Part shown: positions 1 through 64,000 of the stretch, piece after piece
Layout: each line of letters begins with the position of its first letter
Numbering within the stretch: the first letter of the stretch is position 1
NCBI GenBank assembly: GCA_964454135.1
Contig: CAYVQL010000001.1
Location: 84,977-148,976, forward strand
Direction of reading: 5' to 3'
Length of the DNA: 64,000 nt
DNA from: an uncultured Enterobacterales bacterium
GTDB lineage: Bacteria > Myxococcota_A > UBA796 > JAFGLY01
Position numbers and translations under genes: made by a program
Notes under the pieces: generated by a model
Told to the model about the DNA's origin: nothing
Databases searched by the model: none
The model's input: the letters and a program-made list of their open reading frames with translations, nothing else

Positions 1-1610
1 GTCACCAACCGGAAGCCACTATCGGCGAGCTGGCCGAGGGTCGCTACCTGCTGCGCCGCCAGCTCGGGGCGGGCGGCATGGCCACCGTCTACGAGGCCTG
101 GGACTCGCGCCTCAAGGTGACGCGCGCCATCAAGCTGCTGAATCCCGCCCTGACCGACAGCCAGTCGGTGAAGCTGCGCTTCGAGCGCGAGGCCCAGACC
201 ATGGCGCAGCTGCGTCATGCTGGCATCGTCACGGTCTACGACGTGGTGCAGGACGGTGGCCGCGTGTTCATCGTGATGGAGCTGCTGCAGGGCAGCCTGA
301 CGGACCTGGTTCGCAAAGAGGGCGCCCTGCTGCCGGGGCGATGCTGCGAGCTGGCGGACCGGGTCCTGGCGGCCCTGGCCTACGCGCACGACAAGGGCGT
401 GATCCACCGCGACATCAAGCCGCACAACATCCTCTTGGACGAGGTCGGGGATCCCAAGGTCACGGACTTCGGCATCGCGCGCGTCCTTCACCAGGACCAG
501 TCCCTGACACGCACCGGTGCCGTGCTGGGCACCTGGTCCTATATGGCGCCCGAGCTGCGCGTGGACGCCAAGAAGGCCTCGCCGGCCTCGGACATCTACG
601 CCGTGGGCACGGTGCTCTACGTGCTGCTCACCGCGGCGGAACCCTTCGATCTCTACGCCTCCAACCTACACGAAGAGCACTTCGGTGGTCTGCCCGCCGG
701 CCTGCGGGCCGTGCTGGTCGAGGCCACCCGCTATCACCCGGAGCGGCGCTACCAGAGCGCCGACCAGATGCGCCAGGCGCTGACTGCCGCGCTGGCAGAG
801 GCGGACGACAGCGGCGAGCGGCCCGCCGGCAGCCAAGGCACGGTCCCGGAGGGCGACGGCGAGACCTTCTCCCTCGACACGACCGCCGACCTGGGCCTGC
901 AGGACGGGGGAGCGGGCCTGGCGGCGGAAGCGGCCGAGCCCAGCCCGCAACGGGATCTGGCCCCTGTCCTGGAGGAGCCCTCCGATGGAGAGTCTTCCGC
1001 AGGCGACCTTCAAGAGGACGAGCCCTCCGCAGAGGCGTCCCCACCCTCCTACGGCACGATCAGCAAGGGTGCCGAGCTGCCGGCCAGGCCCGGGGGCCGT
1101 GCCTGGAAGCGCGTGCTGCTGGTCCTGTTCGCCCTGACGCTGCTCTGCGCGGGGCTGGGATCCCTGGGCTGGTCCTTCAAGCGATACCTGGCGTCGCCCC
1201 TGGCCAGGAAGCTGCGCGCGTTGCGCAGCTCTCTGCAGGAGGGCGGCGAGGCGGACGTCACCAGCAGCAGCGGCAGCGCCTCCAGCGCCGAGACCTCGAC
1301 CTCCAGCAGCCAGAAGACCGTCAGCGTGTCCAAGAGCGTCGACGAAGCTGAGGAAGAGGAAGAGCTGCAGACCGGGCCGCTCAGCGTGCGCCTGAGCGAC
1401 CAGACCTTCGTCTCTTCGGTGGAGGTGGTCTGCCCCTCGGGCTTCAGAATGCGCGGCCTGGTGGGCGAGGAGCGCAGCGTCTCCTTCGCGGACGTGCCCG
1501 TAGAGGACTGCACGCTGCACTTCAAGGGGGCCGCCACCCAGTTCTCCCCCGTCTCGGGCGGAGACGACATCTCCTGCCGCTTCGAGCTGCCCACGGCCAT
1601 CTGCGAGTGA
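1..1610 (+). CDS. Hanks-type Ser/Thr protein kinase, 5' truncated at the window edge (reading frame begins at nt 3). Kinase domain, acidic Ser-rich linker, one TM helix, and a C-terminal extracytoplasmic PEGA-like domain.
   Basis: Translation shows the glycine loop LGAGGMATVYEA, the catalytic HRDIKPHNILL, DFGIAR and APE motifs. The frame stays open to nt 1. TM segment WKRVLLVLFALTLLCAGLGSLGW. Confidence 0.9.
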   Translation, partial: HQPEATIGELAEGRYLLRRQLGAGGMATVYEAWDSRLKVTRAIKLLNPALTDSQSVKLRFEREAQTMAQLRHAGIVTVYDVVQDGGRVFIVMELLQGSLTDLVRKEGALLPGRCCELADRVLAALAYAHDKGVIHRDIKPHNILLDEVGDPKVTDFGIARVLHQDQSLTRTGAVLGTWSYMAPELRVDAKKASPASDIYAVGTVLYVLLTAAEPFDLYASNLHEEHFGGLPAGLRAVLVEATRYHPERRYQSADQMRQALTAALAEADDSGERPAGSQGTVPEGDGETFSLDTTADLGLQDGGAGLAAEAAEPSPQRDLAPVLEEPSDGESSAGDLQEDEPSAEASPPSYGTISKGAELPARPGGRAWKRVLLVLFALTLLCAGLGSLGWSFKRYLASPLARKLRALRSSLQEGGEADVTSSSGSASSAETSTSSSQKTVSVSKSVDEAEEEEELQTGPLSVRLSDQTFVSSVEVVCPSGFRMRGLVGEERSVSFADVPVEDCTLHFKGAATQFSPVSGGDDISCRFELPTAICE

Positions 1611-1670
1611 GATCGCAGCACGCGAAAGAGGCGGCCTGCAGGCCGCCTCCGGAGCTCGACGAGCGAGGTT

Positions 1671-2471
1671 CTAGTACAGATACCCCAGGTAGGCGCAGAC
1701 ATCCATCTCGCCGGACATGTCCTGGTAGGTGACGGTGGCCAGGCCGGTCTGGGGGGTGTCCTCGTGGAAGGTGATGGAGACCTCGAGGCCCTGCCAGGCC
1801 ACGCCCGCCGAGCCCCCGTCGGGCAGCGGGCAGGAGGACCAGATGTTGGCGTAGGTGTAGTGCACGGCGTCGACGTCGATCACGAATTCGTTGACCGGGT
1901 CCTGGTAGTCCAGCTGGCCGTCGGCCTCCAGGTAGGTGGTGCGCAGGTTCAGATACAGATCCTGCACCACCGTGGACTCGATGTTGTCGATGCTGAAGGT
2001 GAAGTCCATCTCTTCGTGGATGTCCACGCCTGTGCCGCCGCCCAGCAGGCTGTAGCTGGCCGTGACGTAGCCATCGACCGCCGCCGGACCGTAGACCAGC
2101 TCGTCGGCGGTGCCGGTCAAGGAGCGGGCGATGTAGTCGCGCTCCAGGGTGACCGAGCCCGAGACCTCGTAGGGCACCAGGCCGCTGTCGGGCACGCAGC
2201 CCTCGCCGTAGTCCAGGGTGATGGACGAGGTGGTGCTTGTGACCTCGGGGCAGTAGCCTTCGGCCTTGGCGTCCACGCTCTTGGCGGCGCCGTCGTCCTC
2301 GCTGGCCAGGGGATTCATCAGCTCGGCGGCCAACATGGAGGCGCTGGTGGCGTCGTTCCACGCCATGACCGCGGTCTCCATCTCCTCGGTAGGGGTGAAA
2401 TCCTCTTCCTTGTTGCAGGCGCTGAGCAGGACCGGAAGGATCAGGGCGTTGGCGGTGATGGTGCGGCGCAT
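1671..2471 (-). CDS. Acidic lipoprotein, function unknown.
   Basis: Signal peptide with lipobox LLSAC, D/E-rich mature region. The antisense ORFs are low-complexity. Confidence 0.7.
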   Translation of the reverse strand: MRRTITANALILPVLLSACNKEEDFTPTEEMETAVMAWNDATSASMLAAELMNPLASEDDGAAKSVDAKAEGYCPEVTSTTSSITLDYGEGCVPDSGLVPYEVSGSVTLERDYIARSLTGTADELVYGPAAVDGYVTASYSLLGGGTGVDIHEEMDFTFSIDNIESTVVQDLYLNLRTTYLEADGQLDYQDPVNEFVIDVDAVHYTYANIWSSCPLPDGGSAGVAWQGLEVSITFHEDTPQTGLATVTYQDMSGEMDVCAYLGYLY

Positions 2472-2601
2472 GATGGTCTCCTCTTGACTAGTGCCTTGTT
2501 CGGCTGTTTCCGGATTGTAGGCGATTTGGATTGGCTTGCGGTTTCTCGGGGGTACGGTCCCTGCTTGGCAGCCTATCGGCAGCAGCGACCGCAGACTGGA
2601 G

Positions 2602-3870
2602 CTAGATCTTGCAGAGCTCGCCCTGCAGCGCGTCCTGGATGGCGTCCTCGGCGGCCTGCTGCAGCTGCTCGTCCACCTCGACGGAGATGTCGCTGTCCAC
2701 GGCGTCCGCCAGCTCCTGGCAGGCGCGCTGCGCGGCGCGTCCGTCCAGCTCGGCGCACTGCGCCTCGATGGTCTCGCGCACAGCGTCGGCCGAGAGGCTC
2801 ACCTCGCCGATGGGCTCGGCCTCGACCTGGGCCTCGAACTCGCCGCACTCGCCGGTCATGCTGACGGTGACGGCGATGGAAACGCCGATGGGGTTGTCCA
2901 GCTCCAGGCTGACGGGCTCGAACCAGTCGGCGTCCTCGTCGCCCAGTTCGATGAATTCATCCAGGTCCACGGTCACGCGCTCCAGCAGGTACTCGGCGGT
3001 CGAGGCGGCATTGCCGGCGCTGGGGCAGGCGCAGTCCATGCCCAGGGGCCAGGTCAGGGGGTCGCCGTACTCGCCCTGTTCGTCCACGCCCAGCTCGTAG
3101 CTGGCGTCGGAGCTGCCGTAGGGCCCGCTCGTGGTCACGTCGCCCGTGCCCACCAGCTCGAGGGTCTCTTGGACGCTGTCCAGGCTGAGGATGCCCTCCA
3201 GGGTCAGGTCGCTGACGCGGTTGCCGTCGTCGCCGTGCACGCTGGCCTGGGGATCGCCGGCCTGACCCTGGGCGTCACTGGTGTACACAGAGAAGAGCGT
3301 CGTCTCCTCGTCGCGATCCTGGTACTGCAGCGCCACGTGGCCGGTGATGTCGGTCTCTCCCAGGACGAAGCTGTCTTGGAAGCCGAACACCAGCAGGCCG
3401 CTTTCCACGCGCTCCACCGTGACCTGGCCCTGAACGCCCTCGCACATGTCGAAGTCCAGCACCAGGGCGCTGCCTGGGCTGCGTTCGATACCCACGCAGT
3501 CCATGGCGGCGGGCGCAGGAGGCGCCAACAGGCCGGTCCCGGGGTGCAGGTCGTCGGGGATGGGTGCCAGATCGGCGCTGGTCTGCGCCATGGAGGCGTC
3601 CCAGAAGCGGTCATCCTCGTCCAGCAGCGCGCTCACCTCGGCGGGCTCGAGCACGGCCGACATGGAGGCGCCCAGGGCGTAGACGGCCTGGGTGGAGTCC
3701 AACTCCATCTCACGGCTGCTCTCGACGCTGGAGGCCGGGCCGCTCTCCAGCAGTGTGGCCATCAGCGGGTTGAGCGCGTCGCCGGTGTCGGTTGCTTCCT
3801 CGGAGTTCGCGCAAGCGCTGAGGCCGATGGCGGCGCTGAGGACTGCGAGCTGCGTGTGCGTGGCCTTCAT
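2602..3870 (-). CDS. Acidic lipoprotein, function unknown; possible distant paralogue of the 1671..2471 gene.
   Basis: Lipobox GLSAC, very acidic composition, 422 aa. It lies in tandem with the preceding lipoprotein gene on the same strand. Confidence 0.7.
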   Translation of the reverse strand: MKATHTQLAVLSAAIGLSACANSEEATDTGDALNPLMATLLESGPASSVESSREMELDSTQAVYALGASMSAVLEPAEVSALLDEDDRFWDASMAQTSADLAPIPDDLHPGTGLLAPPAPAAMDCVGIERSPGSALVLDFDMCEGVQGQVTVERVESGLLVFGFQDSFVLGETDITGHVALQYQDRDEETTLFSVYTSDAQGQAGDPQASVHGDDGNRVSDLTLEGILSLDSVQETLELVGTGDVTTSGPYGSSDASYELGVDEQGEYGDPLTWPLGMDCACPSAGNAASTAEYLLERVTVDLDEFIELGDEDADWFEPVSLELDNPIGVSIAVTVSMTGECGEFEAQVEAEPIGEVSLSADAVRETIEAQCAELDGRAAQRACQELADAVDSDISVEVDEQLQQAAEDAIQDALQGELCKI

Positions 3871-4265
3871 TTCATTCTCCTGCTGGCTGCTTCGGGGTTG
3901 GGGTCGCTGCCCGTTTCGCTCTGTGTTTCGCTGCGGGCCGCGTCTGTCTCCACAATAGCCCCGGGTCGGGGTGTGGTCATCAAAAAAAGTGGCTTGCTAA
4001 TTACCTTTTGCATAGCTTGCGAAAACCTTGAGGACCCTTGGCGGCTTGCTCGCGACCTATGGGGAAGCTCTAGGGCTCGAATGGGGGGGAAGCGGTATTG
4101 TCAAGCGATGAATCGCGCGATTTGCGCCTCTCTTCGGGCTTGCGTCGTTTCCTCCAGGTTTTCGCAAGCTTTGCCAAGAAGCACCCGACAGGGTGGTGAG
4201 CGCTTGCGTCGCGCCTTGGCGCAGCGCTACGCTCAAGGGGCCTCGCATCTCTTCGGAGGGAACCC

Positions 4266-4949
4266 GTGGCCAACATCCTGCTGATCGAAGATGACCTGGC
4301 CCTGGGCTCCCTGCTGCAGGCCGAGCTGCTGCGCGCGGGCTACCTCTGCGTCTGGAAGCAGAACGTCAGCGAGGGCCTGGCCGAGTTCCAGCGCCAGGAG
4401 CCCGACCTGCTGCTGCTGGACCTGATGCTGCCCGACGGCAGCGGTTTCCAGGTGCTCAAGCAGGTGCGTTCCCAGTCCCAGGTGCCGGTCATCATCCTGA
4501 CGGCGCGCAACCTGTCCGAGGACAAGGTGATGGGTCTGGACCTGGGGGCGGACGACTACGTCACCAAGCCCTTCTGGAACGACGAGCTCATAGCCCGCAT
4601 CCGAGCGCGGCTGCGGCGTCCCACCGCCGTGGCTGGGGAGGCCCAGAGCTTGACCATGGGGCGGGTGGAGGCGGACCTGGCGGCGCGCCGGGTGCTGGTG
4701 GATGGCGCGGAGAAGCGCCTGACGCCCACGGAGTTCAACATCCTGGAGTACCTGCTCAAGCGCCGCGGTCGCGCGGTGCGCCGCGAGCAGCTGCAGGCCG
4801 CCTTCCTCAAGGCCGAGGAATCGCCCGAGCAGTCGCTGCAGACCCATGTCTCGCGGTTGAGGCGCAAGCTGGGGCCCGACGGCAAGCTGATCCGCACGGT
4901 CTGGGGCATCGGCTACCGCATCGACGAGGAGGGGGAGAGCGGTGCTTAA
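4266..4949 (+). CDS. OmpR/PhoB-family response regulator (receiver plus winged-helix DNA-binding domain), GTG start.
   Basis: LLIEDD...LLLLDLMLPDGSG receiver motifs, conserved K in YVTKPF, and C-terminal RTVWGIGYRID wing. It overlaps the downstream kinase gene by 8 nt. Confidence 0.9.
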   Translation: MANILLIEDDLALGSLLQAELLRAGYLCVWKQNVSEGLAEFQRQEPDLLLLDLMLPDGSGFQVLKQVRSQSQVPVIILTARNLSEDKVMGLDLGADDYVTKPFWNDELIARIRARLRRPTAVAGEAQSLTMGRVEADLAARRVLVDGAEKRLTPTEFNILEYLLKRRGRAVRREQLQAAFLKAEESPEQSLQTHVSRLRRKLGPDGKLIRTVWGIGYRIDEEGESGA

Positions 4950-6321
4950 GCACCTGGGGCTGCGCCTGTTCTTGACCCTGGGCCTGCTGCTGATCTGCTT
5001 CGAGCTGCTGGTTTTCACGCAGAACACGCGCGCCGCCGATCGCATCCGGGTCAAGATCGTCGAGGCCGACCTGCAGTGGATGCTGCGCAGTGGCGACCTG
5101 GAGCGCTGCGACGCGGATCCGGCGGCCTGGGAGGCGCCCCTGTCCGGGCTGGGGATGGTGTACACCCTGGACGAGAGCGGCCGGCCCCACAATCCGCAGG
5201 CGCCCCTGCAGCAGGCCTTTGCCAACGACGTGGAGCCGGGCCAGCTGGTCAAGCAGGGCGCCAAGGTGCACTGGCTGGGTTGGACCGGGGTCTACGCCCT
5301 GGCACGGCAGGCGGCCGAGGCGCCCTGCCGCAGCTTCCTGATCGTGCAGCGACACATGATGGGGGTGGACACGCACCTGTTCTGGTGGATCGCCTTGCCG
5401 CGCTTCGTGCTGGGGCTGGCCATCGTCTGCCTGACCTGGTGGTTCGTGGTCCGTCCCTTGCTGCAGCGCATCCACGTGCTGGCCGGGCGCACCTCCACCA
5501 TCGTGGAGGCCGATTTCGAGGGGCAGCTGCCCGTGGGTCGCGGCGACGAGATCGACCAGCTGGCCGTGGCCTTCAACCGGGCGGCGGCCGCGGCCCGCGA
5601 GCGCCTGGAGCGGCTGCGCAAGCAGGACAAGCTGACCCGCGAGGTGATGGCCAACATCGCCCACGACGTGCGCACGCCCCTGGCGGCCCTCAAGCTGGGC
5701 ACAGGGCGGCTGTTGGCGGATCAGCCCCAGTCCGAGGTGGGGCCCACGGTGCGCTCCGAGCTCAACTACCTGGACAGCCTGATCGCCAACCTGGGCACCC
5801 TGGTGCAGCTGGAGGGCACGACCCTGCCCCTGGTGCGCCAGAAGCTGGACGCTTGCGCCCTGGTGAATCGCTGCCTGGCGCGCTTCGAGATGGTGGCCGC
5901 GGGGCGCGGCGTGGAGATCAACGGCGCCACGCCCGACGATCCGCTGCACTTCGCCGGCGATCCCCTGGCTGTGGAGCAGGCCCTGGGCAACCTGGTGCAG
6001 AACGCCACCGACTTCGCCAGCGGCAACGTGGCCCTGGTCTGCTTCGAGGAGCAAGGGAGCGTGGTCTTCTCGGTGCAGGACGACGGGCCCGGCCTTGAGA
6101 TCGGCGAGATCCCGCGCCTGTCCGAGCGCAGCTACCGCGGCATCGCCAGCCACTCGCGCGGCCGCAAGGGCCTGGGACTGGGCCTGGCCATCGCCGACGA
6201 GGTGGCGCGACGCCACGGAGGCGAGCTGATCTTCGACTGCCCCGCCGAAGGGGGAACGCGCATCCGCCTGCGCTTTCCGCGCGGGCTCTCGCTACGGATG
6301 GACACCTACCACTGGGAGTAG
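4942..6321 (+). CDS. Sensor histidine kinase (two TM helices, HAMP, HisKA and HATPase_c domains).
   Basis: H-box ANIAHDVRTPL, N-box GNLVQNATDFA, G-boxes DDGPGL and GLGLGLAI. Translationally coupled to the response regulator. Confidence 0.9.
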   Translation: MLKHLGLRLFLTLGLLLICFELLVFTQNTRAADRIRVKIVEADLQWMLRSGDLERCDADPAAWEAPLSGLGMVYTLDESGRPHNPQAPLQQAFANDVEPGQLVKQGAKVHWLGWTGVYALARQAAEAPCRSFLIVQRHMMGVDTHLFWWIALPRFVLGLAIVCLTWWFVVRPLLQRIHVLAGRTSTIVEADFEGQLPVGRGDEIDQLAVAFNRAAAAARERLERLRKQDKLTREVMANIAHDVRTPLAALKLGTGRLLADQPQSEVGPTVRSELNYLDSLIANLGTLVQLEGTTLPLVRQKLDACALVNRCLARFEMVAAGRGVEINGATPDDPLHFAGDPLAVEQALGNLVQNATDFASGNVALVCFEEQGSVVFSVQDDGPGLEIGEIPRLSERSYRGIASHSRGRKGLGLGLAIADEVARRHGGELIFDCPAEGGTRIRLRFPRGLSLRMDTYHWE

Positions 6322-6324
6322 TCG

Positions 6325-8136
6325 TCAGGAGCTCTCGGCGTTGAGCAGGCGCTGCTTGACCTGGGCGGCCATGCGCGCCGGGTCCGCCTCGTGGGTGGCG
6401 GTCCTTGCCAGGGCCTCCAGGATGGCGCGGGCGTTGCCCACGTTCTCGCTCGCGGCCAGCAGCCGTCGGAAGACCTGCAGGATGGTGACTCGCGGCAGGC
6501 GATCCAGGTCGCGGTAGACGGCGGGGCACTGGGCGCGCAGGGGATCCAGAGCCTGTTTCAGCTCTTCCAGGCCGTAGAGCTCGTGCCCCTGCTGGCGCAG
6601 CAGGCGGGCCAGGTGGGTGGCCAGCACGCCGGCTGGGTCCGTCACCTCGAAGCCCTGGGCCCGGGCCGCCAGCACGGCGGTAGCGGGGATCCACCAGGCA
6701 TGCTGGCCGAAGACCGGATCGCGGGCCTCTTCGCCCTGGGGAGGCTCGTGCTTGCAGCGGCCGGGCAGGGCAAGCCATCGATCGGATGGGATGCAGCCCG
6801 TTGCGCAGGGCTCGCCCCAGAGCAGCAGACGGTAGCAGTCGCCGGCCAGGTGCAGGTTGTCGCGCACGTGCAAGGGGGGCACCCGCAGGCCCCGCTCTCC
6901 GAGGATGCGGTCTCGCAGCGCGGCGACCCGTCCCAGCAGGGCGGCTTCCTTTTCCACCAGGCGCACCAGGTCCACGCCCAGCTCCATGGTCAGCGGCGGC
7001 ACCTCGGGCACGGTGGCCCGTTGCGGAGCTCGCTTCCTGGCGCGACCGCGCAGCGCTTGCTCCAGCTTGGAGCCGCTGGGGACGGTCACCGTGATGCCGG
7101 AGGAGCGCTGGCGGCTGCTGGGTGCGTGGGGGGCTGGCGGTGCGCTGGGATCCGGTACCAGGCCATCGGCGGTCAGCGTGCCCACGCGCTGCAGCTGGGC
7201 GTCGGGCAGCAGCTCGGCGGTGGAGAGAACGGTGATGTCGGGGTGGCAGCGGCGCACGGTGACGGCCAGCCGCCAGCGAGCCGGCGGGTCGCTGAGCAGC
7301 ACGGCCCGAGTCGGCAGCTCGGCCAGCGTCTCCAGTCCGTGGCAGATCCTTTCTCGTTCCTCCTCGCTCAGGGCCCCTCCGTCGGCCATGCGCAGGATGA
7401 TCGCCTTGGCTTCGTCGCTGAGCTCGGCGCAGTGAAGTACAGCCTTGTCGTCGCTGAAGCGGCTGGTGATGTGGCGGGCCAGCCCCTGCCGCACGCGCTC
7501 GGTGAGCGCCTCTTCGCTGGCTGGCCAGCCCATGAGCAGGGATTCCAGGATGGCCCGCGAGTTGCGGATGGTCAGCCCCTCGCGCAGCAGGTTGCGCAGC
7601 ACGGCCAGCAAGGTGGAGGGCGGCACGCCCTCGCGGTCCAGCTGGCGCACCAGCTCGGGCTCCCGGGCCGCGCAGCGGCGCAGCAGGTCTTCTACGTCGG
7701 CCAGGTCGTAGAGGTCGGGCAGCAGGGCCAGCTGCAGCTCGGTGCAGTGGGTCGTGAGCACGGTGGCCGGTTCGACCACGGTATAGCCCCTGGCTTGGGT
7801 GCTGAGGCGCTCCGACTCCGGGATCCACTGGGCCGGCAGGCCGAAGACCGGCTCCCTGATCACCTCACCTGTGATGGTTTCGTCGAGAGCGTCCGGATCG
7901 ATGGCCAGCCACATGTCCGCGCGCAGGCGGCCCCGACCCACCTCCATGCCCGCGATCAACAGGCGATAGCTGTCGTGGGGCAGGTGCGGGTCGCTGCGGA
8001 TGGCATTGCTGGGAAGCAGCACGCCCTCTCTGCGGGCGATGCTGCCGCGCATGCGCCGCAGCCTGTCCGCCAGGTCCTCCCCCTTCTCGAAGCTGGCCAG
8101 CAGGGCCTGTCCGAGCTCGATGTCGAGGGATTCCAC
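6325..8136 (-). CDS. Soluble protein made of two tandem FlhA/SctV (FHIPEP) C-terminal cytoplasmic domains, with no N-terminal membrane export-gate domain.
   Basis: Copy 1 (about aa 5-330) and copy 2 (about aa 405-603) each carry the FlhA-C signature blocks: V/IRDNLxL...YRLLIxG, FGLPAxWI, GYTVVEP...THxTEL, and VLRNLLREGLTIRNSRAILE / VFRRLLAASENVGNARAILE. The copies are joined by a Pro/Ser-rich linker. No hydrophobic segments. An AT-rich promoter lies upstream. Confidence 0.8.
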   Translation of the reverse strand: MESLDIELGQALLASFEKGEDLADRLRRMRGSIARREGVLLPSNAIRSDPHLPHDSYRLLIAGMEVGRGRLRADMWLAIDPDALDETITGEVIREPVFGLPAQWIPESERLSTQARGYTVVEPATVLTTHCTELQLALLPDLYDLADVEDLLRRCAAREPELVRQLDREGVPPSTLLAVLRNLLREGLTIRNSRAILESLLMGWPASEEALTERVRQGLARHITSRFSDDKAVLHCAELSDEAKAIILRMADGGALSEEERERICHGLETLAELPTRAVLLSDPPARWRLAVTVRRCHPDITVLSTAELLPDAQLQRVGTLTADGLVPDPSAPPAPHAPSSRQRSSGITVTVPSGSKLEQALRGRARKRAPQRATVPEVPPLTMELGVDLVRLVEKEAALLGRVAALRDRILGERGLRVPPLHVRDNLHLAGDCYRLLLWGEPCATGCIPSDRWLALPGRCKHEPPQGEEARDPVFGQHAWWIPATAVLAARAQGFEVTDPAGVLATHLARLLRQQGHELYGLEELKQALDPLRAQCPAVYRDLDRLPRVTILQVFRRLLAASENVGNARAILEALARTATHEADPARMAAQVKQRLLNAESS

Positions 8137-8364
8137 GGTGCTGCCCTCCTTGGAGGATGCCCGGTGGGGGTGCGCGGCGGATTGCAGGATTCCAGGCTAC
8201 CACCACTCGGTGGCCTTCGGGAGTCGGTGTCAATGAAAATGGTATCAAAAAAGGTAGAATCGTTGGATTTCCGTTGTCTTGAGCGGCCCATGGGAAAAAA
8301 AACCGGGGCGCGGGGAATGGATGCGAGCCTGTCCCGTACTGACGGGTGAAAGGAGCGTGGAACG
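8137..8364. promoter_or_regulatory. AT-rich divergent promoter region between the tandem-FlhA-C gene and the PLDc_N-like gene.
   Basis: Local GC drops sharply (caatgaaaatggtatcaaaaaaggtagaatcg, then an A8 run). No ORF. Confidence 0.5.
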
Positions 8365-8583
8365 ATGGAAACGCATCAAATTGCACTCATGGCCTGCGCT
8401 GGCGTCAGCGCCATCGCGGTTCTCTTCCTGCTGGTCAAGGCTGTACGCTGGACAGGCCGCGACGCCAGGAGGCGTGGCTTCCGCCCGGTCTGGCTGCTGC
8501 AGCTGCTGGTGGTGCTGGAGTTCCCCTGGCCCTGGCTGGTGTACTACCTGGTGACCCGCAACCTGGATCGGCAGCGGGCTTGA
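8365..8583 (+). CDS. Small two-TM membrane protein, PLD-nuclease N-terminal (PLDc_N)-like.
   Basis: 72 aa with two hydrophobic helices. The RPVWLLQLLVVLEFPWPWLVYYLVTRN segment resembles the PLDc_N consensus (KxLWLLVILLxPxIGPxLY). A promoter-like AT-rich region lies upstream. Confidence 0.5.
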   Translation: METHQIALMACAGVSAIAVLFLLVKAVRWTGRDARRRGFRPVWLLQLLVVLEFPWPWLVYYLVTRNLDRQRA

Positions 8584-8979
8584 GGGCCACTGGTTGGTTT
8601 CTTTTGGCCCCGACCAGATCAGCCGAGAGGGATGAGGACCAAAGGAGAGGATCTCTGCGCTCTCCGGTACGCCAGGACAAGCCTGGTGTCAGGCGGCGGC
8701 TCGCTGTTTCGGGAATTCGTTCCCTCGCAGTAGCGTTCCCCGCACTTGAGGTGGGGCCATTCGGGTGGAACCGGTCACAACTGCGCCAGTGGCGCCTCAC
8801 TGCCCGAGTTATGAGCGCCCCGCAGCGTTCACGCTCGCCGCAGGCTCTACGGCGGCACCAGCCGTGTACCCAGATCTGGGACTAGAGGTTTTTCTTCTCA
8901 TCCTGTAACAGTCCCCACCCCTGACGACTCTTGGGCGCTCAAGGGGCGGTTTCGTCCCCCAGCATCCAGGAAGTGCGCC

Positions 8980-9711
8980 ATGGCCCGCGCTCTGCTCGTC
9001 GCTCTGCTCTCTGTCGCCAGTGCGCCCTCGCTGGCCGATCCCGGTTCTGTAGGCTGTGAGCAGGGGGTAGCGCAGGCTGGGCCCATGGCGCTGGACAACG
9101 CGCTCGAGGCCTATGCCCAGCTGGACGGTGAGCTCTTCGCCGCCTCCTACGAGGTCGCGGTGCAGGGTATGGCCTGCCTGGATCGACCCCTCTCCACTGA
9201 CGAACAGGCCCAGCTCTGGCTGGTCCGAGGCCTGAAGGCCTGGCTGCGGCGGGATGAGGCCGACGTTGCGGCCTCGTTCGGCGAGCTCTTGGCGCTGCAG
9301 CCGGACTTCGCGCCCGATCCGGAGCTGGTGCCTCCCGGCAGCCGGCTGAACGACATCCTGGAGCAGGCGCGCCTCGATCGGGTTGCGGAGCCGCTGCCTG
9401 CACCGCCTGCCCTGTCGGAGCCAGACGCCTTCGTCGAGCTGGCGATGGATCCGGCCCCCGCCGTGGACAGCGCATCCCCGCTCAGCCGGCCCTCCCGGGC
9501 ACTGCTGGGCGCAGGTCTGGCCAGCGCTGCCGTGGGTGTGGCCTCGGCCGTTGTGGCCCAGCGCGCCCAGGACGGCTTCTGGTCCAGCGGGGCGCGGGAC
9601 GAGGCCGAGCGGGCCTACCAGCTGAACCGCCTGGCCGGTTTCACAGCCTACGGGGCGGCAGGGGTTTCGGCTGGCCTGGTGCTGGGCGCCGTGGTTGTGG
9701 GGAGGTGGTGA
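8980..9711 (+). CDS. Secreted/membrane-anchored hypothetical protein (signal peptide, C-terminal TM helix), in an operon with the downstream kinase.
   Basis: N-terminal signal ALLVALLSVASAPSLA, C-terminal hydrophobic helix. Its TGA stop overlaps the kinase ATG (TGATG). Confidence 0.6.
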   Translation: MARALLVALLSVASAPSLADPGSVGCEQGVAQAGPMALDNALEAYAQLDGELFAASYEVAVQGMACLDRPLSTDEQAQLWLVRGLKAWLRRDEADVAASFGELLALQPDFAPDPELVPPGSRLNDILEQARLDRVAEPLPAPPALSEPDAFVELAMDPAPAVDSASPLSRPSRALLGAGLASAAVGVASAVVAQRAQDGFWSSGARDEAERAYQLNRLAGFTAYGAAGVSAGLVLGAVVVGRW

Positions 9712-11351
9712 TGATGAGCGCCGAGCTGAACGAACGGAGTGCCACACCCACGGAAGCCCCCGAGCTGGTGGGGGCCCTGGGCGAAGGCCAGATCGTGGGT
9801 CGCTACGAAGTGATTCGGGTGCTGGGTCGGGGTGGCATGGCCACTGTCTACCTGGTGCGCCACCTGGCCCTGAGCACGCTGCACGCCCTCAAGGTGCTGG
9901 ACGTGAGCTCCCCGCAGGTGCGGGAGCGTCTGCTGCTGGAGGGTCGCGTGCAGGCGCGACTGCGTCACCCCAACCTGGTGTCGGTGACCGATGTGCTGGA
10001 CGTGCAAGGCGCGCCGGGCCTGCTGATGGAGTTCGTGGACGGTCCCGATCTCGAAGCCTGGATTCGCGGCACATTACCGGATCTGCAGACCGCCGCCCAG
10101 ATGTTCTGCGGCATCCTGTCGGCCATGGAGCAGGCCCACGCCCTGGGCTACGTCCACCGGGATCTCAAGCCAGGCAATGTGCTCTTGGTGCGGGATATCG
10201 GGCGTTGGACACCAAAGGTCACGGATTTTGGCATCGCCAAGGCCATCCATAGCGATACGCCGGGGCACAGCACCCAGGCCGGCTTTCCCATGGGCACGCC
10301 TTCGTATATGGCTCCCGAGCAGGTGAGCCGGGCTCAGGCCGTGGACGTGCGGGCCGACATCTTCTCGCTCGGCTGCATCCTGTACCAGCTGGTCACCCAC
10401 CAGGAGGCCTTCCCGGGCGACAGCGTGCTGGAGATCTTCAACGCGGCGGCCCAGGGGCGCTACCGGGATCCGCGGGAGCTGGTGCCCGACCTGCCCGAGG
10501 CCATGTTCCAGGGGCTGCGGGGCGCGCTGGAGCCCGATCTCGAGGCCCGCATCCCCGACTGTCATACGCTGCGTCTGGTGCTCTCGGGTCAGCTGCCATG
10601 GAGCGCAGAGACCACTTCTCCCCCCAACTTCCAGCTGCCAGCCTGCGCGCTGTCGCCCGTTCTGCTCGAGGAGGAGTCCACTGAACCTGCGCTGAGCGTT
10701 CCGCCCGTGCCCAGCGGGCTCTTCGAGGGCGCCGTGGCGGTTCCCCAGGCTGCGCCTGCGGACCAGGAGGGCACCCTGACAGTGGAGGCCTTCCAGGCCG
10801 CCGAGCGGCTCAACCGCGCTCGCGTGCGGCAGGCCGCCGTCTTCAGCGCCCTGGCCTCGGCGGCCCTGGTGGGCCTGGCCTGGATGGTCCTGGGGCGTCC
10901 CGACGCGGCTGTGATTCCGGAGGCCAGCGCGCCGGCAGCCGAGGTGCTCGTTGCGGAAGTGGCGGAGGTTGCACCCATAGTCGTGCAAGAGGAGGCCGCG
11001 ACCATTCCGGAGGAAGACGCAGCCCTGGCGGAGGAGCCGCCCGCTGCGGAGCTCGCTCCCGCGGTGTCGACGCCGCCCCCTGTGAAGGCCGAGGCGCAGC
11101 CTGCGCCAGCCGCCCGTGCGGCCGCCCGCCCCAGCACGGGCACGGTACGCGCCAGCGGGGATCACAGTGTCCTCTACCTGTTGGACAGCCAGGGGCAGCT
11201 CCACCAACCCGGTGCCCTGGCGCCCGGCAGCTACGACCTGGTGGCCGCCTTCCCCTCGGGGCGCAGCATCGAGCGCCCTGCCTTTTTGACGGTGGAGGCC
11301 GGGCACAGCTACAGCGTGCGCTGCAGCGCCCTGATGGAGAACTGCCGATGA
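9711..11351 (+). CDS. Hanks-type Ser/Thr protein kinase with one TM helix and a C-terminal extracytoplasmic domain.
   Basis: RVLGRGGMATVYLV, catalytic HRDLKPGNVLL, DFGIAK and APEQ motifs. A GGAGG RBS precedes the ATG at 9711-9714. TM segment AAVFSALASAALVGLAWMVLG. Confidence 0.9.
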   Translation: MMSAELNERSATPTEAPELVGALGEGQIVGRYEVIRVLGRGGMATVYLVRHLALSTLHALKVLDVSSPQVRERLLLEGRVQARLRHPNLVSVTDVLDVQGAPGLLMEFVDGPDLEAWIRGTLPDLQTAAQMFCGILSAMEQAHALGYVHRDLKPGNVLLVRDIGRWTPKVTDFGIAKAIHSDTPGHSTQAGFPMGTPSYMAPEQVSRAQAVDVRADIFSLGCILYQLVTHQEAFPGDSVLEIFNAAAQGRYRDPRELVPDLPEAMFQGLRGALEPDLEARIPDCHTLRLVLSGQLPWSAETTSPPNFQLPACALSPVLLEEESTEPALSVPPVPSGLFEGAVAVPQAAPADQEGTLTVEAFQAAERLNRARVRQAAVFSALASAALVGLAWMVLGRPDAAVIPEASAPAAEVLVAEVAEVAPIVVQEEAATIPEEDAALAEEPPAAELAPAVSTPPPVKAEAQPAPAARAAARPSTGTVRASGDHSVLYLLDSQGQLHQPGALAPGSYDLVAAFPSGRSIERPAFLTVEAGHSYSVRCSALMENCR

Positions 11352-12565
11352 AAGGCACCGTTCTGTCGATGTTCCTGCCGCTGCTGGCCGGTTGTCTGCT
11401 GGACACGGACGATTGGGACGCTTGGGAACAGGGGCTGGCTGTGGATGATTCCACTGAAGAGCAGCCCTCGGACACGGGTACGGCGCCCGCTGACAGCGCG
11501 CTGCCCCAGGACACGGGCCTGCAGGACAGCGGGACCTTCGACACCGCGCAGGCGGCCATCGAGCTGCTGGCGGTGGAGCCCGCCTTTGGGCCCAGAGGCG
11601 GCGGCAGCCCCGTTTCGCTGCTGGGAACGGGCTTCGACGAGACGGCCAGCGTGCTCTTCGACCAGGCCGGTGCAGAGCTGGTGGCCAGCAGCGAGGAGCG
11701 CCTGGAGGTGATCACTCCGGCTGCAGCGCAGGCGGGCTGGGCGGATGTGGTGGTTCAACAGGGCCAGACGCAGAGCCAGGCGTTGCAGAGCTTCCGCTAC
11801 CTGGATCTGGACGACGCCACGGGCCAGGCCGGGGCCATGGGCGCCCTGCAGCACTTCGAGTACGTGGGCAGCTACTGGGAGCCCGGAACCCTGGACTACG
11901 GCATGCTCCAGCTCTGGTTTCCCAGTGAGGCCAGCGACCAGCGCTACGGGGACTTCTTCGCCGACCAGGCGGAGAGCTGCCGCAGCAGCGCGGGCTTCGA
12001 GCTGGACAGCAGCGGAGGGATCGACCTCGAGGCCCCCCTCGCCAGGTTGGTGGGCTCCGGGGGTACGGAGCTCGCACCCAGCTGGAATGCGAAGCAGCGG
12101 CGCCTGGACCTGACCCTGGGCCCGACCGATTTCGAGGTCGGCGCCAGCTATGCCCTCTCCTTTTCGGGGCTCTGGGACCTGCCGGACTTCGAGATCGAGC
12201 AGATCCTGCGCACACCGGCTCCCTTGGTGCTCGAGAGTCCCTTGTTGGGAGGCAGCGAGCCGCCTGAGCTGGAGCGGGACGAGCTGAGCTTTGCCTGGCA
12301 GGAGATCGAGGCCGAGCAGGTCTTGGTGTACATGGTGCGTGTCTCCTCCGACGGGCGGCAGGGACTGGAGACGCTCACATGCCTGGCGGAAAACGACGGG
12401 GCCTTCGAGGTGCCCAGCAGCGCCTGGTCCGGCTGGCAGAGGGACCAGGTGCTCTACGTCTACGTGGGCGCTTTGCGCGAGAGCGACGCCCAGGTCCCGC
12501 TGAACAACGGTGACAGCCGGGTGGCGGGGATCTACTGGAATGTGGGTGTGGTGGTGGCGCGCTGA
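11348..12565 (+). CDS. Lipoprotein with an IPT/TIG-like beta-sandwich region, function unknown.
   Basis: Signal peptide plus lipobox LLAGC. Its start overlaps the kinase stop (ATGA). Confidence 0.65.
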   Translation: MKGTVLSMFLPLLAGCLLDTDDWDAWEQGLAVDDSTEEQPSDTGTAPADSALPQDTGLQDSGTFDTAQAAIELLAVEPAFGPRGGGSPVSLLGTGFDETASVLFDQAGAELVASSEERLEVITPAAAQAGWADVVVQQGQTQSQALQSFRYLDLDDATGQAGAMGALQHFEYVGSYWEPGTLDYGMLQLWFPSEASDQRYGDFFADQAESCRSSAGFELDSSGGIDLEAPLARLVGSGGTELAPSWNAKQRRLDLTLGPTDFEVGASYALSFSGLWDLPDFEIEQILRTPAPLVLESPLLGGSEPPELERDELSFAWQEIEAEQVLVYMVRVSSDGRQGLETLTCLAENDGAFEVPSSAWSGWQRDQVLYVYVGALRESDAQVPLNNGDSRVAGIYWNVGVVVAR

Positions 12566-12569
12566 GGGA

Positions 12570-15056
12570 TCAGGGCGAGCTCTGCTGGTACTGATCCCAG
12601 CCCCAGCACAGGATGCCGCCCACGCTGTCGATGCCGCAGTTGTGCTGGGCTCCGGCGCTCAGCTGCACGAAGCCATCCTTGGGGGGCGAGGCCTGGTCGT
12701 AGTGGTCGGCGCCCCAGCAGCGCACCCCGCCGGTGGTCTCCAGGCCGCAGGTGTGGGACTGGCCCGCGCTGACGTGGGAGTAGCTGCCGGACAGAGGCGT
12801 GGACTCGCCGTCGTCGTCGCTGCCCCAGCACTGCACGCCGCCTTTGCCGTCCACGGCGCAGCTGTGGTAGTGCCCGGCGCTGACCTGCACGAAGCTGCCA
12901 CCCGGCGGCGTGGACTCGCCGTAGCTGTCTCCGCCCCAGCAGTAGACGGTGCCGGAGCTGCCGATGGCGCAGCTGTTCCAGTCGCCGGCGCTGACCTGGG
13001 TGAAGCTCCCCTGGGGAGGCGTGGACTGACCCTGGTCGTCGGCGCCCCAGCAGCTGACGGCGCCCGTGTCGTCGACGGCGCAGCTGTGATCGTAGCCCGC
13101 GCTGACCTGGGTGAAGCTCCCCGAAGGAGGTGTGGACTGACCCGCGTCGTCGTTGCCCCAGCAGCGCAGGCTGCCGTTGACGGTCACGCCGCAGGTGTGG
13201 GCCTCGCCGGCGCTGATGTCTGTGAAGGCCTCGCTGGGCTCTTCGGTCTGGCCGTCGCTGTTGTCGCCCCAGCAGGCCACCCAGCCGTCGCTGTCGAGGC
13301 TGCAGGAATGACGGCCCCCGGCGCTGACGCTCTCCATGGTCGCGGGCAGGCCGGCGCAGCGGAAGCCGCGAGCGTTGCCGCGTCCCCAAGGATCGGCGTA
13401 GCAGCGGAACGAGACCCGCAGGGGATTCTCGTCGTTGCACCAGCTGCCCCCGCGGGTCACCCGGTACTCTTCGCCCTCGTCGGCGTAGGGGCTGGTGTCG
13501 GGACCGGTGGGGTCGGTGTTGGCGTCGTTTTCATTGGCCCACTGGTAGTAGTCGGGGTCGTAGTAGTCGGCGACCCACTCGTCGGCGTTGCCCGCCAGCT
13601 GGTAGAAGGCCCTGTCGGCGTCCCAGGCCGTCACGCCCTCCTCGAACTCGTCCACGTCCACCACCTCGCCGATCTCCTTGCCGTAGTTGGCGGGCGTGGG
13701 AGTGAGCGAGGCTGGCAGGTCGTCGCCCCAGGGATACTCGTAGTTGGGGCCGGTGGAGGGACCGCGCGCCGCGGCCTCCCACTGGGCCTCGGTGGGCAGC
13801 CAGCGGCTGGCCCAGCTGCAGTAGGCTTCGGCGTCGTACCAGGAGACGCCGGTGATGGGGCGGTCCTCGTGGCCGTGGTGCGGCGTGTAGATGCCGTCGG
13901 CGGCCTCCGCGATCTCCATCTGCGTCGAGTAGTAGCCAAGCGCACCGCCGGCGCTGCTGAGGAAGGCGGCGTAGGATGCCACGTCTACTTCGTACTGGTC
14001 GACGTCGAAGTCGCTGGTCAGGACTACCAGTCGCTGCGGCTCGCTCTCGGGCCAGGGCGTGCTGTCGGACTCGCGCCCCATGTAGTAGGAACCGGCCTCC
14101 AGCTCGATCAGCTTTCCGGCCACCACCCAGGTGCTCGTTGTGGAGGCGTAGGTGTCGTCCGAGACCTCGAGTGTCACCTGGTAGGCGCCCCGGGCCACGT
14201 AGTCGTGGGAGGTGGTTTTGTCCGTGCTGTACTCGGTCCAGCCGCTGCCGTCGCCGAAGTCCCAGCTGACCTCGAGCTCCTCCGTCGGGGTCTGCTGGTC
14301 GTAGCAGTCGATGGCCGAAAAAGAGAAGTTCTCACCCACCGGTCGGAAGCCGTGGGAGGCGGCGATGTCGCAGAGCGGGGCCTCGGTGTTGAGCGTGGTG
14401 CCGCTCACCACGTTGCTGCCGGTGCTGATGCCCCACTCGTCCTCGACGTAGACCCGGTAGTAATAGGTGGTGTTGGGGGTCAGGCCGGTGTCGGTGCGAT
14501 CCAGGACGTGCTGCTCGGCGGTGGTGTAGACCAGCGTGGCGGCCTGGTCCACATCTTCGCTCTCGGCCCGGTACAGGCGGTAGTAGGCGAAATCCGAGGC
14601 CTGGCTGGCCTGCCAGGACAAGGTCATCTCGGTGGCGGAGATGTCGGTGGGTTCTTCCAGGACCAGGCCCGCGGGGGCCGTGTCGTAGTCGGTGGTGGCG
14701 CTGACCTCGTTGGAGGGGGCGTTGTCTTCGACGCTGTTGAACACCCAGACACGGTAGAAGTACTGGTGGTAGGTCTGCAGGCCCTCGTCCGGGAAAGAGG
14801 TCTCGGTCCGATCGTAGAGCTCGGCCACCAGGGTGTCGTCCAGGGAGACATCCGCTTCTTCGGAGCGGTAGAGCTCGTAGCGGTCGAAGCTGCTGATGGA
14901 GCTCTCGAGCCAGGACAGGGAGATGGAGTCGAAGCCGATGTTGTAGGGGGGCCCCAGCAGCACGGGCTCGGCGGGCTCCACCTGCTCTTCGTCGTCCTTG
15001 CAGGCCATGGCCAGGGTGCAGAGGGATAAACAGAGGGGGAGGGTGAGTCTGGTCAT
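12570..15056 (-). CDS. Lipoprotein with two FN3 domains, a PKD domain, a formylglycine-generating-enzyme (FGE/SUMF1-type) domain and C-terminal RCC1-like repeats.
   Basis: Start set at the internal ATG giving the lipoprotein signal MTRLTLPLCLSLCTLAMAC. FGE block: GSYYMGRE...RVTRGGSW...GFRCAG. Seven or more repeats of SAGxxHxCxxxxxGxxxCWGxxxxGQ. The 537 nt in-frame extension upstream is Arg/Gly-rich and rejected. Confidence 0.8.
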   Translation of the reverse strand: MTRLTLPLCLSLCTLAMACKDDEEQVEPAEPVLLGPPYNIGFDSISLSWLESSISSFDRYELYRSEEADVSLDDTLVAELYDRTETSFPDEGLQTYHQYFYRVWVFNSVEDNAPSNEVSATTDYDTAPAGLVLEEPTDISATEMTLSWQASQASDFAYYRLYRAESEDVDQAATLVYTTAEQHVLDRTDTGLTPNTTYYYRVYVEDEWGISTGSNVVSGTTLNTEAPLCDIAASHGFRPVGENFSFSAIDCYDQQTPTEELEVSWDFGDGSGWTEYSTDKTTSHDYVARGAYQVTLEVSDDTYASTTSTWVVAGKLIELEAGSYYMGRESDSTPWPESEPQRLVVLTSDFDVDQYEVDVASYAAFLSSAGGALGYYSTQMEIAEAADGIYTPHHGHEDRPITGVSWYDAEAYCSWASRWLPTEAQWEAAARGPSTGPNYEYPWGDDLPASLTPTPANYGKEIGEVVDVDEFEEGVTAWDADRAFYQLAGNADEWVADYYDPDYYQWANENDANTDPTGPDTSPYADEGEEYRVTRGGSWCNDENPLRVSFRCYADPWGRGNARGFRCAGLPATMESVSAGGRHSCSLDSDGWVACWGDNSDGQTEEPSEAFTDISAGEAHTCGVTVNGSLRCWGNDDAGQSTPPSGSFTQVSAGYDHSCAVDDTGAVSCWGADDQGQSTPPQGSFTQVSAGDWNSCAIGSSGTVYCWGGDSYGESTPPGGSFVQVSAGHYHSCAVDGKGGVQCWGSDDDGESTPLSGSYSHVSAGQSHTCGLETTGGVRCWGADHYDQASPPKDGFVQLSAGAQHNCGIDSVGGILCWGWDQYQQSSP

Positions 15057-15127
15057 GGGCTCTGGTCCGCGGGAGGGCAGCTTGAGCTTAACATGGAGGG
15101 GACAGCGCATCGGGAGCCGGCCTGTGA

Positions 15128-17623
15128 TCAGGCCCTGCGGCGCCGAACGCCCAGCAGCGCCAGCCAGGCCAGCAGGGCGCCGGCCCCGGCGGCCCGCGCT
15201 CCCTGGCCGCAGCCTTCGCAGCGGCCCTCCTGGGCCGGGGGCACCCAGGGATCCCCGCCCGCGCCGGCGCCCGTGTCCGCCCCTGCAGCCGTGTCGTCGG
15301 GCTCGTCGGATTCGCGATCGTAGTCGTAGCCGGGCAGGCGCCAGACGCGGGCCGCGTCGGCCTGCACCCTGCCCTCGACCACCTCCAGCTCCAGCTGGTG
15401 CCAGCCATCCTCCAGGTCGCGCAGCTCCAGCACGACTTGCTGCCAGGCCCGCGTGCCCACCAGGGAGATCTCGCCCAGATCCTGGCCGTCCAGGCGGGCC
15501 AGCATGGTGCCGGCCTCGGCCCTGGTGGCGGCCATCAGGTCGAGCCCGATGCCCTGGAAGGTCAGCGTGGCGATGGAGCCCGGGACCGCGCATTCGCGGT
15601 ACTGGTGGTAGATCTGCCCGTCTGCGTGGAGCTCGACCCAGTCGCTGTCGAAGTCCCAGTATGCGTTGCGGTCGTCGATGGTCTCGAGCGCGTGGACGGC
15701 CTCCCAGGTCTGGCCCTGGTCGCGGCTGAGCCAGCCGCCATCGAAGCTGCCCAGGGCGATGGCATCGTCCTGGGCGAACTGCGGGGAGATGGCCAGGGTC
15801 ACGCCCAGCTCTTCCGAGGGGCGGGTGGTGGGCTGCCAGCTATCGCCGCCGTCTTCGCTGCGAAAGGGGCCTTCGTCCGCCAGCTGCGCGAAGGCCACCG
15901 GCTGCTGGTCCCACTGGGGCGAGGCCACTACCGACCAGACCGGCCGGTTCTCGAAGGCGTTCAGCTGCGGTTCGGCCCCGTCGATGGAGCGGAACAGGCC
16001 CAGGGGGCTGGCCAGCAAGAGAGTGTCCCCACCGGCGGCCATGGCGAAGATGGTGGTGTTCAGGCGGGCCACCTCGGACCAGCTGTCGCCGTGGTCGCTG
16101 GTGGTCCACAGCTGGCCCTCGCTGCCGCAGCCCACCCAGGCCTGGCCCCGCTCGGGGAAGTCGGCGGGCACGTGAGCCGAGGTGCAGGTCTGGGTGTAGT
16201 CGGTGGGCGTGTGGCAGGTGATGTCACCGAAATCGCCGCCGGCGTGGCACCAACCCCCGCCGTCGTCCACGTTCCCCGCCGCCAGCAGCCAAGGATAGCT
16301 GCTGTGATCCAGGGTCGTGGACATCTGCCAGAAATCTCCCATCTGTTCGTCGGCCCAGAGGGTCCAGCTGATGTCTCCGTCTGTGGTCAGCTGCAGGTCC
16401 TGCTGTTGGTACGAAAAGGCCGTGCAGTCGCGCCCCCAGTCGCCGGGCACCGTCAGCTCCTTGACGTAGCCGCCCACGGTGGAGGAACCCAGGGGCTGCA
16501 CCAGCCCCAGCTCGGGCGTGACTCGCTCGATGCCAGCGCCGTAGTTGCCCCCGAAGACCGACAGGAATCCCCGCGCGTCGTAGGCCAGGCCGATGCCCCG
16601 CCACATCTGGCTTTGCATCGACTCCATGTTGGCCCAAGTGACGCCCTGGTCATGGCTCCAGGCCACGCCCTCCCAGCTGGCCAGGTAGACCGCGCCGTCG
16701 CCCGCCTCGTGCAGCTGGTAGTAGTGCACGCCGTCCGCCGGTTGGCTGGTCTGCACCTCTTCCAGCCCGGCGCTGGACAGCTCCCAGGAGAGGCCTGTGT
16801 CGAAGGAGGCCCACATGGCCTCTTCGGGCAGGGCCGCCAGCACCACGCCGCTGGCGAGCTCCTCGACCACCACCACCGCGCTGTCCTCGAAGCCGGCGGG
16901 CTCGAAGCTCTGGCCCCCGTCCTCGGACAGCAGCAGCCCCTCTTCGGCCGTGGCCAGCCAGACCCGCCCCTCGCTGCCCGTGGCCAGCTGGATGATGGCG
17001 CTGTCCAGCTGGCCTGCGAGCTGCCAGCTGCCGCCGAAGTCCTCGCTGCGGTAGAGCTGGCCGATCTCGTCCAGGGCGAAGGCGCGGCCGCTGCTGGCGA
17101 AGTCGGGGGCCAGGGAGAGATCCTCCATGCTGACATCCGCCAGCTCCGAGACCACCTGCCAGGAGTCCCCCGCGTCCTGGCTGCGCCAGATGGCGCCCGT
17201 GATGTCCTTCCCATCGGGCAGGGTGCCCACGGCCAGGGCCAGGCCGTCGTCCAGCACCTGGGGAGAGGCTTCCAGTTGCTGGATGAGGGCGGTGGCGGGC
17301 AGGTCGGTGTGCACGGTGAAGCTGTCGCCCACGTCGTCGCTGAGCCACAGCCCCTGCCCGGCCGTGCCCACTGCCAGGCGCGTGGCCCCCAGCATGGCAG
17401 CGCAGAGCGCGCCGCTCTGGCTGGGGTACAGGTAGCGCACCTCCACGTCCTGGAGGTTCTGGGAGCGGATCAGCGAGGTGGCGTCCCTGAAGGCTTGCTG
17501 CACAGTGACGACCATCCACTGGGCCTCGGAGCCGGGGGAGACCGCCACCCAGAAGGTGGGGTCGTGGGGCTCGTGGGCCAGGGTGGCGGATGCCAGCAGC
17601 AGGGTGGCGAGGGCGGCGGACAT
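15128..17623 (-). CDS. Secreted BNR/Asp-box repeat protein with a C-terminal MYXO-CTERM-type sorting signal.
   Basis: Signal peptide MSAALATLLLASATLA. Eight or more SxDxGxTW/SW Asp-box motifs. C-terminus GCGQGARAAGAGALLAWLALLGVRRRRA (Cys motif, hydrophobic stretch, Arg run). Confidence 0.8.
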   Translation of the reverse strand: MSAALATLLLASATLAHEPHDPTFWVAVSPGSEAQWMVVTVQQAFRDATSLIRSQNLQDVEVRYLYPSQSGALCAAMLGATRLAVGTAGQGLWLSDDVGDSFTVHTDLPATALIQQLEASPQVLDDGLALAVGTLPDGKDITGAIWRSQDAGDSWQVVSELADVSMEDLSLAPDFASSGRAFALDEIGQLYRSEDFGGSWQLAGQLDSAIIQLATGSEGRVWLATAEEGLLLSEDGGQSFEPAGFEDSAVVVVEELASGVVLAALPEEAMWASFDTGLSWELSSAGLEEVQTSQPADGVHYYQLHEAGDGAVYLASWEGVAWSHDQGVTWANMESMQSQMWRGIGLAYDARGFLSVFGGNYGAGIERVTPELGLVQPLGSSTVGGYVKELTVPGDWGRDCTAFSYQQQDLQLTTDGDISWTLWADEQMGDFWQMSTTLDHSSYPWLLAAGNVDDGGGWCHAGGDFGDITCHTPTDYTQTCTSAHVPADFPERGQAWVGCGSEGQLWTTSDHGDSWSEVARLNTTIFAMAAGGDTLLLASPLGLFRSIDGAEPQLNAFENRPVWSVVASPQWDQQPVAFAQLADEGPFRSEDGGDSWQPTTRPSEELGVTLAISPQFAQDDAIALGSFDGGWLSRDQGQTWEAVHALETIDDRNAYWDFDSDWVELHADGQIYHQYRECAVPGSIATLTFQGIGLDLMAATRAEAGTMLARLDGQDLGEISLVGTRAWQQVVLELRDLEDGWHQLELEVVEGRVQADAARVWRLPGYDYDRESDEPDDTAAGADTGAGAGGDPWVPPAQEGRCEGCGQGARAAGAGALLAWLALLGVRRRRA

Positions 17624-17705
17624 GGGGGGCAGGGTAGCACGGGGGAATGAGGGCTTGGAGTGGCGCGGGGGAGTCCCTGAACCTCGGCCGGGAGGCGGCC
17701 GAAGA

Positions 17706-17969
17706 TCAGGCCCGGGAAGCTCCGACCACCTCGGCGAGGGCGAAGGCCTCGCGCTCGCCATCGACGCCTGGCGGGCTCTGCTCGAGCAGGCGCCAGCCCA
17801 GGTCGGCGACGTAGCCGGGGAGCTCCTCCCGGGTCTGGGAGGAGAGCCACGGCTCGCCGTACAGCCGCAGCGCCAGCAGCGCCAGGGCGCTCTCCCTGCT
17901 CAGGTCGAGCAGGTGCGGATGGGGGTCAGGATGGGGGTCAAGCTCCTGACCCCAGCTCCTGGCCTTCAT
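17706..17969 (-). CDS. Possible small hypothetical protein (87 aa).
   Basis: ORF with a non-low-complexity translation in the gap between two minus-strand genes. No recognisable domain. Confidence 0.25.
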   Translation of the reverse strand: MKARSWGQELDPHPDPHPHLLDLSRESALALLALRLYGEPWLSSQTREELPGYVADLGWRLLEQSPPGVDGEREAFALAEVVGASRA

Positions 17970-17999
17970 CGCTCCTCCGGGGCGGAGACGCTTTTCCGC

Positions 18000-20462
18000 T
18001 TATTCCGAATCGGCCGGCGCAAACAGGAAGGGGTAGCTCACGATCACGATCCCGCCGCCCTTGGGCTCGGGGAACTGCATGCGCTGGAAGCGCGCCACCA
18101 GGCATGACTCCACCGCCGCATTGGCGAGGCTGCTCGACTTGATGGATGCGCTGGCGACCGTTCCGTCCTTGGCGATGACGAACTTCAGCACCACCTTGCC
18201 CTGCAAGCTCGGTTCCTTGGTCAGCTGTCGCTGGTAGCAGTAGCGGATGGCGTTCAGGTTGCGCCGCACCACGGCATCGATCAGCGTGCGGTCCAGGGCG
18301 CCCAGGATGATGGGAGAGCCGGAGGAATAGCGAATCTGGCCCTCGGATTTGAAGCCGAAGCTGCCGCCACCGCTGCCGTAGCCGGAGCTCCCGGAGCCGC
18401 GCCCCTTTGTGCCAAGTCCGGCGAGGGATCCCGCGCTGCCGCCCCCACCCAGGCCGCTCCCGCGCGAAGCCCGACCCGCGGAGCCGAACTGAACGCCCTT
18501 GGCGCCGATCACGCCGCCGATGCCTCCGAGCACAGCGCCGTGCGCCAGCTGGGCACCCCCCACCATGGAGACCCCCGCCGGCGCCATGTTGGGAACGCTC
18601 AGCTTCATGGTCGCCGGGGCGCAGCGGGAGGGTTGGTCGTCGACCGCGATCAGGCTTGTGTACTTGGAGACCAGGTGATGCTCCAGGGCCACCTCGGTCA
18701 CCTCCTGCCGCACCAGCTCGCCGCTGCGACCGCGCGGATACCACTCGATGTCGCGGATCTTGCGCCGCGCCCAGATGGAGCGCAGGCCCTCGTGGCGGCG
18801 CTCCACCATGGGCACCTCCAGAGGCAGCTCCCAGGCCACCCGCTCGCGACCGAGCATGCCACGCACGGTGATCACGGTGTTCAGCGTGTCCTCCTCCTCA
18901 GCCGGTTCGGGCTGGTAGCGCGCCACCACCCGTAAAGGCTGACCAGCCCAGAGATCGGGGATCTCCTTGGGGAACTGCTCGCTCACCTGCAGCGCGCCCC
19001 AGTGGATCTCCAGGTCCGACAGGGCGGGGTGGGCGATGCGGCTGTAGAACGCGTCCACAGCCTCGCCGATCTGCTTCGACCCGTAGTGGTAGATCACGTC
19101 GCCGCGGCCCATCTCCGCCAGGCCCTCCAGCAGGTAACGGTTGACGCTGGAGCCCACGCCCAGCGAGAACATGCGCGCGTTGCCCAGGTGCTGGCGCACC
19201 AGCCGGAACATCCTCTCCTCGCCGCCCACGTAGCCGTCGGTCAGCATCAAGACCAAGCGCATGGCCTGCGGATCTCCGGGCAGGTTCAGGGAGTGGATGA
19301 TCCCCTGGTCCATGTTCGTGCCGCCCCCCCTGAAGTGGCGCAGCCACTCGCGGGCCTGGGCGCGGGTGGCGGGGGTGGAGGGCTGGGGCCTCCGGAAAAG
19401 AGAGGTGGCGGCCCCGCTGAAGCGCACCAGGTTGAAGCTGTCCTCCGGGCCCATCTCGTCCAGCGCCAGGAGCACGGCCGCGCGAGCGGACTCGTAGGGC
19501 CAGCCGCTCATGGAGCCGGAGCTGTCGATCACGAAGAGCAGCTCCCTGGGCCGGGCGACGAAGTGCTCCCCCAGGTCCGGTGGTTCGAAGGTCACGGCGA
19601 TGACACCGGGTTCGTCGTCGCTGGGGCGATGGGCCAGCACCGCGGAGCGGGTGCGCTCCGCAGCCAGGGTCCAGCTGAGCACGAAGTCGCGATCGGGGAC
19701 GAGGACCTCGTCGGCCGTGCTGATCTCGGCCCCCCAGGAGCCCTCCTCCTGGACTGCGATGTCGTGGCTGTCGCTCCACAGTCCGGAGACGGGCACGCCT
19801 TCGTCGATGTAGACCGTGATGTCGACGCCCCTGCTCGGCTCGGCGACGTAGGGGGTCACCAGACGCGTGGCGTCCTCCACCCAGGGGGGCGAGAAGCGCG
19901 GGCCGGGCGTCATGGGAAAAGCCAGCTCGTAGATGCCGTCTTCGTATTGCAGCTGCTGTACGTACTGCAGCGTGATCCGGACCTCTTCACCTGGGCAGAG
20001 GTTGGCGATGCTCTGGGTGAAGAGGTTGTCGCGCTCCTGCTCCAGCAAGGCCGCCTTGCGGCCGTCTTTCTTGGCCTGCTCGTAGACCTCGCGCGCTGCG
20101 GCGCGCTCCATGATCCGGCCCTCGATCAGCCGGTCGCCGCAGACCAGGTCCATGCGGTCCACGGCGGCCATGGAAGGCAGGGGGAAGAGGTAGGTGGCCT
20201 CGAGCGTCTCTTCGTAGGGGTTGTGGAACCACTGCACCATGGTGACGCGTGCCAGGCCTGCATGGACTTCGGCCACCACGGAGCTGTGTTCCAACACAAG
20301 GGCGCCCAGGTCTTGCCCGGCCTGCACGCGGATCTCGCCCGCGGTGACCGGATCGCTCGCCAGGACCTCTGGCGGGTAGATGATGGGGTCGCGAAGATAA
20401 GGGATTTCGTCGGGAGCCTGAGCCATCACGGCGCCCGCCAGGGCCAGCGTGGGAAGGAGCAT
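18000..20462 (-). CDS. Secreted VIT plus von Willebrand factor A domain protein with a Gly/Ser-rich linker and a TonB-C-like AgmX/PglI-type C-terminal domain.
   Basis: Signal peptide MLLPTLALAGAVMAQA. vWA MIDAS motif LFVIDSSGSMSG. C-terminal block LDRTLIDAVVRRNLNAIRYCYQRQL...GKVVLKFVIAKDGTV...VESCLVARFQRMQFPEP. Confidence 0.8.
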   Translation of the reverse strand: MLLPTLALAGAVMAQAPDEIPYLRDPIIYPPEVLASDPVTAGEIRVQAGQDLGALVLEHSSVVAEVHAGLARVTMVQWFHNPYEETLEATYLFPLPSMAAVDRMDLVCGDRLIEGRIMERAAAREVYEQAKKDGRKAALLEQERDNLFTQSIANLCPGEEVRITLQYVQQLQYEDGIYELAFPMTPGPRFSPPWVEDATRLVTPYVAEPSRGVDITVYIDEGVPVSGLWSDSHDIAVQEEGSWGAEISTADEVLVPDRDFVLSWTLAAERTRSAVLAHRPSDDEPGVIAVTFEPPDLGEHFVARPRELLFVIDSSGSMSGWPYESARAAVLLALDEMGPEDSFNLVRFSGAATSLFRRPQPSTPATRAQAREWLRHFRGGGTNMDQGIIHSLNLPGDPQAMRLVLMLTDGYVGGEERMFRLVRQHLGNARMFSLGVGSSVNRYLLEGLAEMGRGDVIYHYGSKQIGEAVDAFYSRIAHPALSDLEIHWGALQVSEQFPKEIPDLWAGQPLRVVARYQPEPAEEEDTLNTVITVRGMLGRERVAWELPLEVPMVERRHEGLRSIWARRKIRDIEWYPRGRSGELVRQEVTEVALEHHLVSKYTSLIAVDDQPSRCAPATMKLSVPNMAPAGVSMVGGAQLAHGAVLGGIGGVIGAKGVQFGSAGRASRGSGLGGGGSAGSLAGLGTKGRGSGSSGYGSGGGSFGFKSEGQIRYSSGSPIILGALDRTLIDAVVRRNLNAIRYCYQRQLTKEPSLQGKVVLKFVIAKDGTVASASIKSSSLANAAVESCLVARFQRMQFPEPKGGGIVIVSYPFLFAPADSE

Positions 20463-20584
20463 GAGTGCCTCTTTTCGGGTTGCGATCCACAAGGACCACG
20501 GCCGAAGAAACGGGTTCGCCCGACCCTGTGAGGAGATTGTCAACCTATGTCACGTCGGCAGGCCTGCCTTCGTACGGGGTGTCT

Positions 20585-20624
20585 GGCAGCAGAAACATAG
20601 AACTCCGACAGGGTGTCAGGCACC
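20585..20624. repeat. Second copy of the intergenic module GGCAGcAGAAACaTAGAACTCC followed by GGGTGTCAGGCACC.
   Basis: A 22-mer matches 23044..23066 at 20 of 22 positions. GTGTCAGGCACC matches the arm end of the 27-bp inverted repeat. Both copies sit immediately upstream of minus-strand gene starts flanking the DUF3604 gene. Confidence 0.8.
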
Positions 20625-20647
20625 CGAATAGACAACCGAATTGCGCC

Positions 20648-22810
20648 CTACTCATCGAACCAGATCGGGCTGGACCAGGCCGTATTGCCGTCTCGTTGGC
20701 GCACTCGCAGGTAGCAGAGCTGCCCGGGTCGGGCCCGTTCATCGGTGACTGAAAAGCTGAGATCCATGGTGGCTGCGGGATGCTCTTCCCAGAGTACGGC
20801 GAATTCTCCGTCCGCCAGCTTGAGGATCTGTACGGCGTCCAGCAGGTCGGTGCCGTGCACGCGGCCCTCCAGCAGCACGGCGCGGGCGCCGTCCAGGGGC
20901 AGCGCGCCGCCCATGGGCGTTCCGCGGGCGCTGAAGCGCAGCAGCATGCGCGCGCCCGTGGTGGCGTAGGTGTGACGCCCTCTCATGCCTGTCCAGATCC
21001 CCTGGCGCGTCAGCTCGCGGGCGAGGACCGCGGCCAAGCCGGGCTTGTAGGCCTGGTCGATGTGACTGAGGTAGTGCATGTCGCTCGAGCCGACGAAGCC
21101 CATGCGCCAGCCGGCCTTCAGGGCGTCTTGGGCGAAGTTGCCGGAGTCGGAGGGGGCCTGGCGGATGTCGTAGCTCATCAGCTTCTTGACCAGCCCGCTC
21201 TCGGTAGGGGCCTCGGGGCGACCCTGGTCCACTGCGTACTCGTTGTCGTGGTACTCGCTGGCACCGTGGGCGCTGTAGATCTCCAGCAGGCCCTGCTGGG
21301 ACCAGTCCGCTGGACCCCAGTGGAAGGACACGTCTCCCGTGGGCCAAGCCGGCGAGTGGGGGATGACCAGGTAGTCGCGTCCTGCGAGAGTGGCCACGAG
21401 CTCGCTGGGATCCTGCTCGTCGGGCTTGCCCATGGCCGAGGGCAGGTTGTGATGCACCAGGGGGAGATCATCCTCGCCTGGGGCGTAGTAGATATTGCGG
21501 TGGCCGTAGAAGTAGCTGGTCCACTCGTAGCCCTTCAGGGACACGAACACGCCCGGCTCGTAGACCTCGTCGGCCAAGCGCTTGGTGTAGTCCCACTCGT
21601 CGGCGCTCAGGCCCATGGTGCCCGTCTTGGGGGCGAAGGGCACCGCACCGATCATGTCGTGGTCGGTGAGGACGGCGAAGTCGAAGCGTTCCTGGTGCCT
21701 ATGGCGCCACCACACGGTCTCGGGCGGCCGATCCGCGTCGATGGAGAGGATGGAGTGGCTGTGGGTGTCGCCGAAGTAGACGTGGGGCTGGTCCGGAGCC
21801 AGGATCGCGATGGGATTCGAACGGACCGCAAACTGCCGCCCGTCGATCTCGGCATGCCCCCTGATTCGGTAGACCCCCGGCTCGCCCCGTGCGGTGACCC
21901 GCAGCTCCGTCAGGCAGCCCTGCCAGCTCTCATGGTCGCCGGCCAGGGAGATCTCCGCGGGGAATTCCAGGGCCTGCAGGGGATCGAGAACGACCCGCCC
22001 GCGCGTGAAGCGCGCCAGGTTGGGCAGGAAGTAGTCATCCTCCACCCGTAGCAGCAATCGGGCCCCCTCTCCCGGTGCCAGGCTGGCCGGTGCCAGCAGC
22101 GTCACCTGTGCCGGCCATGCCGAGAAGGCGTCAAAGCTGGGCGCGTCCTCCAGCAGGGCGAACTCGCCATCTCCATCCGCGTCCAGCCGTGTCAGGATAC
22201 GCATGCTGGCCTCACGCGAAGGCGCCTCGAATCCCCCGTTCGCCCCCAGGGTGATGTGCAGGCTGTCCCCGGGTTGCAGCTCGCCTTTCTCCACGGTGAT
22301 GCGTAGCAGGCGTTCGTTGTCCTGCTGCCGCTGCAAGGCGTCCCGCGAGGCCTGGCCCAGCTCGCTGCGCTTGTACTTGATGTAGCGGAACAGGTCCTTC
22401 AGAGCGCCCAGGCGGCGCGGCTCCTCCACGCGCAGCTGCACATCCTCGCGGCTGGCCTCCACCTGCGCGTCTTGCAGCAGGTCGATGCCGAAGAACACGG
22501 CCGAGGGCGCCGAGATGGAGAAGGGCGTGTAGGTGCGCTGTGCGGTGGGCAGCACATGGCCCAGCCCGATCTTCAGCCCCCCGCCCTGGGCCACCCCTGC
22601 CTGGCCGGCCTCGAAGACCAGCTCGATGCGGTTGTCGGCCAAGACCGACTGACCGGCGATACGCCAGTCACCTGACAAGAGCTCCAGCGAGCCGATCTTG
22701 TCGGCAGGCAGCTTGGAGAAGAGGATGGGCTCGTCGTAGGGACGGAGGAAGACACAGCTCGGCAGCAGCAGTGCGGCGAGCGCAGGCAGGGTGAGATGGG
22801 AAGGGACCAT
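20648..22810 (-). CDS. DUF3604-family (PHP-like metal-dependent phosphoesterase fold) lipoprotein.
   Basis: Lipobox LLLPSC. Conserved YFGDTHSHS motif and the surrounding DUF3604-like blocks. Confidence 0.7.
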   Translation of the reverse strand: MVPSHLTLPALAALLLPSCVFLRPYDEPILFSKLPADKIGSLELLSGDWRIAGQSVLADNRIELVFEAGQAGVAQGGGLKIGLGHVLPTAQRTYTPFSISAPSAVFFGIDLLQDAQVEASREDVQLRVEEPRRLGALKDLFRYIKYKRSELGQASRDALQRQQDNERLLRITVEKGELQPGDSLHITLGANGGFEAPSREASMRILTRLDADGDGEFALLEDAPSFDAFSAWPAQVTLLAPASLAPGEGARLLLRVEDDYFLPNLARFTRGRVVLDPLQALEFPAEISLAGDHESWQGCLTELRVTARGEPGVYRIRGHAEIDGRQFAVRSNPIAILAPDQPHVYFGDTHSHSILSIDADRPPETVWWRHRHQERFDFAVLTDHDMIGAVPFAPKTGTMGLSADEWDYTKRLADEVYEPGVFVSLKGYEWTSYFYGHRNIYYAPGEDDLPLVHHNLPSAMGKPDEQDPSELVATLAGRDYLVIPHSPAWPTGDVSFHWGPADWSQQGLLEIYSAHGASEYHDNEYAVDQGRPEAPTESGLVKKLMSYDIRQAPSDSGNFAQDALKAGWRMGFVGSSDMHYLSHIDQAYKPGLAAVLARELTRQGIWTGMRGRHTYATTGARMLLRFSARGTPMGGALPLDGARAVLLEGRVHGTDLLDAVQILKLADGEFAVLWEEHPAATMDLSFSVTDERARPGQLCYLRVRQRDGNTAWSSPIWFDE

Positions 22811-22930
22811 GGCCCGAGTCTAACCGGCGTGCTTGTCAGGATAGGGTGTCATTGGGTGCAGCCGTCGTCGGCGTGCACATTGGGATCGCGGTCGTCGCAA
22901 TCCAGGCCCAGGGCCGCGTAGCTCGGAAAG

Positions 22931-22988
22931 GGTGTCAGGCACTAGGAATTGATACCTAATCAGGTATCAATTCCTAGTGCCTGACACC
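22931..22988. repeat. Perfect 27-bp inverted repeat (hairpin with 4-nt loop), AT-rich relative to the genome.
   Basis: GGTGTCAGGCACTAGGAATTGATACCT aatc AGGTATCAATTCCTAGTGCCTGACACC. Both arms are exact complements. Confidence 0.9.
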
Positions 22989-23066
22989 TGAACCCTGTAC
23001 TGAACTTGACACCTGAACCCCATAGTGCCTGGCACCCCAGTCCGGGCAGTAGAAACCTAGAACTCC
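22982..23066. repeat. Cluster of short direct repeats (TGACACCTGAACC twice; GTGCCTG[A/G]CACC variants) plus the GGCAGtAGAAACcTAGAACTCC motif.
   Basis: Read directly from the sequence. The last motif recurs at 20585..20606 with two mismatches. Confidence 0.8.
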
Positions 23067-24118
23067 TGGCACCCTACCGCAACCTGGGGCAGCAGCAGCG
23101 TCGTGTCGGCGGAGTGCAGCCAGGTCTCCCTCAGCCGGATGCTCACGAGGCTCTCGGGGATCGTCGCTGCCTGCTCTTCGGCTCGCTGCACGGCGAACAC
23201 CGTGCCTTGCAGGATCCAACCCACCTGGGTCGGGTTGGTGCCTGCCGGCTGCGCGAACAGGGGCTGGCGATCCGAGCAGGCCTGCCAGCGCGGCTCCGGC
23301 CGCGGTCCCGTGCGACGCGCGCCCAGGCCGCCCACGCCGTAGGCCAGACCGGGGTCCTCGCGGCTCGCTGCGAGCCACCCCAGCCAGACGGTGCCGGTGT
23401 AGTGGTCTCCGAGCACCACGCGCAGCCAGCCCTCGCGTTCTTCGAGCACCTCCACGTCCTGCGCCTCCAGGCCCGGCTGCACATGGCCCAGGATCTCGCC
23501 CGCGGGACTGGCCCGCAGCGGCAGCGCGTCGGGGACCCGGATCCAGGCCCTGCGGATCGGCTCCAGCCCGAGGGAGGCCAGGCGTGCGTCGCCGCCGTCA
23601 GGCGCGCCTGCGGGGCGGATGAGCGACAGCGCGTCGCAGGAGACCTGCTGGTCCACCGAGCCCACGGGCTGGAAGACTGTGAAGGCATGGCTCGACGGGC
23701 GTACGACCACGCGGTCCCTCTCGCCACCGACCACCCGCAGGTCGGCATCCAGGGCCATGAAGCCCACCTGGCCCAGCGCGATGCGCTTGGCAGCGTAGAG
23801 CACCTCGCGCTCGGTGGCCTCGACGTCGGCCCACACCAGCAGCCCGTCGCCCGCAACCACCACTTCGAGCCAGGCCGACCCCCGCCACACCAGATCGGCG
23901 TCCACCTGGGGCCAGCTCGACGCTCCGTAGCCAGTCTGCGCGAACACCGGTCCTCCGCCCGGCAGGCGGAGCTCCAGGGATCGCGGGTGCACCGGGGCGC
24001 TGAAGCGACACAGGAGAGATCCCGCTTTCGCGCGATCCTCCATGGTCGGGAGCGCTGCCTGGCGGACGCTGGCGCAGGCGATGCCCAGGATCGCGGACGC
24101 TGCCAGGATGCGGTGCAT
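23057..24118 (-). CDS. Secreted hypothetical protein.
   Basis: Internal ATG gives the signal peptide MHRILAASAILGIACASV. The competing overlapping frame is Pro/Arg-rich. Confidence 0.55.
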   Translation of the reverse strand: MHRILAASAILGIACASVRQAALPTMEDRAKAGSLLCRFSAPVHPRSLELRLPGGGPVFAQTGYGASSWPQVDADLVWRGSAWLEVVVAGDGLLVWADVEATEREVLYAAKRIALGQVGFMALDADLRVVGGERDRVVVRPSSHAFTVFQPVGSVDQQVSCDALSLIRPAGAPDGGDARLASLGLEPIRRAWIRVPDALPLRASPAGEILGHVQPGLEAQDVEVLEEREGWLRVVLGDHYTGTVWLGWLAASREDPGLAYGVGGLGARRTGPRPEPRWQACSDRQPLFAQPAGTNPTQVGWILQGTVFAVQRAEEQAATIPESLVSIRLRETWLHSADTTLLLPQVAVGCQEF

Positions 24119-24313
24119 GGTTGCTCCGGCGTTGGAGAATTCGCCCTGGTGCATAGGCCGCTCCCGAACCCCGGGCCAGCCCACCTCGGATGTCGACCCT
24201 CCCAGGCAGTGTTGGGCAAGCTTGCGGGGCGAGACCTGCTTGCATCGAGGTCACCCGAACGCACGGGTTTGCAGAATGTGGGGGAGGGGGGGCGCCTTTC
24301 TGCGTCCGGCTCG

Positions 24314-26326
24314 CTAGAGCCCCCAGTCCAGCTTCAACCGCGGCTGCCGCTCGGGCAGCCAGGCCAGGGACGAGGCGAAGCGCCAGCCCTGCTCGAAGCC
24401 ACGTTGGAACGCCGCCTCGTCGGACTGGGTGACGCGGATGCTCAGCCGTCGCAGCCGGCCGCCGTGCAGCTCGGCCAGGGCGGCACCCAGACCCCAGCCG
24501 GCGTGCTCCGCAGGCAGGTCCTCGTGCCAGACCTCGCAGTCTGGGCCCCAGGCCAGGCTCATGTCCTCGGCGCTCTGGGGCACGCCGGGCGCCTGGCAGA
24601 TGCGGCTGGCCAAGGCCCCGCGGCCCAGGGCCAGCAGCGCCCCGACGGTCTCGGCTTCTGCGGGGGGCAGGGCGTCCAGCCCGTCCAGGGCCAGCTCGCC
24701 CTGCAGCCCGCCGCTGGCGAAGAGCAGCCCGCGGCCATGGCACCAGCAGCTCTCGCGCAGCGCGGCCGGGGTGCTGGCCTGCAGCGGCAGCCCTTGGGCC
24801 ACGCCCTCCAGCCAGGGCCCGAAGCGCTGCCCGCTCTGCTCGCGCTGCAGCGCGACCACGCCGGCGGCCTGACCACGTTGCCAGGCGTGGCGTGCGGCGC
24901 CCTCGGCGGGCAGGGGGATCTGCTTGAAGGCGGCTCCGGCCGTGCGGTCGCCGGCCGTCACCACGTAGCTGGGATCGCCTGCCAGCAGGCCGGCGGTGAA
25001 GGGCACCAGGGGCAGGGGCGTGGCCCTGCTGATGCGCTCCAGCAGCTCGCGATCGCCTCGCAGGCGCTCCAGCTGGAAACACCAGTCGGGCGCCAAGCGG
25101 CGCTGGGGCAGGGACCAGGCGGCTTCAGACAGGAAGCGGGCGCGGCTCAGGCCCCCGGGTAGCAGCAGCAGGGCCAGGGCCAGCAGGCCCGCCGCGCGCC
25201 ACCAGCCTCTCCGGCGCCAGAGCGCCCCGGCGCCCACACCTCCCAGCAGCAGGGCGGCCGGCGCTACGACGCCCAGGTAGCGCAGCTGTTGGGGGAAGGG
25301 CACCGAGCTGCCGTCCATCCAGACCCCCAACCGGAAGCTGCAGTACAGCAGCAGGAAGAGCGCTGGCGCGGCCAGGGCCAGCAGCGCGCTGCGGCGGTCT
25401 CGCAGCCCGTCTTTCGTCGGCCCCTCTCTCTTCAGCGCCAGGGCGCAGCCCGCTGCCAGCAGCAGCCAGCCAGCAAAGGCCGGCAGCCCCAGCCAGCTGG
25501 GGCCGCCCACGTCCCCCCAGATGCCCCGCAGCTGCAGCGGATGCAGCAGCGAGCTTACGTTGCGCAGCGTCCAGTCCAGGGAGAGCCGCCACTCCTCGGC
25601 CTGGTAGATGGGCTCGATGGGCCAGGCGCCGGTCAGCAGGCGGATGCGGTACAGCGGTGCGGCCCCGGCCAGCAGCGCAGCGGGCAGCAGCAGGGCTCGC
25701 AGGCCCCAAAGGCGCAGGCCGCCCCGGGCCAGCAGCAGGGTCAAGAGCAGCAGCGGCGGGCCCAGCACCAGGGAGCGCAGGAAGTAGAGCCCGAAGCCCG
25801 CCAGCAGGGCCTGCAGCAGCAGCAGCAGCTCTCGCAGGGCGGGTCGCCGCACCCCCAGCGCCAGGGCGGCCAGGGCCAGTTGAGCTGCCAGCAGGGCGCC
25901 CCCCTCGGGGTGATTGCCGTTGCTCACCAGCGCCAGCTCCTGGTAGCAGGGAGGCGCCAGGGCGAAGAACAGGGCGCAGCAGGTGGCCCCCGCGCGGCCG
26001 GCGGCGCGCCAGGCCACCAGCGTGCAAGCTGCCAGGGCCAGCGCGAACCAGAACAGCCCCACCAGGCGCCAGGCCAGGATGCTGGGTCCCAGGAGGGAGA
26101 AAAAGCCCGTCCCCAGCAGGGCGTCCGCCGCGCAGCCACCGCAGAAGGGCTGGTACTGCAGGGGCAGGGCCAGGTCCGGACCGGTGCTGCGCAGGATCCA
26201 GGCATGGGCTGCGTTGTAGAGCTCTTCCTTTTCGTGCATGCCCGGCGCGCGGGCCATGGCCGCCAGCAGCTGCAGCAGCAGCGCTGCAAGGGCGGTGAAC
26301 AGGGGGATGAGCCGGCGGGGGCGCAT
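24314..26326 (-). CDS. Polytopic integral membrane protein (about 10 TM helices) with a C-terminal soluble domain; putative membrane glycosyltransferase (GT39/GT83-like).
   Basis: Long run of hydrophobic helices over the first roughly 400 aa, then a soluble region of about 270 aa. The antisense ORF is Gln/Gly-rich garbage. Confidence 0.55.
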   Translation of the reverse strand: MRPRRLIPLFTALAALLLQLLAAMARAPGMHEKEELYNAAHAWILRSTGPDLALPLQYQPFCGGCAADALLGTGFFSLLGPSILAWRLVGLFWFALALAACTLVAWRAAGRAGATCCALFFALAPPCYQELALVSNGNHPEGGALLAAQLALAALALGVRRPALRELLLLLQALLAGFGLYFLRSLVLGPPLLLLTLLLARGGLRLWGLRALLLPAALLAGAAPLYRIRLLTGAWPIEPIYQAEEWRLSLDWTLRNVSSLLHPLQLRGIWGDVGGPSWLGLPAFAGWLLLAAGCALALKREGPTKDGLRDRRSALLALAAPALFLLLYCSFRLGVWMDGSSVPFPQQLRYLGVVAPAALLLGGVGAGALWRRRGWWRAAGLLALALLLLPGGLSRARFLSEAAWSLPQRRLAPDWCFQLERLRGDRELLERISRATPLPLVPFTAGLLAGDPSYVVTAGDRTAGAAFKQIPLPAEGAARHAWQRGQAAGVVALQREQSGQRFGPWLEGVAQGLPLQASTPAALRESCWCHGRGLLFASGGLQGELALDGLDALPPAEAETVGALLALGRGALASRICQAPGVPQSAEDMSLAWGPDCEVWHEDLPAEHAGWGLGAALAELHGGRLRRLSIRVTQSDEAAFQRGFEQGWRFASSLAWLPERQPRLKLDWGL

Positions 26327-26335
26327 GGGTGGGGA

Positions 26336-26863
26336 CTAACCGTCAGGGCGCAGGCGGGGCCCCGCACAGCGCCAAGCCGCCAGATCCAGCTCCAGGTACA
26401 CCACGTCGTTCAGGGGATTCTCGCGGTAAGGCGCGATGGGCTGAAAGCCCATGGAGCGGTAGAGCTCCAGCGCCGGCGCCAGGCGCGCCAGGCTGTCCAG
26501 GCGCATGCGGCGATAGCCGGCCCGCTGCGCCCGTGCGACGCTCAGCTCGGCCAGCTGTCGGCCCAGCCCGTTCCCCAGCCAGCGCGGCCGCACGTACAGG
26601 CGCTTCATCTCGCAGGTGGCGCCTGCGGATTCTTCGGGGGATCCCCAGGGGCGCATGGCCACGCAGCCCGCCGCCTCTCCCCCTTCGCTGGCCAGCAGCA
26701 GGCAGCCCTGGGGCGGTGCGTAGCGCCCGGGCAGCTCCGCCAGTTCGCGATCGAAGTCCTGGAATCCCAGGTCGAAGCCCAGCAGCTGCTGGTATTCGCG
26801 AAACAGCGCGCGCAGCTGCCGCAGCTGCGCGGTCGAGGTGGCGTCTGCGATGCCCAAGCTCAC
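26336..26863 (-). CDS. GNAT-family N-acetyltransferase.
   Basis: GTG start overlapping the upstream stop (GTGA). Acetyl-CoA binding block RPRWLGNGLGRQL. Confidence 0.75.
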   Translation of the reverse strand: MSLGIADATSTAQLRQLRALFREYQQLLGFDLGFQDFDRELAELPGRYAPPQGCLLLASEGGEAAGCVAMRPWGSPEESAGATCEMKRLYVRPRWLGNGLGRQLAELSVARAQRAGYRRMRLDSLARLAPALELYRSMGFQPIAPYRENPLNDVVYLELDLAAWRCAGPRLRPDG

Positions 26864-27696
26864 CCCTCGCCGTCCAACACGCCGGCTTCGCGCAGGAAGC
26901 CCAGCACGGTCGCCCAGTAGCCCGCGTCCATGGGCATGTCGTTGTGGCCAGCGTCGTAGCTCACCAGGCGCCCTTGCTTGGCCGCCTGGGCCAGGGCCTG
27001 GCCGTGGGCGTAGGGGATGATCTCGTCGTGCCGGCCGTGCAGCACCAGGGTGGGGCAGTCCAGCTCCTGCAGAGCGACCAGGTTGTCGAAGGGATCCAGC
27101 ACCAGAAAGCGCGGCACGAGGGCCGTGCGCCAGGCCATGTCGGCCACGCTGGTGAAGCTGGACTGCAGGATCATGGCGGCCGGCGCGCAGTCGCCGGCCG
27201 CGGCGCAGTCGCGGGCCAGGGCGCAGGCCGCGCCCCCGCCCAGGGAGCGGCCGTGCAGCACCAGGCGCGCGGGATCCACCTCGGGGCGCTGCAGCGCCCG
27301 CAAGAGCAGCGCGTGCAGGTCGGCGCGGATGGCGCGCTCCGAGGGCGAGCCGGCCGAGCGGCCGTAGCCGCGGTACTCGGGCAGCACCAAGCTGATCCCC
27401 TGGGCCAGGTAGGGCTTCAGATCCCAGGGCAGGTAGTCGATCAGCTCGGCGTTGCCGTGAGCCATCAGCGCCAGCGGCCCGGGGCGCTGGGCCGAGACCC
27501 CGGCACCGGGGATGAAGAAGGCCTCGACGCGCCCCTGGGGCGTGTCGAGCCACCAGGACTCCAGGCCGGGCAGGTCCGGCGGCTGTGAGGAGAAGGGCCG
27601 CGCCGCGTAACGCGGGAAGAGCATGGGCCTCTGAAGCAGGAGCACGGCGGCCAGGGCAATCAGCCCGCAGACGACGGCCAGCAGGATCCACTTCAT
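26860..27696 (-). CDS. Alpha/beta hydrolase (membrane-anchored by an N-terminal helix).
   Basis: Nucleophile elbow GRSLGG, and the catalytic Asp/His region LHGRHDEIIPYAHG. Confidence 0.8.
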   Translation of the reverse strand: MKWILLAVVCGLIALAAVLLLQRPMLFPRYAARPFSSQPPDLPGLESWWLDTPQGRVEAFFIPGAGVSAQRPGPLALMAHGNAELIDYLPWDLKPYLAQGISLVLPEYRGYGRSAGSPSERAIRADLHALLLRALQRPEVDPARLVLHGRSLGGGAACALARDCAAAGDCAPAAMILQSSFTSVADMAWRTALVPRFLVLDPFDNLVALQELDCPTLVLHGRHDEIIPYAHGQALAQAAKQGRLVSYDAGHNDMPMDAGYWATVLGFLREAGVLDGEG

Positions 27697-27990
27697 GCTT
27701 CGCTCCCAAGGGGCAGACGGCACTGAACAAGAACACGTCTATCCTGCCGACGATTCGAGGAGCTTCCGTAGTGCTGTTTCAGGGCTGCGTATGCAGCGCT
27801 GCGCCGCCCATCAAGCGGCGAAGATGGCGGGGAGAGGCGGTGTCCGCCTCGGATAGGGGGGGAGAAGAATCTGTCTTCCCCCCAAAAAAACGCGGGCTGT
27901 CAATCTTCCGACAGGTGAGGTTCCTCGCTGTGTCGGTCCAGGTATTACCTGGTATCTGTATAGTCCGGATCGCATGAGACATTCACCCTG

Positions 27991-29523
27991 GTGACATCGG
28001 AGAACTGGCGGATGTTGTCGGCACCTGCCTTTGGACCTCGAAACCTGGCGCTGGCGGCCCTCTTGGGCGTGACCGGCTGCGCGGCGCCAGAGGTCAGCTT
28101 CACCTGCGCCGAGGACGAGGGTTTCTGCGAGTTGGCCGAGATCATGAAAGACGATCGCCCCCAGGCCTCGGGTGCGGACGTGCAGAAGGTCTACCTCTAC
28201 CAGGGCGTGGAGATCCCCCTGATGGAGAACCTGCAGGCCGTGGACGAGATCAACGCCACGGTGGTGGCGGGCCGCGACACCCTGCTGCGCGTCTTCGTGG
28301 ATCTGAACGACGACTGGGTCGACCGCAACATCTTCGCCCGCATCTGGTACTACCGCAACGGGGTGGCCTTCGACGCCGACCAATCCGAGGAGCGCTTCAT
28401 GTCCGTCTCGTCCACGGACGAGACGCTGGATTCCAGCTTCAACTTCTTCCCCCCGCCCAGCTACATCTCGCCCGATATCGGTTGGTCCGTGGAGCTGGTG
28501 GAGGGCGACGCCGCCGCGGCCACGGGCATGCCGGGCTACGCCCAGTGGCCCACCAGCAGCTACCAGCCCTTCCCGGCCACCGAGGGCGCCGACATGCTGC
28601 GCATCCTGCTGATCCCGGTGCGCTACGACGCCGACGGGTCGGGCCGGCTGCCCCCCACCGACGAGTCTACGGTGGAGTTCTACCGGCAGTACATGCACAA
28701 GGTCTACCCCGCCGCCGAGGTCCAGGTGGACGTGGGCGACGAGTTCCCCTGGAGCCAGCAGGTGGGCGCCTCCGACACGGGCGGTTGGGCGGCGCTCTTG
28801 TCCGCCATCACCGACAGCCGCGAGTCCCAGGGTGCCGATCCCGACCAGTACCTCTACGGCGTCTTCAACGCGGCCGATACCTTCGGCGAGTTCTGCGCCG
28901 CGGGCTGCATCGCCGGCTTGAGCAATATGGCCACTGGCGCCAACGACAGCTGGAACCGCGCCTCCATCGGCGTGGGCTTCGGCGGCGAGACCACGGCCAG
29001 CACCATGATCCACGAGGTGGGCCATGCCCACGGCCTGGACCACGTGGACGGCGGCTGCTACTCCGGCGGCGGCGAGGCGGGATACCCCTACAAGGGCGGC
29101 TACATCGGCTCGCGGGGCTACGACATGGTCAAGGGGACCCTGCTGGATCCCGACGCCTACTGGGACATGATGACCTACTGCGAGCCGACCTGGATCAGCG
29201 ACTATATGTACGACAAGCTGCACACCCGGGTGAAGGGCGTCTGCGACTCCTTCTGGGCCGATGGCGTGCTCTCGGACTGGAGCTCGGTGTGGGTCTACCC
29301 CGACGGCAGCCTGGCCTGGGGCGCCGAGCGCCACTTGCTGGGGCCCCCCGAGGGCCCGACGCGCGAGCTGGAGCTGCTGGGGCGCGACGGCCAGCTGTTG
29401 GACGTGGTGCAGGCGGTCTTTACGCCCTTCGACGCCGCGGACGGCGGCTCGCTGGTCTTCCCGCAGCAGCCGCGCGACGTGGTGGCCGCGCGCTACGGCG
29501 GTCGGGTGGCGCACCGCCGCTGA
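27991..29523 (+). CDS. Secreted zinc metalloprotease lipoprotein (HExxHxxGxxH zincin).
   Basis: Lipobox LLGVTGC. Zinc-binding motif MIHEVGHAHGLDH. Confidence 0.8.
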   Translation: MTSENWRMLSAPAFGPRNLALAALLGVTGCAAPEVSFTCAEDEGFCELAEIMKDDRPQASGADVQKVYLYQGVEIPLMENLQAVDEINATVVAGRDTLLRVFVDLNDDWVDRNIFARIWYYRNGVAFDADQSEERFMSVSSTDETLDSSFNFFPPPSYISPDIGWSVELVEGDAAAATGMPGYAQWPTSSYQPFPATEGADMLRILLIPVRYDADGSGRLPPTDESTVEFYRQYMHKVYPAAEVQVDVGDEFPWSQQVGASDTGGWAALLSAITDSRESQGADPDQYLYGVFNAADTFGEFCAAGCIAGLSNMATGANDSWNRASIGVGFGGETTASTMIHEVGHAHGLDHVDGGCYSGGGEAGYPYKGGYIGSRGYDMVKGTLLDPDAYWDMMTYCEPTWISDYMYDKLHTRVKGVCDSFWADGVLSDWSSVWVYPDGSLAWGAERHLLGPPEGPTRELELLGRDGQLLDVVQAVFTPFDAADGGSLVFPQQPRDVVAARYGGRVAHRR

Positions 29524-31607
29524 TCCGCGGGCTGGACGAAGCCGCGGTCCAGCAAGAGGTGCAGCAGCCCTTCTCCTTCGCCCATGTCCTCCAGGGCTGC
29601 GACCAGCTCTGAGAGAGCCATGCCCCGACGCAATGGGCCCGCAAGCAGCGCCTGCAGGGCGGGGCGCAGGCCCAGCACCGTGGGGGATGGGCCGCGGAGC
29701 TGGGGTGCCAGGGGCTCGTTGGAGAGGGCGGGCACCGGGGCTGGATGGGCCTGATCAGGCCGGGAGGGGTTGAAGAGGAAGGGACGGGCCCGCAGCCAGG
29801 CCGGCGCCTGCAGCAGCGGATCGTCGGCCGCCCAGTCGCGCCAGGCGGCCGTGCCCGGTTGCGGCCAGCGGGGCAATGGGATGGGGGCCGATGCCTCGAA
29901 GTCCTGGGCCTGCAGCAGGTGGCGGTGCAGCACGCGGTGGCTGCGGCTCAACTCGTCCGTCTGCCAGGTGGAGAGTCGCAGCTGGGGCTCGGCCTGCAGG
30001 GCCGCGTGCCAGAGCTGGGCCGCTGTCTGCGCCGTGAGTCCGTCGTCCGTACGGAACTCGTGGTCCAGGCTGAGGTCGCCCGGGGGCTTGTCCTCGACCT
30101 GCAGCCCCGCCTCCCCGGCCTGCAGGGGCGAGCCTGCGGGCAGGTTGAAGGGGAAGATGGCCAGCAGGTCGGCGCGCCGGCGCAGACGCGCGGCCAGGGC
30201 CAGGCTGCGTCGGCGCTGCGCCGGGGTCTCGCCGGGGTAGCACAGGATGAAGTTGAGCTTGAGGGGGATGCCTGCCCTGTGGCATCGCTCGACGCAGCGC
30301 GTGACGGCCGCCAGGTCTCCGCCACGGCCCATGGCGTTTCGCAGCTGCTCGTCGCCGGATTCCACGCCTAGGAAGAGCATGGCCAGGCCGGCCCGCGCCA
30401 GCTCGGAGACCAGGCCGGCCTGGTCGAGGTCTTCGGGTCGGGCGTCGCCGTACCAGGCTGGGCGGGCTTCGACGGACAGACCGAGCAGGAGCCGCCCGAA
30501 GCGGCGCAGGAAGGCGGGGCTCAGGCTGTCGTCCGTCAGGTAGAAGCAGCGGGCGCCGTAGCGGCGCCCCAGCTCCTGCAGCTCCTGGAACACCTCTTCT
30601 GCACGGCGCGGCTGAAAGGCGGTGCGGCCATGATGGGCGCAGTAGCGGCAGCGCCCCCAGTAGCAGCCGCGGGAGGCCATGGTGGGCAGCACGGGCTCGG
30701 GACAGAGGTAGCGAGGCAGATCCCGGCGCTCGAAGACCGGCATGGCCTCGTGGGAGGGGGGAGGTCCCGCTGCGCGCAGGCCGTGGGGTGCCTGGCCCTG
30801 CCCAAGCTCGCTCAGCAGCTCGTCCAGGGCTCCCTCACCTGGTCCGGCCACGACCACGTCCAGGGAGGGGAAGGCCCGCAGCAACTCGGCGGCCCTGGGA
30901 CCAAGGTGGCTGGGATAGGTTCCGCCCAGGCAGACGCAGCAGCCGGGCGCCCGCGCCTTGCAGGCGCGGGCCAGCAGCAGGGCGGGCAGCAGCTGATCGG
31001 CGAACATGACCGAGATGCCCAGCAGGTCCGGGGCTCCGTCTTCCAGGCTGCGCTCCAGCTCCGCGCGGATGGCCTCGTCGAAGAGACTGCGCGCTGCGCT
31101 GCCTGCCGCCAGCTGGCGCTGGAGGAGCGCGACGCTCAGCCGCTCTCCAAGCTGCAAGCCGTGGAAGCGTAGCGCCAGCGGGGCATGGCGGGCGCTCAGG
31201 ATCTCCAGGGCCAGGCGCAGGATGTGGGCGGCTTGGGCGTAGTCCTGCAGGTCGTCGAAGCGGCTGCGTTGACGCATCACTGCCAGGGCGTCCTGCACCC
31301 CATGCAGCACGGCCGGGCCGCAGAGCAGGCAGCGGGCCAGCCGCTGGTAGCGGGCTTGCTGCGATGGCGCGGACGAGGGGCGCGGCGCGGCGGACAGCGC
31401 GCGCTCGAGCGCTCGCAGCTCTTCCTCCAGCTGTTCCAGGGCTCGCTGCAGGACCTCGCGGTGCAGAACTCCGAGGAAGAAGCGCAGGTTGCCGTCGAGC
31501 TGCCGGACATCGTGGCCTTGGCTGCGCAGGTGACCTGTCAGCCTGGCCAGCCCATGGGGGGGCAGGGTGGGATCGGCCACCGGGGGGAAGTGCAGGCGGA
31601 TCTTCAT
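29493..31607 (-). CDS. B12-binding-domain radical SAM protein with a roughly 200 aa Pro-rich C-terminal extension.
   Basis: N-terminal cobalamin-binding-like fold (MKIRLHFPPV...). Radical SAM cluster motif CYWGRCRYC. Start verified at the ATG at 31607. A 17 nt gap separates it from the upstream PilZ gene. Confidence 0.8.
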   Translation of the reverse strand: MKIRLHFPPVADPTLPPHGLARLTGHLRSQGHDVRQLDGNLRFFLGVLHREVLQRALEQLEEELRALERALSAAPRPSSAPSQQARYQRLARCLLCGPAVLHGVQDALAVMRQRSRFDDLQDYAQAAHILRLALEILSARHAPLALRFHGLQLGERLSVALLQRQLAAGSAARSLFDEAIRAELERSLEDGAPDLLGISVMFADQLLPALLLARACKARAPGCCVCLGGTYPSHLGPRAAELLRAFPSLDVVVAGPGEGALDELLSELGQGQAPHGLRAAGPPPSHEAMPVFERRDLPRYLCPEPVLPTMASRGCYWGRCRYCAHHGRTAFQPRRAEEVFQELQELGRRYGARCFYLTDDSLSPAFLRRFGRLLLGLSVEARPAWYGDARPEDLDQAGLVSELARAGLAMLFLGVESGDEQLRNAMGRGGDLAAVTRCVERCHRAGIPLKLNFILCYPGETPAQRRRSLALAARLRRRADLLAIFPFNLPAGSPLQAGEAGLQVEDKPPGDLSLDHEFRTDDGLTAQTAAQLWHAALQAEPQLRLSTWQTDELSRSHRVLHRHLLQAQDFEASAPIPLPRWPQPGTAAWRDWAADDPLLQAPAWLRARPFLFNPSRPDQAHPAPVPALSNEPLAPQLRGPSPTVLGLRPALQALLAGPLRRGMALSELVAALEDMGEGEGLLHLLLDRGFVQPADQRRCATRPP

Positions 31608-31624
31608 GGGGGCGGCGCGGGCTG

Positions 31625-32821
31625 CTAGGCCCCCCGCTCGGCCTCCGTGGCCAGCTCGGCACGCATGCGTTGGTCCATGCTGAAGGCCAGCCCGGCCCCT
31701 ACGGGCAAGGGGGCCACCACCACGGCCTTGCAGCGCAGCCGCGCCCCCGAGGGAAGCTGGAACTCCACGTCGAGCCTCATGCGCGGCTGATCCAGGCCCC
31801 TGGCCTTGACGAAGAGACCCCCATTGCGCAGGTGGCTCTGGTAGTCCTTGACGAAGTTGCTCTGCCGGCCGTAGCGGATCACGATCCACGTGGCGCCGTC
31901 GCGCTTGTCCACGCTCACCAGGGGATCGAGCTGGCGCGTGCGGAGCCCGTTGCGCGAGGAGCTGGCTGCGCCGGGCTGCGCTCCCTGGGAGGCGGCGTCA
32001 GGCCCGGGTGCCGTCGGGGCGGGCGTGGGCGCGGCCCGGGGCGGCGCTGGCTGGGGAGGAGCGGTGGCGGCCCGGGGCGGCGCCGGCGTGGGAGGAGCCG
32101 GGGCGGCCTGGGGCGGCGCCGGCTCGACAGCGGAGGGCGCTGGCTGGGGAGGCGGGGGTGCTGGGGGCGATCGGCCCTCGATGGTGACCTTCGCGCCGGA
32201 TTCCGTCCAGGAGGCGGGTTTGCTGGGTGCCGCGGGTGCCCCCGACTGGGAGCTCAACCCCCGACCCAGGGCCGCCGAGATGGCGGAACGCACGCCGCTG
32301 TGAGCCGAGCCGCCGCTGCCACCCTCGGTGGACAGCCCGAAATCGCCGCCGATGCCCTTCTTCTTCTTCTTGAAGAGCTGCTCGCGACGGGCGCGGCGTT
32401 CGTTGATGCGCTCGATGGCCAGCTTGGTCTCGGCCTCGCTGGCCGTGCCCGCCTTGTCTGCGAACATGTCGCGGATGTATTTCTCCGGGTTGCGCTCTAC
32501 GCGCTGGGATGTGCCTCCCAGCTTCTGGTCTTCCATCCAGCCGCGCATGATCTCGAGGTCGGCCTCGGGCATGCTGCTGATGGAGCCTATGAAGGTCTGC
32601 ATGGCCTCGCCCCGGTAGGGCGTGACGGTGCGCACGGTCAGCATGCCCATGATGGTCTCTTCGTAGCCCTTCAGCTCCATGCGCCAGGCCATGGTCTCTC
32701 CGACCTGCAGAACGGAGGCGATCTGGAAGGTGATCTCCCGCTCGTTCATGTCGATGACGTAGCCGAAGGCCAGCCCGTGGGGAGACTGCAGCGCAAACAT
32801 GACGTTCAGGGGTTCGGCCAT
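31625..32821 (-). CDS. Protein with two PilZ-like domains (N- and C-terminal) separated by a Pro/Ala-rich linker.
   Basis: Both ends show a PilZ-like beta-barrel pattern. A lysine run and a PAPP-repeat linker sit between them. Strong RBS GGAGAGGA. Confidence 0.65.
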   Translation of the reverse strand: MAEPLNVMFALQSPHGLAFGYVIDMNEREITFQIASVLQVGETMAWRMELKGYEETIMGMLTVRTVTPYRGEAMQTFIGSISSMPEADLEIMRGWMEDQKLGGTSQRVERNPEKYIRDMFADKAGTASEAETKLAIERINERRARREQLFKKKKKGIGGDFGLSTEGGSGGSAHSGVRSAISAALGRGLSSQSGAPAAPSKPASWTESGAKVTIEGRSPPAPPPPQPAPSAVEPAPPQAAPAPPTPAPPRAATAPPQPAPPRAAPTPAPTAPGPDAASQGAQPGAASSSRNGLRTRQLDPLVSVDKRDGATWIVIRYGRQSNFVKDYQSHLRNGGLFVKARGLDQPRMRLDVEFQLPSGARLRCKAVVVAPLPVGAGLAFSMDQRMRAELATEAERGA

Positions 32822-32869
32822 GATCCTCTCCTGGACGCTATGATACCACCAACCGCTGCAGGGAGGAGA

Positions 32870-33958
32870 TCAACCCTGGCGCGCCTGGATGGCCATCAGC
32901 TCGTCATCGCGCGTTTGGGCCGAGATGGCCCGCTGGGCGTAGAGCTGTTGCAGGTGCTCGCGGTAGGTCACACCTGCTTCCGACTTGCTGGTGTAGATAT
33001 TGAGCTTGCCCAGCTCGCCGGCGCGCAGCACCGTGCGGATGGCCGTGGTGGGGAAGATCACCTCGGCGCCCAGCACGCGGCCGCCCCGAATGCCCGGCAG
33101 CAGGCGCTGTGTGATGATGGCCGAAAGCCCCGAGGCCAGCGAGTAGCGGATGCGCGCCTGGTGGTCGCTGTGGATCGAGCCGATGACCCGCGCCATGGTG
33201 GAGATGGTGTCGTCGGCGTGCATCGTGCTGATCACCAGGTGCCCCATCTCGGCGGCCTTCAGCACCTGCTCGATGGTCTCGGGATCGCGCATCTCCCCTA
33301 CGTAGACCACGTCCAGGTTCTCGCGCAGGGCGGCGCGCACGCCGCCGGAGAAGGAGTCCACGTGCATGCCCACCTCGCGCTGGATGAACATGCCCTTGTG
33401 ATCGTGGAAGATGTACTCGATGGGATCTTCCAGGGTGAGCAGGGTGGCCGGGCGCGTGCGGGCGATGTGGTCCAGCAGGGCCACGGCGGTGACGGTCTTG
33501 CCCTGGCCCGTGGCGCCGGAGATCAGCACCAGGCCGTGCTTGAGCGACATCAGCCGCGGCAGCAGCTTGGGCGGCAGACCCAGCTCCTCCAGGGGCATGA
33601 TGTCCTGGGCGATGCGGCGGATCACGGCGTAGATGCCGTTGTTGGCCATGCCCACGTGCACGCGGTAGCGATTGGTCGCCTCGGCGTGCACCAGGTCCAC
33701 CTCCCGCTTGACCCGGAAGCGGTCCAGATCGCTCTGAGTGAAGAAACAGGCCATGAAGTGGCGCAGGTGCTGGTCGGTCAGCGGGTCGGTCTTGATGCGG
33801 GTGATCTGGCCGTCGATCTTGAAGATCACCGGCTCGCCGACCTTGAGGTAGAAATCGGCGGCGTTGGCCTCTTCCATCCAGAGCAGGGTGTCGCGGACAC
33901 TGACCGTGCGTTCGGCCGAGCGGAGGAAGGGCTTTCTGTAGGCTTTCATGTTGGCCAT
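32870..33958 (-). CDS. PilT/PilU-family type IV pilus retraction-type ATPase paralogue.
   Basis: Walker A GATGQGKT, LTLEDPIEY, Walker B and Asp box VVYVGEMRD, His box HLVISTMHA. GGAGG RBS ahead of the ATG at 33958. The rest of the 1337-aa ORF is rejected. Confidence 0.85.
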   Translation of the reverse strand: MANMKAYRKPFLRSAERTVSVRDTLLWMEEANAADFYLKVGEPVIFKIDGQITRIKTDPLTDQHLRHFMACFFTQSDLDRFRVKREVDLVHAEATNRYRVHVGMANNGIYAVIRRIAQDIMPLEELGLPPKLLPRLMSLKHGLVLISGATGQGKTVTAVALLDHIARTRPATLLTLEDPIEYIFHDHKGMFIQREVGMHVDSFSGGVRAALRENLDVVYVGEMRDPETIEQVLKAAEMGHLVISTMHADDTISTMARVIGSIHSDHQARIRYSLASGLSAIITQRLLPGIRGGRVLGAEVIFPTTAIRTVLRAGELGKLNIYTSKSEAGVTYREHLQQLYAQRAISAQTRDDELMAIQARQG

Positions 33959-34054
33959 CTCACCCTCCGACGAATTGGCTGCGAAGCGATCTGCTATCAC
34001 GAAACGGGGTCCTGTCGCTCCGGTTATGGGGGCCGTCCTTCCCAGGGGTTGCCC

Positions 34055-35488
34055 ATGCCCGAGACCATTCTTCGTCGTTTTCGCCAGGTCGCGCCCACGG
34101 TCGATTATTGCGCGCTGCGGCTGGTGGAGGAGCAGGGCGAGGCCCTCACCGTGCGGCGCGATGTGCTGCAGCCTGTCCGCAGCGCACAAGAACGGGGCGC
34201 CATGATCACGGTCCACCACGGCGCAGGTGCTGGCTACGCGGCCACCAGCGATCTGAGCGTCGCCGGGCTGCGGCGGGCGGCGCAGCGGGCCGCCGAGTGG
34301 GCGCAACGCAGCGCAGCGCACTCGGTGATCGACTTCTCGGCCATTGAGATGCCGCGACCCGTGGGCTCGTACCAAGCAAGCGAGGAGCAGCCCTGGTCGG
34401 ACCAGCCCCTGGCCGAGCGCGTGGCCATGTTGCTGCAGCGCAGCCGCAGCCTGCGCATCGACGAACGCATCGTGGACTGGTCGGTCTCGCTCTGGCGCGT
34501 GCGCCACGAGACCCTCTTCGCCACGGCCGATGGCGGACTGGCCCAGCAGGGCTTGAACCTGGTCACGCCGGAGATCCGGGCCGTGGCCAGCGCCGGCGGC
34601 GACGTGCAGAAGCGCACGCTGGGGGGCTCGGGCATCTCGCAGCAGGGCGGGCTGGAGGTGCTGGACCGCGTGGGCTTCCATCGGGCTGGGCCCGAGCTGG
34701 CCCAGCAGGCTCTGGAGCTGCTCTCGGCGCCCGATTGCCCCTCGGGCACCATGGACCTGTTGCTGGCCCCGGACCAGATGATGCTGCAGGTGCACGAGTC
34801 CATCGGCCACCCCCTGGAGCTGGATCGCATCCTGGGCGACGAGCGCTCCTACGCCGGCACCAGCTTCGTCAGCCTGGACATGTTCGGCAGCTACCGCTAC
34901 GGCAGCCGGCTGCTGAACATCACCTTCGATCCTGGCGACCCCCACGAATTTGCCAGCTACGCCTTCGACGACGAGGGCAGCCAGGCGCGGCGGGTGCACA
35001 TCATCCGCGACGGCCTGCTGGAGCGCCCCCTGGGCGGCGTCATCAGCCAGGCCAGGGCCGGCCTGCCCGGCACGGCCAACAGCCGAGCCCAGAGCTGGTA
35101 TCGCCCACCCATCGACCGCATGGCCAACCTGAACCTGGAGCCGGGCGATTCCAGCTTCCAGCAGCTGGTCTCGCAGGTGGAGCGCGGCGTCTTCATGCGC
35201 ACCAACGCCTCCTGGTCCATCGACGACTCGCGCAACAAGTTCCAGTTCGGCTGCCAGCGGGCGCGCCTGATCCGCGACGGCCAGCTGGGCCAGGTCGTGA
35301 AGAATCCCAACTACCGCGGCATCTCCGCCACCTTCTGGCGCAACCTGAAGGGCGTGGGCGACCGCAGCACCTACGAAGCCCACGGCACGCCCTGGTGCGG
35401 CAAGGGCGAGCCCAACCAGATCATTCGCGTGGGGCACGCCGCGCCGGTGGCGCTCTTCGGCGCTGTCGATGTCTTCGGGGGGGCCTGA
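34055..35488 (+). CDS. tldD: TldD-family metalloprotease.
   Basis: HESIGHPLELD zinc motif and overall TldD/PmbA fold signature. Start at the ATG at 34055. Confidence 0.85.
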   Translation: MPETILRRFRQVAPTVDYCALRLVEEQGEALTVRRDVLQPVRSAQERGAMITVHHGAGAGYAATSDLSVAGLRRAAQRAAEWAQRSAAHSVIDFSAIEMPRPVGSYQASEEQPWSDQPLAERVAMLLQRSRSLRIDERIVDWSVSLWRVRHETLFATADGGLAQQGLNLVTPEIRAVASAGGDVQKRTLGGSGISQQGGLEVLDRVGFHRAGPELAQQALELLSAPDCPSGTMDLLLAPDQMMLQVHESIGHPLELDRILGDERSYAGTSFVSLDMFGSYRYGSRLLNITFDPGDPHEFASYAFDDEGSQARRVHIIRDGLLERPLGGVISQARAGLPGTANSRAQSWYRPPIDRMANLNLEPGDSSFQQLVSQVERGVFMRTNASWSIDDSRNKFQFGCQRARLIRDGQLGQVVKNPNYRGISATFWRNLKGVGDRSTYEAHGTPWCGKGEPNQIIRVGHAAPVALFGAVDVFGGA

Positions 35489-35491
35489 GCC

Positions 35492-36820
35492 ATGCAGAAT
35501 TCCCAAGAGCGTTTCTACGAGCTCTTCGAGCAGCTCCAGGGTCGGCTGCGCGGCGACGAGGTGCTGCTGGCCAGCCACTACGGCGAGGACTCGGAATTCG
35601 TGCGGCTCAACCGCGGTGCGGTGCGCCAGGCGGGCCACGTGGCCCAGGCCACCATGGACCTGCGCTTGATCCAGGGTAAGCGGCATGCCTCGGCCGAGCT
35701 CAGCCTGGGCGGCGATGCGGCCGACGGATCGCGCCTGGCTGCCCTGCTGGAGCGCCTGCGGGGCCAGCTGCCCCATTTGCCCGAGGATCCGCACCTGCTC
35801 TACGCCCAAGAGCCTCGCTCCAGCGAGCGCCGCGGCCAGGATCGCCTGCCACCGGCCGCCGATGCGGTGGACGGGCTGTTGGACGCCGCCCAGGGCCTCG
35901 ACCTGGTGGGCATCCTGGCTGCGGGCGCCATCCGCCGCGGCTTTGCCAGCTCCCTGGGCCAGCGCAACTGGTTCACCTCCCACCCCTTCTCCCTGGACTA
36001 CTGCCTCTACCACCAGGGCGACAAGGCCGTGAAGTGCAGCTACGCCGGCTTCCATTGGCGCATCGAGGAGCTGGAGCGCCAGCTGGGGCAGGCCCGCCAG
36101 CAGCTGATGGCCCTGGCGCGGCCGGCGCGGCGCATCGAGCCCGGGCGCTACCGGGCCTACCTGACCCCAGCCGCCCTGCAGGAGATCACCACCTTGCTGG
36201 CCTGGGATGGCTTCGGCGCCCGCGCCCAGCAGACGGGCGATACCCCGCTGTTGCGCCTGGCTCGGGGCGAGGACCAGCTGCACGAGTCGGTGTCTCTCCG
36301 CGAGAACACGGCCGATGGCATCGCCCCGGACTTCGGCGAAGAGGGCTTCATCAAGCCCCATAGCGTGCCCCTGGTGGAGAAGGGGCGCTGGGCCGGGGCC
36401 TTGATCTCGCCGCGCTCGGCCCGCGAGTTCGGCCTGCGGACCAACGGGGCGTCCGAGAGCGAGTTCCCCGTCTCGCTGGACATGGCCCCCGGCGATCTGC
36501 CCCGGGAACAGGCCCTGGAGCGCCTGGGCACGGGCATCTGGATCGGCAACCTGTGGTATCTCAACTACTCGGACCGCCCGGCCTGCCGCATCACGGGCAT
36601 GACCCGCTTCGCCACCTTCTGGGTGCAGGACGGCCGTATCGAGGCCCCCATCGAGGTGATGCGCTTCGACGACACCGTCTACCGCATGCTGGGCAGCCAG
36701 CTGGAGGCCCTGAGCTCTGAGCGCGACTTCATGCCCAGCCCCGAGACCTACTTCCGGCGTTCCTCGGACAGCGCGCGGCTGCCGGGCGCCCTGCTGCGGG
36801 AGATCGTCTTCACCCTGTGA
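35492..36820 (+). CDS. pmbA: TldE/PmbA-family protein (partner of TldD).
   Basis: TldD/PmbA family blocks without the HExxxH motif. Starts 3 nt after the tldD stop. Confidence 0.8.
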   Translation: MQNSQERFYELFEQLQGRLRGDEVLLASHYGEDSEFVRLNRGAVRQAGHVAQATMDLRLIQGKRHASAELSLGGDAADGSRLAALLERLRGQLPHLPEDPHLLYAQEPRSSERRGQDRLPPAADAVDGLLDAAQGLDLVGILAAGAIRRGFASSLGQRNWFTSHPFSLDYCLYHQGDKAVKCSYAGFHWRIEELERQLGQARQQLMALARPARRIEPGRYRAYLTPAALQEITTLLAWDGFGARAQQTGDTPLLRLARGEDQLHESVSLRENTADGIAPDFGEEGFIKPHSVPLVEKGRWAGALISPRSAREFGLRTNGASESEFPVSLDMAPGDLPREQALERLGTGIWIGNLWYLNYSDRPACRITGMTRFATFWVQDGRIEAPIEVMRFDDTVYRMLGSQLEALSSERDFMPSPETYFRRSSDSARLPGALLREIVFTL

Positions 36821-37352
36821 GCAGGCCCTCGGCGTGCGCCCGGCGCAGTGCCTGGGCCACGAAGTCCGACTTGGCGTCGGCATAGGCGTTCACGTCCTGG
36901 CGGTGGCGCTGGGCCAACTCCTGCTTCAGCTCCCAGTAGGCCTGGCGCAGCTCGGCGTGGCTGCGCAGCATGTCCCGGAAGGCCAGCTGGGCGTGCCACT
37001 GGCCCTCGCCCACCGCGTACATGTGCACGTGCACGCGGCGCAGCTCTCGGAAGTAGTGGCGCCGGGCGAGCCCGTACTCGCCCAGGTACTCGAAGCCCAG
37101 CACCTGCAGGGGCGCTACGCAGCGCAGCCCGTCCTCGAAGCGCGCCAGGCCGGGCATGACGTCGATAGTGGGCTTGGCGCCCAGGCCGGGCACCGAGGTG
37201 GAGCCGATGTGCTCCACGGTTCGCAGCCAGGGGCAGGCGCGCTGCAGCTGGGCGCGGATTCCGGCGAAGCGCGCCGGCCAGGCGGGGTCGTAGGGCACCA
37301 GGCGCACGGGGCCAGGAGTGGGACGCGATCCCGCTGGGGGAAGCTCGGTCAT
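36810..37352 (-). CDS. GrpB-family (UPF0157) nucleotidyltransferase-fold protein.
   Basis: HIGSTSVPGLGAKPTIDV motif. Confidence 0.75.
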   Translation of the reverse strand: MTELPPAGSRPTPGPVRLVPYDPAWPARFAGIRAQLQRACPWLRTVEHIGSTSVPGLGAKPTIDVMPGLARFEDGLRCVAPLQVLGFEYLGEYGLARRHYFRELRRVHVHMYAVGEGQWHAQLAFRDMLRSHAELRQAYWELKQELAQRHRQDVNAYADAKSDFVAQALRRAHAEGLLTG

Positions 37353-37502
37353 GGCCGGGAACCTAGCATGAAGATCAGCGGCTTGTCATTTTCTGGTGAC
37401 GCCCCTCGGTCCGCCCGGTGTCGGAAAGGGTGATTCGAGAAACGACCGCCTGCCGCCTGCCGCGCAGAACCGGTCACACCCTCACCGAGACGGGGTTCCA
37501 TC

Positions 37503-38051
37503 ATGCGCTACGCTCTTCCCTTCCTGGCCTTCTCCCTCTCCCTCTCCGCCTGCGAGTACCACGAGTGTGGGCCCTGCGACGACGGTTTCTGGGAGGACTG
37601 CGACCACAACGACTGCCACGACTGGGACGACGACGAGGACCACGAGTGGGCCGACAACGACGACGACGACGGCGGCGGCGAGGACACCGGCGAGGAGCAG
37701 GAGCCCGAGGAGCCCGAGTACAGCTACAGCCTGAGCCCGGCCGAGGCCGAGCCTGGCGACAGCTTCATCGGCTCGCTGGTCGCCGAGGGCGAAGAAGCTC
37801 CTGGCTATGACGCCATCACCAGCATCGAGTTCTACGGCGATGTGCAGGTGCTGGCCAGCGAGGTGCGGGGCGACGAGCTGCTGCTGTCGCTCTCCGTGGA
37901 CTTCGACGCCGAGCTGGGCGCGGTTGACCTGCTGGTGGAGTTCGACGACGGCGACGCCGCCTGGGTGGAGAGCGTGCTGGTGATCTACGAGGTCGGCTCC
38001 GGCCACTCCTCGGACAGCGGCGACGGCGGCGAGACCGATCCCTGCGAGTAG
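37503..38051 (+). CDS. Extremely acidic lipoprotein (Cys/His/Asp-rich N-terminal region).
   Basis: Lipobox LSLSAC. D/E runs encoded by GAC/GAG repeats. Confidence 0.65.
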   Translation: MRYALPFLAFSLSLSACEYHECGPCDDGFWEDCDHNDCHDWDDDEDHEWADNDDDDGGGEDTGEEQEPEEPEYSYSLSPAEAEPGDSFIGSLVAEGEEAPGYDAITSIEFYGDVQVLASEVRGDELLLSLSVDFDAELGAVDLLVEFDDGDAAWVESVLVIYEVGSGHSSDSGDGGETDPCE

Positions 38052-38091
38052 TCGAGACCGACAACCCTTCCGCTTCTTGACGAGGTGCGCC

Positions 38092-39117
38092 ATGACCCCG
38101 CTGCCCATCCTGCTCCTCTCCGCGGCCCTTGCTCCCCAGGCCGGAGCGACCTCCGAGGCCGCCCCTGCCGCGGATGCCAGCGAGCTGGTGGAGCTGCACC
38201 TGGGCGCCTCGTCTCCCGGTGTGCGCCTGGTCTGCAAGCCGCCCCTGGCCCCGGATGCCGATCCGGCCACGGCGCCGCAGCCCTATGTGATCGAGGTACG
38301 CGTGCTGCCCTGGGCCGAGGGCGCTGCCGGGCCGGCGGTCTCTGCGGTGGCCATGGCTGCGCCCACCTACGCCTCCGCGGCACCCGGGGCCGGCGCGGCG
38401 GCCCTGACGGAGATGCCGGTGGAGGCACCACCCACGGGGGTGCAAGCGGCCTTCTTGCGCCACGCCCCGCCCCCCGAGGAGGCGGTGGGCGCCGCAGATC
38501 CCCTGCAGCCGCTGGAGGACGAGCAGCCCGGCTCGGCCCTCTCCGAGGACGAGCAAGCCGCCCTGGACAACTATGGCAAGGCCTGCGACGCGGGTTACGG
38601 CCCCAGCTGCATGGCCCTGGGCCAGCTCTACCAGCAGGGCGAGCTGGTGGCCCAGGACGATGCCAGGGCCCAGGAGTACCTGCAGCGAGCCTGCGACCTG
38701 GGAGAGAGCCAGGCCTGCGAGGCGCTGGCCCCGCCAGCCGCCACCGGGAGCGCCGGTGCGCCGACCGGCGCAGCCCCCCTGGCCGTGGCCGTGACTCCGG
38801 CCGCAGCGCCCCAGCAAGCCCCTGATCCCTTGGAGCAGCTGAAGCAGGGCTGTCGGGAGAACGATCCGGTGGCCTGCAACGGCCTGGGCGAGCGCTACGC
38901 CCATGGCCAGGGCGTGGAGCGCGACTACGGCGTGGCGGCCAAGCTCTTCAAGCAGGCCTGCTCCGAGGGCCAGATGTCCGGCTGCACCAACCTGGGCATC
39001 CTGTACCGGGTGGGCGAGGGTGTCTCCAAGGACGAGCAGCGGGCCCGGCGGCTCTTCATGCTGTCCTGCAACGGCGGGGCCGGGGAGCAGCTGGCTTGTG
39101 ATTTGCTGGAGGAGTGA
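38092..39117 (+). CDS. Secreted Sel1-repeat (TPR-like) protein.
   Basis: Signal peptide MTPLPILLLSAALA. Four or more Sel1 units, each with paired Cys (ACDAGYGPSCMALGQLY..., ACDLGESQAC, ACNGLGERYAHGQGV, GCTNLGILY). Confidence 0.75.
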   Translation: MTPLPILLLSAALAPQAGATSEAAPAADASELVELHLGASSPGVRLVCKPPLAPDADPATAPQPYVIEVRVLPWAEGAAGPAVSAVAMAAPTYASAAPGAGAAALTEMPVEAPPTGVQAAFLRHAPPPEEAVGAADPLQPLEDEQPGSALSEDEQAALDNYGKACDAGYGPSCMALGQLYQQGELVAQDDARAQEYLQRACDLGESQACEALAPPAATGSAGAPTGAAPLAVAVTPAAAPQQAPDPLEQLKQGCRENDPVACNGLGERYAHGQGVERDYGVAAKLFKQACSEGQMSGCTNLGILYRVGEGVSKDEQRARRLFMLSCNGGAGEQLACDLLEE

Positions 39118-39155
39118 GGAAGCGCTTGGCGTAGAATGGTCCGCAAGGAGTGACC

Positions 39156-39980
39156 ATGTCTACGCCTCTGTTCTCGCTCTTGATCGGCCCCACCCTGGCA
39201 GCCCAGGACCTCTCTTCCTTCGCGTGGCTGGCCGGCACCTGGCGCGGTGAGCAGGGCGAGGTGCTGATGGAGGAGACCTGGTCCCAGCCCCAGGCCGGCA
39301 ACATGGTGGGCATGTTCCGCATGCTGCAGGGCGAAGAGGTGGCCTTCTACGAGCTGATGGTCATCGAGCAGGACGAGGGCGGCCCGGTGCTGCGGCTCAA
39401 GCACTTCGACGCCGGCCTGGTGGGCTGGGAGCGCAAAAAACGCTGCGTTTCCTTTCCGCTGCGTGAGAGCGCGGAGGGGCTGGCGGTCTTCGAGAACCCC
39501 GAAGAAGGGGAGCGCCTGCGCTACGAGCTGGGGGAGGGCGGCCTGCAGGTGGATTTGAGTACGCCCGAGGGCGAGAGCGCCTTTTCTTTCCAGCGCGTAC
39601 CACCCTCTGCGGACGAGCCCGCAGCGGCCCAGCCCGGCCTCCTGCAGGGCCTGCGCACGGCCGCCTACCAAGCCCAGGATCTGCAGGCGGCCAAGGCCTT
39701 CTACAGCCAGGTGCTGGGCGAGGAGCCCTACTTCGACCAGCCCTTCTACGTGGGCTACGACGTGGCGGGCTTCGAGCTGGGGCTGACCCCTGTCGAGGGC
39801 GAGGCCGCCGAAGGCGTGACCGCCTACTGGCGCGTGGCCGACATCGACGCGGCCTGGCAGCGCCTGCTGGAGCTGGGTGCCACGGCCCACCGCCCGCCCC
39901 AGGACGTGGGCGACGGCATCCGTGTTGGCACGTTGCAGGATCCCCAGGGCAACCTGCTGGGGATCATCCAGCAGCCCTGA
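39156..39980 (+). CDS. DUF6265-like N-terminal domain fused to a VOC (glyoxalase/bleomycin-resistance fold) domain.
   Basis: AAGGAG RBS 5 nt before the ATG. C-terminal VOC-like betaalphabetabetabeta pattern. Confidence 0.6.
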   Translation: MSTPLFSLLIGPTLAAQDLSSFAWLAGTWRGEQGEVLMEETWSQPQAGNMVGMFRMLQGEEVAFYELMVIEQDEGGPVLRLKHFDAGLVGWERKKRCVSFPLRESAEGLAVFENPEEGERLRYELGEGGLQVDLSTPEGESAFSFQRVPPSADEPAAAQPGLLQGLRTAAYQAQDLQAAKAFYSQVLGEEPYFDQPFYVGYDVAGFELGLTPVEGEAAEGVTAYWRVADIDAAWQRLLELGATAHRPPQDVGDGIRVGTLQDPQGNLLGIIQQP

Positions 39981-41002
39981 TGCGCTGGAAGCTGCGCCTG
40001 GCGGTCTACAGCGGCCTGGCCGGGCTGCCCCTGCTGGCGACATGCGGCTGGTGGCTGCGCTACGGCGCCATGGCGCCCGCTGGCTGCTGCGACCAAGGCG
40101 ACAACGGCCTGTGGATGCGTCGCCACTGGATCCACGGCGGCGGCGACAGCGACCCCCAGGCCCTGGTGCCGGCCCTGAGAACGCTGGGCATCCGGCGCCT
40201 CTACCCCTTCCTGGGGCCCATGGACAGCCAAGGCTGGCCCGGCTGGCGCGACGGCAAGAACATCCGCCGCTACGAGCCGCAGCGGGCCGCCGCCTTCTTT
40301 GCCGAGCTGGAGGCCCTGGACCCCGAGCTGCGGGTGCTGCCCTGGACCGGGGGCGTGCTGCGGCGCGACGTGCGGCCGCAGGACGAGGTGCAGCGTGCGG
40401 CCTATGCCGGCCATTTGGCTGGCCTCTGCGCGGCCGGGGCTGCTGGCGTGCACATCAACGTGGAGCCCTTGCCGCCTTGGGAGCCTGGCTACCTGGACCT
40501 GCTGGCCGAGGTCAAGGCCGCCATCGGCCCCAAAAAGCTGCTCTCCGTGGCGGCCTATCCGCCCCCCAGCGTGCTGCACCCCTACGACGAGGTGCACTGG
40601 GACCTGGATTTCGCGCAGCAGGTCTGCCGCGTGGCCGACGAGCTGGTCTTCATGGCCTACGACACGGGCTTGCGCTTCGCGCCGCTGTACGAGGCCCAGG
40701 TGGCCCACTGGACCCGCGAGCTGACCAGCGCCCTGCCGCCGCCCGAGGAAGGGGGCTGCCAGTGGTCCATGGGGCTCTCCGCCTACGAGGACGACGAACC
40801 CTGGCACGATCCGGACGTGGAGACCATGGCCCATAGCCTGCGCGGCCTGCTGCGCGGCCTGGCGCCGCTGGAGGTCCCGGCCCACTTCACGGGTGTGGCC
40901 GTCTACGCCTCCTGGACCACGGACGCGGCCGAGTGGGCCAGCTACGAGCGCCTGTGGCGCGGGCGTCAGCCCAGCGGCGTGGTGGTGCCCGACGGGGGCT
41001 GA
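39980..41002 (+). CDS. Hypothetical lipoprotein.
   Basis: Lipobox LLATCGW. TGATG coupling to the upstream gene. Confidence 0.55.
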   Translation: MRWKLRLAVYSGLAGLPLLATCGWWLRYGAMAPAGCCDQGDNGLWMRRHWIHGGGDSDPQALVPALRTLGIRRLYPFLGPMDSQGWPGWRDGKNIRRYEPQRAAAFFAELEALDPELRVLPWTGGVLRRDVRPQDEVQRAAYAGHLAGLCAAGAAGVHINVEPLPPWEPGYLDLLAEVKAAIGPKKLLSVAAYPPPSVLHPYDEVHWDLDFAQQVCRVADELVFMAYDTGLRFAPLYEAQVAHWTRELTSALPPPEEGGCQWSMGLSAYEDDEPWHDPDVETMAHSLRGLLRGLAPLEVPAHFTGVAVYASWTTDAAEWASYERLWRGRQPSGVVVPDGG

Positions 41003-41038
41003 GCGGCCGGAGGTTATGCCTGGGCCCTGGAGGTGCCC

Positions 41039-41599
41039 ATGCCCCTGGCCTTCGCGTCCCGCAGCCACGGAACTGTGGCCTTCGGCTTCTTCAACATCGC
41101 CAGCGACATGCTGCTGCTGGAGCGGCTCTTCTTCTTCGCGGATGGCTTCTGCCGGGCCATGGAGGCGCTGGCCGAGGCGGAGCAGGGGATCGAGCTGCCC
41201 GGCTGGCGCATCGACCGGGCCGGGGCGGTGGGCAACCTGCACGGGGCCATCGCGGGCTTCGACCTGTCCGGCTTCATCGGCGCCACCTACCGGCGCTGGC
41301 CCTTTCCAGCGCTGCCCCAGGACTTCAAGCAGCACCCCGAGGGCTGGCGCAGCCAGGAAGAGGTGGCGGGTATGATCGAGGGCTTCGGGAGCGCGCTGGC
41401 CATTCCCGTCAGCTGGGACGGGCGGGAGGCCGGCATTGGAGACTACCGCTTCGACCGGGAGGGGCTGCGCGAGCTGCTGCGCTACGTGGATCGCGGGGGC
41501 TACCCGCGCTGGAAAGGGGAGCGGCGGCCGGAGTACGTGGCGGGGATGATGGAGCGGCTGCGCGGGCAGGGGGAGGGCGTGTTTGCGGGATTGGGGTGA
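41039..41599 (+). CDS. Hypothetical protein.
   Basis: Natural-looking translation. The competing overlapping frame is Pro/Ser/Arg-rich. Confidence 0.45.
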   Translation: MPLAFASRSHGTVAFGFFNIASDMLLLERLFFFADGFCRAMEALAEAEQGIELPGWRIDRAGAVGNLHGAIAGFDLSGFIGATYRRWPFPALPQDFKQHPEGWRSQEEVAGMIEGFGSALAIPVSWDGREAGIGDYRFDREGLRELLRYVDRGGYPRWKGERRPEYVAGMMERLRGQGEGVFAGLG

Positions 41600-41608
41600 G
41601 GGGCTCCC

Positions 41609-42424
41609 CTACACCTCCCACCAAACCAAGGCCGACCGCACCGTCGGCGGCCAGCGCAGCCGCCCCTCCCAGGGCTCCAGCCGCTCCTCCAAGAGCGCCA
41701 GCAACGCTTCATCCCGCTCATCCGGCCCCTCCAGACCCAGACGGCTCTTCACCTCGGCCAGGGCCTCCTCCAGCGAGCCGTGGCTCCAGCGCCCCCACGG
41801 CCCGGCGTCTTCCATCTGCACATGCGCGTAGATGCCCAGCTGCAAGAGCGCGTTGTAGAACACCGCGAAGTTGGGGCTGTCGTGGGGCTGGCCCAGCACC
41901 ATGCGAGCGGCCTGGGCCATGATGCTGTCCTGGGGTGGCACGCGCAGCACCACGGCGCAGGTGTGGCGGGCCTTCTGCTGCATGCGCTCCACGAAGGCCC
42001 GCAGGTCCGGACAGTCGTACAGGGCGTGGGAGCAGAACAGGTAGTCGTGGGGCTGCACCTCCAACTCGGGCCAGCGCCCGCGCAGGATGGGGATGTCCAG
42101 GCCCTGCTCGCGGAAGTTCTTCTCCATCGCACCGATCATGGCGTCCGAGGGATCCAGTGCCGTCACCTGCGCCCCGGTGCCGGCGAAGAGCGCCGCCCAG
42201 TCGCCGGTGCCGGCGCCGATGTCCAGGATCGAGCGGCCCGGGCCCAGCCAGGAGCAGACCGTGCGGCGGGTGGAGTCGGGCTGCCGCCAGCGGCGCTTCA
42301 CGCGGGCGCGGAAGTCCGCTGCGCGTCCGGCCCAGGGATCGCGCGGCGCGCGCTTGGCCCGACGCAGGCGCTGCAGCTGGGCCAGCTCGGCCCACAGGGC
42401 GATCCAGTCGGTCTCGCGGTGCAT
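41609..42424 (-). CDS. Class I SAM-dependent methyltransferase.
   Basis: Motif I ILDIGAGTGDWA. ATG at 42424. The remainder of the 975-aa ORF is rejected. Confidence 0.8.
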   Translation of the reverse strand: MHRETDWIALWAELAQLQRLRRAKRAPRDPWAGRAADFRARVKRRWRQPDSTRRTVCSWLGPGRSILDIGAGTGDWAALFAGTGAQVTALDPSDAMIGAMEKNFREQGLDIPILRGRWPELEVQPHDYLFCSHALYDCPDLRAFVERMQQKARHTCAVVLRVPPQDSIMAQAARMVLGQPHDSPNFAVFYNALLQLGIYAHVQMEDAGPWGRWSHGSLEEALAEVKSRLGLEGPDERDEALLALLEERLEPWEGRLRWPPTVRSALVWWEV

Positions 42425-42498
42425 CGTTTCTCTCCAGGGGCCCATCAGACCATAGCCAAGCGCCGCCGAGCGGGCTGCGTGGCGAATGGGATCCCGCC

Positions 42499-42834
42499 TC
42501 ACACCCCGCCCGTGATCGCCACCAGCGCCACTCCGCAGATCACGAAGAGCACGGGCAAGCAGCCGCAGCCGATGGGCACCAGGGGCAGCAGCTTGCCCGA
42601 GCCCTTGCGGAAGAAGGCCGCAATCCCCAGGATCGATGAAAGGAAGCAGACGAAGAAGCCCGCCATCCAGATGCCTCCGAACAGGTGCCAGAGCGGATCC
42701 TGGTCGTCGATGATGCCCGGCGGCTTCTTGATCTCCCAGAGCATGCCCGTGCACAGGCCGAAGAAGAACAAGAACCAGCCCAGCGCCACGACCAGCAGCG
42801 CGATCTTGCCGAGCTTGGAGCTGTTTTCGCTCAT
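42499..42834 (-). CDS. Small integral membrane protein (3-4 TM helices).
   Basis: Hydrophobic helices. Start at the ATG giving MSENSSKLGKIALLVV. Confidence 0.55.
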   Translation of the reverse strand: MSENSSKLGKIALLVVALGWFLFFFGLCTGMLWEIKKPPGIIDDQDPLWHLFGGIWMAGFFVCFLSSILGIAAFFRKGSGKLLPLVPIGCGCLPVLFVICGVALVAITGGV

Positions 42835-42874
42835 ATAGGGTCTCCTGGTGCTCGAGCCTACCACGGAGACCCCC

Positions 42875-45397
42875 ATGCGCGTCGCCATCGTCCCGGCAAT
42901 GCTGCAGCTCGCTGGCTGCTGCGCCCTCTCCTCCGAGCCGGCCTGGGTGGGCCTGCCCGATCTCGTGCTGGGCGAAGAGCAGACCGAGATCGACCTGCTG
43001 CCCTGGGTCGTGGGCGGCCGGGGCAGCCTCGTCTTCGAGGCGGAATCCGCGGACGAGGCCCTGGTGGCCTGGGCCGAAGACGATCGCCTGGTGCTGGTGC
43101 CTCAGGAAGACGCGCAGGGCGAGACCGAGCTGACGCTGACCGCGCTCGATGCCTGCGACCGCAGCGCCAGCACCAGCCTGACGGTCAGCTACGGCCAGGC
43201 AGGGGCCAGCGCCTCCGGATCCAGCGGCGACGACCGCCAGTTCTTCAGCGATCCCTGCGCCGTCAGCTTCGAGTACGAGGAGCAGGGCTCGCCAAGCGCC
43301 GTCTACCTGGCGGGCGAGTTCAACGACTGGAGCGCCAGCGCCCACCCCATGACCGACGCTGGAGGCGGGCTGTGGACCCTGTCTCTCTCTCGGGACGAGC
43401 TGCCCGACGGCGCCTTCGTCTACAAGTTCGTGGAGGAGAGCGGAGGCAGCGAGCACTGGACCTGCGATCCGCGCGCCACGCTGATCCACTGCGAAGAGGG
43501 CTACATCCCGGCCGGCACCTACGCCTACGAGCACGACTGCGGCCTGGACGCCGGCAGCTGCAACTCCATGCTGCTGCTGGAGGACGCGGACACGCCGCGG
43601 CTGTGGACCGACAGCTTCACCGTGGATGCGGTGGCAGGCGAGCTGAGCGTGCAGGCCTCGTTCACGGCCGGCTGCGCCGGCGATGCCCTCTCGTCCTGGA
43701 GCGCCAGCCTGGACGGCGAAGCCATCGACAACCAGGGTTCGGGCGACAGCTTCGAGTACAGCGCCACGGGCCTGGCCGACGGGCGCCACACCCTGCGCCT
43801 GCAGGCCACGGACGCCGCCGGCCACCAGAGCGAGGAGACCTACCTGCCCTTCTGGGTGGAGGCCCAGGAGGGCTGGCGCTCGGGCGTGCTCTACTTCGCC
43901 TTCGTGGACCGCTTCGCCCGCGGCGCCGTGGGCGACACCACCGACGGGGCCTCCGCAGCGCTGGCGGACTGGGAGGGCGGCGACCTGGACGGCGTGATCC
44001 AGTCGCTGGACTACCTGCAGCAGCTGGGCGTGACCGCCATCTGGCTGTCCAACCTGCAGGACAACGCCGCGGGCACCTACGACGGCGACTGCGGCAGCTA
44101 CTCGGCCTACCACGGCTACTGGCCCGTCAGCGCCTTCGAGGTGGAGGAGCACTTCGGCGACGCTGACACCGTGCGCCAGCTGGTAGACGAGGCCCACGCG
44201 CGCGGCATGCGGGTGCTGATGGACTGGGCCGCCAACCACGTGCACCAGGATCACCCCTACACCACCGAGCATGCCGACTGGTTCGCCGACTACGACGAGG
44301 GCTTGCTCTGCGACAACTACGACAACTGGAACGACATCCCCGAGACCTGCTGGTTCGACCCCTTCCTGCCCGACATCCTCTACTACGAGCCCGAGCCCCT
44401 GGCCGTGATGGTGGAGGACGGCCTGTGGTGGGCCAAGGAGTACCAGCTGGACGGCTTCCGCGTGGACGCCGCCAAGCACATGCCCCACAGCGTGGTCTGG
44501 AACATGAGCGCGCGCATCGACCAGGAGCTGGAGCACACCTACGCCGGCGGCGACCAGGACTTCTACACCATCGGCGAGACCTTCTCCGGGGCCGACGTGG
44601 TCTCCTGCTACGTCAGCGAGGACGAGCTGGATGGCCAGTTCGACTTCGACATCTACTGGGCGCTACGGGCCGTGCTGCTGGGCTCCAGCTGGTTCTCCGA
44701 CCTGGAGGGCGCCGTGGCAAACGGCCAGTCCGTCTACGGCGACGCCCTGATGGGCACCTTTTTGGGCAACCACGACGTGTCGCGCTTCATCTCCTACGGC
44801 GAGACGGGCGGTGGCTCCGACGGCATCTTCTGCGAGCAGGCCTACCTGCCCGGCAGCGAGGGCGACGACAGCTTCGCCCGCCTGCGCCTGGCCTGGACCT
44901 TCCTGCTGACCCACCCCGGCATCCCCCTGATCTACTACGGCGATGAGCTGGGCCTGCCCGGCAACCACGACCCCGACAACCGCCACCCCCTGTGGTGGTA
45001 CGCGCCGGCCTTCGACGACGCCGGCGCTGTGGACATGGACGACGTGATCGCCGACGGCTTCGCCGACCAGCGGCAGCGCGACGTGCTGGAGCACGTGGCT
45101 GCGCTGGCGCCCCTGCGCCAGGAGCATCCCGCCTTCTGGCAGGGAGAGCAGGCCCAATGGTGGCTCGAGGAGGATGTCTACGCCTACGCGCGCGTCTTTG
45201 AGGGCGACGAGCTGCTGGTGATCCTCAACGGCGACACCCAGGAGCGGGTCTTCATCAACGCCCTGGCGTTTGCCGGCCTGTCCAGCGACGCCGAGTTCGA
45301 GGACGTGCTGACCGGGCAGCGCTTCAACGCCAGCGGCGACAGCATCACGGTGGACGTGCCGGCGCTGGGCTCGCGGGTGCTGGTGTTGGCGGAGTGA
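42875..45397 (+). CDS. GH13 alpha-amylase-family glycoside hydrolase lipoprotein with an N-terminal Ig/CBM48-like domain.
   Basis: Lipobox LQLAGC. GH13 regions GFRVDAAKH, catalytic EHTYAGGDQDFYTIGETF, FLGNHD. Confidence 0.85.
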   Translation: MRVAIVPAMLQLAGCCALSSEPAWVGLPDLVLGEEQTEIDLLPWVVGGRGSLVFEAESADEALVAWAEDDRLVLVPQEDAQGETELTLTALDACDRSASTSLTVSYGQAGASASGSSGDDRQFFSDPCAVSFEYEEQGSPSAVYLAGEFNDWSASAHPMTDAGGGLWTLSLSRDELPDGAFVYKFVEESGGSEHWTCDPRATLIHCEEGYIPAGTYAYEHDCGLDAGSCNSMLLLEDADTPRLWTDSFTVDAVAGELSVQASFTAGCAGDALSSWSASLDGEAIDNQGSGDSFEYSATGLADGRHTLRLQATDAAGHQSEETYLPFWVEAQEGWRSGVLYFAFVDRFARGAVGDTTDGASAALADWEGGDLDGVIQSLDYLQQLGVTAIWLSNLQDNAAGTYDGDCGSYSAYHGYWPVSAFEVEEHFGDADTVRQLVDEAHARGMRVLMDWAANHVHQDHPYTTEHADWFADYDEGLLCDNYDNWNDIPETCWFDPFLPDILYYEPEPLAVMVEDGLWWAKEYQLDGFRVDAAKHMPHSVVWNMSARIDQELEHTYAGGDQDFYTIGETFSGADVVSCYVSEDELDGQFDFDIYWALRAVLLGSSWFSDLEGAVANGQSVYGDALMGTFLGNHDVSRFISYGETGGGSDGIFCEQAYLPGSEGDDSFARLRLAWTFLLTHPGIPLIYYGDELGLPGNHDPDNRHPLWWYAPAFDDAGAVDMDDVIADGFADQRQRDVLEHVAALAPLRQEHPAFWQGEQAQWWLEEDVYAYARVFEGDELLVILNGDTQERVFINALAFAGLSSDAEFEDVLTGQRFNASGDSITVDVPALGSRVLVLAE

Positions 45398-45417
45398 GCG
45401 GCGTCGGGAGCGCCCGA

Positions 45418-46209
45418 TCAGGCCAGGCGCTCGCGCAGGAGCTGGGCCGTGCGTTCGGGTGCCTCCGTTCCGAAGTCATGGCCTGCGCCTGCAAGCCACG
45501 CCAGCCGCGCGTCCGGGATCAGCTGCGCGAGGATGCGTGAGTTCTCAGGTGGAATCACCTGGTCCGCGTCGCCGCTGAGCACGAGCGTCGGAATCCGCAG
45601 GTCGCCGAGCCGATGGCTGGCGTCGTATCGCAGCGCCGCCCCGACCTGCCACAGAAAGCCCCGGCGACTGGCGGGCCAGCGGCGCGCGATGGCCAGCCAG
45701 CGCTGCACGATCTCCGGGTGGGCCGCCAGGTAGCCGGGCGACAGGAGCCGCGGGGCCGCGCGGCGCAGGGCGACCTCGGCGGGCAGCGCCACCGAGCCAA
45801 CGAGTCCGCAGAGGCGCCGCGCCGCCGGTCGCTGCGCGTGCGGGCCCCCGGCACTGCTGGCGCCGATGGCCAGGCGGCTCACCAGGCTGGGGTGGCTCAT
45901 AGCCAGCTCCTGGGCGATCATGCCGCCCAGCGAGAGCCCGAAGACGGCGACGGGCCCCAGGTCCAGCGCCCGCAGCAGGGCTGCCGTGTCCTGCGCCATG
46001 TCCGCCACCGACCACGGCCCCCGCGGCCGCGAGGAGCCGCCCACGCCTCGGTTGTCCATCAAGACCACCTGGAAGTGGGCGGCCAGGCAGGGGACCAGGT
46101 CCAGCCAGTACTCCAGGCAGCGCCCCAGGCCGCGGATCAGCAGCAGGGCGGGGCCTTGGCCGACGATGCGGTAGCGCAGGGTCAGGCCGTTGGCGGAGAG
46201 GGTGGGCAT
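45418..46209 (-). CDS. Alpha/beta hydrolase.
   Basis: GLSLGGMIA nucleophile elbow and HG oxyanion region. Confidence 0.8.
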   Translation of the reverse strand: MPTLSANGLTLRYRIVGQGPALLLIRGLGRCLEYWLDLVPCLAAHFQVVLMDNRGVGGSSRPRGPWSVADMAQDTAALLRALDLGPVAVFGLSLGGMIAQELAMSHPSLVSRLAIGASSAGGPHAQRPAARRLCGLVGSVALPAEVALRRAAPRLLSPGYLAAHPEIVQRWLAIARRWPASRRGFLWQVGAALRYDASHRLGDLRIPTLVLSGDADQVIPPENSRILAQLIPDARLAWLAGAGHDFGTEAPERTAQLLRERLA

Positions 46210-46232
46210 GGGGAATCGATAACGCGGAAGTT

Positions 46233-49142
46233 GTGCGGGATAGGCTGCTCCTTCACCCTGGATCTTCCGTGCCCTCCTCCCCCTCCCCAGAGCACCCCCG
46301 CACCTGGCCCCAGCTGCTGGCCCTGGCCGCCAGCGTCGCAGCGGCCGTGGGCGTCTACCTGGCGGACGAGCGCCTGTTCCACGGCGGCCACAGCGGCGCG
46401 GTGGACCTGCTGCCCCTGTACCTGGGGGCCAAGGCCCTGCTGGCGGGGTCCATGCCCAACGACGCCGCAGCGCTGCAGGCCATCTACCAGGCGCAGCCCG
46501 CAGCCGATCTCATCGTGCACGGCTTCGAGAACTACTACCCGCCCACGGCTTCGATTCTGTTCACCCCCTTCAGCCTGCTGCCCTTCGATCTGCTGGCCGG
46601 GGGCTTCTATTGGGCGGCTGTTCTGGCCCTGCTGCTCACAGCGGCCCTGGCGGCCAACGCGGGCCCCTCCCGCGGTCCCGTAGCGGCGCTGGCCGCCGCC
46701 ATCGCCGTGGGCGCGGTCTTCCTGCAACTGCGCCTGGCGCGGGTGGTGCTGCCCGCCGGTCAGGTCAGCCCCTTCATCACCTGCGCCACGGCCCTGGCGC
46801 TCTTCGGCCTGGCCCGCGGCCGGCACCGGCTGGGCGCTGGCGCCCTCTTGCTGGGCGCCCTGGTCAAGTATTTCCCGCTGGTCCTGCTGCCAGCCGCCCT
46901 GGCAGGACGCCGCTGGCGCTACGTGGGCGCCGCCGGCGTGGCCGTGCTGGCCTTCCTGGCCTGCCTGGCCTTCTGGTGGGATGCACCAGGGGGTCTGCAC
47001 GGCCAGTGGCTGCTGGGCGCCGGGCGCTTCCTGGCCGCGCCTGAAGGGGGCCTGGTGCCCTGCGATGCACTGGGCGGCTGTCTGCAAGCGCTGCCCATTC
47101 GCCTGCTGCTGCGCGCGCGGCTGCTGGGCTTGGGTGGGGCCACGCTGGCCCTGGTGGCGCTGGCGGGCTGGCAGCGGCAGAGCCGGGAGATCACGGTGGC
47201 CTCGGCGGCCCTGCTGGTGGCCTGGGGCGGCGCGGTGATGGCGGGCGGGGCTCTCTACCACCAGGCCATCCTGGTCCTGCCCGCCCTGGGCTTCGTGCTG
47301 GGCTGGCCCGCCCAGCGCGGCCCCGCCTGGCTGCAGTGGCTGGTGGCCGCGGCCGCTCTGGCCGCGCTGCTGCACTTCGGCGTCTTCTCGCGCTTTCTGC
47401 CCCCGGATACGCCCTACTGGCTGCCTGTGTCCTACGTGGTCTGGGGGCTCTGCCTGGTGCGCCTGGCCTGGGCTTGGCGAGTCGACCATCGGCGCGGCGA
47501 TCCCCTGCTGCCACCGTCGCTGCGGCGGTTGTGGCCGCTGCTGCTGGCCGTCCTGCTGCTGGTGGCGGGCTTGCTGGCCTGGCGCGAGGCGCGCGCGCCG
47601 CTGCCCCTAGGTGTGCTGGTGGCCGTGGAGGGTTGGGAGGAAGGCGCTCTGGATGCCGCGTTGGTCGGCGAGCTGGAGGAGTTGGGCTTCGAGCCGGTGT
47701 TGGCCAGCGACGCCGAGCAGACGCAGCTGCTGGAGGGCGCCTCGCCTGCCGAGGCGGCGCGCAGGCTGCGGGCGGCCTTCACCCTGCACATCCAGCTCGA
47801 GTCCGAGCTCTCCGCGCTGCCCGGCGAGGATGGCTTCGCGGAGCTGCGTTTGCAGGGGCAGCTGCAGCTGCTCCACCTGGGCCAGGCCGAGCCCGTGGCC
47901 GCGCAGGCGCTGCGCATCTGCGAGGGTGCCGCGTCCAGCCAGCAGGCCGTGGCCCAGGCCAGCGAGGCCGCAGCGCGGCTGACCCTCGACACCGCGCTGC
48001 CGGCCCTGCTCACCCACTCCAGCGTCCAGGCCGTCCTCCGTGGTTCCGACGCCGCGCTGCGCGTCGGGCTGGCTCCGGCCGTCGCGCGGCAGCGAGCCCA
48101 CCAGGCCGAGCGCGACGGATTCGCCCAGGACTTCGGCGAGCTGGAGGCCGCGCGCCTCGCCAGCGAGCAGGGATCCCACGATCTTCGCTTCCACAGCGCG
48201 CCCGGCGCCCACGATCGGCTGGTCGCCATGGGAACGCAGGGTCTTCTGGTGGCGAGCGCGGCAGGGGATGGCGCGGCCGAGATCCTGGCCTGGCGCAGGC
48301 TGGATGCGCTCGCCGGCGATGATGACCAGGTCCTCTGGTTCGGCTGGAAGATCGACGGCTACCCCGCGGCTTCGCGGGCCGGGCGCCCCGTGGCGCTGGC
48401 AGAGGATCTCTTCGGAGAGGCCTGCGCGCTCAGCCTGTTGCCCGCAGACGGGCCTGACCGCCGGCTGCGGGTGGCGCGTGAGCGCAGCTTCCGCGAGCCG
48501 CGCCTGTCCCCACACGGCGGCTCCGTCGCCCTGACAGAGCGCGCTTGCCCGCGCTGCCCGCGGGAGCTGGTCGTGCTGGACGCGGCCAGCGCCCAGGAGC
48601 GCTGGCGCCTGGACGCCAGCGCTGCCGATGACATCGGCGACTTCGCCTGGCTGGACGAAGAGCGCCTGCTGGTGGCCTACCGCCCCGAGCAGGGCCAGGG
48701 GGGCCTGTGGAGCTTCGACTCGGCCGGGCAGGGGGAGATCTTGATGCGAGCTGTGGGCGACGGCCGCCTGGCGCAGCCCGCCGCCGGCCCGGATGCCCGT
48801 ACAGTGGTGGCGGTGCACAAGGGAGCCCATGTCATCTTGAGCCTGGACCTGGACAGCCGCGCGCTGCGCAGCCACGAGGTGGGTGGCCGCGCCAGCGCGC
48901 CGAGCTTCTCGCCCGACGGCCAGCGCATCGTCTTCGAGCTGGTGGGGCGGCGCAGCCCCCACCCCGACATCGCCCAGCTCGATCTGGTCAGCTCCCAGCT
49001 GTCGGCCGTCACCCGCAACCTCGCGCCCGACCGGCGCCCGCTCTGCTCCCCGGACGGCCAGCGCATCTTCTTCGAGGCGCACGACCGGGATCCCGCCTCC
49101 GGGCGCGCCATCGCGCGCATCGCCTCCGTGCGCGCTCCCTGA
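46233..49142 (+). CDS. Polytopic membrane protein of the DUF2029/GT87-like glycosyltransferase type fused to a C-terminal TolB-like (PD40) beta-propeller. The exact start is uncertain.
   Basis: About 12 TM helices with LVKYFPLVLLP. The C-terminal region carries FSPDGQRIVF and SPDGQRIFF PD40 motifs. A GTG start 23 nt from the divergent gene start means the true start may lie downstream. Confidence 0.65.
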   Translation: MRDRLLLHPGSSVPSSPSPEHPRTWPQLLALAASVAAAVGVYLADERLFHGGHSGAVDLLPLYLGAKALLAGSMPNDAAALQAIYQAQPAADLIVHGFENYYPPTASILFTPFSLLPFDLLAGGFYWAAVLALLLTAALAANAGPSRGPVAALAAAIAVGAVFLQLRLARVVLPAGQVSPFITCATALALFGLARGRHRLGAGALLLGALVKYFPLVLLPAALAGRRWRYVGAAGVAVLAFLACLAFWWDAPGGLHGQWLLGAGRFLAAPEGGLVPCDALGGCLQALPIRLLLRARLLGLGGATLALVALAGWQRQSREITVASAALLVAWGGAVMAGGALYHQAILVLPALGFVLGWPAQRGPAWLQWLVAAAALAALLHFGVFSRFLPPDTPYWLPVSYVVWGLCLVRLAWAWRVDHRRGDPLLPPSLRRLWPLLLAVLLLVAGLLAWREARAPLPLGVLVAVEGWEEGALDAALVGELEELGFEPVLASDAEQTQLLEGASPAEAARRLRAAFTLHIQLESELSALPGEDGFAELRLQGQLQLLHLGQAEPVAAQALRICEGAASSQQAVAQASEAAARLTLDTALPALLTHSSVQAVLRGSDAALRVGLAPAVARQRAHQAERDGFAQDFGELEAARLASEQGSHDLRFHSAPGAHDRLVAMGTQGLLVASAAGDGAAEILAWRRLDALAGDDDQVLWFGWKIDGYPAASRAGRPVALAEDLFGEACALSLLPADGPDRRLRVARERSFREPRLSPHGGSVALTERACPRCPRELVVLDAASAQERWRLDASAADDIGDFAWLDEERLLVAYRPEQGQGGLWSFDSAGQGEILMRAVGDGRLAQPAAGPDARTVVAVHKGAHVILSLDLDSRALRSHEVGGRASAPSFSPDGQRIVFELVGRRSPHPDIAQLDLVSSQLSAVTRNLAPDRRPLCSPDGQRIFFEAHDRDPASGRAIARIASVRAP

Positions 49143-49181
49143 GGGTGTAGACTGGGGCCCGCCCGCTGAGAGGAGAGAGGC

Positions 49182-50693
49182 ATGAGAACCAGCGCCCTGC
49201 TCGTGTTCGTCGGCGCCGCCTGCGCCAGCTGCGACAACCTGGCCGAGGCGCCGGTGGCCGGCAGCCTGCTCGATGACCTGGGAATGCTGCCGCCTGCCAG
49301 CTCGACCTCCAGCGCCGAGCTGAGCGCACCGCCCGCGCGCCAGGGCAACCGCGTGCGCCTGCTCTACAACGGCGAGGCGGCTTTCGAGGCGCGCATGCAG
49401 CTGCTGGAGGAGGCGCAGCGCTCCATCTACGTCCAGGCGCTGATCTTCAAGGCCGACCAGACCGGCCGCGCCCTGGGGGACGCGCTGATCGCCCGCAAGC
49501 GCGCCACGCCGGAGCTGGACATTCGGGTGATCGTGGACGCCTACTCCAACGTGCAGGACGCCAAGGCCCAGCTGATGTACTTCGAGCTGAAGAACGCCGG
49601 CATCGAGGTGGAGGGCTTCGAGACGCTCTACCTGCACTGGTTGAACGAGATCAACCTGGCGGACTGGCTGGCGGGCAACAAGCGCTACCACGAGAAGTAC
49701 TTCGTGACGGATGGCAGCCGCGCCGTGGTGGGCGGCATGAACATCGGCGACGAGTACGCCCGCTGCTCGGCCGATCCCATCATGCGCTGGCGGGACCAGG
49801 ACGTGTACCTGGAGGGGGCCGTCGCCAGGGACGTGGAGCTGGCCTTTCTGGACAACTACGCCCAGTTCAAGGGCGTCAAGGACGCCAAGCCGACCCTCTT
49901 CAACACCGACGCCTACTGGAAGCTCTGGCTGGAGCTGAACCCGGGCATGGACGAGCTGTTGCAGCAGTCCCTGGACGCGGGCCGAGCCGTCAAGGAGCGG
50001 CTGCCCTGGTCCGAGCACGCGGTCTGCGTTGGCCAGCCCCTGCCGAGCGAGGTCCACGAGGACGTGGCCGTGCGCTTCATCCGCAATCGGCCCCGGCTGG
50101 GTGAGAGACACATCCCCCAGCTCTACCTGGACTTGATCGGTGCGGCCCAGCGGAGCGTGCTGGTCGAGAACGCCTACTTCGTGCCCAATCCGGACCTGCG
50201 CGCCGCTCTGATCGCCGCGGCCCAGCGTGGCGCGGCCGTCCAGGTGGTGACCAATAGCGCCGAAACCAACGACATCCCCATGATTACCCAGGCCGGCCGG
50301 GCGCACTACCTGGAGCTGCTCGACGGGGGCGTGCAGGTCTTCGAGTGGCACGGGGAGCGCCACGGCGAGGGCACGCTGCACGCCAAGCTGGCCGTCTTCG
50401 ATGAGCGCGTCGCCATAGTGGGTTCCTACAACCTGGACCCGCGCAGCGAGGGCCTCAACTCCGAGGACGTGGTGGTGATCACCGATCCGGCCGTGGCCAG
50501 CGAGCTGGCCCGCTTCGGGCGCGACAAGGATCTGCCCATGGCCGAGGCCATCAGCCGCATCGACGCGCTGCGCTGGGCCGACCCCATGAGCCTGCCCCAG
50601 CCGCCCGAAAAGCTGCCGCTGTGGTCCGATCCGCGCTTCGACCGCAAGGCCTTCGAGTTCATGCTGTTGCGGCAGATCGAGGGCAGCTTGTAG
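49182..50693 (+). CDS. Phospholipase D-family lipoprotein (two HKD motifs; cardiolipin-synthase-like).
   Basis: Lipobox GAACASC. HKD motifs YHEKYFVTDG and LHAKLAVFDERVAIVGSYNLDPRS. RBS AGGAGAGAGG. Confidence 0.85.
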   Translation: MRTSALLVFVGAACASCDNLAEAPVAGSLLDDLGMLPPASSTSSAELSAPPARQGNRVRLLYNGEAAFEARMQLLEEAQRSIYVQALIFKADQTGRALGDALIARKRATPELDIRVIVDAYSNVQDAKAQLMYFELKNAGIEVEGFETLYLHWLNEINLADWLAGNKRYHEKYFVTDGSRAVVGGMNIGDEYARCSADPIMRWRDQDVYLEGAVARDVELAFLDNYAQFKGVKDAKPTLFNTDAYWKLWLELNPGMDELLQQSLDAGRAVKERLPWSEHAVCVGQPLPSEVHEDVAVRFIRNRPRLGERHIPQLYLDLIGAAQRSVLVENAYFVPNPDLRAALIAAAQRGAAVQVVTNSAETNDIPMITQAGRAHYLELLDGGVQVFEWHGERHGEGTLHAKLAVFDERVAIVGSYNLDPRSEGLNSEDVVVITDPAVASELARFGRDKDLPMAEAISRIDALRWADPMSLPQPPEKLPLWSDPRFDRKAFEFMLLRQIEGSL

Positions 50694-50761
50694 GCGCAGG
50701 TATCGCTCGATGTGCAGCGGCTGCGGAGGAGAGCGGGAAGGCCGCCCGCGAGGGTGAACGC

Positions 50762-53374
50762 TCAGTGCTCCCCGAGGGCAACGAGGGGAGCCAGAGGCGC
50801 CGGTTCGTGCCGGAGTGGCTGCAGGCGGAGCTCCAGCGGCACAGGCAGCGTGGCGAGGTGCAGCTCGGGCGGACCGGGGAGGCCGGGCCTCAAGGGTGCT
50901 TCACCGTGCCCCGACTCCGGCTCTTCTAGGGTCAGGTACAGACTGAACTCATCCCCGCAGGTGGCGTAGTCGAAGCTGGGGCAGAACTCCACCTTCGAGC
51001 TGAATTCCTCCCCATCGTAGCCGTCGGGTGGCGTCTCGCAGTCCCCGCCTTGCATCACGAGGTCCACGGCGTTGTCCGCATAGCTGTTGCCTGAGAGTAG
51101 GGCCGAGGCCTTGTCCAGGAACAGGCCCGCGCCCAGACCGTCCAAGAGCTCGTTGTTCTCCAGCAAGAGGCCCGAGCTTCCGTCCCAGGCCGTCACGCCT
51201 TCCCCGGCGTAGACCGCGTCGCCGCACTTGGTCAGGCTCTGCCGGGTCCAGCCCTCTCCGCCTTGGATGGTGTTGTCGGTGAGTGAGTAGTTGCCTTCAC
51301 CGGAGAGCCAGACGCCGGCGATGGGATTGTCTTTGATCACGGTGTCGGTGACCGACAGGGATGGAGGGCCTCCCAACCAGGGCTCGGCGTAGATACCGAC
51401 GCCGCCACCGAGGTTCTCCTGCTCGGTGGTGCCTTCGATGTGGCACTCGGCGAGCTGGAGGACCGAATCGACCACCAGGACCGCTCCTGCGAACTGGTTG
51501 CTCTTGATCTCGCAACCCGAGCAGGTGAACTGGGTGCCTTCTCTCGTGACGTATATCCCGGGTCCGTCGTTCAAGGAGGCCTCGACGCCCGTCGCCACCA
51601 CAGATGCCCCGGACTCGGCGAATATGCCGGTGCCGACGGTGAAGAGCTCTCCGCGCTTCGTGGAGACGACCCTCGTATCCTGGAGGGTGACCGTGGTGTA
51701 TGAGCCGAATGCGATCACGCCCGAGGTGGTGTTCCCGATGACCTCGCAGGCCTCCGCTTCGAGGTTCGCGCCGAGGTAGACATCGATACCGTAGCCATGC
51801 TGCCCCTTCTCGTCTGGCTGAGTGTCCTCGATGGTGGTCTCTCTCAGAGTGACCGAGGTGCCGAGGTCATCTGCGACCACGCCCGCAGCGGTGTTCCTGG
51901 TGACCTCGCAGGCCTCCGCGTCCAAGCTCGCGCCGTTGTGGACGTAGATGCCGAGACCGAGCGAGCTTGTCTCGTCTGGCAGGGTGTCCTCGATGACAGT
52001 CTCTCTCAGGGTGACCGAGGTAGTGGAGTCGGATGCGGCCACTCCGGTAGTGGCGTTCCCTCTGACCTCGCAGCCTTCCGCGTCCAGGCTGGCACCATCG
52101 TAGACATAGATGCCGAGACCGAGCGAGCCGGTATCGTTGGGTCGGGTGTCCTCGATGGCGGTCCGCAAAAGGGTGATCGAGGTGCCGGAGTCGTACGCGA
52201 GCACACCCGCAGCGGTGTTCCCCTTCACCTCGCAGGCCTCCGCGTGCAGACACGCTCCCTCCTTGACTCGGATGCCATATCCGCCATCCTGGTTTCCATC
52301 GGGCTGGGTGTCCTCGATGGTGGTCTCCCTCAGGGTGACCGCGGTGCCGGAGTCGTACGCGAGCACACCCGCAGAGGTGTTCCCCCTCAGCTGGCAGGCC
52401 TCCGCGTCCAGGCTCGCGCCCTCCGTGGCCGTGATGCCGTATCCGTACGTTCCATCATCGTCGGGCTTGGTATCCACGATGGCGGTCCGCCGGAGGGTGA
52501 CCGAGGTGTCGGAGCCGACCGCGATCACGCCCCCTGCGGTGTTCCCCGTCAGCTCGCAGGCCTCCGCGTCCAGGCTCGCGCCATTGGTGATCTGGACTCC
52601 GTTCCCGTAGCCGCCTTTTTCGTCAGGCCGAGTGTCCTCGATGGTGGTCTGACGGAGGGTGATCGATGCGCCGGAGCCCTGTACGGCTGCACCCGCCGTG
52701 GTGTTCCCCTTCAGCTCGCAGCCCTCCATCGTGAGCGCGGCCGCATGGATCCCTGCCTGGTAGGCCCAGACACCGACGAACTCGTTCTCTACAACCTTCG
52801 AATCACGAAATGCCACGTTCCCCGATTCGACCAGCACCCCGATGTACGACGACCCGGTCACTGTCACGCCAGAGACCTCCACCTCCGAAGTGACGATGTT
52901 CGCAGCGATCCCCGGCGTGCTCTCGTTCCCTGAGCTGGCGTCGATGACGACCAGCTCGCTGCAGCGTCCAGCCAGGTGCACGCCGCCATGACCACGGCCC
53001 AGCTCCAGCGTCTCCGGGTAGGCCCCCGCCGCCACCGCCACCAGTCCGCCGTCCGCGTCACCCGCCACATCCAGTCCCGCCTGGATGGAGGTGAAGGGCG
53101 CGGACTCGCTGCCATCGCCACCTGCCGCAGCGGCGATGTCCACGTAGATCGTGCTCTCGTCCAGCTCCAGGTTCCCCCATGTGCCGGTTCCGCAGGCGGC
53201 GGGAACGCACACGCCGTCGTCGTCGAGGTGGCCGGTGTCGCAGCCGGGATCGCTGTCGGGCGCGGGGCCGGTGTCTTGGGTGGTGCCGCTGTCCTCCGTC
53301 GAGGGCCTCCCGCGCTTGTCCTTGTCACAGGCGAGGAGGTGGAGCGGGACGATGAGGGCGAGGGCGTGGCGCAA
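50762..53374 (-). CDS. Right-handed parallel beta-helix repeat lipoprotein.
   Basis: Seven or more tandem 53-54-aa units (GASLDAEACEVxGNTxAGVxAxDSGTSVTLRETTIEDTxPD...). Putative TTG start gives the lipoprotein signal (M)RHALALIVPLHLLAC. Confidence 0.7.
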   Translation of the reverse strand: MRHALALIVPLHLLACDKDKRGRPSTEDSGTTQDTGPAPDSDPGCDTGHLDDDGVCVPAACGTGTWGNLELDESTIYVDIAAAAGGDGSESAPFTSIQAGLDVAGDADGGLVAVAAGAYPETLELGRGHGGVHLAGRCSELVVIDASSGNESTPGIAANIVTSEVEVSGVTVTGSSYIGVLVESGNVAFRDSKVVENEFVGVWAYQAGIHAAALTMEGCELKGNTTAGAAVQGSGASITLRQTTIEDTRPDEKGGYGNGVQITNGASLDAEACELTGNTAGGVIAVGSDTSVTLRRTAIVDTKPDDDGTYGYGITATEGASLDAEACQLRGNTSAGVLAYDSGTAVTLRETTIEDTQPDGNQDGGYGIRVKEGACLHAEACEVKGNTAAGVLAYDSGTSITLLRTAIEDTRPNDTGSLGLGIYVYDGASLDAEGCEVRGNATTGVAASDSTTSVTLRETVIEDTLPDETSSLGLGIYVHNGASLDAEACEVTRNTAAGVVADDLGTSVTLRETTIEDTQPDEKGQHGYGIDVYLGANLEAEACEVIGNTTSGVIAFGSYTTVTLQDTRVVSTKRGELFTVGTGIFAESGASVVATGVEASLNDGPGIYVTREGTQFTCSGCEIKSNQFAGAVLVVDSVLQLAECHIEGTTEQENLGGGVGIYAEPWLGGPPSLSVTDTVIKDNPIAGVWLSGEGNYSLTDNTIQGGEGWTRQSLTKCGDAVYAGEGVTAWDGSSGLLLENNELLDGLGAGLFLDKASALLSGNSYADNAVDLVMQGGDCETPPDGYDGEEFSSKVEFCPSFDYATCGDEFSLYLTLEEPESGHGEAPLRPGLPGPPELHLATLPVPLELRLQPLRHEPAPLAPLVALGEH
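51300..52700. repeat. Roughly 160-bp tandem DNA repeats (seven or more units) inside the beta-helix gene.
   Basis: Recurring CGCAGCGGTGTTCC...CTCGCAGGCCTCCGCGTCCAGGCTCGCGCC blocks at about 51886, 52046, 52206, 52366 and 52526. Confidence 0.8.
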
Positions 53375-53610
53375 GTTCCTGGCCTGGACGACGAGCGAAC
53401 GAAGGAGAAGGTCGAAGTATGGCAGGCCCGAGAGGCGGAGTCGAGGTGCGCGGAGTGCCCTGAGAGTGCTGTGACCTGGAGGCCTCGGCGGCTGCCGCCT
53501 GTGGTCCGAGACGCGCTTCGACCGCAAGACCCTTGAGTTCATGCTGCTGTTGCGGACCGATGGCAACCAATAAGCCCCTGGCATCCCGGGGGATGCCAGG
53601 GGCCATCCGC

Positions 53611-54699
53611 TCAACCTTCACCCAGCGAGATCTTCCCCAGCAGCTCAGCCGGGCTGGCCACCAGGGTGATCTGACCGACGTTCTCGGCCATCTCCTTCAT
53701 GGCCTCCAGCTCCTTGAGGCGCATCAGGACCGGGCTGGACTGCAGCATGCGGGCCGTGTTCGCCAGGGAGCGCGTGGCCGCGGTCTCTTCGCGGCGGGCG
53801 ATCACGTTGGCGGCGGCGCGCTTCTCAGCCTCGATCACCTGGTTCAGGATGAGCTTCATCTCGCCGGGCAGCACCACGTCCTTCAGGTCCAGGGCCAGCA
53901 CCTCCACGCCCCAGCCCTGGGCGCGCTGGGCCAGCTCCTGGCTCATGGCGCCGGCCGCCTCCACGCGGCGCTCCAGCAGCTCGTCGACCTTGGCGCCGGC
54001 CACGGTGCGGCGGGCGATCAGCTGGGCCTCGGAGTACAGGGCGTCGCGCAGGTCGGCCACCGCGTGGGTGCTGGCCACGGGATCGGTGACGCGGAACTTG
54101 ACGATCAGGTTGACGCGCAGGCTGACCTTGTCGCCGGTCATCACCTCCTGGCCGGTGATCTGCAGCTCCTGCTCGCGCAGGTCCGCCAGCTCGAAGCGCA
54201 GCTGGCGGTCCAGGGCGTTCAGGGCGTGGACGCCCTCTTCCAGCTGGTCGGCCAGCTGGCCGTCCACGTAGACCAGGCAGCGCTCGTGGGGCTTGACGCG
54301 CAGCACCTGCAGGTGGGAGCGCGGCACCAGGGGCTGGAAGGCCGCCGGGATCTCGGAGCGCAGGGCGCCGGTGTCGTGCAGCTGAACCTGCACCTGACGG
54401 CGCAGCTGCCAGATCAGGTAGCGACCCGGCAGCAGGCAGTGGGCCGGCAGGCCGTCGCAGCGCAGCAGGGCCAGCTGCTCGGCGGTCACGTCCAGCAGCT
54501 CGGCGGCGCCTTCCGGCAGGATGGCCTGCAGCTCAGGGGTCCAGGGCGCGTAGCCCAGGTCCAGGTCGAAGTGCTCCACCTGGACGCGAGGGCCGGCGAA
54601 CCACAGGCGGTGCAGGCCGGGCTCGAGCCAGCGGATCAGCTGGCCGTTCTTCTTGACGACTGCGCGCTGGTGCGGGGCGACGATGACTTCGCGGTACAT
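53611..54699 (-). CDS. SPFH/band-7 (stomatin/prohibitin-like) domain protein with a roughly 140-aa N-terminal extension and no obvious TM helix.
   Basis: SPFH core LRVNLIVKFRV...ALDLKDVVLPGEMKLILNQVIEAEKRAAANVIARREETAATR. AGGAG RBS ahead of the ATG at 54699. The upstream part of the 946-aa ORF is rejected. Confidence 0.8.
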   Translation of the reverse strand: MYREVIVAPHQRAVVKKNGQLIRWLEPGLHRLWFAGPRVQVEHFDLDLGYAPWTPELQAILPEGAAELLDVTAEQLALLRCDGLPAHCLLPGRYLIWQLRRQVQVQLHDTGALRSEIPAAFQPLVPRSHLQVLRVKPHERCLVYVDGQLADQLEEGVHALNALDRQLRFELADLREQELQITGQEVMTGDKVSLRVNLIVKFRVTDPVASTHAVADLRDALYSEAQLIARRTVAGAKVDELLERRVEAAGAMSQELAQRAQGWGVEVLALDLKDVVLPGEMKLILNQVIEAEKRAAANVIARREETAATRSLANTARMLQSSPVLMRLKELEAMKEMAENVGQITLVASPAELLGKISLGEG

Positions 54700-55168
54700 G
54701 GGGAGCTCCTGATGAAGATGGGCCCGGGGGCCGAGGTCCGAAGGAGGCGCGCTGCGGGCCGGAGCCTGCTGCGCTGCCCTCCGGGTCGGCGGGGCGGGGC
54801 GGCCGGCGTGGAGGCCCGGTCCGAGGACGGGGACCCCGGCGGGCGCGGGGCCGTGCGGCGATGGGCATCGCCGCGGTGGCCTGCTCCGCCGCGGGCCGGC
54901 TGCTGTCACAGATCCGGGCCCGTCGGGCGTCTGTTGGGGTTTCCTTAGGGGGGAAGGTTCGGGTTTCAGCCGAATGAGCATCCACGCTCTCTCCAAAAGA
55001 GATCCAGGAGTCGAACCTGGGATTGTGCATGGGCCGAGACGCGGGACCCTTCCTTCGACGAGCCGAGCTTTGGCGAAGCAGCCGGTACCCGGTGACCCGA
55101 CCGGAGCTCCGACGCTGGCGCGGGAGTCCCTGGGGTCGCGTTCGAAAGAGCCGCTGGGTGACCATGCG
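54700..55168 (-). ncRNA. Candidate structured leader or ncRNA transcribed from the sigma-54 promoter, containing a tRNA T-arm-like element (possible Y-RNA/YrlA-like module).
   Basis: Minus-strand sequence tCCCAGGTTCGACTCCTGGatctctt (plus coordinates 55005..55021) matches the tRNA T-stem-loop consensus GGTTCGANTCC within a 5-bp stem. There is no convincing coding frame between the promoter and the SPFH start. Confidence 0.2.
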
Positions 55169-55180
55169 CCCCCCGTAGAA

Positions 55181-55196
55181 GCAAGCCGCGTGCCAG
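55181..55196 (-). promoter_or_regulatory. Sigma-54 (RpoN) -24/-12 promoter TGGCACGcggcTTGCT, oriented toward the SPFH gene and divergent from rtcR.
   Basis: Reverse complement of 55181..55196 reads TGGCACGCGGCTTGCT. GG and GC are separated by exactly 10 nt, as in the TGGCACG-N4-TTGCW consensus. Confidence 0.6.
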
Positions 55197-55324
55197 GGGC
55201 GCGAATAGACGGGAATTCTGTGGTGGAACCGCCGAAAGAGTTGGGAGAAGGTGCTGAAGGCTCGTTCTGTGAAGCTGGCGGGGCTTCCGCTCTCCCTGCC
55301 TCTTTCGCTTCCTGGTGATATATC

Positions 55325-55342
55325 TGTATCGTAAACGATACA
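55325..55342. promoter_or_regulatory. 18-bp AT-rich palindrome TGTATCGtaaaCGATACA immediately upstream of the rtcR start; candidate operator or activator-binding site.
   Basis: Perfect 7-bp arms with a 4-bp spacer. It sits in an unusually AT-rich 40-bp patch (GATATATC also present) 15 nt before the rtcR ATG. Confidence 0.35.
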
Positions 55343-55356
55343 TCTGGATAGTGTCC

Positions 55357-57006
55357 ATGTCCGTACGCAAGCCCCTGGTCGTCTTCGGCATGCTGGGCAC
55401 GCGCCTGGATCAGGGGCGACGGGCGCGCCGCTGGACCAAGTGGCGTCCCACCGTCTGCGCCGTGCAGCAGCCCGAGCTGCCCGTGGCGCGCTTCGAGCTG
55501 CTCTTTCCGCCCGACCACCAGGGCCTGGCCAAGGGCGTGGCCGACGACATGCTGCAGCTGCGCCCCCATATGGAGCTGCAGCTGCATCCCTTCCCGCTGC
55601 GGGATCCCTGGGACTTCGAGGAGGTCTTCGGCGCGCTGCTGGACTTCGCCCAGGCCACGGACTTCCAGCCCGAGCGCGAGGACTACCTGCTGCACATCAC
55701 CACGGGGACCCACGTCTTTCAGATCTGCTGCTTCCTGCTGGCCGAGTCGGGGCATTTCCCGGCCCGCTTGCTGCAGACCGAGCCCCTGCGCCCCCCACGC
55801 GGGCCCGATGGCAAGCGCCAACCCGATCCCGGCCGCGCGCGCGTGATCGACCTGGATCTTTCGCGCTACGACGCCATCGCCGCCCGCTTCTCCGAGCAGC
55901 GGCGCGACGCCCTGTCCTTCCTCAAGGCCGGCATCGACACCCAGAACAAGGCCTTCAACGCGCTCATCGAGCGCATCGAGCGCGTGGCGCGCGCCTCGCG
56001 CGATCCCATCCTGCTGATGGGCCCCACCGGGGCGGGCAAGACGCGCCTGGCCAGCCGCATCGCCGAGCTGAAGCTGCGCCTGCAGCAAGGGGCCAGCGGC
56101 CAGTTCGTGCAGGTCAACTGCGCCACGCTGCGGGGCGACGCCGCCATGTCGGCCCTGTTCGGCCATGTGCGCGGCGCCTTCACGGGCGCGCTGCAGGAGC
56201 GAGCCGGCCTGCTGCGCAGCGCCGACGGCGGCGTGCTCTTCCTGGACGAGATCGCCGAGCTGGGGCCGGACGAGCAGGCCATGCTGCTGCGGGCCATCGA
56301 GAGCGGGCGCTTCACGCCCCTGGGCAGCGACCGCGAGGTGCGCAGCCGTTTTCAGCTGATCGCTGGCACCAACCGCGACTTGCAGCGCGCCGTGGCCGAG
56401 GGGCGCTTCCGCGACGACCTGCTGGCGCGGCTGGACCTGTGGACCTTTCACCTGCCCGGCCTGCGGCAGCGGCCCGAGGACATCCCCCCAAACCTGGACT
56501 ACGAGCTGAACCGCATCACGCGCGAGACGGGCCGGCGCGTGACCATGAACGCCGAGGCCCGGGCGCGCTTTCTGGAATTCGCCTGCTCCGCCCAGGCCAG
56601 CTGGAGCCGCAACTTCCGCGACCTGAACGGCGCCATGCGCCGCATGGCCACCCTGGCCGAGGGCGGACGCATCGACCAGGGACAGGTGGAGGAGGAGATG
56701 GCGCGGCTGCTGCGCGCTTGGACGGTGCCCGGCGCCAGCGCGCAGCCGGATGTCCTGCGCCGGCTGCTGGGCGCGGAGCGCCTGGCGCAGCTTGACCGCG
56801 TCGAGCAGGTGCAGCTGGCCGAGGTGGTGGCCGTCTGCGGCCGCAGCGCGAGCCTGGCGGCCGCCGGACGAGCCCTCTTCGCCGCCTCGCGCCAGCAGCG
56901 CCGCAGCGTCAATGACGGCGATCGCCTGCGCAAGTACCTGGCGCGCTACGGGCTGAGCTGGGCTGGGCTCAATCCGGAGGCTCCCTCAGCGCCGACGTCA
57001 CCGTGA
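55357..57006 (+). CDS. rtcR: RtcR-family sigma-54-dependent transcriptional activator (N-terminal CARF-like sensor domain, AAA+ sigma-54 interaction domain, C-terminal HTH).
   Basis: N-terminus VVFGMLGTRLDQGRRARRWTKWRPTV (RtcR/CARF-type). Walker A GPTGAGKT. Sigma-54 contact motif GAFTGA. Walker B LFLDEI. C-terminal DRLRKYLARYGLSW. Confidence 0.85.
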   Translation: MSVRKPLVVFGMLGTRLDQGRRARRWTKWRPTVCAVQQPELPVARFELLFPPDHQGLAKGVADDMLQLRPHMELQLHPFPLRDPWDFEEVFGALLDFAQATDFQPEREDYLLHITTGTHVFQICCFLLAESGHFPARLLQTEPLRPPRGPDGKRQPDPGRARVIDLDLSRYDAIAARFSEQRRDALSFLKAGIDTQNKAFNALIERIERVARASRDPILLMGPTGAGKTRLASRIAELKLRLQQGASGQFVQVNCATLRGDAAMSALFGHVRGAFTGALQERAGLLRSADGGVLFLDEIAELGPDEQAMLLRAIESGRFTPLGSDREVRSRFQLIAGTNRDLQRAVAEGRFRDDLLARLDLWTFHLPGLRQRPEDIPPNLDYELNRITRETGRRVTMNAEARARFLEFACSAQASWSRNFRDLNGAMRRMATLAEGGRIDQGQVEEEMARLLRAWTVPGASAQPDVLRRLLGAERLAQLDRVEQVQLAEVVAVCGRSASLAAAGRALFAASRQQRRSVNDGDRLRKYLARYGLSWAGLNPEAPSAPTSP

Positions 57007-57403
57007 AGCTGCCGCTGCCCGTGGCCACCAGCCGGCCACGCTCGTTCCGCACCTCCATCTCGGCCGTGCTCAGGCGCCTGCCCAGGTTCACCAGCCTGCC
57101 GCGCGCCACCAGCTCCTGCTTTGCGACCGGGCGGTGCAGGCGCACGTGGAACTCCACGGTGGCGATCCAGGTCTCGAAGTAGGGTGCCACGGTGAACCAG
57201 CCGGCGTTGTCCAGCATGGTGGCGATGGCGCCGCCGTGGGTCTGGCCCAGGGCGTGGTCCAGGGCCGGGTTGTAGGGCATGCGGAAGACGGCCTGCGCGC
57301 CCTCGTAGGAGAGGCGCATGCCGAAGTGGCGGCCGATGGGGGCGTGTTGGTTGAAGAGCTCCAGCAGCTCTGCCCGGCGCGCGGCGTGATCCCTCGCAGT
57401 CAT
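56969..57403 (-). CDS. PaaI-family hotdog-fold thioesterase.
   Basis: GQTHGGAIATMLDNAGW motif. AGGAGAG RBS. Confidence 0.75.
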   Translation of the reverse strand: MTARDHAARRAELLELFNQHAPIGRHFGMRLSYEGAQAVFRMPYNPALDHALGQTHGGAIATMLDNAGWFTVAPYFETWIATVEFHVRLHRPVAKQELVARGRLVNLGRRLSTAEMEVRNERGRLVATGSGSFTVTSALREPPD

Positions 57404-57427
57404 GGACTCTCCTGGCTCTGCAGCAGC

Positions 57428-58288
57428 CTACCAGGCCGCGCTCAGGCCCATCATGGGGGTGCCGTCCGTCGAGACCGCGCTGCTGACGACCAGGCGCTCG
57501 CTGCGGTGCAGCTCGGGCACCAGGATGCCCACGCCGGCCCCCAGCAGGCCGCCCACCATGACGTCCGTGGGGAAGTGCTTGTGGGCTCGCACCCGCAGGG
57601 CGCCGGTCCAGACGGTGATGCCCGCCGCTCCCAGGTAGGGCAGCGCCTCCAGCTGCCAGGCCCAGTCCTGGGTGATGCCCAGCGTATGGGCCAGGGCGAA
57701 GGACCAGGCGCCGGCGGTGGAGGTGTGGCCCGAGGGGAAGGAGAGCTGGGCTTCGCAGTCCACGGGTTGGTCGTTGGCGACGGCTTCGTCGTAGGCGGCG
57801 CGCCACTCCTCACTGTAGGCGAAGGGCCGCGGGCGGCGCACGGCGTGCTTGACGAGGTGGGTGATGTTCTGGCTGATGGTGATGGCCTCCAGGCCCACCA
57901 CGGCGTAGGTGCCGGAGCGGGCCAGCCGGGCCCGGCCGCTGTCCGCAGTCCGCAGCAGGCCGTAGGCGCCCAGCACCAGGGGCAGGGCGTAGCTGGGGTA
58001 GATGCCCGTGATGTCCGAGAGCAGATCCGGCCCTTCGCCGTCGATCTCGGACAGCCCGGCGTAGCGCGCGTCCAGCCCCAGCTCGGGCTCTCCCGGGGGG
58101 TTCTGCTCCACCCAGGGCGACTCGCCGCCGAACATGGTGGCGAAAGTGTAGGCGCCGGAAAACAGCGCCACCGGGGCGTCCGTCCAAGGATTCAGGCGCA
58201 GGTCGGGCTCGGGCTCGCTCGCGGGCTCGGCCGCCATGGCCAGGGCAGGACAGAGCAGGAGGGCGAGTGAAAGAAGGAGAAGAGGCAT
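57428..58288 (-). CDS. Secreted PAP2-superfamily phosphatase.
   Basis: Signal peptide MPLLLLSLALLLCPALAMA. PAP2 motifs KHAVRRPRP, PSGH, SRVRAHKHFPTD. Confidence 0.8.
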   Translation of the reverse strand: MPLLLLSLALLLCPALAMAAEPASEPEPDLRLNPWTDAPVALFSGAYTFATMFGGESPWVEQNPPGEPELGLDARYAGLSEIDGEGPDLLSDITGIYPSYALPLVLGAYGLLRTADSGRARLARSGTYAVVGLEAITISQNITHLVKHAVRRPRPFAYSEEWRAAYDEAVANDQPVDCEAQLSFPSGHTSTAGAWSFALAHTLGITQDWAWQLEALPYLGAAGITVWTGALRVRAHKHFPTDVMVGGLLGAGVGILVPELHRSERLVVSSAVSTDGTPMMGLSAAW

Positions 58289-58429
58289 GGCACACCTTGG
58301 AGGGGCGTCGAGCCGCGCCGCCATGGACACCGGCGGCTCGAGCGACACCAACGTAGCGCGGCCGTCCAGCCGAATCCCGGGGTCTGCTACACTCGTTCTC
58401 CCCTCCTGGCCCATCCCGAGGTCAACGCC

Positions 58430-59878
58430 ATGCTCGCCCTGTCCGCCCTGCTCGCGCTCTCCCTCGTCCCCGACGCCGCGGCCCTGGAGGACGAGTCGCT
58501 GCGGGCCCGCAGCTCTTTCGGCTTGTTCCGCGATCCCTACGACTATTTCGCCCAATCCGCCTGGCTGGTGCGCCAGCCCGGGCGTCACCTGTACACCGTG
58601 CTGGCCGAGCCCGGCGAGCAGGGCTGGCTGGGCGGCGGCTACCTGGGCCCGGTGGGCTTCGGCGTGCTGGCGACCCGCGTGGGCGGCGCGCTGAGCAGCC
58701 AGCGCGTGATCGACAGCCAGGTGGCGCCCAAGCGCGAGTCCTTCACCGAGAGCTATCTGGAGCACCGCCAGCTGCAGGCCTCCCTGGGGTGGGGCATCCC
58801 GGTCAACGAGCGCCTGGCCGTGGGCGTCGGCCTGGACGCCGCCTTCCTGCGGGAGCGCTACTCCCTGGCCGCCGATGCCGAGTCCGGCGTGAGCCTGCTG
58901 GGCGACACCCACGAGAGCCTGGAGGAGGGCGTGCAGGTGGCGCTTGATGGGGGCTCGGCCACGTTGGACATGCGGCGCATCGGCGGGTCGGTGGGCCTGG
59001 CCCTGGGCAGCCCCGAGGAAGGGGGCGTGGAGATCGGCGTCACGCTGGCGCAGCGCAGCGCGGTCCCCACCGCAGAAGCCGGGGTCGCGGACCAGGACGA
59101 GGAGAGCGGCGAGTTCACGAACTCCTACGCCTACGAGGGCTACTACCCGGATGCGGGCCTACAGGTGAACCATGTCATCTGGCTGCCCGGTCTGCGGGCG
59201 GACGGCTTGGTCCCGGTGGGCGAGCGGGCGGGCTTGAGGCTGATGGCCGAAGCCCAGGGAGGCAAGGGCCGACCGGCGCTCTACTCGGCCACCGAGGCCT
59301 TCCTGCAGGACGGCGCCTGGCTGGTGCGCGAGGAGCGCATCGAGAACCCCTGGCTGGGCGTGCTGGACATGAACCTCCTCGTGGCGCTGCAGCTGCAGCG
59401 CGAGGCGCTGGCCTTGCGCGTAGGCCTGCAGGGGCGGGCCGATCTGACCACCTGGTGGCTGGACAGGATCGTCTACGAAGACGAGGAGCTGCAGCAGAAC
59501 GACAGCTACCAACAGCTGCAGGCCGACGATCGCTGGAGCATGAGCCTGCCCCTGGTACTGGAGAGCGCGCTGACCGAGCGCTGGACCCTGCGCTGCGGCG
59601 CCCGCTTCACCTTTCTCTACGACTACTGGGAGGATCGTGACGGCAGCGCCGAGGGCGACGTCATCGTCGAGCAGAGCGCCACCAGCTCCTACGCCGACCT
59701 GGCCCTGGGCCTGCGCTTCCAGCCCCACGAGGCGGTCACCCTGGAGACGGCCTTTGCCGGGCGCGGATCGGCCTGCGATCCGGACGCCGAGAACCTGCAG
59801 CTGGGAGAGATCTGCCAGGGCCAAGCCCTGCAGCTGGATCTCTCCAGCGTCTCCATCAGCGCCGTCTTCCACCTCTGA
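58430..59878 (+). CDS. Secreted protein, probably an outer-membrane beta-barrel.
   Basis: Signal peptide. Alternating amphipathic beta-strand pattern. C-terminal ...SISAVFHL. Confidence 0.5.
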   Translation: MLALSALLALSLVPDAAALEDESLRARSSFGLFRDPYDYFAQSAWLVRQPGRHLYTVLAEPGEQGWLGGGYLGPVGFGVLATRVGGALSSQRVIDSQVAPKRESFTESYLEHRQLQASLGWGIPVNERLAVGVGLDAAFLRERYSLAADAESGVSLLGDTHESLEEGVQVALDGGSATLDMRRIGGSVGLALGSPEEGGVEIGVTLAQRSAVPTAEAGVADQDEESGEFTNSYAYEGYYPDAGLQVNHVIWLPGLRADGLVPVGERAGLRLMAEAQGGKGRPALYSATEAFLQDGAWLVREERIENPWLGVLDMNLLVALQLQREALALRVGLQGRADLTTWWLDRIVYEDEELQQNDSYQQLQADDRWSMSLPLVLESALTERWTLRCGARFTFLYDYWEDRDGSAEGDVIVEQSATSSYADLALGLRFQPHEAVTLETAFAGRGSACDPDAENLQLGEICQGQALQLDLSSVSISAVFHL

Positions 59879-59898
59879 TCCTCCCCGGGGAGCGGATC

Positions 59899-62800
59899 AT
59901 GCCTGCCCTCGCCGCCTTCATCGCGTCCAGCCTGGCCTTTCTGGCCGGCAGCGCCCACGCCCAGGACGCCGACCCCTTCGTCTGTGGCCAGGTCAGCGGC
60001 ATGCAGACGGAGCTGGATGAGGGCTTCGAGTACCGCATCTCGGCCTTCCTCTGGTACGAGCCGGCCGGCGCCTCCACCCGCGTGGAGCTGGCCACCCTGG
60101 ACGCCGAGCAGGGCCTGGCTCTCAACCCCACGGCCTGGGGCGAGCTGCTGGACGGGGATTTCGGCCTGCAAGGCGACCAGGGCCTGGACTACGACCCCGA
60201 GCATGAGGGCCCGCTCTTCGTGGCCACGCTGCCGGCCCCGGCCCACGACCTGCGGCTGGAGACCGATCGCGGCGAGCTGACCGTCCGCCTGCCCGACACC
60301 CGCGACCTGCGCTTCGGCGCGGCCTTCGCGGTGGCCGACGACGGCGCCACCTACTGGGCGGAGCAGGACCACGACGGCCTGTCCGTCGAGGACCGCCTGG
60401 ACTGGGACGACGCCCTGGCGGACGAGCACCTGGCGCGCGCCGCCCATGAGGCAGCCGGCGACCCGGGCGCCCCCGACGACGCTCAGCCCCTGGAGCTGGC
60501 GGCCGCCAAGCGCTCCACCTGGGCCTACGCCGCCGATCCCGCGGGCGCCTCTCTGCGCCTGGGCAAGCCCGACGGCAGCTCCATCGAGCCCGAGGAGGTG
60601 CCCGCGCTCTTCGGCACGTACTTCGACGTGCTGGACGAGGGCGTGTCCGTGGGCTCATCCCGCTGGCAGGGCGCCACGGGGCGCGCCTTCCCCTTGTCTG
60701 CGCAGTTCCAGGATCTGTCGGACTGCAGCGGCTGGCCCGAGGTGGAGGTCAAGCCCGGCGTGCTGGCGGTGGATCCGCGCTACGGGCGCTTCGCCTTCTC
60801 CCAGGGGCGGCCCGAGCAGGATCCCGAGCTGGCAGGTCACTTCCACCAGCACTGGAACGCCCCCAACTCGCTGCAGGTCTACGGCGATCGCGCCTGGTTC
60901 ACCCTCGGCGAGAGCGACGCCTCTTTCGTGATGGTCGACATCTCCGACCCCGCGGCGCCCCAGCTGGCGGGCATGGCCGACGCCGGCTGGGCCTACGGAT
61001 CCGTGCTGGCGGAGGGCTGCGCCCATGTCTGGGGCAAGAGCGGCATCGTCAGCTTCGACATCAGCGACGAGTCCGCCCCGCGCGCCACCCAGTGGCTGGA
61101 GCACGACTGGGGCGTGCCCGGCGCCGTCTGGCAGGACGGCGAGCTGCTGGTGGCCAGCTACGCCGAGGGCCTGGTGGTCTTCGACATCACCAACCCCGCC
61201 CATCCGCGGGTGCTGGACGATGCGCGCCTGCGCATCAACGACGAGCTGCAGGCCTGGAGCAACACGACCTGTTGGCCCGTCTCCACCAACCTGGCCATCG
61301 CGCCCGTCTCCGAGCCCGAGAAGGAGCACAGCCACGAGGCGCTGCGCCTGTACGACATCAGCGATCCCTTCAGTCCCCAGCTGCTCTCCACCATCCACTA
61401 CGCCGACAAAGAGGTGGAGCTGGGGCCCGTCTGGGTGGATCGCACCGAGAACGCCATGTTCCTGGGCACGGTGGGCGACGGGCTCAAGCTGGTGGATCTG
61501 AGAGATCCTACCGAGCCCCTGGTGGAGACGCTGCGGCGCGAGTACGACGTGGACAGCGAGGACGAGATCCAGTGGGTCGACCGCAGCACGGGCCTGGGCG
61601 AGGTGGGCGGCGTGCTCTACGAGTCGGGCAGCTACGGCTGGCTGGATGCGAACCGCGTGCCCCCCTGGGACGGGCGCAGCATCTCCTACCTGCGGGCTTG
61701 GGACATCAGCGATCCCCTCAACCCGGAGCTCTTGCAGGTCAGCACCGACGCCTCCACGGTGGGCTGGCTGGGCTCGCTGGCCGAGGCCGATGAATTCGCC
61801 GTCGCCGCGGAGTCGGGCTACGGCCTGCGCCTGCTGGATCCGGCCGCCGAGGATCCCTTCGACTACATGGGCGGCTACCTGGCGGCGGGCCAGACCACCG
61901 ACGTGGAGGTGGCTGGGGACATCGCCCACATCAGCGGCTACCTGGGGGGCGGCATCACCGCCGTGGACATCTCGGATCCCAGCCAGCCCGTGCAGGTGGG
62001 CTACGCCCACCACGGGCTCGACACCTACGGCATCGCCCTGAAGAGCACGGGGGAGGGCAGCTGGGTCTACGCCTCGGGCAAGTCCAGGTTGCCCTGGTTC
62101 GAGGGCGAGAGGTGGCGCTACACCGAGGTCACGGTCCACGACTTCGCCGATCCCGGCGCGCCGGTGGAGCTGGGTCAGGGCACGGGTGACTTCCACCTCG
62201 TGGCGGACAGCTCCGGCGATCTGCTGTGGGCCGACTGCAACCTGTGGGACATCTCGGATCCGGCGGATCCCATCCAGCTCAATGAGAAATGTGTCCTGGG
62301 AGGCCAGGCTGCGGCCTTCATGGACGGCGTGCTGGTCTATGGCGGCGGTGGCACCGAGCTGTCTGGCGGCTACCTGGACGAGGGCAAGGCCATCCGGGCC
62401 TTGGTGATCTACGACGTGGGCATCCCGGCGGCCTCGCTGCTGCTCTCGCTGCAGGAGGTGCCCGACTCCGTGGGCGGCGTGCTCTCCACCAACGTCGCCC
62501 TCCGCGGCGAGAAGGCCTACTTCGTCAACGGCGTGGGCGTGGTCGAAGCGGACGTGAGCGATCCCCGTGAGCCGGTCCGGACCGACTACCTGGTCATCGA
62601 CTCCTGCCCCGAGGGCGACCCCGAGTCCCTGGACGTGGCGGGCGATCATCTCTACGTGCAGTGCCAGCATTGGACCGTGCTGGTCTACGACATCAGCCAG
62701 GGCCTGGCCGAGGCCGTGGAGCTGGGCGCCCTGGAGAGCCATGTCGGGGAGATCACCAAGCTGAGCGGCTACCAGCTGCTCTCGGCCACCGCCAACGGAC

Positions 62801-63414
62801 TCTATCTCTACGACGTGCCCCGCTCACCGGACGAGCCCGTGGGACCCGTGACCGTCAGCTACTACGAGGCCGACGCCCCGGCCGGCGATCCGGCCGAGTG
62901 CGGCTCCCAGGGCGTGACGGGCTGTAGTTGCGCAGCCGGGCCGCGCGCGCCAAGGGCCTTGGGGCTGGCGCTGCTGGGCCTGGCAGCCCTGGCCGTCGGA
63001 CGGCGCGGGCGCGGCGGGGTGGCGCTGCTGAGCCTGGCGCTCCTGGCGCTGCCCGGCACGGCCTGGGCCAATAGCTTCGCGGGGCTGGGGGTCTTCATCG
63101 CCGGGGTGGGGGTGGCCGCGCCAGCGGCCGTGCTGCTGCTGCTGCTCTCCATCGTCTCCGCGGTCTTCCGCCTGCGCTCCCGGCCCAGCCGCGGGCGCGT
63201 CATCTACGGCAAGGTCACCATGGTGGCCGCGCCCGTCCTGGCGCTGGCCTTTCCCGTGACCGCCATGGTGCTGGAGCTGATGGACGGGCGCCTGGACGGA
63301 GCGGAGCCGGTCCTCTCCTTGCTGGCCGTGATCGGCCTGCCCCTGTTCTTGCTGGGGGCGGCCTGCTTTGGGCTGGCCCAGTCGGTGGTGCGGCGTTGCG
63401 GGGTGCAAGCGTGA
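59899..63414 (+). CDS. Secreted LVIVD-repeat beta-propeller protein carrying a MYXO-CTERM-type motif that is followed in-frame by a roughly 130-aa hydrophobic extension.
   Basis: Signal peptide. Ten or more DISDPxxPxxL LVIVD-type repeats. GCSCAAGPRAPRALGLALLGLAALAVGRRGR at aa 1008-1040. The frame then continues through the VALLSLALLALPGTAWA-like segment plus three TM helices to the stop at 63414. Confidence 0.75.
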   Translation: MPALAAFIASSLAFLAGSAHAQDADPFVCGQVSGMQTELDEGFEYRISAFLWYEPAGASTRVELATLDAEQGLALNPTAWGELLDGDFGLQGDQGLDYDPEHEGPLFVATLPAPAHDLRLETDRGELTVRLPDTRDLRFGAAFAVADDGATYWAEQDHDGLSVEDRLDWDDALADEHLARAAHEAAGDPGAPDDAQPLELAAAKRSTWAYAADPAGASLRLGKPDGSSIEPEEVPALFGTYFDVLDEGVSVGSSRWQGATGRAFPLSAQFQDLSDCSGWPEVEVKPGVLAVDPRYGRFAFSQGRPEQDPELAGHFHQHWNAPNSLQVYGDRAWFTLGESDASFVMVDISDPAAPQLAGMADAGWAYGSVLAEGCAHVWGKSGIVSFDISDESAPRATQWLEHDWGVPGAVWQDGELLVASYAEGLVVFDITNPAHPRVLDDARLRINDELQAWSNTTCWPVSTNLAIAPVSEPEKEHSHEALRLYDISDPFSPQLLSTIHYADKEVELGPVWVDRTENAMFLGTVGDGLKLVDLRDPTEPLVETLRREYDVDSEDEIQWVDRSTGLGEVGGVLYESGSYGWLDANRVPPWDGRSISYLRAWDISDPLNPELLQVSTDASTVGWLGSLAEADEFAVAAESGYGLRLLDPAAEDPFDYMGGYLAAGQTTDVEVAGDIAHISGYLGGGITAVDISDPSQPVQVGYAHHGLDTYGIALKSTGEGSWVYASGKSRLPWFEGERWRYTEVTVHDFADPGAPVELGQGTGDFHLVADSSGDLLWADCNLWDISDPADPIQLNEKCVLGGQAAAFMDGVLVYGGGGTELSGGYLDEGKAIRALVIYDVGIPAASLLLSLQEVPDSVGGVLSTNVALRGEKAYFVNGVGVVEADVSDPREPVRTDYLVIDSCPEGDPESLDVAGDHLYVQCQHWTVLVYDISQGLAEAVELGALESHVGEITKLSGYQLLSATANGLYLYDVPRSPDEPVGPVTVSYYEADAPAGDPAECGSQGVTGCSCAAGPRAPRALGLALLGLAALAVGRRGRGGVALLSLALLALPGTAWANSFAGLGVFIAGVGVAAPAAVLLLLLSIVSAVFRLRSRPSRGRVIYGKVTMVAAPVLALAFPVTAMVLELMDGRLDGAEPVLSLLAVIGLPLFLLGAACFGLAQSVVRRCGVQA

Positions 63415-63956
63415 GGACTCGCAGCGCCGCCTTGGCGATCCTGCTGGCTGCGGGTTGCGGATCCCGCTGTCAGCGGGAGCCCGCGCGCTGCACCGAGGGC
63501 TGCCCGCAGGGCGCCTATTGCCAGTGCGACGCCCAGGGGCGCGTGGCCGTGGAGAGCTACGACCACGAGGATGATGGCACCGTGGACCTGATCCGCTGGC
63601 GCCGCTACGACGCCCGGGATCGCTGCGTGCGCGTCGACGACGACGAGGACGCCGACGGCCGCGTCGACCTGCGCACGAGCCACAGCTACGACGCGGCAGG
63701 CAGGCTGGTGGCAGAGGAGCGCATCGAGTGGGCGGATGGATCCATCGATGGGCGCAAGCGCTACGAGTATGACGAGGCGGGGAACCTGGTGAAGAAGCTG
63801 GTGGAGGAAGAGGACGCAGGCACTGCGGTGGAGACCCGCTACCACTACGACGAGCAGGGCCGGCGCGTCAGCAGGGAGAGCCATTGCCAAGGAGAATGCG
63901 ATCCTGGCGTGCAGCGCTGTGTGTTCGATCCGCCCTGCCCGCGGCCCCATCCGTGA
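63411..63956 (+). CDS. Lipoprotein with YD-repeat-like motifs.
   Basis: GTG start overlapping the upstream TGA (GTGA). Lipobox ILLAAGC. RYEYDEAGNL and YHYDEQGRRV motifs. Confidence 0.55.
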   Translation: MRTRSAALAILLAAGCGSRCQREPARCTEGCPQGAYCQCDAQGRVAVESYDHEDDGTVDLIRWRRYDARDRCVRVDDDEDADGRVDLRTSHSYDAAGRLVAEERIEWADGSIDGRKRYEYDEAGNLVKKLVEEEDAGTAVETRYHYDEQGRRVSRESHCQGECDPGVQRCVFDPPCPRPHP

Positions 63957-64000
63957 TCGGATAGCGGCTTACAACCTGCAATATCGGCCGCCAGGCGCAG

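Follow-up and report, generated by a model that had tools for sequence, protein, structure and literature searches.

In type III secretion, by flagella and injectisomes alike, the platform at the centre of sorting is formed by the cytoplasmic domains of FlhA and SctV (FlhA-C and SctV-C). To our knowledge, every current model depicts them as a membrane-tethered nonameric ring. A gene on the reverse strand of the DNA analysed here (64,000 nucleotides, the window) was originally predicted to encode two FlhA-C-like units in tandem, without any hydrophobic segment. This raises the question whether such a gene is genuine, and what two FlhA-C units could do away from the export gate. The features considered are the following:

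6325–8136, minus strand: complete coding sequence of the tandem FlhA-C protein (603 aa; GTG start codon at 8136–8134, stop codon at 6325–6327)
7171–8136, minus strand: unit 1, a complete FlhA-C with subdomains D1–D4 (aa 1–322; from Pfam, PDB, AF2 and Foldseek)
7021–7170, minus strand: linker between the units (aa 323–372; from composition, pLDDT and motif check)
6328–7020, minus strand: unit 2, FlhA-C subdomains D1–D3 without D4 (aa 373–603; from Pfam, the alignment to Salmonella FlhA and AF2)
8145–8151, minus strand: Shine-Dalgarno sequence AAGGAGG, 8 nt 5' of the GTG (read from the sequence)
8137–8364, minus strand: upstream intergenic region, common to a divergent 72-aa ORF, about 58% GC, presumed location of the promoter

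Integrity of the gene and architecture of its product

The product of the gene is a cytoplasmic protein of 66 kDa. The frame is closed by a stop codon 20 codons before the GTG, and no alternative start codon lies in between, so that the N-terminus of the 603-aa protein cannot be extended into a membrane domain. The position of the GTG coincides exactly with the FlhA-C domain boundary; unit 1 starts 8 residues ahead of the conserved glycine (G368) of the GYxLI motif. The GC content at codon positions 1, 2 and 3 was 0.76, 0.49 and 0.89, the pattern of a real gene in a window of 70% GC. The DNA of the gene was identical across three independent ENA/Logan assemblies, which rules out an artefact of assembly or gene calling. 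The protein has also been deposited at JGI and NCBI, the NCBI copy (P0388) differing solely in the way the start codon is written. The analysis showed 6325–8136 to be an intact, independently translated gene. At 70% GC long ORFs survive by chance, so that intactness by itself is weak evidence; spurious ORFs of 600 aa were numerous in the ORF list of the window.

The gene could also be a disrupted full-length flhA, the membrane part of which would be encoded by a frameshifted upstream exon. No such exon was present: the best match in a tblastn search of the window with four FlhA membrane domains had an E-value of 0.8. No frame of the window contains a remnant of the TM domain, which together with the upstream in-frame stop codon rules out this explanation. 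The prediction of a protein without hydrophobic segment held, as the highest Kyte-Doolittle hydropathy over 19 residues was 0.9.

The existence of two FlhA-C-like units, the first comprising D1–D4 and the second D1–D3, was borne out by profile searches. The Pfam FHIPEP profile (PF00771) matched the whole 603-aa protein in two stretches with 325.9 bits (E = 7.5e-97), above the gathering threshold of 29.1 bits. Two units could be delimited, both of them significant. Scanned alone, aa 1–324 matched profile positions 331–656/657 (E = 3.6e-56) and aa 325–603 matched positions 322–553 (E = 2.6e-40). No match to profile positions 1–321 was obtained with Pfam anywhere in the 603-aa protein. When compared with each other, the two halves of the protein aligned with E = 8e-33 and 38% identity over 197 aa.

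Unit 1 matched PDB entry 3mix (E = 2e-39) and aligned to residues 362–690 of Salmonella FlhA, which covers all four subdomains. It was modelled by AF2 with pLDDT above 90, and Foldseek gave a TM-score of 0.85–0.89 (target-normalised) against Salmonella FlhA-C. Unit 2 aligned to residues 362–582 of the 692 residues of Salmonella FlhA. Since this alignment stops at residue 582, the final ~100 residues forming D4 are missing. The D3/D4 boundary of Salmonella FlhA reportedly lies at about 583/584. The AF2 model of unit 2 displayed pLDDT of at least 90 in 203 of its approximately 228 ordered residues. Superposition of the models on Salmonella FlhA-C revealed the FlhA-C fold in both units with rmsd values of 2.4–3.1 Å; for unit 2 the rmsd was 2.4–2.6 Å over about 218 columns. 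The full-length monomer was modelled with a pTM of 0.60, at which the packing of the units against each other carries no confidence.

A Pro/Ser-rich linker had been proposed and was recovered between the units. Residues 323–372 contain 8 Pro, 7 Ala, 7 Ser and 6 Arg out of 50, and this basic segment, rich in all four, has a pI of 11.7. Disorder was predicted by AF2 at aa 339–379 of the full-length protein (pLDDT below 50), and when unit 2 was modelled alone as a fragment, the 51 N-terminal residues of that fragment were likewise below 50.

Flagellar type, binding sites and ring motif

Judged from sequence, the units are of flagellar and not of injectisome type. The assignment is based on the NCBIfam scores, the PDB matches and the flagellar clusters of the closest homologues. 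The protein obtained 347.2 bits with the FlhA model (TIGR01398) against 141.3 bits with the SctV model (TIGR01399), both scores lying below the respective cutoffs (equivalog cutoff of 772.1 for FlhA and cutoff of 692 for SctV). The top PDB matches of both units were all FlhA, and the closest homologues are located in flhA-fliA-flgG-flgI-flgJ-flgM-fliC-fliD-fliS clusters.

Both units share sequence and fold with FlhA (PF00771, TIGR01398), of which FlhA-C corresponds to residues 362–692 in Salmonella (PDB 3A5I, 6CH1-3, 3MIX). Unit 1 further shares the four subdomains, the chaperone dimple and the groove for the linker of the neighbouring subunit. In contrast, neither the 8-helix FlhA-TM (residues 1–327) with its FHIPEP motif nor the E351/W354/D356 motif of FlhA-L is found in the 603-aa protein. 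FlhA has one cytoplasmic domain per chain, whereas two are present here, the second without D4, and the 64-kb window around the gene contains no flagellar cluster, unlike the surroundings of its closest homologues. In SctV (YscV/InvA/MxiA/EscV/CdsV), the C-domain has the fold of these units (Foldseek E = 1e-16 to 1e-19), and SctV is covered by the same Pfam model. The match to SctV is however far weaker than that to FlhA, with about 20% identity to SctV-C structures, and the membrane domain of SctV is likewise absent.

The conserved hydrophobic dimple of FlhA, located where D1 meets D2, is the docking site of the export chaperones FlgN, FliS and FliT. In unit 1, the dimple positions L438/I440/P442/D456/F459/V482/T490 read L/I/P/E/F/V/T and are all canonical, position 456 being D or E across the family. 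Unit 2 reads L/L/G/D/F/T/T, where the D/F/T triad is kept and P442G and V482T are changed. F98 (unit 1) and F476 (unit 2) are the equivalents of F459. The triad D456/F459/T490 corresponds to the chaperone dimple residues defined previously (PMC8166844).

The D1-D3 groove which receives FlhA-L of the neighbouring subunit has been defined as well (PMC5916509). It is kept in unit 1 (R391, V400/L401, L512, R515) and altered in unit 2 (L401R, L512A, R515P). The two lysines K392/K393 are replaced by G/S in unit 1; the nearest real FlhAs are also devoid of them (Q/N and Q). FlhA-L itself (residues 328–361) plays roles in ring formation, FliJ binding and substrate switching (PMC8166844, PMC5916509), and residues 328–351 together with E351/W354/D356 are required for the formation of the FlhA ring (PMC5916509). 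Unit 1 has no FlhA-L, with just 8 residues preceding G368. Ahead of unit 2, the positions of E351/W354/D356 are occupied by A/R/T, where the family has E, V/L/I and D/E. At the level of sequence, a homo-nonameric ring of the 603-aa protein is disfavoured by its missing FlhA-L and by the inequality of its two units.

Near-invariant columns were defined as those at least 85% conserved among 154 real FlhAs. Unit 1 has kept 47 of 55 such residues (85%) and unit 2 38 of 49 (78%); the 154 FlhAs themselves keep 73–100%, with a mean of 93%. Identity of both units to the nearest FlhA-C, which comes from compositionally similar bacteria, is just 43–46%. As the invariant columns are mostly kept although identity is this low, both units probably evolved under FlhA-like constraint and not by neutral decay. 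Unit 2 is partly degenerate.

Genomic context and distribution

A two-component system had been described as convergent to the gene at a distance of 3 nt, in agreement with the end of the histidine kinase gene at 6321 and the stop codon of the tandem gene at 6325–6327. This arrangement does not by itself point to a functional link between the two. The proposal of an AT-rich promoter specific to the gene was sustained in part. The upstream region is indeed relatively AT-rich (59% GC over 300 nt where the genome has 70%, and 40% in one stretch of 50 nt), but no recognisable sigma-70, sigma-28 or sigma-54 promoter was identified in it. Upstream of the gene, no sigma-70 consensus was found on its strand, and searches for sigma-28 and sigma-54 gave no match above the shuffled background. 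This differs from the flagellin genes of relatives, which are preceded by a clear sigma-28 promoter. No Rfam family was detected in the upstream region either.

Neither Pfam nor tblastn with 16 flagellar proteins of relatives revealed any flagellar, T3SS or chaperone gene within the 64-kb window. A Ser/Thr kinase gene is located 1.6 kb from the tandem gene. Searches of PADLOC-DB 2.0 gave no match for the tandem protein, the 72-aa and 243-aa neighbours and the histidine kinase, and generic kinase-domain models only for the neighbouring kinase.

A relationship of the host to flagellated bacteria is probable, as contigs of the flagellated P0002 clade resemble the window both in GC content (0.70 alike) and in tetranucleotide composition (correlation of 0.95–0.965). 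Six of the closest FlhAs were traced to their samples, and none of them came from the samples of the tandem gene. A PmbA/TldD-family protein was uninformative on the taxonomy of the host, its best matches being only ~62% identical and those with names belonging to several phyla. Another soluble FlhA-C protein, P0124, comes from the same sample series. An origin in the same genome was ruled out, since its contigs have 59% GC and a tetranucleotide correlation of 0.78.

No orthologue of the tandem protein was found among about 15 billion proteins, which leaves it as a singleton. The searches comprised a word-indexed search of 5.8 billion clusters, an exhaustive HMMER search of 1.84 billion representatives and a scan of GTDB genomes. 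Several candidates were discarded. Two Leptolinea loci from the GTDB scan are ordinary full-length flhA genes with a chance match to one peptide pattern, the best non-self match (P0121) is a fragment of a true flhA at a contig end, and P0072, P0079 and P0119 are fragments, garbled or truncated at the N-terminus, in which part of the membrane domain is still present. The earlier statement that none is known to have been characterised was in line with the literature search, in which no publication on FlhA-C proteins of TM-less or tandem type turned up.

Other TM-less architectures were surveyed among the best 150 of 3,472 HMMER matches. P0130 is a complete TM-less protein of 895 aa with the order FlhA-C-HEAT-FlhA-C-HEAT, both units being full, and P0156 is a complete TM-less protein of 652 aa with a partial and a full FlhA-C. 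The family of P0124, P0128 and P0186 consists of soluble proteins in which a novel N-terminal domain is fused to FlhA-C, and P0172 is a fusion of TIR, protein kinase and FlhA-C. Fusion partners of soluble FlhA-C include HEAT repeats, TIR with kinase and two different novel N-terminal domains. The N-termini of P0130, P0156, P0124 and P0128 are complete, as indicated by an upstream in-frame stop codon. Some further TM-less entries resemble deletion fusions (FlhB-C with FlhA-C, FliF-N with FlhA-C).

P0130 and P0156 share with the present protein the tandem arrangement and the lack of a TM domain, but differ in the order and completeness of the units. Together with P0124, P0128 and P0186, they show 19–39% identity to its units, which is below the identity of these units to canonical FlhAs, and all five are apparently uncharacterised. 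A first NJ tree grouped the two units with other soluble paralogues. This grouping was rejected as long-branch attraction in view of a bootstrap below 50% and the lower identities. With no supported phylogenetic grouping, the TM-less FlhA-C proteins look like independent inventions and not like one family. The tandem soluble FlhA-C architecture is real and rare, and it is not unique in sequence databases.

Possible roles of the tandem protein

Because unit 1 keeps the whole dimple and the ring-building linker motif is lost, we tentatively propose that the protein binds export chaperone-substrate complexes off the gate, as a sink or regulator. The dimple of unit 1 would bind these complexes in the cytoplasm, and the soluble protein, having lost the FlhA-L motif, would form no ring and work away from the export gate. 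A chaperone/substrate decoy or a regulator had already been suggested in the original prediction; such a function is plausible and is indirectly supported by the intact dimple of unit 1. It may serve the complexes as a sink, a holding platform or an adaptor and so tune the supply of late substrates to the real FlhA ring of a putative flagellar or related type III machine with its genes at another place in the genome. Unit 2 may be a weaker or re-specialised second binding head. Against this proposal stand the lack of flagellar, chaperone and T3SS genes over 64 kb, the missing sigma-28 promoter, the singleton status of the protein and the partly altered dimple and groove of unit 2. Soluble regulation of late-substrate delivery is known from the partner switch of FliS, flagellin and FliW (PMC6070490). 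The analogy would lie in the proposed mode of action only, namely cytoplasmic control of a chaperone-bound late substrate, and that system has no sequence or structural relation to the tandem protein. A bolder reading, considered rather doubtful, would make the protein a soluble FlhA-C 'decoy' with two heads and the first of its kind, a cytoplasmic export regulator which mimics the docking platform of the gate and either titrates chaperone-substrate complexes or caps the FlhA ring, taking up the linker of a neighbour while presenting none.

Several other explanations were weighed. FlhA-C may have been exapted as a general protein-binding module or scaffold with a non-flagellar role, where the host may have no flagella or the module may be linked to non-flagellar T3SSs, which are present in Myxococcota (PMC12248157). 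The missing flagellar context over 64 kb and the missing sigma-28 promoter would agree with this, and the repeated fusion of FlhA-C to unrelated soluble modules elsewhere indicates that it can be put to use away from the gate. Conservation of the entire flagellar dimple and of the FlhA-L groove in unit 1 would however be unexpected if the partners had been abandoned, and both units are clearly of FlhA type and not of SctV type, so that exaptation is considered somewhat unlikely. Alternatively, the protein might act on the ring itself by docking on the FlhA-C nonamer or intercalating into it, thereby blocking completion of the ring or the hook-to-filament switch. The receptor groove of unit 1 could accept a real FlhA-L, and with its own E351/W354/D356 motif missing the protein would have no linker to pass on. 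In Salmonella, FlhA-L and the chaperones compete for the dimple, and the switching of substrates is under the control of FlhA-L (PMC8166844). Such a cap or poison of the ring nevertheless seems quite unlikely, with the basic cluster K392/K393 replaced in unit 1, even if the nearest FlhAs are without it too.

It is also unlikely that the gene is a relic, i.e. a leftover duplicated flhA fragment no longer under selection, with a reading frame kept open by the rarity of stop codons at 70% GC. Its singleton status, the isolation in its gene neighbourhood, the truncated and partly degenerate unit 2, the deletion fusions seen among other TM-less entries and the many spurious ORFs of the window are all compatible with decay. 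Against it, substitutions avoid the family-invariant positions (85% and 78% kept at ~43% identity), AF2 folds both units confidently, the Shine-Dalgarno sequence is strong, the start codon falls exactly on the domain boundary, the GC content by codon position is typical of coding sequence, and tblastn found no membrane-domain remnant nearby in the window. A split FlhA, in which a TM-only gate is encoded elsewhere and the tandem protein supplies the cytoplasmic ring in trans, would account for the precise start at the FlhA-C boundary and for the fully canonical unit 1. This is very improbable, as the protein has no FlhA-L, the linker by which the gate is tethered and activated and on which the ring depends, a D4-less tandem unit misfits a 9-fold ring of identical subunits, and neither a TM-only flhA nor a flagellar gene was found in the window. 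The TIR-kinase-FlhA-C fusion P0172 and the nearby Ser/Thr kinase gene might evoke a component of anti-phage defence or an immune-like system with FlhA-C as sensor. The tandem protein is devoid of an effector domain, and the searches of PADLOC-DB 2.0 gave nothing beyond generic models for the kinase, which makes such a role extremely improbable.

If the gene is a relic, it is a minor curiosity, a decaying gene in a high-GC lineage that has been poorly sampled. If it is functional, as in the proposed off-gate binding of chaperone-substrate complexes, cells could regulate the order or flux of export through a free copy of the docking site, and the protein would be a natural, monomeric, two-site reagent to study chaperone recognition. 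Should the decoy reading be true, the scattered TM-less FlhA-C proteins would be independent inventions of one regulatory principle. The repeated fusions of FlhA-C with HEAT repeats, TIR-kinase and novel N-terminal domains suggest that this domain is used more widely beyond the export gate than has been appreciated.

Gene and domain architecture

The soluble protein with two tandem units resembling the cytoplasmic domain of FlhA (FlhA-C), hereafter the target, is encoded with the following features:

6325-8136 (-): coding sequence, 603 codons, GTG start
8 nt 5' of the GTG (-): AAGGAGG, read from the sequence

The codon-position GC of the gene (0.76/0.49/0.89 at positions 1/2/3) follows the pattern of genuine genes in the window (70% GC), and the long ORFs overlapping it in other frames display an antisense or off-frame pattern. 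Since an in-frame stop is located 20 codons above the GTG with no start codon in between, the N-terminus is fixed. The original prediction placed a convergent two-component system 3 nt away, and this is borne out: a gap of 3 nt separates the target stop codon from the end of the histidine kinase gene at 6321. The same prediction went too far in giving the gene an AT-rich promoter of its own. At 59% GC, falling to 40% over one 50-nt stretch, the upstream region does exceed the genome in AT content, but no sigma-70, sigma-28 or sigma-54 promoter was recognised there and no Rfam element was found.

A sigma-28-like motif, TAAC-N16-(G/T)CCGAAGA, is conserved about 100 nt 5' of fliC in flagellated relatives (loci L013, L015, L016 and L005), with a variant, TAAA-N16-TCCGATGT, upstream of the flagellin gene in L018 and L019. 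This motif is absent 5' of the target gene. The intergenic region is shared with a divergent 72-aa hydrophobic ORF (8365-8583, +), which public assemblies annotate as a gene and for which neither Pfam nor PADLOC gave a match.

By its sequence, the target belongs to the Pfam family FHIPEP at the domain level (E = 7.5e-97, in two stretches). Residues 1-324 alone matched profile positions 331-656 of 657 (E = 3.6e-56), residues 325-603 alone matched positions 322-553 (E = 2.6e-40), and the halves matched one another (E = 8e-33). Unit 1 was aligned from end to end with the solved FlhA-C of Bacillus, Helicobacter and Salmonella (E = 1e-34 to 1e-39), and unit 2 with residues 362-582 of 692 of Salmonella FlhA, i.e. 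the folded domain without the final ~100 residues. AlphaFold2 gave a pLDDT above 90 for residues 1-330, below 50 for residues 339-379 and of 60-90 for unit 2; with its own alignment, unit 2 reached at least 90 for 203 of ~228 ordered residues. Foldseek superposition of unit 1 on Salmonella FlhA-C yielded a target-normalised TM-score of 0.85-0.89, and that of unit 2 on D1-D3 an rmsd of 2.4-2.6 A. The profile scans of the halves and the structure alignments thus bear out the predicted full FlhA-C unit, linker and second D1-D3 unit. The linker, anticipated as Pro/Ser-rich, is a 50-residue connector rich in Pro, Ala, Ser and Arg (pI 11.7) between an acidic unit 1 (pI 5.1) and a near-neutral unit 2 (pI 7.9). 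Because the 19-residue hydropathy peaks at only 0.9, the protein has no membrane segment, as had been predicted.

The target gene is identical at the DNA level in two ENA assemblies (different samples) and one Logan assembly, and the protein is also recorded by JGI and in an NCBI assembly (149-kb contig), which rules out an assembly artefact. Four FlhA membrane domains, together with 16 flagellar proteins from the loci of the closest relatives, further served as tblastn queries against the window. No membrane-domain remnant was detected in the 64 kb, whatever the frame (best E 0.8), ruling out a broken full-length flhA. No flagellar gene was detected in any frame either (best E 0.06), and the only FlhA-C-like sequence consists of the two units of the target.

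Genomic setting, host and origin

The window codes for Ser/Thr kinases, VWA/VIT, PKD/FGE-sulfatase/RCC1 and TIG proteins, for an OmpR-type response regulator and a HAMP histidine kinase convergent to the target, and for hydrolases, a radical-SAM enzyme, a T2SSE-type ATPase, an RtcR-type activator, an amylase and others. No T3SS or flagellar gene was identified in its 64 kb. Additional observations concern the following loci:

32870-35488 (-): long ORF, scanned as 872 aa; T2SSE domain (type II/IV secretion ATPase) only at residues ~615-798, large N-terminal part unannotated
55315-57006 (+): RtcR-type sigma-54 activator with RtcR and Sigma54_activat domains
57428-58912 (-) and 58430-59878 (+): ORFs on opposite strands overlapping by ~480 nt, both with coding-like GC3; one PAP2-family, the other without Pfam match

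The boundaries of the first gene are uncertain, since the whole ORF failed the GC3 gene filter, and at least one start or call of the overlapping pair must be wrong. RtcR-type activators normally control rtcAB.

The host belongs to a high-GC, poorly sampled lineage. Its conserved PmbA/TldD-family protein has closest homologues of ~62% identity at most, with named matches across several phyla. The contigs of the closest FlhAs equal the window in GC and show tetranucleotide correlations with it of 0.95-0.965 (0.97-0.99 for its own 7-kb chunks); a kinship of the host with flagellated bacteria, some of which NCBI labels as Myxococcota, is therefore probable. Sample origin was compared for six of the closest FlhAs, none of which came from the samples of the target, and the matches listed by a metagenome scan were ordinary FlhAs.

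Orthologues were sought among 5.8 billion protein clusters (word-indexed search), 1.84 billion representatives (exhaustive HMMER search) and 185,579 species genomes (scan), and none was found. The next-best match (254 bits vs 1322 for the target itself) was rejected as an orthologue, being a contig-end fragment of an ordinary flhA. The closest full-length relatives (database proteins P0002-P0009, P0010 and P0033) are genuine flagellar FlhAs, 685-725 aa long, encoded in flhA-fliA-flgG-flgI-flgJ-flgM-fliC-fliD-fliS clusters. The NCBIfam scores (FlhA 347 bits, SctV 141 bits) show a flagellar rather than an injectisome origin. Over 223 shared D1-D3 columns, identity to the closest FlhAs is at most 46% for unit 1 and 43.5% for unit 2. 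As identity between the two units is only 34.5%, the duplication is old or fast-evolving; they may also derive from two separate FlhA-C sources.

The target does not qualify as an FlhA or SctV export-gate protein, since it lacks the membrane domain, the motif of FlhA-L (the linker between membrane domain and FlhA-C) and the corresponding gene context, and its score stays below the FlhA equivalog cutoff of 772 bits. Its resemblance to FlhA is confined to the docking domain, and it may employ this domain in another way.

Conserved surfaces and other soluble FlhA-C proteins

Conservation was assessed on 55 C-domain columns that are at least 85% conserved in 154 full-length FlhAs. Real FlhAs retain 73-100% of them (mean 93%), unit 1 retains 47 of 55, and unit 2 retains 38 of the 49 within D1-D3. 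The chaperone dimple core D456/F459/T490 (Salmonella numbering; PMC8166844) is represented by E/F/T in unit 1 and by D/F/T in unit 2, position 456 being D or E across the FlhA family. Around the dimple, L438/I440/P442/V482 are all retained in unit 1, and unit 2 carries P442G and V482T. The groove accepting the FlhA-L of the neighbour (R388/R391/K392/K393, F400/L401, L512, R515; PMC5916509) is retained in unit 1 to the same extent as in the closest FlhAs and altered in unit 2 (L401R, L512A, R515P). The FlhA-L motif itself is lost: unit 1 begins 8 residues ahead of G368, and the segment ahead of unit 2 displays A/R/T vs E351/hydrophobic (W354)/D356 in FlhA. In Salmonella, E351/W354/D356 and residues 328-351 are needed for cooperative nonamer formation and FliJ binding, and FlhA-C is a monomer in solution (PMC8166844, PMC5916509). 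The cleft between D4 domains is a further FliJ-binding site (PMC8166844); D4 is missing from unit 2.

Local domain analysis of 267 retrieved homologue matches showed that the target is not unique in kind. FlhA-C proteins without the membrane domain (TM-less) include:

P0130, locus L009 32-2719 (+): 895 aa, FlhA-C-HEAT-FlhA-C-HEAT, two full units, TM-less
P0156: 652 aa, 'Deltaproteobacteria' bin, partial unit then full unit
P0124, P0128, P0186 (loci L022-L025): novel ~115-aa N-terminal domain then full FlhA-C, TM-less
P0127, P0209: common N-domain (E = 7e-25), distinct from that of P0124/P0128/P0186, and FlhA-C
P0172: 825 aa, TIR, Ser/Thr protein kinase and full FlhA-C

In P0130 (contig of 39% GC), HEAT-like repeats follow each unit. 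The N-domains of P0124, P0128 and P0186 are mutually similar (BLAST E = 1e-10 to 1e-5). All four proteins examined, P0130 (stop 18 nt above the start), P0156, P0124 and P0128, are complete, as in-frame stops lie just upstream. P0172, in which PADLOC matched the kinase domain only, looks like a signalling or immune-type protein with FlhA-C as sensor or adaptor. In P0253, P0192 and P0135, FlhA-C is joined to an FlhB C-terminal fragment, a FliF N-terminal fragment or a CTP synthase; such entries could have arisen by deletion fusion, by decay of flagellar loci or as assembly chimeras.

None of the TM-less proteins grouped with the units of the target at a bootstrap of 50% or more, and their identity to these units (19-39%) is below that of canonical FlhAs. 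Our reading is that they represent probable independent inventions. The original prediction knew of no characterised FlhA-C-only or duplicated FlhA-C protein, and the literature search likewise found no publication describing any of them.

The contigs L022 (4359-5369, -) and L023 (4293-5303, -) also encode an orphan 336-aa protein with a coiled-coil N-terminus and a FliG_C domain, 2.3 kb from the P0124 gene and adjoining an IS66 transposase. They come from the same sample series as the target (SUTE22-1 / SRR8062323), but from another organism given their 59% GC and tetranucleotide correlation of 0.78.

Possible role

Most likely, though tentatively, the target would be a soluble, non-ring-forming protein in which one chaperone-docking head, fully competent as judged from its residues, and one diverged head are joined by a flexible basic tether. 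It would bind FlgN/FliS/FliT-type chaperone-substrate complexes away from the export gate and, as a sink, holding platform or adaptor, modulate late-substrate delivery. A possible but more doubtful alternative is exaptation to a non-flagellar partner set, favoured by the lack of flagellar genes around the target, by the way FlhA-C has repeatedly been taken up into unrelated soluble architectures and by the non-flagellar T3SSs carried by Myxococcota (PMC12248157).

It is unlikely that the target is a relic no longer under selection: with most conserved columns kept though overall identity is ~43%, the pattern shows that divergence proceeded under FlhA-like structural and functional constraint, not by neutral decay. 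Also improbable, and slightly more so, is a protein that takes up a linker, donates none and thereby caps or poisons the ring of real FlhA. A split FlhA, with the target supplied in trans, is very unlikely. Least probable of all is a component of a defence system; PADLOC matched neither the target nor its immediate neighbours.

The architecture of the target is real and unusual, and the protein is a lineage-specific singleton. Its novelty is tempered by the similar uncharacterised TM-less FlhA-C proteins already present in databases. A natural soluble double FlhA-C would nevertheless surprise the specialist and is tractable by experiment, and it may plausibly have a regulatory role.

Follow-up and report, generated by a model that had tools for sequence, protein, structure and literature searches.

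What is a perfect 27-bp palindrome doing in the gap between two bacterial genes, 120 nt ahead of the start codon of a DUF3604 gene? An earlier note on this DNA had drawn attention to the palindrome and offered four options for it, namely a site for a dimeric regulator, a cruciform, a Rho-independent-like attenuator, or the terminal structure of a small non-autonomous mobile element. Here, we propose that it is probably one copy of a low-copy, dispersed family of 56-60-nt hairpins, a non-autonomous palindromic repeat of a REPIN/MITE-like kind, and of the four options the last fits best. The element is dispersed, constrained to form a hairpin and insertion-like, and it has no tie to DUF3604. The palindrome is therefore repeat DNA of a selfish or structural nature, not a DUF3604-specific switch: it is one copy among hairpins that lie between unrelated genes in several uncultured high-GC bacteria.

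The palindrome and its assemblies

In the window (the whole 64-kb stretch of DNA analysed here), positions 22931-22988 read GGTGTCAGGCACTAGGAATTGATACCT / AATC / AGGTATCAATTCCTAGTGCCTGACACC. The left arm (22931-22957) consists of an outer 20 nt, GGTGTCAGGCACTAGGAATT, which is family-wide, and an inner 7 nt, GATACCT, found at the window locus only; the right arm (22962-22988) is its exact reverse complement. A repeat search returned the two 27-nt arms as 100% complementary (27/27) around a 4-nt spacer, just as the earlier note had quoted the stem and its centre. This centre (22958-22961, AATC on the plus strand) is non-palindromic and stands in one orientation in all the assemblies that reach it. 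Within the window the 27-mer occurs as these two arms only, even at 3 mismatches, and 100 shuffles gave 0 matches with 3 mismatches permitted. The runner-up among the perfect short-range inverted repeats of the window has 14-nt arms, and by our own estimate a perfect 27-bp inverted repeat with a short spacer would be expected by chance about 1e-10 times in 64 kb. The predicted energy of the hairpin is -50.7 kcal/mol as RNA and -33 kcal/mol as DNA (z = -10.5 against shuffles), and extrusion as a cruciform or hairpin is physically plausible. The description of an AT-rich centre in DNA of about 70% GC also holds, with the central 30 nt at about 37% GC, and the arm, read from the sequence, has stop codons in 3/3 frames on both strands.

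The hairpin is crossed by ENA contigs L004/L035 and L034 and by JGI contig L036, in which 270 nt are identical to the window, and four independent assemblies carry an identical hairpin sequence. Ten contigs of the same population (L005-L007, L029-L031 and L037-L040, from JGI, Logan and ENA) terminate inside the hairpin or at its edge, and contig L041 terminates before it, 23 nt past the stop codon of the upstream gene; breaks within the hairpin are what a strong palindrome causes in short-read assemblies. The population is that of the Cariaco Basin samples SAMN10231894, SAMN10231913 and SAMN10231914. In L034 (ENA ERZ23498668, sample SAMN10231894), the DUF3604 gene at 2845-4098 is called in two pieces, of 370 aa and 335 aa, a split that may reflect a frameshift, a pseudogene variant or an assembly error in that sample.

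Neighbouring genes and flanking repeats at the window locus

Both genes that flank the gap lie on the minus strand, and the gap itself, from the stop of one to the start of the other, is the 246 nt (22811-23056) reported before. The DUF3604 gene (20648-22810), which encodes a CehA-McbA-like metallohydrolase, has its ATG at 22810, downstream of the hairpin. The upstream gene (23057-24184; 365-375 aa, with a weak SH3_3 match) has its stop 68 nt before the hairpin. Its final 10 codons lie outside the stretch that aligns to an orthologue of 59% identity (the orthologue has its own 17 extra residues), and its final six codons and stop come from arm-like sequence: in the protein tail PQVAVGCQEF* (23057-23086) the reading frame enters arm-derived sequence, and the stop is the arm's CTAG.

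The palindrome is surrounded by partial copies of itself that the earlier note does not contain. On the left, GGATAGGGTGTCA at 22839-22851 is a partial copy of the left junction, GGAAAGGGTGTCA at 22925-22937, and consists of filler plus the first 7 nt of the arm. On the right, a stutter at 22982-23020 carries TGACACCTGAACCC twice (22982-22995 and 23007-23020), each made of the last 7 nt of the arm plus filler, and is followed by a partial right-arm copy, ATAGTGCCTGGCACCC (23022-23037), an inverted repeat of 22930-22944 that agrees at 14/15 outer-arm positions. Further right, at 23045-23074, a 22-nt motif, GGCAGTAGAAACCTAGAACTCC, is followed by arm-like CCTGGCACC, and this piece covers the last codons of the upstream gene together with its TAG stop (23057-23059). 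All of these copies are given as they read on the plus strand. The stutter of the window's flanks is weak, being below the TRF threshold. The whole 270-nt spacer has a predicted fold of -138.7 kcal/mol (z = -8), in which the partial arm copies of the two sides pair mutually.

A relic lies on the other side of the DUF3604 gene, and it too is absent from the earlier note. The 22-nt motif at 23045-23066 recurs directly at 20585-20606 (20/22; GGCAGYAGAAACMTAGAACTCC), and 20610-20623 matches the arm at 22929-22942 in 14/14 positions. Together these belong to a decayed relative at 20570-20632 on the plus strand, which reads GGTGTCTGGCAG, then CAGAAACATAGAACTCC, then GGTGTCAGGCACCC and contains two arm-like pieces in direct orientation and no hairpin; the match of covariance model R1 to it is weak (18 bits, E 0.04).

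As for signals of transcription, the tails of the stem read CTTTCC and TGAACC, with a T-tract on neither strand, a scan of 22600-23300 gave no terminator-like site, and a promoter scan found no sigma-70-like promoter in the gap. The suggestion of a Rho-independent-like attenuator thus falls for want of a T-tract on both strands.

Elsewhere in the window, the 843 nt of 8137-8979 lack a high-GC3 ORF and have the window's lowest GC (0.63); within them GGTGTCAATGAAAATGGTATCAAAAAAGG, at 8226-8254, is AT-rich, and a short ORF begins near 8366. A GC3-based gene map likewise places no typical high-GC3 ORF in 12566-15127 (2.6 kb) or 32304-34233 (1.9 kb).

A family of hairpins in other genomes

Is the palindrome unique to this locus? 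An exact scan with the outer 20 nt of the arm against one genome per species returned 3 contigs from two other MAGs, and an 18-mer scan of JGI metagenomes returned 13 contigs, about 8 of them clear relatives. The outer 20-bp stem builds 56-60-nt hairpins at about 9 other, non-homologous intergenic sites, on contigs of 0.60-0.74 GC. Stems in the family reach 28 bp; the inner stem, 6-8 bp long, is AT-rich and variable and encloses a loop of 3-5 nt. The inner stem is AAGCTTTT in L001 and L002 (loops CCA and CTG, respectively), CACATTTT in L015 (loop TTGG) and (GGAAAT)AAGATT in L016 (loop TCAGG). These four loci and the window have perfectly complementary arms. In five copies (L003a, L003b, L012, L017 and L018) the inner stem has decayed, and in L019 one arm is mostly lost. 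Single-arm matches at L008, L010, L011 and L013 look like chance. The one in L010 (1100-1200), a contig of 48% GC, lies upstream of a short Cro/YdaS-like gene (MNILEIALASAGGVGRLAYILDLKQNVISNWRKRG...), in a surrounding, CTAGGGAAAGTACCTAG, that is dyad-like itself.

The stem, rather than any one sequence, is what the family keeps. Over an alignment of 10 sequences, pairing holds in 91% of cells; sliding the partners by 1-3 columns lowers this to 30-46%. Changes on both sides of the stem account for 6 pairs (11 cells), a figure equalled by 2/500 shuffles. Copies are near-identical inside one genome, and the differences between genomes are compensated: L001 and L002, which belong to the same MAG (CAZVHW01), have identical 28-bp stems and different loops and flanks. 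Conservation of the outer stem is in part a matter of ascertainment, because an 18-20-mer of the arm was the search key; with an exact-arm key, more diverged members would be missed. A sub-family with a G.T mismatch (right arm GTGTCTGACACC) comprises L003a, L003b, L012 and L017, and the partial copies in the right array of L012 carry the GTGTCTGACACC variant as well. To judge from these sequences, the conserved G.T asymmetry points to descent from an asymmetric master copy and not to symmetrisation in situ.

The copy number per genome looks low: the 64-kb window has 1 full copy and MAG CAZVHW01 at least 2, and covariance model R1 found no further full copies in the 269 kb searched. At least one host is Myxococcota-like by its protein matches, as the named proteins most similar to the PBP1C of the L003 genome (CAZITQ01) are from Myxococcota (57-61% identity). 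For the window's proteins, NCBIfam returned no families confined to one lineage. The records of L001/L002 (CAZVHW01) and L003 (CAZITQ01) are titled "uncultured Enterobacterales" and "uncultured Rickettsiales", yet have 67-69% GC, and these labels look wrong.

The family appears to be undescribed as far as we have checked, and we regard it as a small palindromic repeat family of uncultured marine high-GC bacteria. Searching open-access papers and preprints for the stem sequence gave unrelated primers only, and a keyword search gave general REP/MITE papers only; no plasmid or phage record matched the stem.

Gene contexts and the filled site

The copies sit between unrelated genes. Gene contexts at the foreign loci were read from ORF lists and Pfam, and six loci, the window included, are readable. 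In the window the hairpin lies between the SH3-like gene and DUF3604. In L002 it follows an FG-GAP gene by 115 nt from the stop and precedes a transglutaminase-like gene, and in L016 it lies 20 nt from the stop of an unnamed gene, with the next start codon 52 nt on. In L015 the stop of an LPG-synthase-like gene falls inside the arm, so that gene and hairpin overlap, and MalQ follows. In L003, two hairpins lie after an alpha-2-macroglobulin (A2M) gene, 199 nt from its stop, and pbpC follows. In all of these the two genes are on the same strand, whereas L001, with an AlgX-like gene 157 nt before the hairpin and an unnamed gene after it, is probably convergent. Hence the hairpin stands 20-200 nt after a stop codon in 6/6 readable loci (with the stop inside the arm in L015), the gene pair is on the same strand in 5/6, and no gene family is common to the six.

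The LPG-synthase-like ORF of L015 crosses an array and stops at the arm's CTAG (...GVRH*; 6896-6940, tail ...GVTSAGVSVGVRH). The evidence for insertion comes from L003, in which 466 nt (3922-4387) separate the A2M stop (the motif ...WEDFLL is kept) from the likely pbpC start; a C10/A9 homopolymer run, the two hairpins and partial-arm arrays make up nearly all of this spacer. As a gene pair, a2m-pbpC is conserved, and its gap is 9-16 nt in L042 and L043, the nearest relatives fetched, with PBP1C only about 61% identical.

Around DUF3604 itself the comparison is looser. No hairpin copy was found in about 80 kb around four DUF3604 orthologues (70-77% identity), but these orthologues, which lie in three different gene contexts, are non-syntenic with the window; the orthologous-locus comparison that had been proposed thus gives the absence of a copy there, and no empty site as such. 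For the upstream gene the sole homologue, at 59% identity, overlaps the gene that follows it, which leaves no spacer to compare. The check for dispersed copies, which had been put forward as a way to tell a generic repeat from a local regulator, came out in kind on the side of the repeat, with hairpins beside unrelated genes in other genomes.

Stutter arrays in the flanks

The element's one unusual feature is its stutter arrays. At most hairpins the left flank is a tandem array of units made of a short local filler and the left arm's first k nt, and the right flank is the mirror image of this. The filler differs from place to place: on the left it is GATC in L001, ACTAG(G) in L002, ACATC in L018 and CTGG in L012, and on the right CCGTC in L002 and CTGCC in L012. 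TRF scores flank units that contain the outer arm as genuine tandem repeats. In a junction-anchored parse, k clusters at 6-8 and at 14-16, with a few values at 21-26, and each unit copies 3-9 nt (in one case 17 nt) from the sequence directly next to the full hairpin. Microhomology at the unit boundaries is clear in L002, where ACTAG is in both arm and filler, and not in L001 or L018. The left flank of L002 also contains AACTAGAACTAG directly before its arm copies; as this resembles GGCAGYAGAAACMTAGAACTCC of the window, the "filler" may include a second motif of the family.

Comparison with known systems

The element resembles a REPIN or a very small MITE most, and is a member of neither as defined. 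REPINs are doublets of REPs in inverted orientation that RAYT transposases mobilise (Bertels & Rainey, PMC3116915, PMC3337134); a REP is an imperfect palindrome of 20-40 nt headed by a conserved GTAG-type tetranucleotide, and a genome with a REP/REPIN-RAYT system carries tens to hundreds of copies, with REPs on both sides of the cognate RAYT (Y1 transposase) gene. As in REPINs, conserved arms in inverted orientation build one long hairpin, which is extragenic, similar within a genome and without coding capacity, and its stems of 26-28 bp are kept by paired change. In contrast to REPINs, the arm GGTGTCAGGCACTAGGAATT has no GTAG and no notable internal hairpin (a single arm does not form a small palindrome of its own), no more than 3-5 nt separate the arms, the copy density appears far lower, no RAYT gene was seen, and arrays of truncated arm plus filler have no place in the REPIN description.

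A review (PMC3184786) covers the MITEs of bacteria, among them Correia/CREE, ERIC and RUP. The hairpin shares with MITEs its terminal inverted repeats of about 20-27 bp, an AT-richer interior and an intergenic position, and MITEs can likewise be co-transcribed and fold as RNA hairpins. At 56-60 nt, however, it is at or below the lower size limit, and no target-site duplication abuts the inverted repeats: the flanks read AAAG|..|TGAA in the window, GATC|..|TCCG in L001, AAC|..|CAC in L015 and GTA|..|TCC in L016. No parent insertion sequence with these ends was found among the plasmid and phage collections, and no transposase, RAYT or recombinase gene adjoins the copies among the flanking genes examined.

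Integron attC sites share the length, the position after a stop codon between same-strand genes, and a structure conserved over sequence, but the ends here are GGTGTCA ... TGACACC, with no R''/R' core sites (RYYYAAC ... GTTRRRY) and no extrahelical bases, and there is no cassette array in the window and no intI among the genes examined. The intercistronic REP/BIME elements that stabilise mRNA in E. coli, where a stable stem-loop lies between genes of one transcription unit, are a likely functional analogy at the window locus; they are a different sequence family, and the function here would be the same by analogy only. The absence of a T-tract separates the hairpin from an intrinsic terminator. 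Rfam gave no match at the gathering threshold and, below it, generic miRNA-precursor hairpin models only. A protelomerase or hairpin-telomere site has a central dyad, and none of the centres AATC, CC(A), CTG, TTGG and TCAGG is self-complementary.

Several narrower candidates were tried and set aside. A sigma-54 (-24/-12) reading of TGGCAC fails on both spacing and GC dinucleotide, and its motifs are on the non-coding strand. The half-site GTGTC-N8-GACAC, which we take to be of the MrpC type, has the wrong spacing. Comparison with the GGGG ends of Tn3-type elements gave an identity of only about 50% and no 5-bp duplication. A junction of abutted IS21-like ends is at odds with flanks that are ordinary chromosomal genes, and a retron msd with the lack of a reverse transcriptase gene and with the presence of the element at multiple loci.

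Alternative readings

What else might the hairpin be? One option is an RNA element selected by the host in many operons and not mobile: a stem-loop between cistrons that would terminate or stabilise the message of the upstream gene and reduce read-through into the next. A role of this sort is known for REP elements in E. coli operons, and the position shortly after stop codons and mostly between same-strand genes, the compensatory changes that preserve the stem and the high predicted RNA stability are all what such an element would show. We nevertheless consider it unlikely. Besides the missing T-tract, an identical 20-nt stem beside unrelated genes in different genomes is unexpected of independently evolved terminators; the G.T pair of L003 is on the strand opposite the mRNA, so that the message itself would have an A.C mismatch at this pair; no role at the RNA level is obvious for the stutter arrays; and in L003 the element occupies an operon junction that elsewhere measures 9-16 nt.

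A second option, which we rate as rather improbable, takes the hairpin and its one-sided arrays together as the footprint of an undescribed hairpin-recognising enzyme (a nickase, a primase-polymerase or a recombinase), with the arm repeats bracketing a movable DUF3604 unit. Copying would then begin again and again from the foot of the stem and break off at set distances of about 7 and about 15 nt.

A third and still more doubtful option is an attC-like site at which an unknown site-specific system would recombine folded single strands, with the DUF3604 gene as its present or past movable unit. The size of 56-60 nt is that of the classic "59-base element", and the placement just after stop codons and the conserved structure under variable sequence agree with it, as do the signs around DUF3604: the intergenic regions on its two sides share the 20/22 direct repeat and the 14/14 arm match, the R1 model has its weak match at 20570-20632, and orthologues occur in three gene contexts. 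Against this, the core sites are missing, the perfect copies lack extrahelical bases, the 64-kb window has one full copy and no array, the genes examined include no integrase, and the loss of synteny at 70-77% identity is unremarkable.

An operator confined to this locus, through which a dimeric regulator would control the DUF3604 gene, is the reading that the earlier note had suggested first; we find it hardly credible. A perfect dyad 120 nt upstream of a start codon invites this reading, but 58 bp is far above known operator lengths, the gap has no sigma-70-like promoter for it to overlap, the DUF3604 orthologues are without the site, and the same arms lie in other genomes beside AlgX-like, FG-GAP/transglutaminase, MalQ/LPG-synthase and A2M/PBP1C genes. 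Finally, a one-off palindrome made by local template switching, or a sequencing or assembly artefact, is refuted because the hairpin family exists: most short-read assemblies do break at this point, but four independent ones agree base for base, the same arms occur with different inner stems at other loci and in other studies, and no plasmid or phage record matches.

How the repeat might spread and act

If the hairpin is, as we favour, a dispersed palindromic repeat, how might it be maintained? The unit that is recognised and kept would be the folded single strand, either DNA or RNA after read-through, comparable to REPINs, the ends of IS200/IS605 elements and attC sites. The arrays are most simply explained if DNA synthesis repeatedly entered the base of the hairpin, stalled and re-copied the junction, and later slippage between the new repeats would have expanded them. 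This step for the arrays is the weakest of the proposal, because microhomology is not evident in L001 and L018.

Locally, transcripts that run on from the SH3-like gene towards DUF3604 would by default contain a very stable stem-loop. On the model of intercistronic REPs, this structure may act as a barrier at the 3' end, a processing site or a partial insulator, and might protect or define the upstream 3' end and damp read-through. The presence of hairpins inside the a2m-pbpC unit suggests that the element is not a complete terminator.

Implications

In addition to adding a family to the known small palindromic repeats, these findings have a practical side, as such elements probably fragment MAGs of these lineages, with most short-read assemblies breaking there. 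The element is ordinary in kind, and it is the signature in its flanks that merits a closer look. Together, the paired changes and this flank signature could report how long perfect palindromes are copied or repaired in vivo. For the locus itself, the idea of a dedicated DUF3604 operator is removed, and in its place stands that of a very stable stem-loop separating two co-oriented genes.

Follow-up and report, generated by a model that had tools for sequence, protein, structure and literature searches.

A conserved pair of genes for a PilT-like ATPase and a PilZ-fold protein, with a lineage-specific cobalamin radical SAM gene as neighbour

The locus investigated in this study is part of a window of 64,000 nucleotides, a term that denotes the whole stretch of DNA that was analysed, and comprises three genes on the minus strand, which are flanked by a divergent pair encoding TldD- and TldE-like proteins and by a convergent gene encoding a lipoprotein metalloprotease (Table 1). 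The original prediction had described a PilT-family ATPase, a B12-binding radical SAM enzyme with the motif CYWGRCRYC and a Pro-rich tail, a protein with two PilZ domains and a TldD/TldE pair. A check of the open reading frames has located all five genes at the predicted coordinates, and together with Pfam it has borne out the identities of the ATPase, the radical SAM enzyme and the TldD/TldE pair. GC3 values of 0.87-0.93 across the genes of the locus support their frames as coding. The junctions of the locus, including those of the radical SAM gene, recur at >99.9% DNA identity in contigs of three separate metagenome assemblies, and we thus reject an assembly chimera as source of the arrangement.

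Table 1. Features of the locus, with positions in the numbering of the window.
Feature	Coordinates	Strand	Size	Basis and remarks
M66/metzincin-like lipoprotein metalloprotease	27991..29523	+	~500 aa	Pfam Peptidase_M66 25.6 bits; convergent
Cobalamin-type (class B) radical SAM enzyme	29493..31607	-	704 aa	Radical_SAM and B12-binding domains; lineage-specific
Spacer from PilZ-like stop codon to radical SAM start codon	31608..31624	-	17 nt	Upstream edge of the lineage-specific segment
Two-domain PilZ-fold protein	31625..32821	-	398 aa	AlphaFold2, Foldseek and TIGR02266; second gene of the conserved pair
PilT-like hexameric secretion-type ATPase	32870..33958	-	362 aa	Pfam T2SSE 121 bits; first gene of the conserved pair
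Divergent intergenic region between PilT-like gene and tldD	33959..34054		96 nt	
TldD-family metalloprotease, catalytic subunit	34055..35488	+	477 aa	Pfam PmbA_TldD first, second and third domains; HESIGH at residue 247
TldE/PmbA-like partner	35492..36820	+	442 aa	Pfam PmbA_TldD_3rd 65 bits

The arrangement of the minus-strand genes as an apparent operon, proposed in the same prediction, is in line with our results. The PilT-like and PilZ-like genes are separated by 48 nt, the PilZ-like and radical SAM genes by the spacer listed in Table 1, and no terminator-like site was found on the minus strand between positions 29300 and 34300. Co-transcription of the three genes in the window organism is thus plausible, and the short spacing together with the lack of a terminator suggests that the radical SAM gene is probably co-expressed with the preceding pair. 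Direct reading of the spacer did not reveal a Shine-Dalgarno-like GGAGG, a sigma-70 consensus was not found in the region between the PilT-like gene and tldD, and the whole window contains no Rfam element at gathering threshold, be it a cobalamin riboswitch, a c-di-GMP riboswitch or another RNA.

The first protein of the conserved pair shares the hallmarks of the retraction ATPases PilT and PilU. It aligns over the full length of the corresponding model TIGR01420 (positions 5-333 of 343), its size falls into the range of PilT proteins (~350-370 aa), and it contains a Walker A motif (GATGQGKT), a Walker B/Asp box (DVVYVGEMRD) and a His box (GHLVISTMH), with a PilB-type N-terminal domain being absent. 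Its closest relatives of known structure are the PilT chains 2ewv, 2gsz and 5fl3 (E about 1e-60). In contrast to PilT and PilU, its score of 292.4 bits stays below the curated cutoff of 319.1, and residues 306-313 read AIRTVLRA in place of the canonical C-terminal PilT motif AIRNLIRE, with four of the eight positions being identical. A further difference concerns the genomic setting, since this ATPase, like the remoter members of its clade, is an orphan with respect to pil genes: type IV pilus genes (pilB, pilC, pilMNOPQ or a pilin) are found neither in the 64-kb window nor in the flanks of its relatives. A reading as defence system was rejected, as PADLOC returned only a weak P-loop match for the ATPase (mad8, E 7e-6).

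For the second protein of the pair, the predicted presence of two PilZ domains has stood at the level of the fold and not at that of Pfam, where no family, including PilZ (PF07238), is matched even at E=10, irrespective of whether the protein is searched as a whole or split into its domains. Its highly conserved N-terminal part (residues ~1-185) consists of a barrel and helices and is connected by a variable Pro-rich linker to a C-terminal barrel of the TIGR02266 type (~300-398). In the AlphaFold2 model, the barrels extend over residues 7-83 and 301-381, with pLDDT values of 80-95 in both. A Foldseek search of the PDB with the N-terminal barrel identified MotI/DgrA, the PilZ domain of Alg44 and the PilZ-domain entry 4xrn as top matches (TM ~0.7, E 5e-4). 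The window protein matches the PilZ-related model TIGR02266 with an E-value of 1.4e-5, which is sub-threshold, and a sub-threshold match of the C-terminal barrel to the same model is found in nine of nine homologues. When the profile of this C-terminal domain was compared to the PDB, the sole PilZ matches were 4f48_B and 3dsg_A, the PilZ protein of the Xanthomonas type IV pilus, at a level that is not significant (E ~1.3, 12 bits). The assignment as PilZ protein, as judged from these models, holds only at fold level. A paralogue consisting of the N-terminal domain only (locus L016) is encoded away from any PilT gene, in the same MAG as L013, one of the related loci described below.

The motifs for the binding of c-di-GMP, RxxxR and D/NxSxxG, are not conserved in the alignment of the PilZ-like proteins. 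The N-terminal domain contains neither of them and is instead characterised by an invariant block, AWRMELKGYxETIMG / WMEDQ. Within the C-terminal domain, D/NxSxxG is replaced by HL[RK]xGG, and an RNGLR preceding it is found in the window protein only and is not conserved in its homologues. Since both conserved motifs and a Pfam match are lacking, the c-di-GMP-gated control of the ATPase, which had been part of the original prediction, appears doubtful on the basis of these sequences.

A precedent for a different role is provided by a motif-less PilZ-fold protein that is encoded with, and binds to, the hexameric pilus ATPase PilB (PMC8389850). With the PilZ-PilB(-FimX) systems of Xanthomonas citri (XAC1133) and P. 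aeruginosa (PA2960), the window protein shares a PilZ fold devoid of c-di-GMP motifs and a gene located beside that of a hexameric ATPase. In contrast to these systems, the ATPase is PilT-like and thus of the retraction type, without the PilZ-binding N-terminal domain of PilB, the PilZ-fold protein contains two barrels and a long disordered linker, with the C-terminal barrel belonging to the related TIGR02266 type, and FimX-like and pilus genes are absent from the window. Two barrels are also found in YcgR and MotI (DgrA), motor regulators that bind c-di-GMP via RxxxR and D/NxSxxG and act on flagellar stators. Although this architecture (PilZN and PilZ in YcgR and MotI) and the position of MotI at the top of the Foldseek matches speak for a resemblance, the c-di-GMP motifs of these regulators are not conserved in the window protein and its homologues, and between its barrels lie a helical stretch of ~100 residues and a Pro-rich linker of ~110 residues.

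The genes flanking the three minus-strand genes encode two types of putative metalloproteases. The divergent pair resembles the TldD/TldE (PmbA) heterodimer with respect to its organisation as gene pair, the presence of all three Pfam domains and the restriction of HExxxH to TldD, with the TldE-like protein lacking this motif and matching no NCBIfam model. However, the TldD protein reaches only 90 bits in the NCBIfam model for TldD (NF008006), whose cutoff is 513, and is thus a divergent member of the family; the pair represents a divergent type of paralogue, and an identity with the housekeeping enzyme that processes microcin is not demonstrable. On the other side, the M66-like protease carries a lipobox (LGVTGC) and the sequence HEVGHAHGLDH. 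Its orthologues in eight related lineages are 47-55% identical and converge in all eight on the PilZ-like gene as direct neighbour.

The third gene on the minus strand encodes a protein in which radical SAM (PF04055, 63.6 bits) and B12-binding (PF02310, 34.9 bits at a cutoff of 32.1) domains both score over their cutoffs, and whose C-terminal third is rich in proline. The cysteines of its CX4CX2C motif (C315, C320 and C323, within CYWGRCRYC) are invariant in the family alignment, as are other residues, all of which are retained in the window protein, and the enzyme is thus probably active. The family is large, with 441 cluster representatives at 50% identity that are found at E<1e-30 and >600 metagenome matches, and GCYWxxCxFC is present in 132 of its 149 top representatives. 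The names of these relatives in databases are uninformative, one of them being an automatic label of the 'YgiQ' type.

The subfamily of the enzyme could be narrowed to a clade, and no curated methyltransferase model was passed. A profile of the family identifies OxsB (5ul2) in the PDB at 3e-20, with the CX4CX2C motif in register with OxsB TSRGCDYSRCTFC, whereas a direct phmmer search with the window protein retrieved 9ccb only. The CX4CX2C cluster motif of OxsB has been described (PMC9204698), and its surroundings (SRGC-DY-SRC-TFC) compare to SRGC-YW-GRC-xFC in the window family. Both proteins contain ~700 residues and an N-terminal extension ahead of the cobalamin domain. In contrast, their alignment is confined to the cobalamin domain and the radical SAM core (window residues 176-463), and the window gene has no OxsA-like HD phosphohydrolase as neighbour; the observed likeness to OxsB, the cobalamin-dependent radical SAM enzyme of oxetanocin A biosynthesis, is one of sequence. 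Among NCBIfam models, the RiPP C-methyltransferase family TIGR03975 scores best for the window protein (86.3 bits at a cutoff of 281.85) and for most of its clade, with ten other members reaching 93-168 bits, all under the cutoff. Although a B12-binding domain and a radical SAM core are shared with TIGR03975 and with class B methylases such as PhpK, ApyD, TokK, CysS and TsrM, the curated RiPP and methylase models all remain far below their cutoffs for the window protein, a precursor peptide is missing and the neighbouring genes are unrelated. As predicted, no precursor-peptide frame is found in the 17-, 48- or 96-nt gaps, and none that is convincing between positions 27650 and 28100. On the sequence level, the enzyme is part of a large uncharacterised clade of class B proteins with an OxsB-like CX4CX2C motif.

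A distinction between the conserved and the variable parts of the locus is offered by eight distinct related lineages (loci L004/5/11, L007-9, L010/12, L013, L014, L015 and L108/9), which share the order of the PilT-like gene, the PilZ-like gene and the convergent M66-like gene, and none of which contains the radical SAM gene. With the window included, the PilT-like and PilZ-like genes are adjacent on the same strand in nine of nine lineages, separated by 4-70 nt, which points to a real link between them. The PilZ-like protein was encountered only beside this clade of PilT-like ATPases (eight database homologues and six genome loci). PilT-like orthologues with an adjacent PilZ-like gene are 73-76% identical to the window protein and 81-92% identical among themselves, and their tree places the window lineage as sister group of all the others, whose grouping has 100% bootstrap. 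Less closely related homologues of the ATPase (58-67% identity) stand alone as orphans, with neither PilZ-like nor TldD genes beside them, and the pair thus defines one clade. TldD/TldE genes are located divergently upstream of the PilT-like gene in seven of the eight relatives, the exception being L013, with a spacing of similar size in eight of the nine lineages. At the opposite end, the PilZ-like and M66-like genes abut or overlap in all eight relatives, with convergent overlaps of 4-17 nt in six of the seven for which gene coordinates were called. The flanks outside the five-gene core vary, with some genes (DUF3604, AFOR and an alpha/beta hydrolase) being common to relatives.

It is precisely between these abutting genes that the radical SAM gene is located, and it is found at this site in the window population only. 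Its closest homologues (P0002 and P0161), which are 38-39% identical, adjoin an Asp/Glu racemase gene rather than pil genes, and their racemase or methyltransferase partners are absent from the window. The neighbours of 80 further loci of the family are heterogeneous and include tandem radical SAM pairs, mcrBDGA and PhzF-like genes. Members that directly follow mcrBDGA are consistent with the presence of protein-modifying enzymes in the clade, and in one of the 80 loci an unrelated PilT homologue lies ~6 kb away. The radical SAM gene and the convergent protease gene share 31 nt at their 3' ends, and the former extends past the end point of its closest homologue. The composition of the radical SAM gene (GC3 0.87, codon-bias score 0.44 at a window median of ~0.56) is only mildly atypical, with a codon bias similar to that of the PilZ-like gene, and is thus not decisive for horizontal transfer. 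The insertion of a mobile element was rejected, since transposase and integrase genes are missing from the surroundings and repeats, whether direct or inverted, do not exceed the chance level at the flanks.

In light of these observations, we regard it as probable, with some reservation, that the locus consists of a conserved PilT-like/PilZ-like module and one lineage-specific, functionally unrelated radical SAM gene. The conserved unit encodes a PilT-like hexameric ATPase followed by a protein of two degenerate PilZ-fold barrels that are joined by a disordered Pro-rich linker, flanked by the divergent TldD/TldE pair and the convergent, secreted metzincin-like lipoprotein. By analogy to the motif-less type II PilZ proteins of Xanthomonas and Pseudomonas that bind PilB, the PilZ-fold protein would act as binding partner or adaptor of the ATPase and not as canonical c-di-GMP receptor. 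In the window population, the radical SAM gene would have been inserted as a single scar-free open reading frame exactly where the PilZ-like and protease genes converge with their 3' ends. It would probably be read through from the transcript of the pair, and its product would most likely be an independent enzyme with no functional relation to its neighbours. The direction of the change is open to a rather unlikely alternative, in which the gene is ancestral and the eight relatives descend from a common ancestor that lost it through a precise deletion, with the window preserving the original state. The sister position of the window lineage renders one gain in this lineage and one loss in its sister clade equally parsimonious on the tree, and an ancestral gene would account for the lack of insertion scars and for a composition within the range of the window. 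However, the low identity of the closest homologues and their unrelated contexts, and the orphan PilT-like outgroups without a radical SAM neighbour, argue for a gain. The 31-nt run into the protease gene resembles a reading frame that was dropped between abutting genes, and a clean deletion that restores overlapping convergent stop codons would be less likely.

Two further explanations assign a different significance to the gene order. In one of them, which we consider very unlikely, the three minus-strand genes form a true functional unit in which the radical SAM enzyme modifies a protein or peptide substrate that is handled by the PilT-like motor together with the PilZ-like protein, with TldD/TldE as possible processing protease. 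The shared strand, the short gaps without terminator, the RiPP C-methyltransferase family as nearest curated model, the members following mcrBDGA and the adjacent TldD/TldE genes would all be compatible with such a unit, which the original prediction had envisaged as coupling of a PilT-like motor to a radical SAM enzyme. However, the trio is found in none of the eight relatives, where the pair is kept, with TldD/TldE upstream in seven, and PilZ-like or TldD/TldE neighbours occur in none of the 80 family loci and beside neither of the two closest homologues. There is also no space for a precursor frame, and none of the RiPP and methylase models comes near its cutoff. With the trio missing in all relatives, an outcome that the original prediction had itself named as refuting it, and the radical SAM homologues residing in unrelated contexts, a system composed of motor and radical SAM enzyme is not supported; the locus juxtaposes, in one lineage, a motor of the pilus type and a cobalamin radical SAM enzyme. 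Similarly, the TldD/TldE genes, which had been taken as a pointer to peptide or protein modification, co-occur with the PilT-like and not with the radical SAM gene. The opposite explanation, that the PilT-like, PilZ-like, TldD/TldE and protease genes are neighbours by inherited order in a narrow clade and that the PilZ-fold protein has another partner, is in our view unlikely. The relatives are fairly close, with PilT-like proteins that are at least 73% identical and wider flanks that share the genes listed above, and they could have kept the five-gene block simply as inherited gene order. The lack of upstream TldD/TldE genes in L013 and the position of the N-domain-only paralogue L016 away from any PilT gene also speak for this explanation. 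Yet the adjacency of the PilT-like and PilZ-like genes is invariant in all nine lineages while the flanks beyond the core differ, and the PilZ-like protein is confined to the neighbourhood of this PilT-like clade. In the window lineage, the radical SAM gene may have newly gained a functional connection to the pair. We assign an even smaller likelihood than to the functional trio, and thus a very low one, to a combined scenario in which the pair is an undescribed, pilus-independent motor module of two components, with a motif-less PilZ-fold adaptor recruiting or gating a PilT-type hexamer, and the radical SAM enzyme, captured into the transcript of the pair in the window lineage, acts on one of the two proteins or on their substrate.

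Collectively, the presented analysis implies that a hunt for new pathways of RiPP formation or protein modification should not start from this locus. The radical SAM clade, which is large, is covered by no curated family model, carries an OxsB-type CX4CX2C motif and has some members located beside mcrA, merits a classification of its own. The remaining interest of the locus concerns an orphan PilT-like ATPase that is paired across the clade with a PilZ-fold protein of two barrels, the latter being invisible to Pfam. If both proteins interact, the known partnership between PilZ and PilB would extend to ATPases of the retraction type.

Three consecutive genes on the minus strand of the window, whose GC content amounts to about 70%, were confirmed by GC3-guided gene calling and translation at the coordinates originally predicted, with spacers of 48 and 17 nt and no terminator-like site on this strand along the run, while a divergent gap of 96 nt separates the PilT-like gene from tldD. 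For the most part the annotation of these genes was correct, although both PilZ domains are degenerate. The first gene encodes a T2SSE/PilT-type ATPase (Pfam, NCBIfam), which scores 292 bits on TIGR01420, below the cutoff of 319, and whose best solved relatives are PilT structures. It keeps the Walker A and Walker B motifs and the His box and carries AIRTVLRA in place of AIRNLIRE, the canonical C-terminal motif of PilT. At least three different members of this ATPase clade are found in the sample series of the window, which includes loci L102 and L109. They comprise the window population, a PilZ-linked relative at 76% identity and an orphan at 62% identity, and several related uncultured lineages therefore coexist in these environmental samples.

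Coordinates of genes in the window and of radical SAM homologues in other loci
Feature	Position	Strand	Remark
PilT-like ATPase gene	32870-33958	-	362 aa
Two-domain PilZ-fold protein gene	31625-32821	-	398 aa
B12-binding radical SAM gene	29493-31607	-	704 aa
tldD	34055-35488	+	divergent from PilT-like gene
tldE/pmbA-like gene	35492-36820	+	divergent, with tldD
VIT/VWA gene	18000-20240 (as called)	-	true start further upstream implied
Right-handed beta-helix/NosD-like protein	50762-53374	-	870 aa
RtcR-type sigma-54 activator	55351-57006	+	
Clade radical SAM genes, downstream of mcrB-mcrD-mcrG-mcrA	L017 8001-9719; L020 8001-9719; L024 6506-8140		
Stretches with the closest radical SAM homologues (one each in L001 and L097)	L001 957-3137 and 10001-12145; L097 6452-9346		

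The product of the middle gene had been described as a dual PilZ protein that might place the ATPase under the control of c-di-GMP. Pfam returns no match for it, even at E=10, and in NCBIfam its C-terminal 70 residues match the PilZ-related paralogue model TIGR02266 below threshold, a feature common to all nine aligned homologues. An AlphaFold2 model obtained from an eight-sequence alignment contains two confident beta-barrels (residues 7-83 and 301-381), each followed by a helix, which are parted by a disordered proline-rich linker. When modelled alone, the N-terminal part finds as top Foldseek matches in the PDB MotI/DgrA, the PilZ domain of Alg44, the PilZ-domain entry 4xrn, PA4608 and YcgR, with TM-scores of up to about 0.7. 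In light of the predicted barrels, the PilZ structures retrieved with Foldseek and the TIGR02266 matches, the description as two PilZ folds holds at the level of these models, although both domains are degenerate. The proposed gating by c-di-GMP appears doubtful, since the respective binding motifs RxxxR and D/NxSxxG are not kept. In the alignment of homologues, the N-terminal barrel contains neither of them and the C-terminal barrel shows a conserved HL[RK]xGG in place of D/NxSxxG and no conservation of RxxxR. The most conserved part of the protein comprises its N-terminal 185 residues, where AWRMELKGYxETIMG and WMEDQ are invariant. A 173-aa paralogue (L016, 23-544), encoded in the same MAG as the relative L013, consists of the conserved N-terminal PilZ-fold domain only (48% identity) and adjoins an FG-GAP repeat protein, with no PilT-like gene nearby.

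The PilZ-like protein has few homologues, with eight found in a large protein collection and six loci in 185,579 species-representative genomes. In a set assembled from their contexts, a tblastn map and one relative found via the ATPase, eight distinct lineages share an arrangement where tldD and tldE diverge from successive PilT-like and PilZ-like genes, latter of which meet a convergent M66-like protease gene, with TldD/E missing upstream in one of the eight (L013). In the window, the protease gene at this position encodes a lipoprotein (LGVTGC) that carries HEVGHAHGLDH, a motif of the metzincin type. Gene coordinates were called in seven lineages, and in six of these the PilZ-like and protease genes overlap by 4-17 nt. 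None of the eight relatives contains a radical SAM gene at this junction, which holds one only in the window's own population. Since this population was assembled independently three times at >99.9% identity (JGI 3300007511, JGI 3300009008 and ENA ERZ23498639), an assembly chimera is ruled out. Beyond the core, the flanks vary from lineage to lineage, and more distant PilT-like homologues, at identities of 67, 62 and 58%, occur as single genes with unrelated surroundings.

In agreement with its original assignment, the B12-binding and Radical_SAM domains of the third protein both exceed Pfam cutoffs and its translation contains the string CYWGRCRYC. The family, defined by exhaustive HMMER searches as 441 cluster representatives (E<1e-30), consists mostly of proteins of 600-750 aa aligned from residue 1 to about 540. 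Its CX4CX2C motif, GCYWx[RK]Cx[FY]C, is present in 132 of the 149 top representatives and the pattern is matched by >600 metagenome stretches. For the window protein and ten clade members, no curated NCBIfam model is passed, the best being that of the RiPP C-methyltransferase TIGR03975, which gives 86-168 bits and has a cutoff of 282. In the PDB, the family profile matches the radical SAM entry 9ccb (no name, 1e-20) and OxsB (3e-20), where TSRGCDYSRCTFC of OxsB is aligned in register, as well as AprD4, TsrM, TokK and CysS. The CX4CX2C motif is common to the family and to OxsB, its documented case among cobalamin radical SAM enzymes, which is not a methylase (PMC9204698). For this reason, and since the cutoff of TIGR03975 is not reached, the label of a methyltransferase is unproven. 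Judged by its sequence, the window protein belongs to a large OxsB-like clade that is uncharacterised, and it is probably active, since it keeps every family-invariant residue. Within 11 nt of its gene (30957-30967), in the part for the B12-binding domain around residue 215, the window shows three G/C differences to locus L003 and two (one G/C, one A/T) to L107. These may reflect a small variable patch or else an ambiguity of sequencing or assembly within a GC-rich run.

Across 80 family loci, the surroundings of the radical SAM gene are heterogeneous and include many tandem radical SAM pairs and a set with a cupin. No PilZ-like or TldD gene is found near it in any of the 80, and in a single one an unrelated PilT homologue is located 6 kb away. 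In three loci (L017, L020 and L024), the gene directly follows a complete mcrB-mcrD-mcrG-mcrA operon, with McrA confirmed by Pfam. The encoded proteins of 715-735 aa are the best-scoring metagenome matches to the window protein, and their context suggests an uncharacterised McrA-modifying or methanogenesis-associated clade member. In another recurrent layout (L054, L056, L059, L061 and L077), a tandem pair of paralogous radical SAM genes precedes a small gene (about 100 aa), a 412-aa protein without Pfam match, a PhzF-like isomerase and other conserved genes. This layout resembles a cassette for small-molecule biosynthesis. In both loci of the closest homologues (L001 and L097), an Asp/Glu racemase gene, which is absent from the window, is divergent from the radical SAM gene. 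The two racemases share 75% identity, and in L001 a SAM methyltransferase follows directly downstream and another B12 radical SAM gene is located 7 kb upstream.

The original prediction had regarded the three genes as an apparent operon, with the PilT-like motor coupled to the radical SAM enzyme. With no relative showing the three genes in synteny, and in light of the described family neighbourhoods, such a system appears highly improbable. Instead, the radical SAM gene would most likely, as we hold with moderate confidence, be an unrelated passenger that is co-transcribed through its position, and our verdict is that its location is accidental. With respect to its origin, the window is sister to all other PilZ-linked lineages in a neighbour-joining tree of the ATPases (bootstrap of 100% for the latter as a group and of 87% for the linked clade versus orphans), and parsimony can therefore not polarise gain versus loss. 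An ancestral presence of the gene at the locus would be as parsimonious as a gain, and its only mildly atypical composition and the lack of repeats flanking it are consistent with this. However, its nearest homologues are only 38-39% identical and located elsewhere, its last 31 nt enter the protease gene past the end of the closest homologue, and it fills a position where neighbouring genes otherwise overlap, which together render ancestral presence unlikely and favour a gain. The NosD-like gene is a stronger candidate than the radical SAM gene for a recent horizontal transfer. At 0.21, its codon-bias score is by far the lowest among the window genes (median about 0.56), and its GC3 of 0.83 is the lowest as well.

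The TldD/TldE pair, which had made a role in peptide or protein modification seem conceivable, shows the canonical subunit logic, with HESIGH in TldD and HExxxH absent from its partner, although it scores far below the cutoffs of the NCBIfam equivalog models. Nothing was found that ties the radical SAM gene to this pair. The window encodes an RtcR-type sigma-54 activator. In the relative L010, RtcB is encoded near the TldD/E genes, and no RtcB annotation was found among the window genes scanned. As already noted for a precursor peptide in the intergenic gaps, a search near the locus gave no credible small ORF, and pilus genes, Rfam elements and PADLOC defence matches of note are all absent from the 64 kb of the window. 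Compared to the ENA scaffold, which is otherwise 99.9% identical, 13 of 18 differences fall into a 140-nt stretch (20259-20400), mostly spaced in multiples of three. The stretch resembles a tract of recombination between strains within coding sequence, and it implies a start of the VIT/VWA gene further upstream than called.

Collectively, the conserved unit consists of the PilT-like ATPase and the dual PilZ-fold protein, and we infer that the latter would serve the ATPase as an adaptor or regulator that does not depend on c-di-GMP. This assignment draws on the adjacency of both genes, which is invariant in nine lineages, and on the analogy to the PilB-binding, motif-less PilZ protein of Xanthomonas and Pseudomonas (PMC8389850). 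The C-terminal barrel resembles those proteins weakly and not significantly, which is consistent with the adaptor idea. In the papers searched in full text, no PilZ-PilT pair was found described. What is left standing is a modest variation on a known theme, with a PilZ-fold protein as putative partner of a pilus-type ATPase, and next to it one member of a large uncharacterised clade of OxsB-like radical SAM enzymes.
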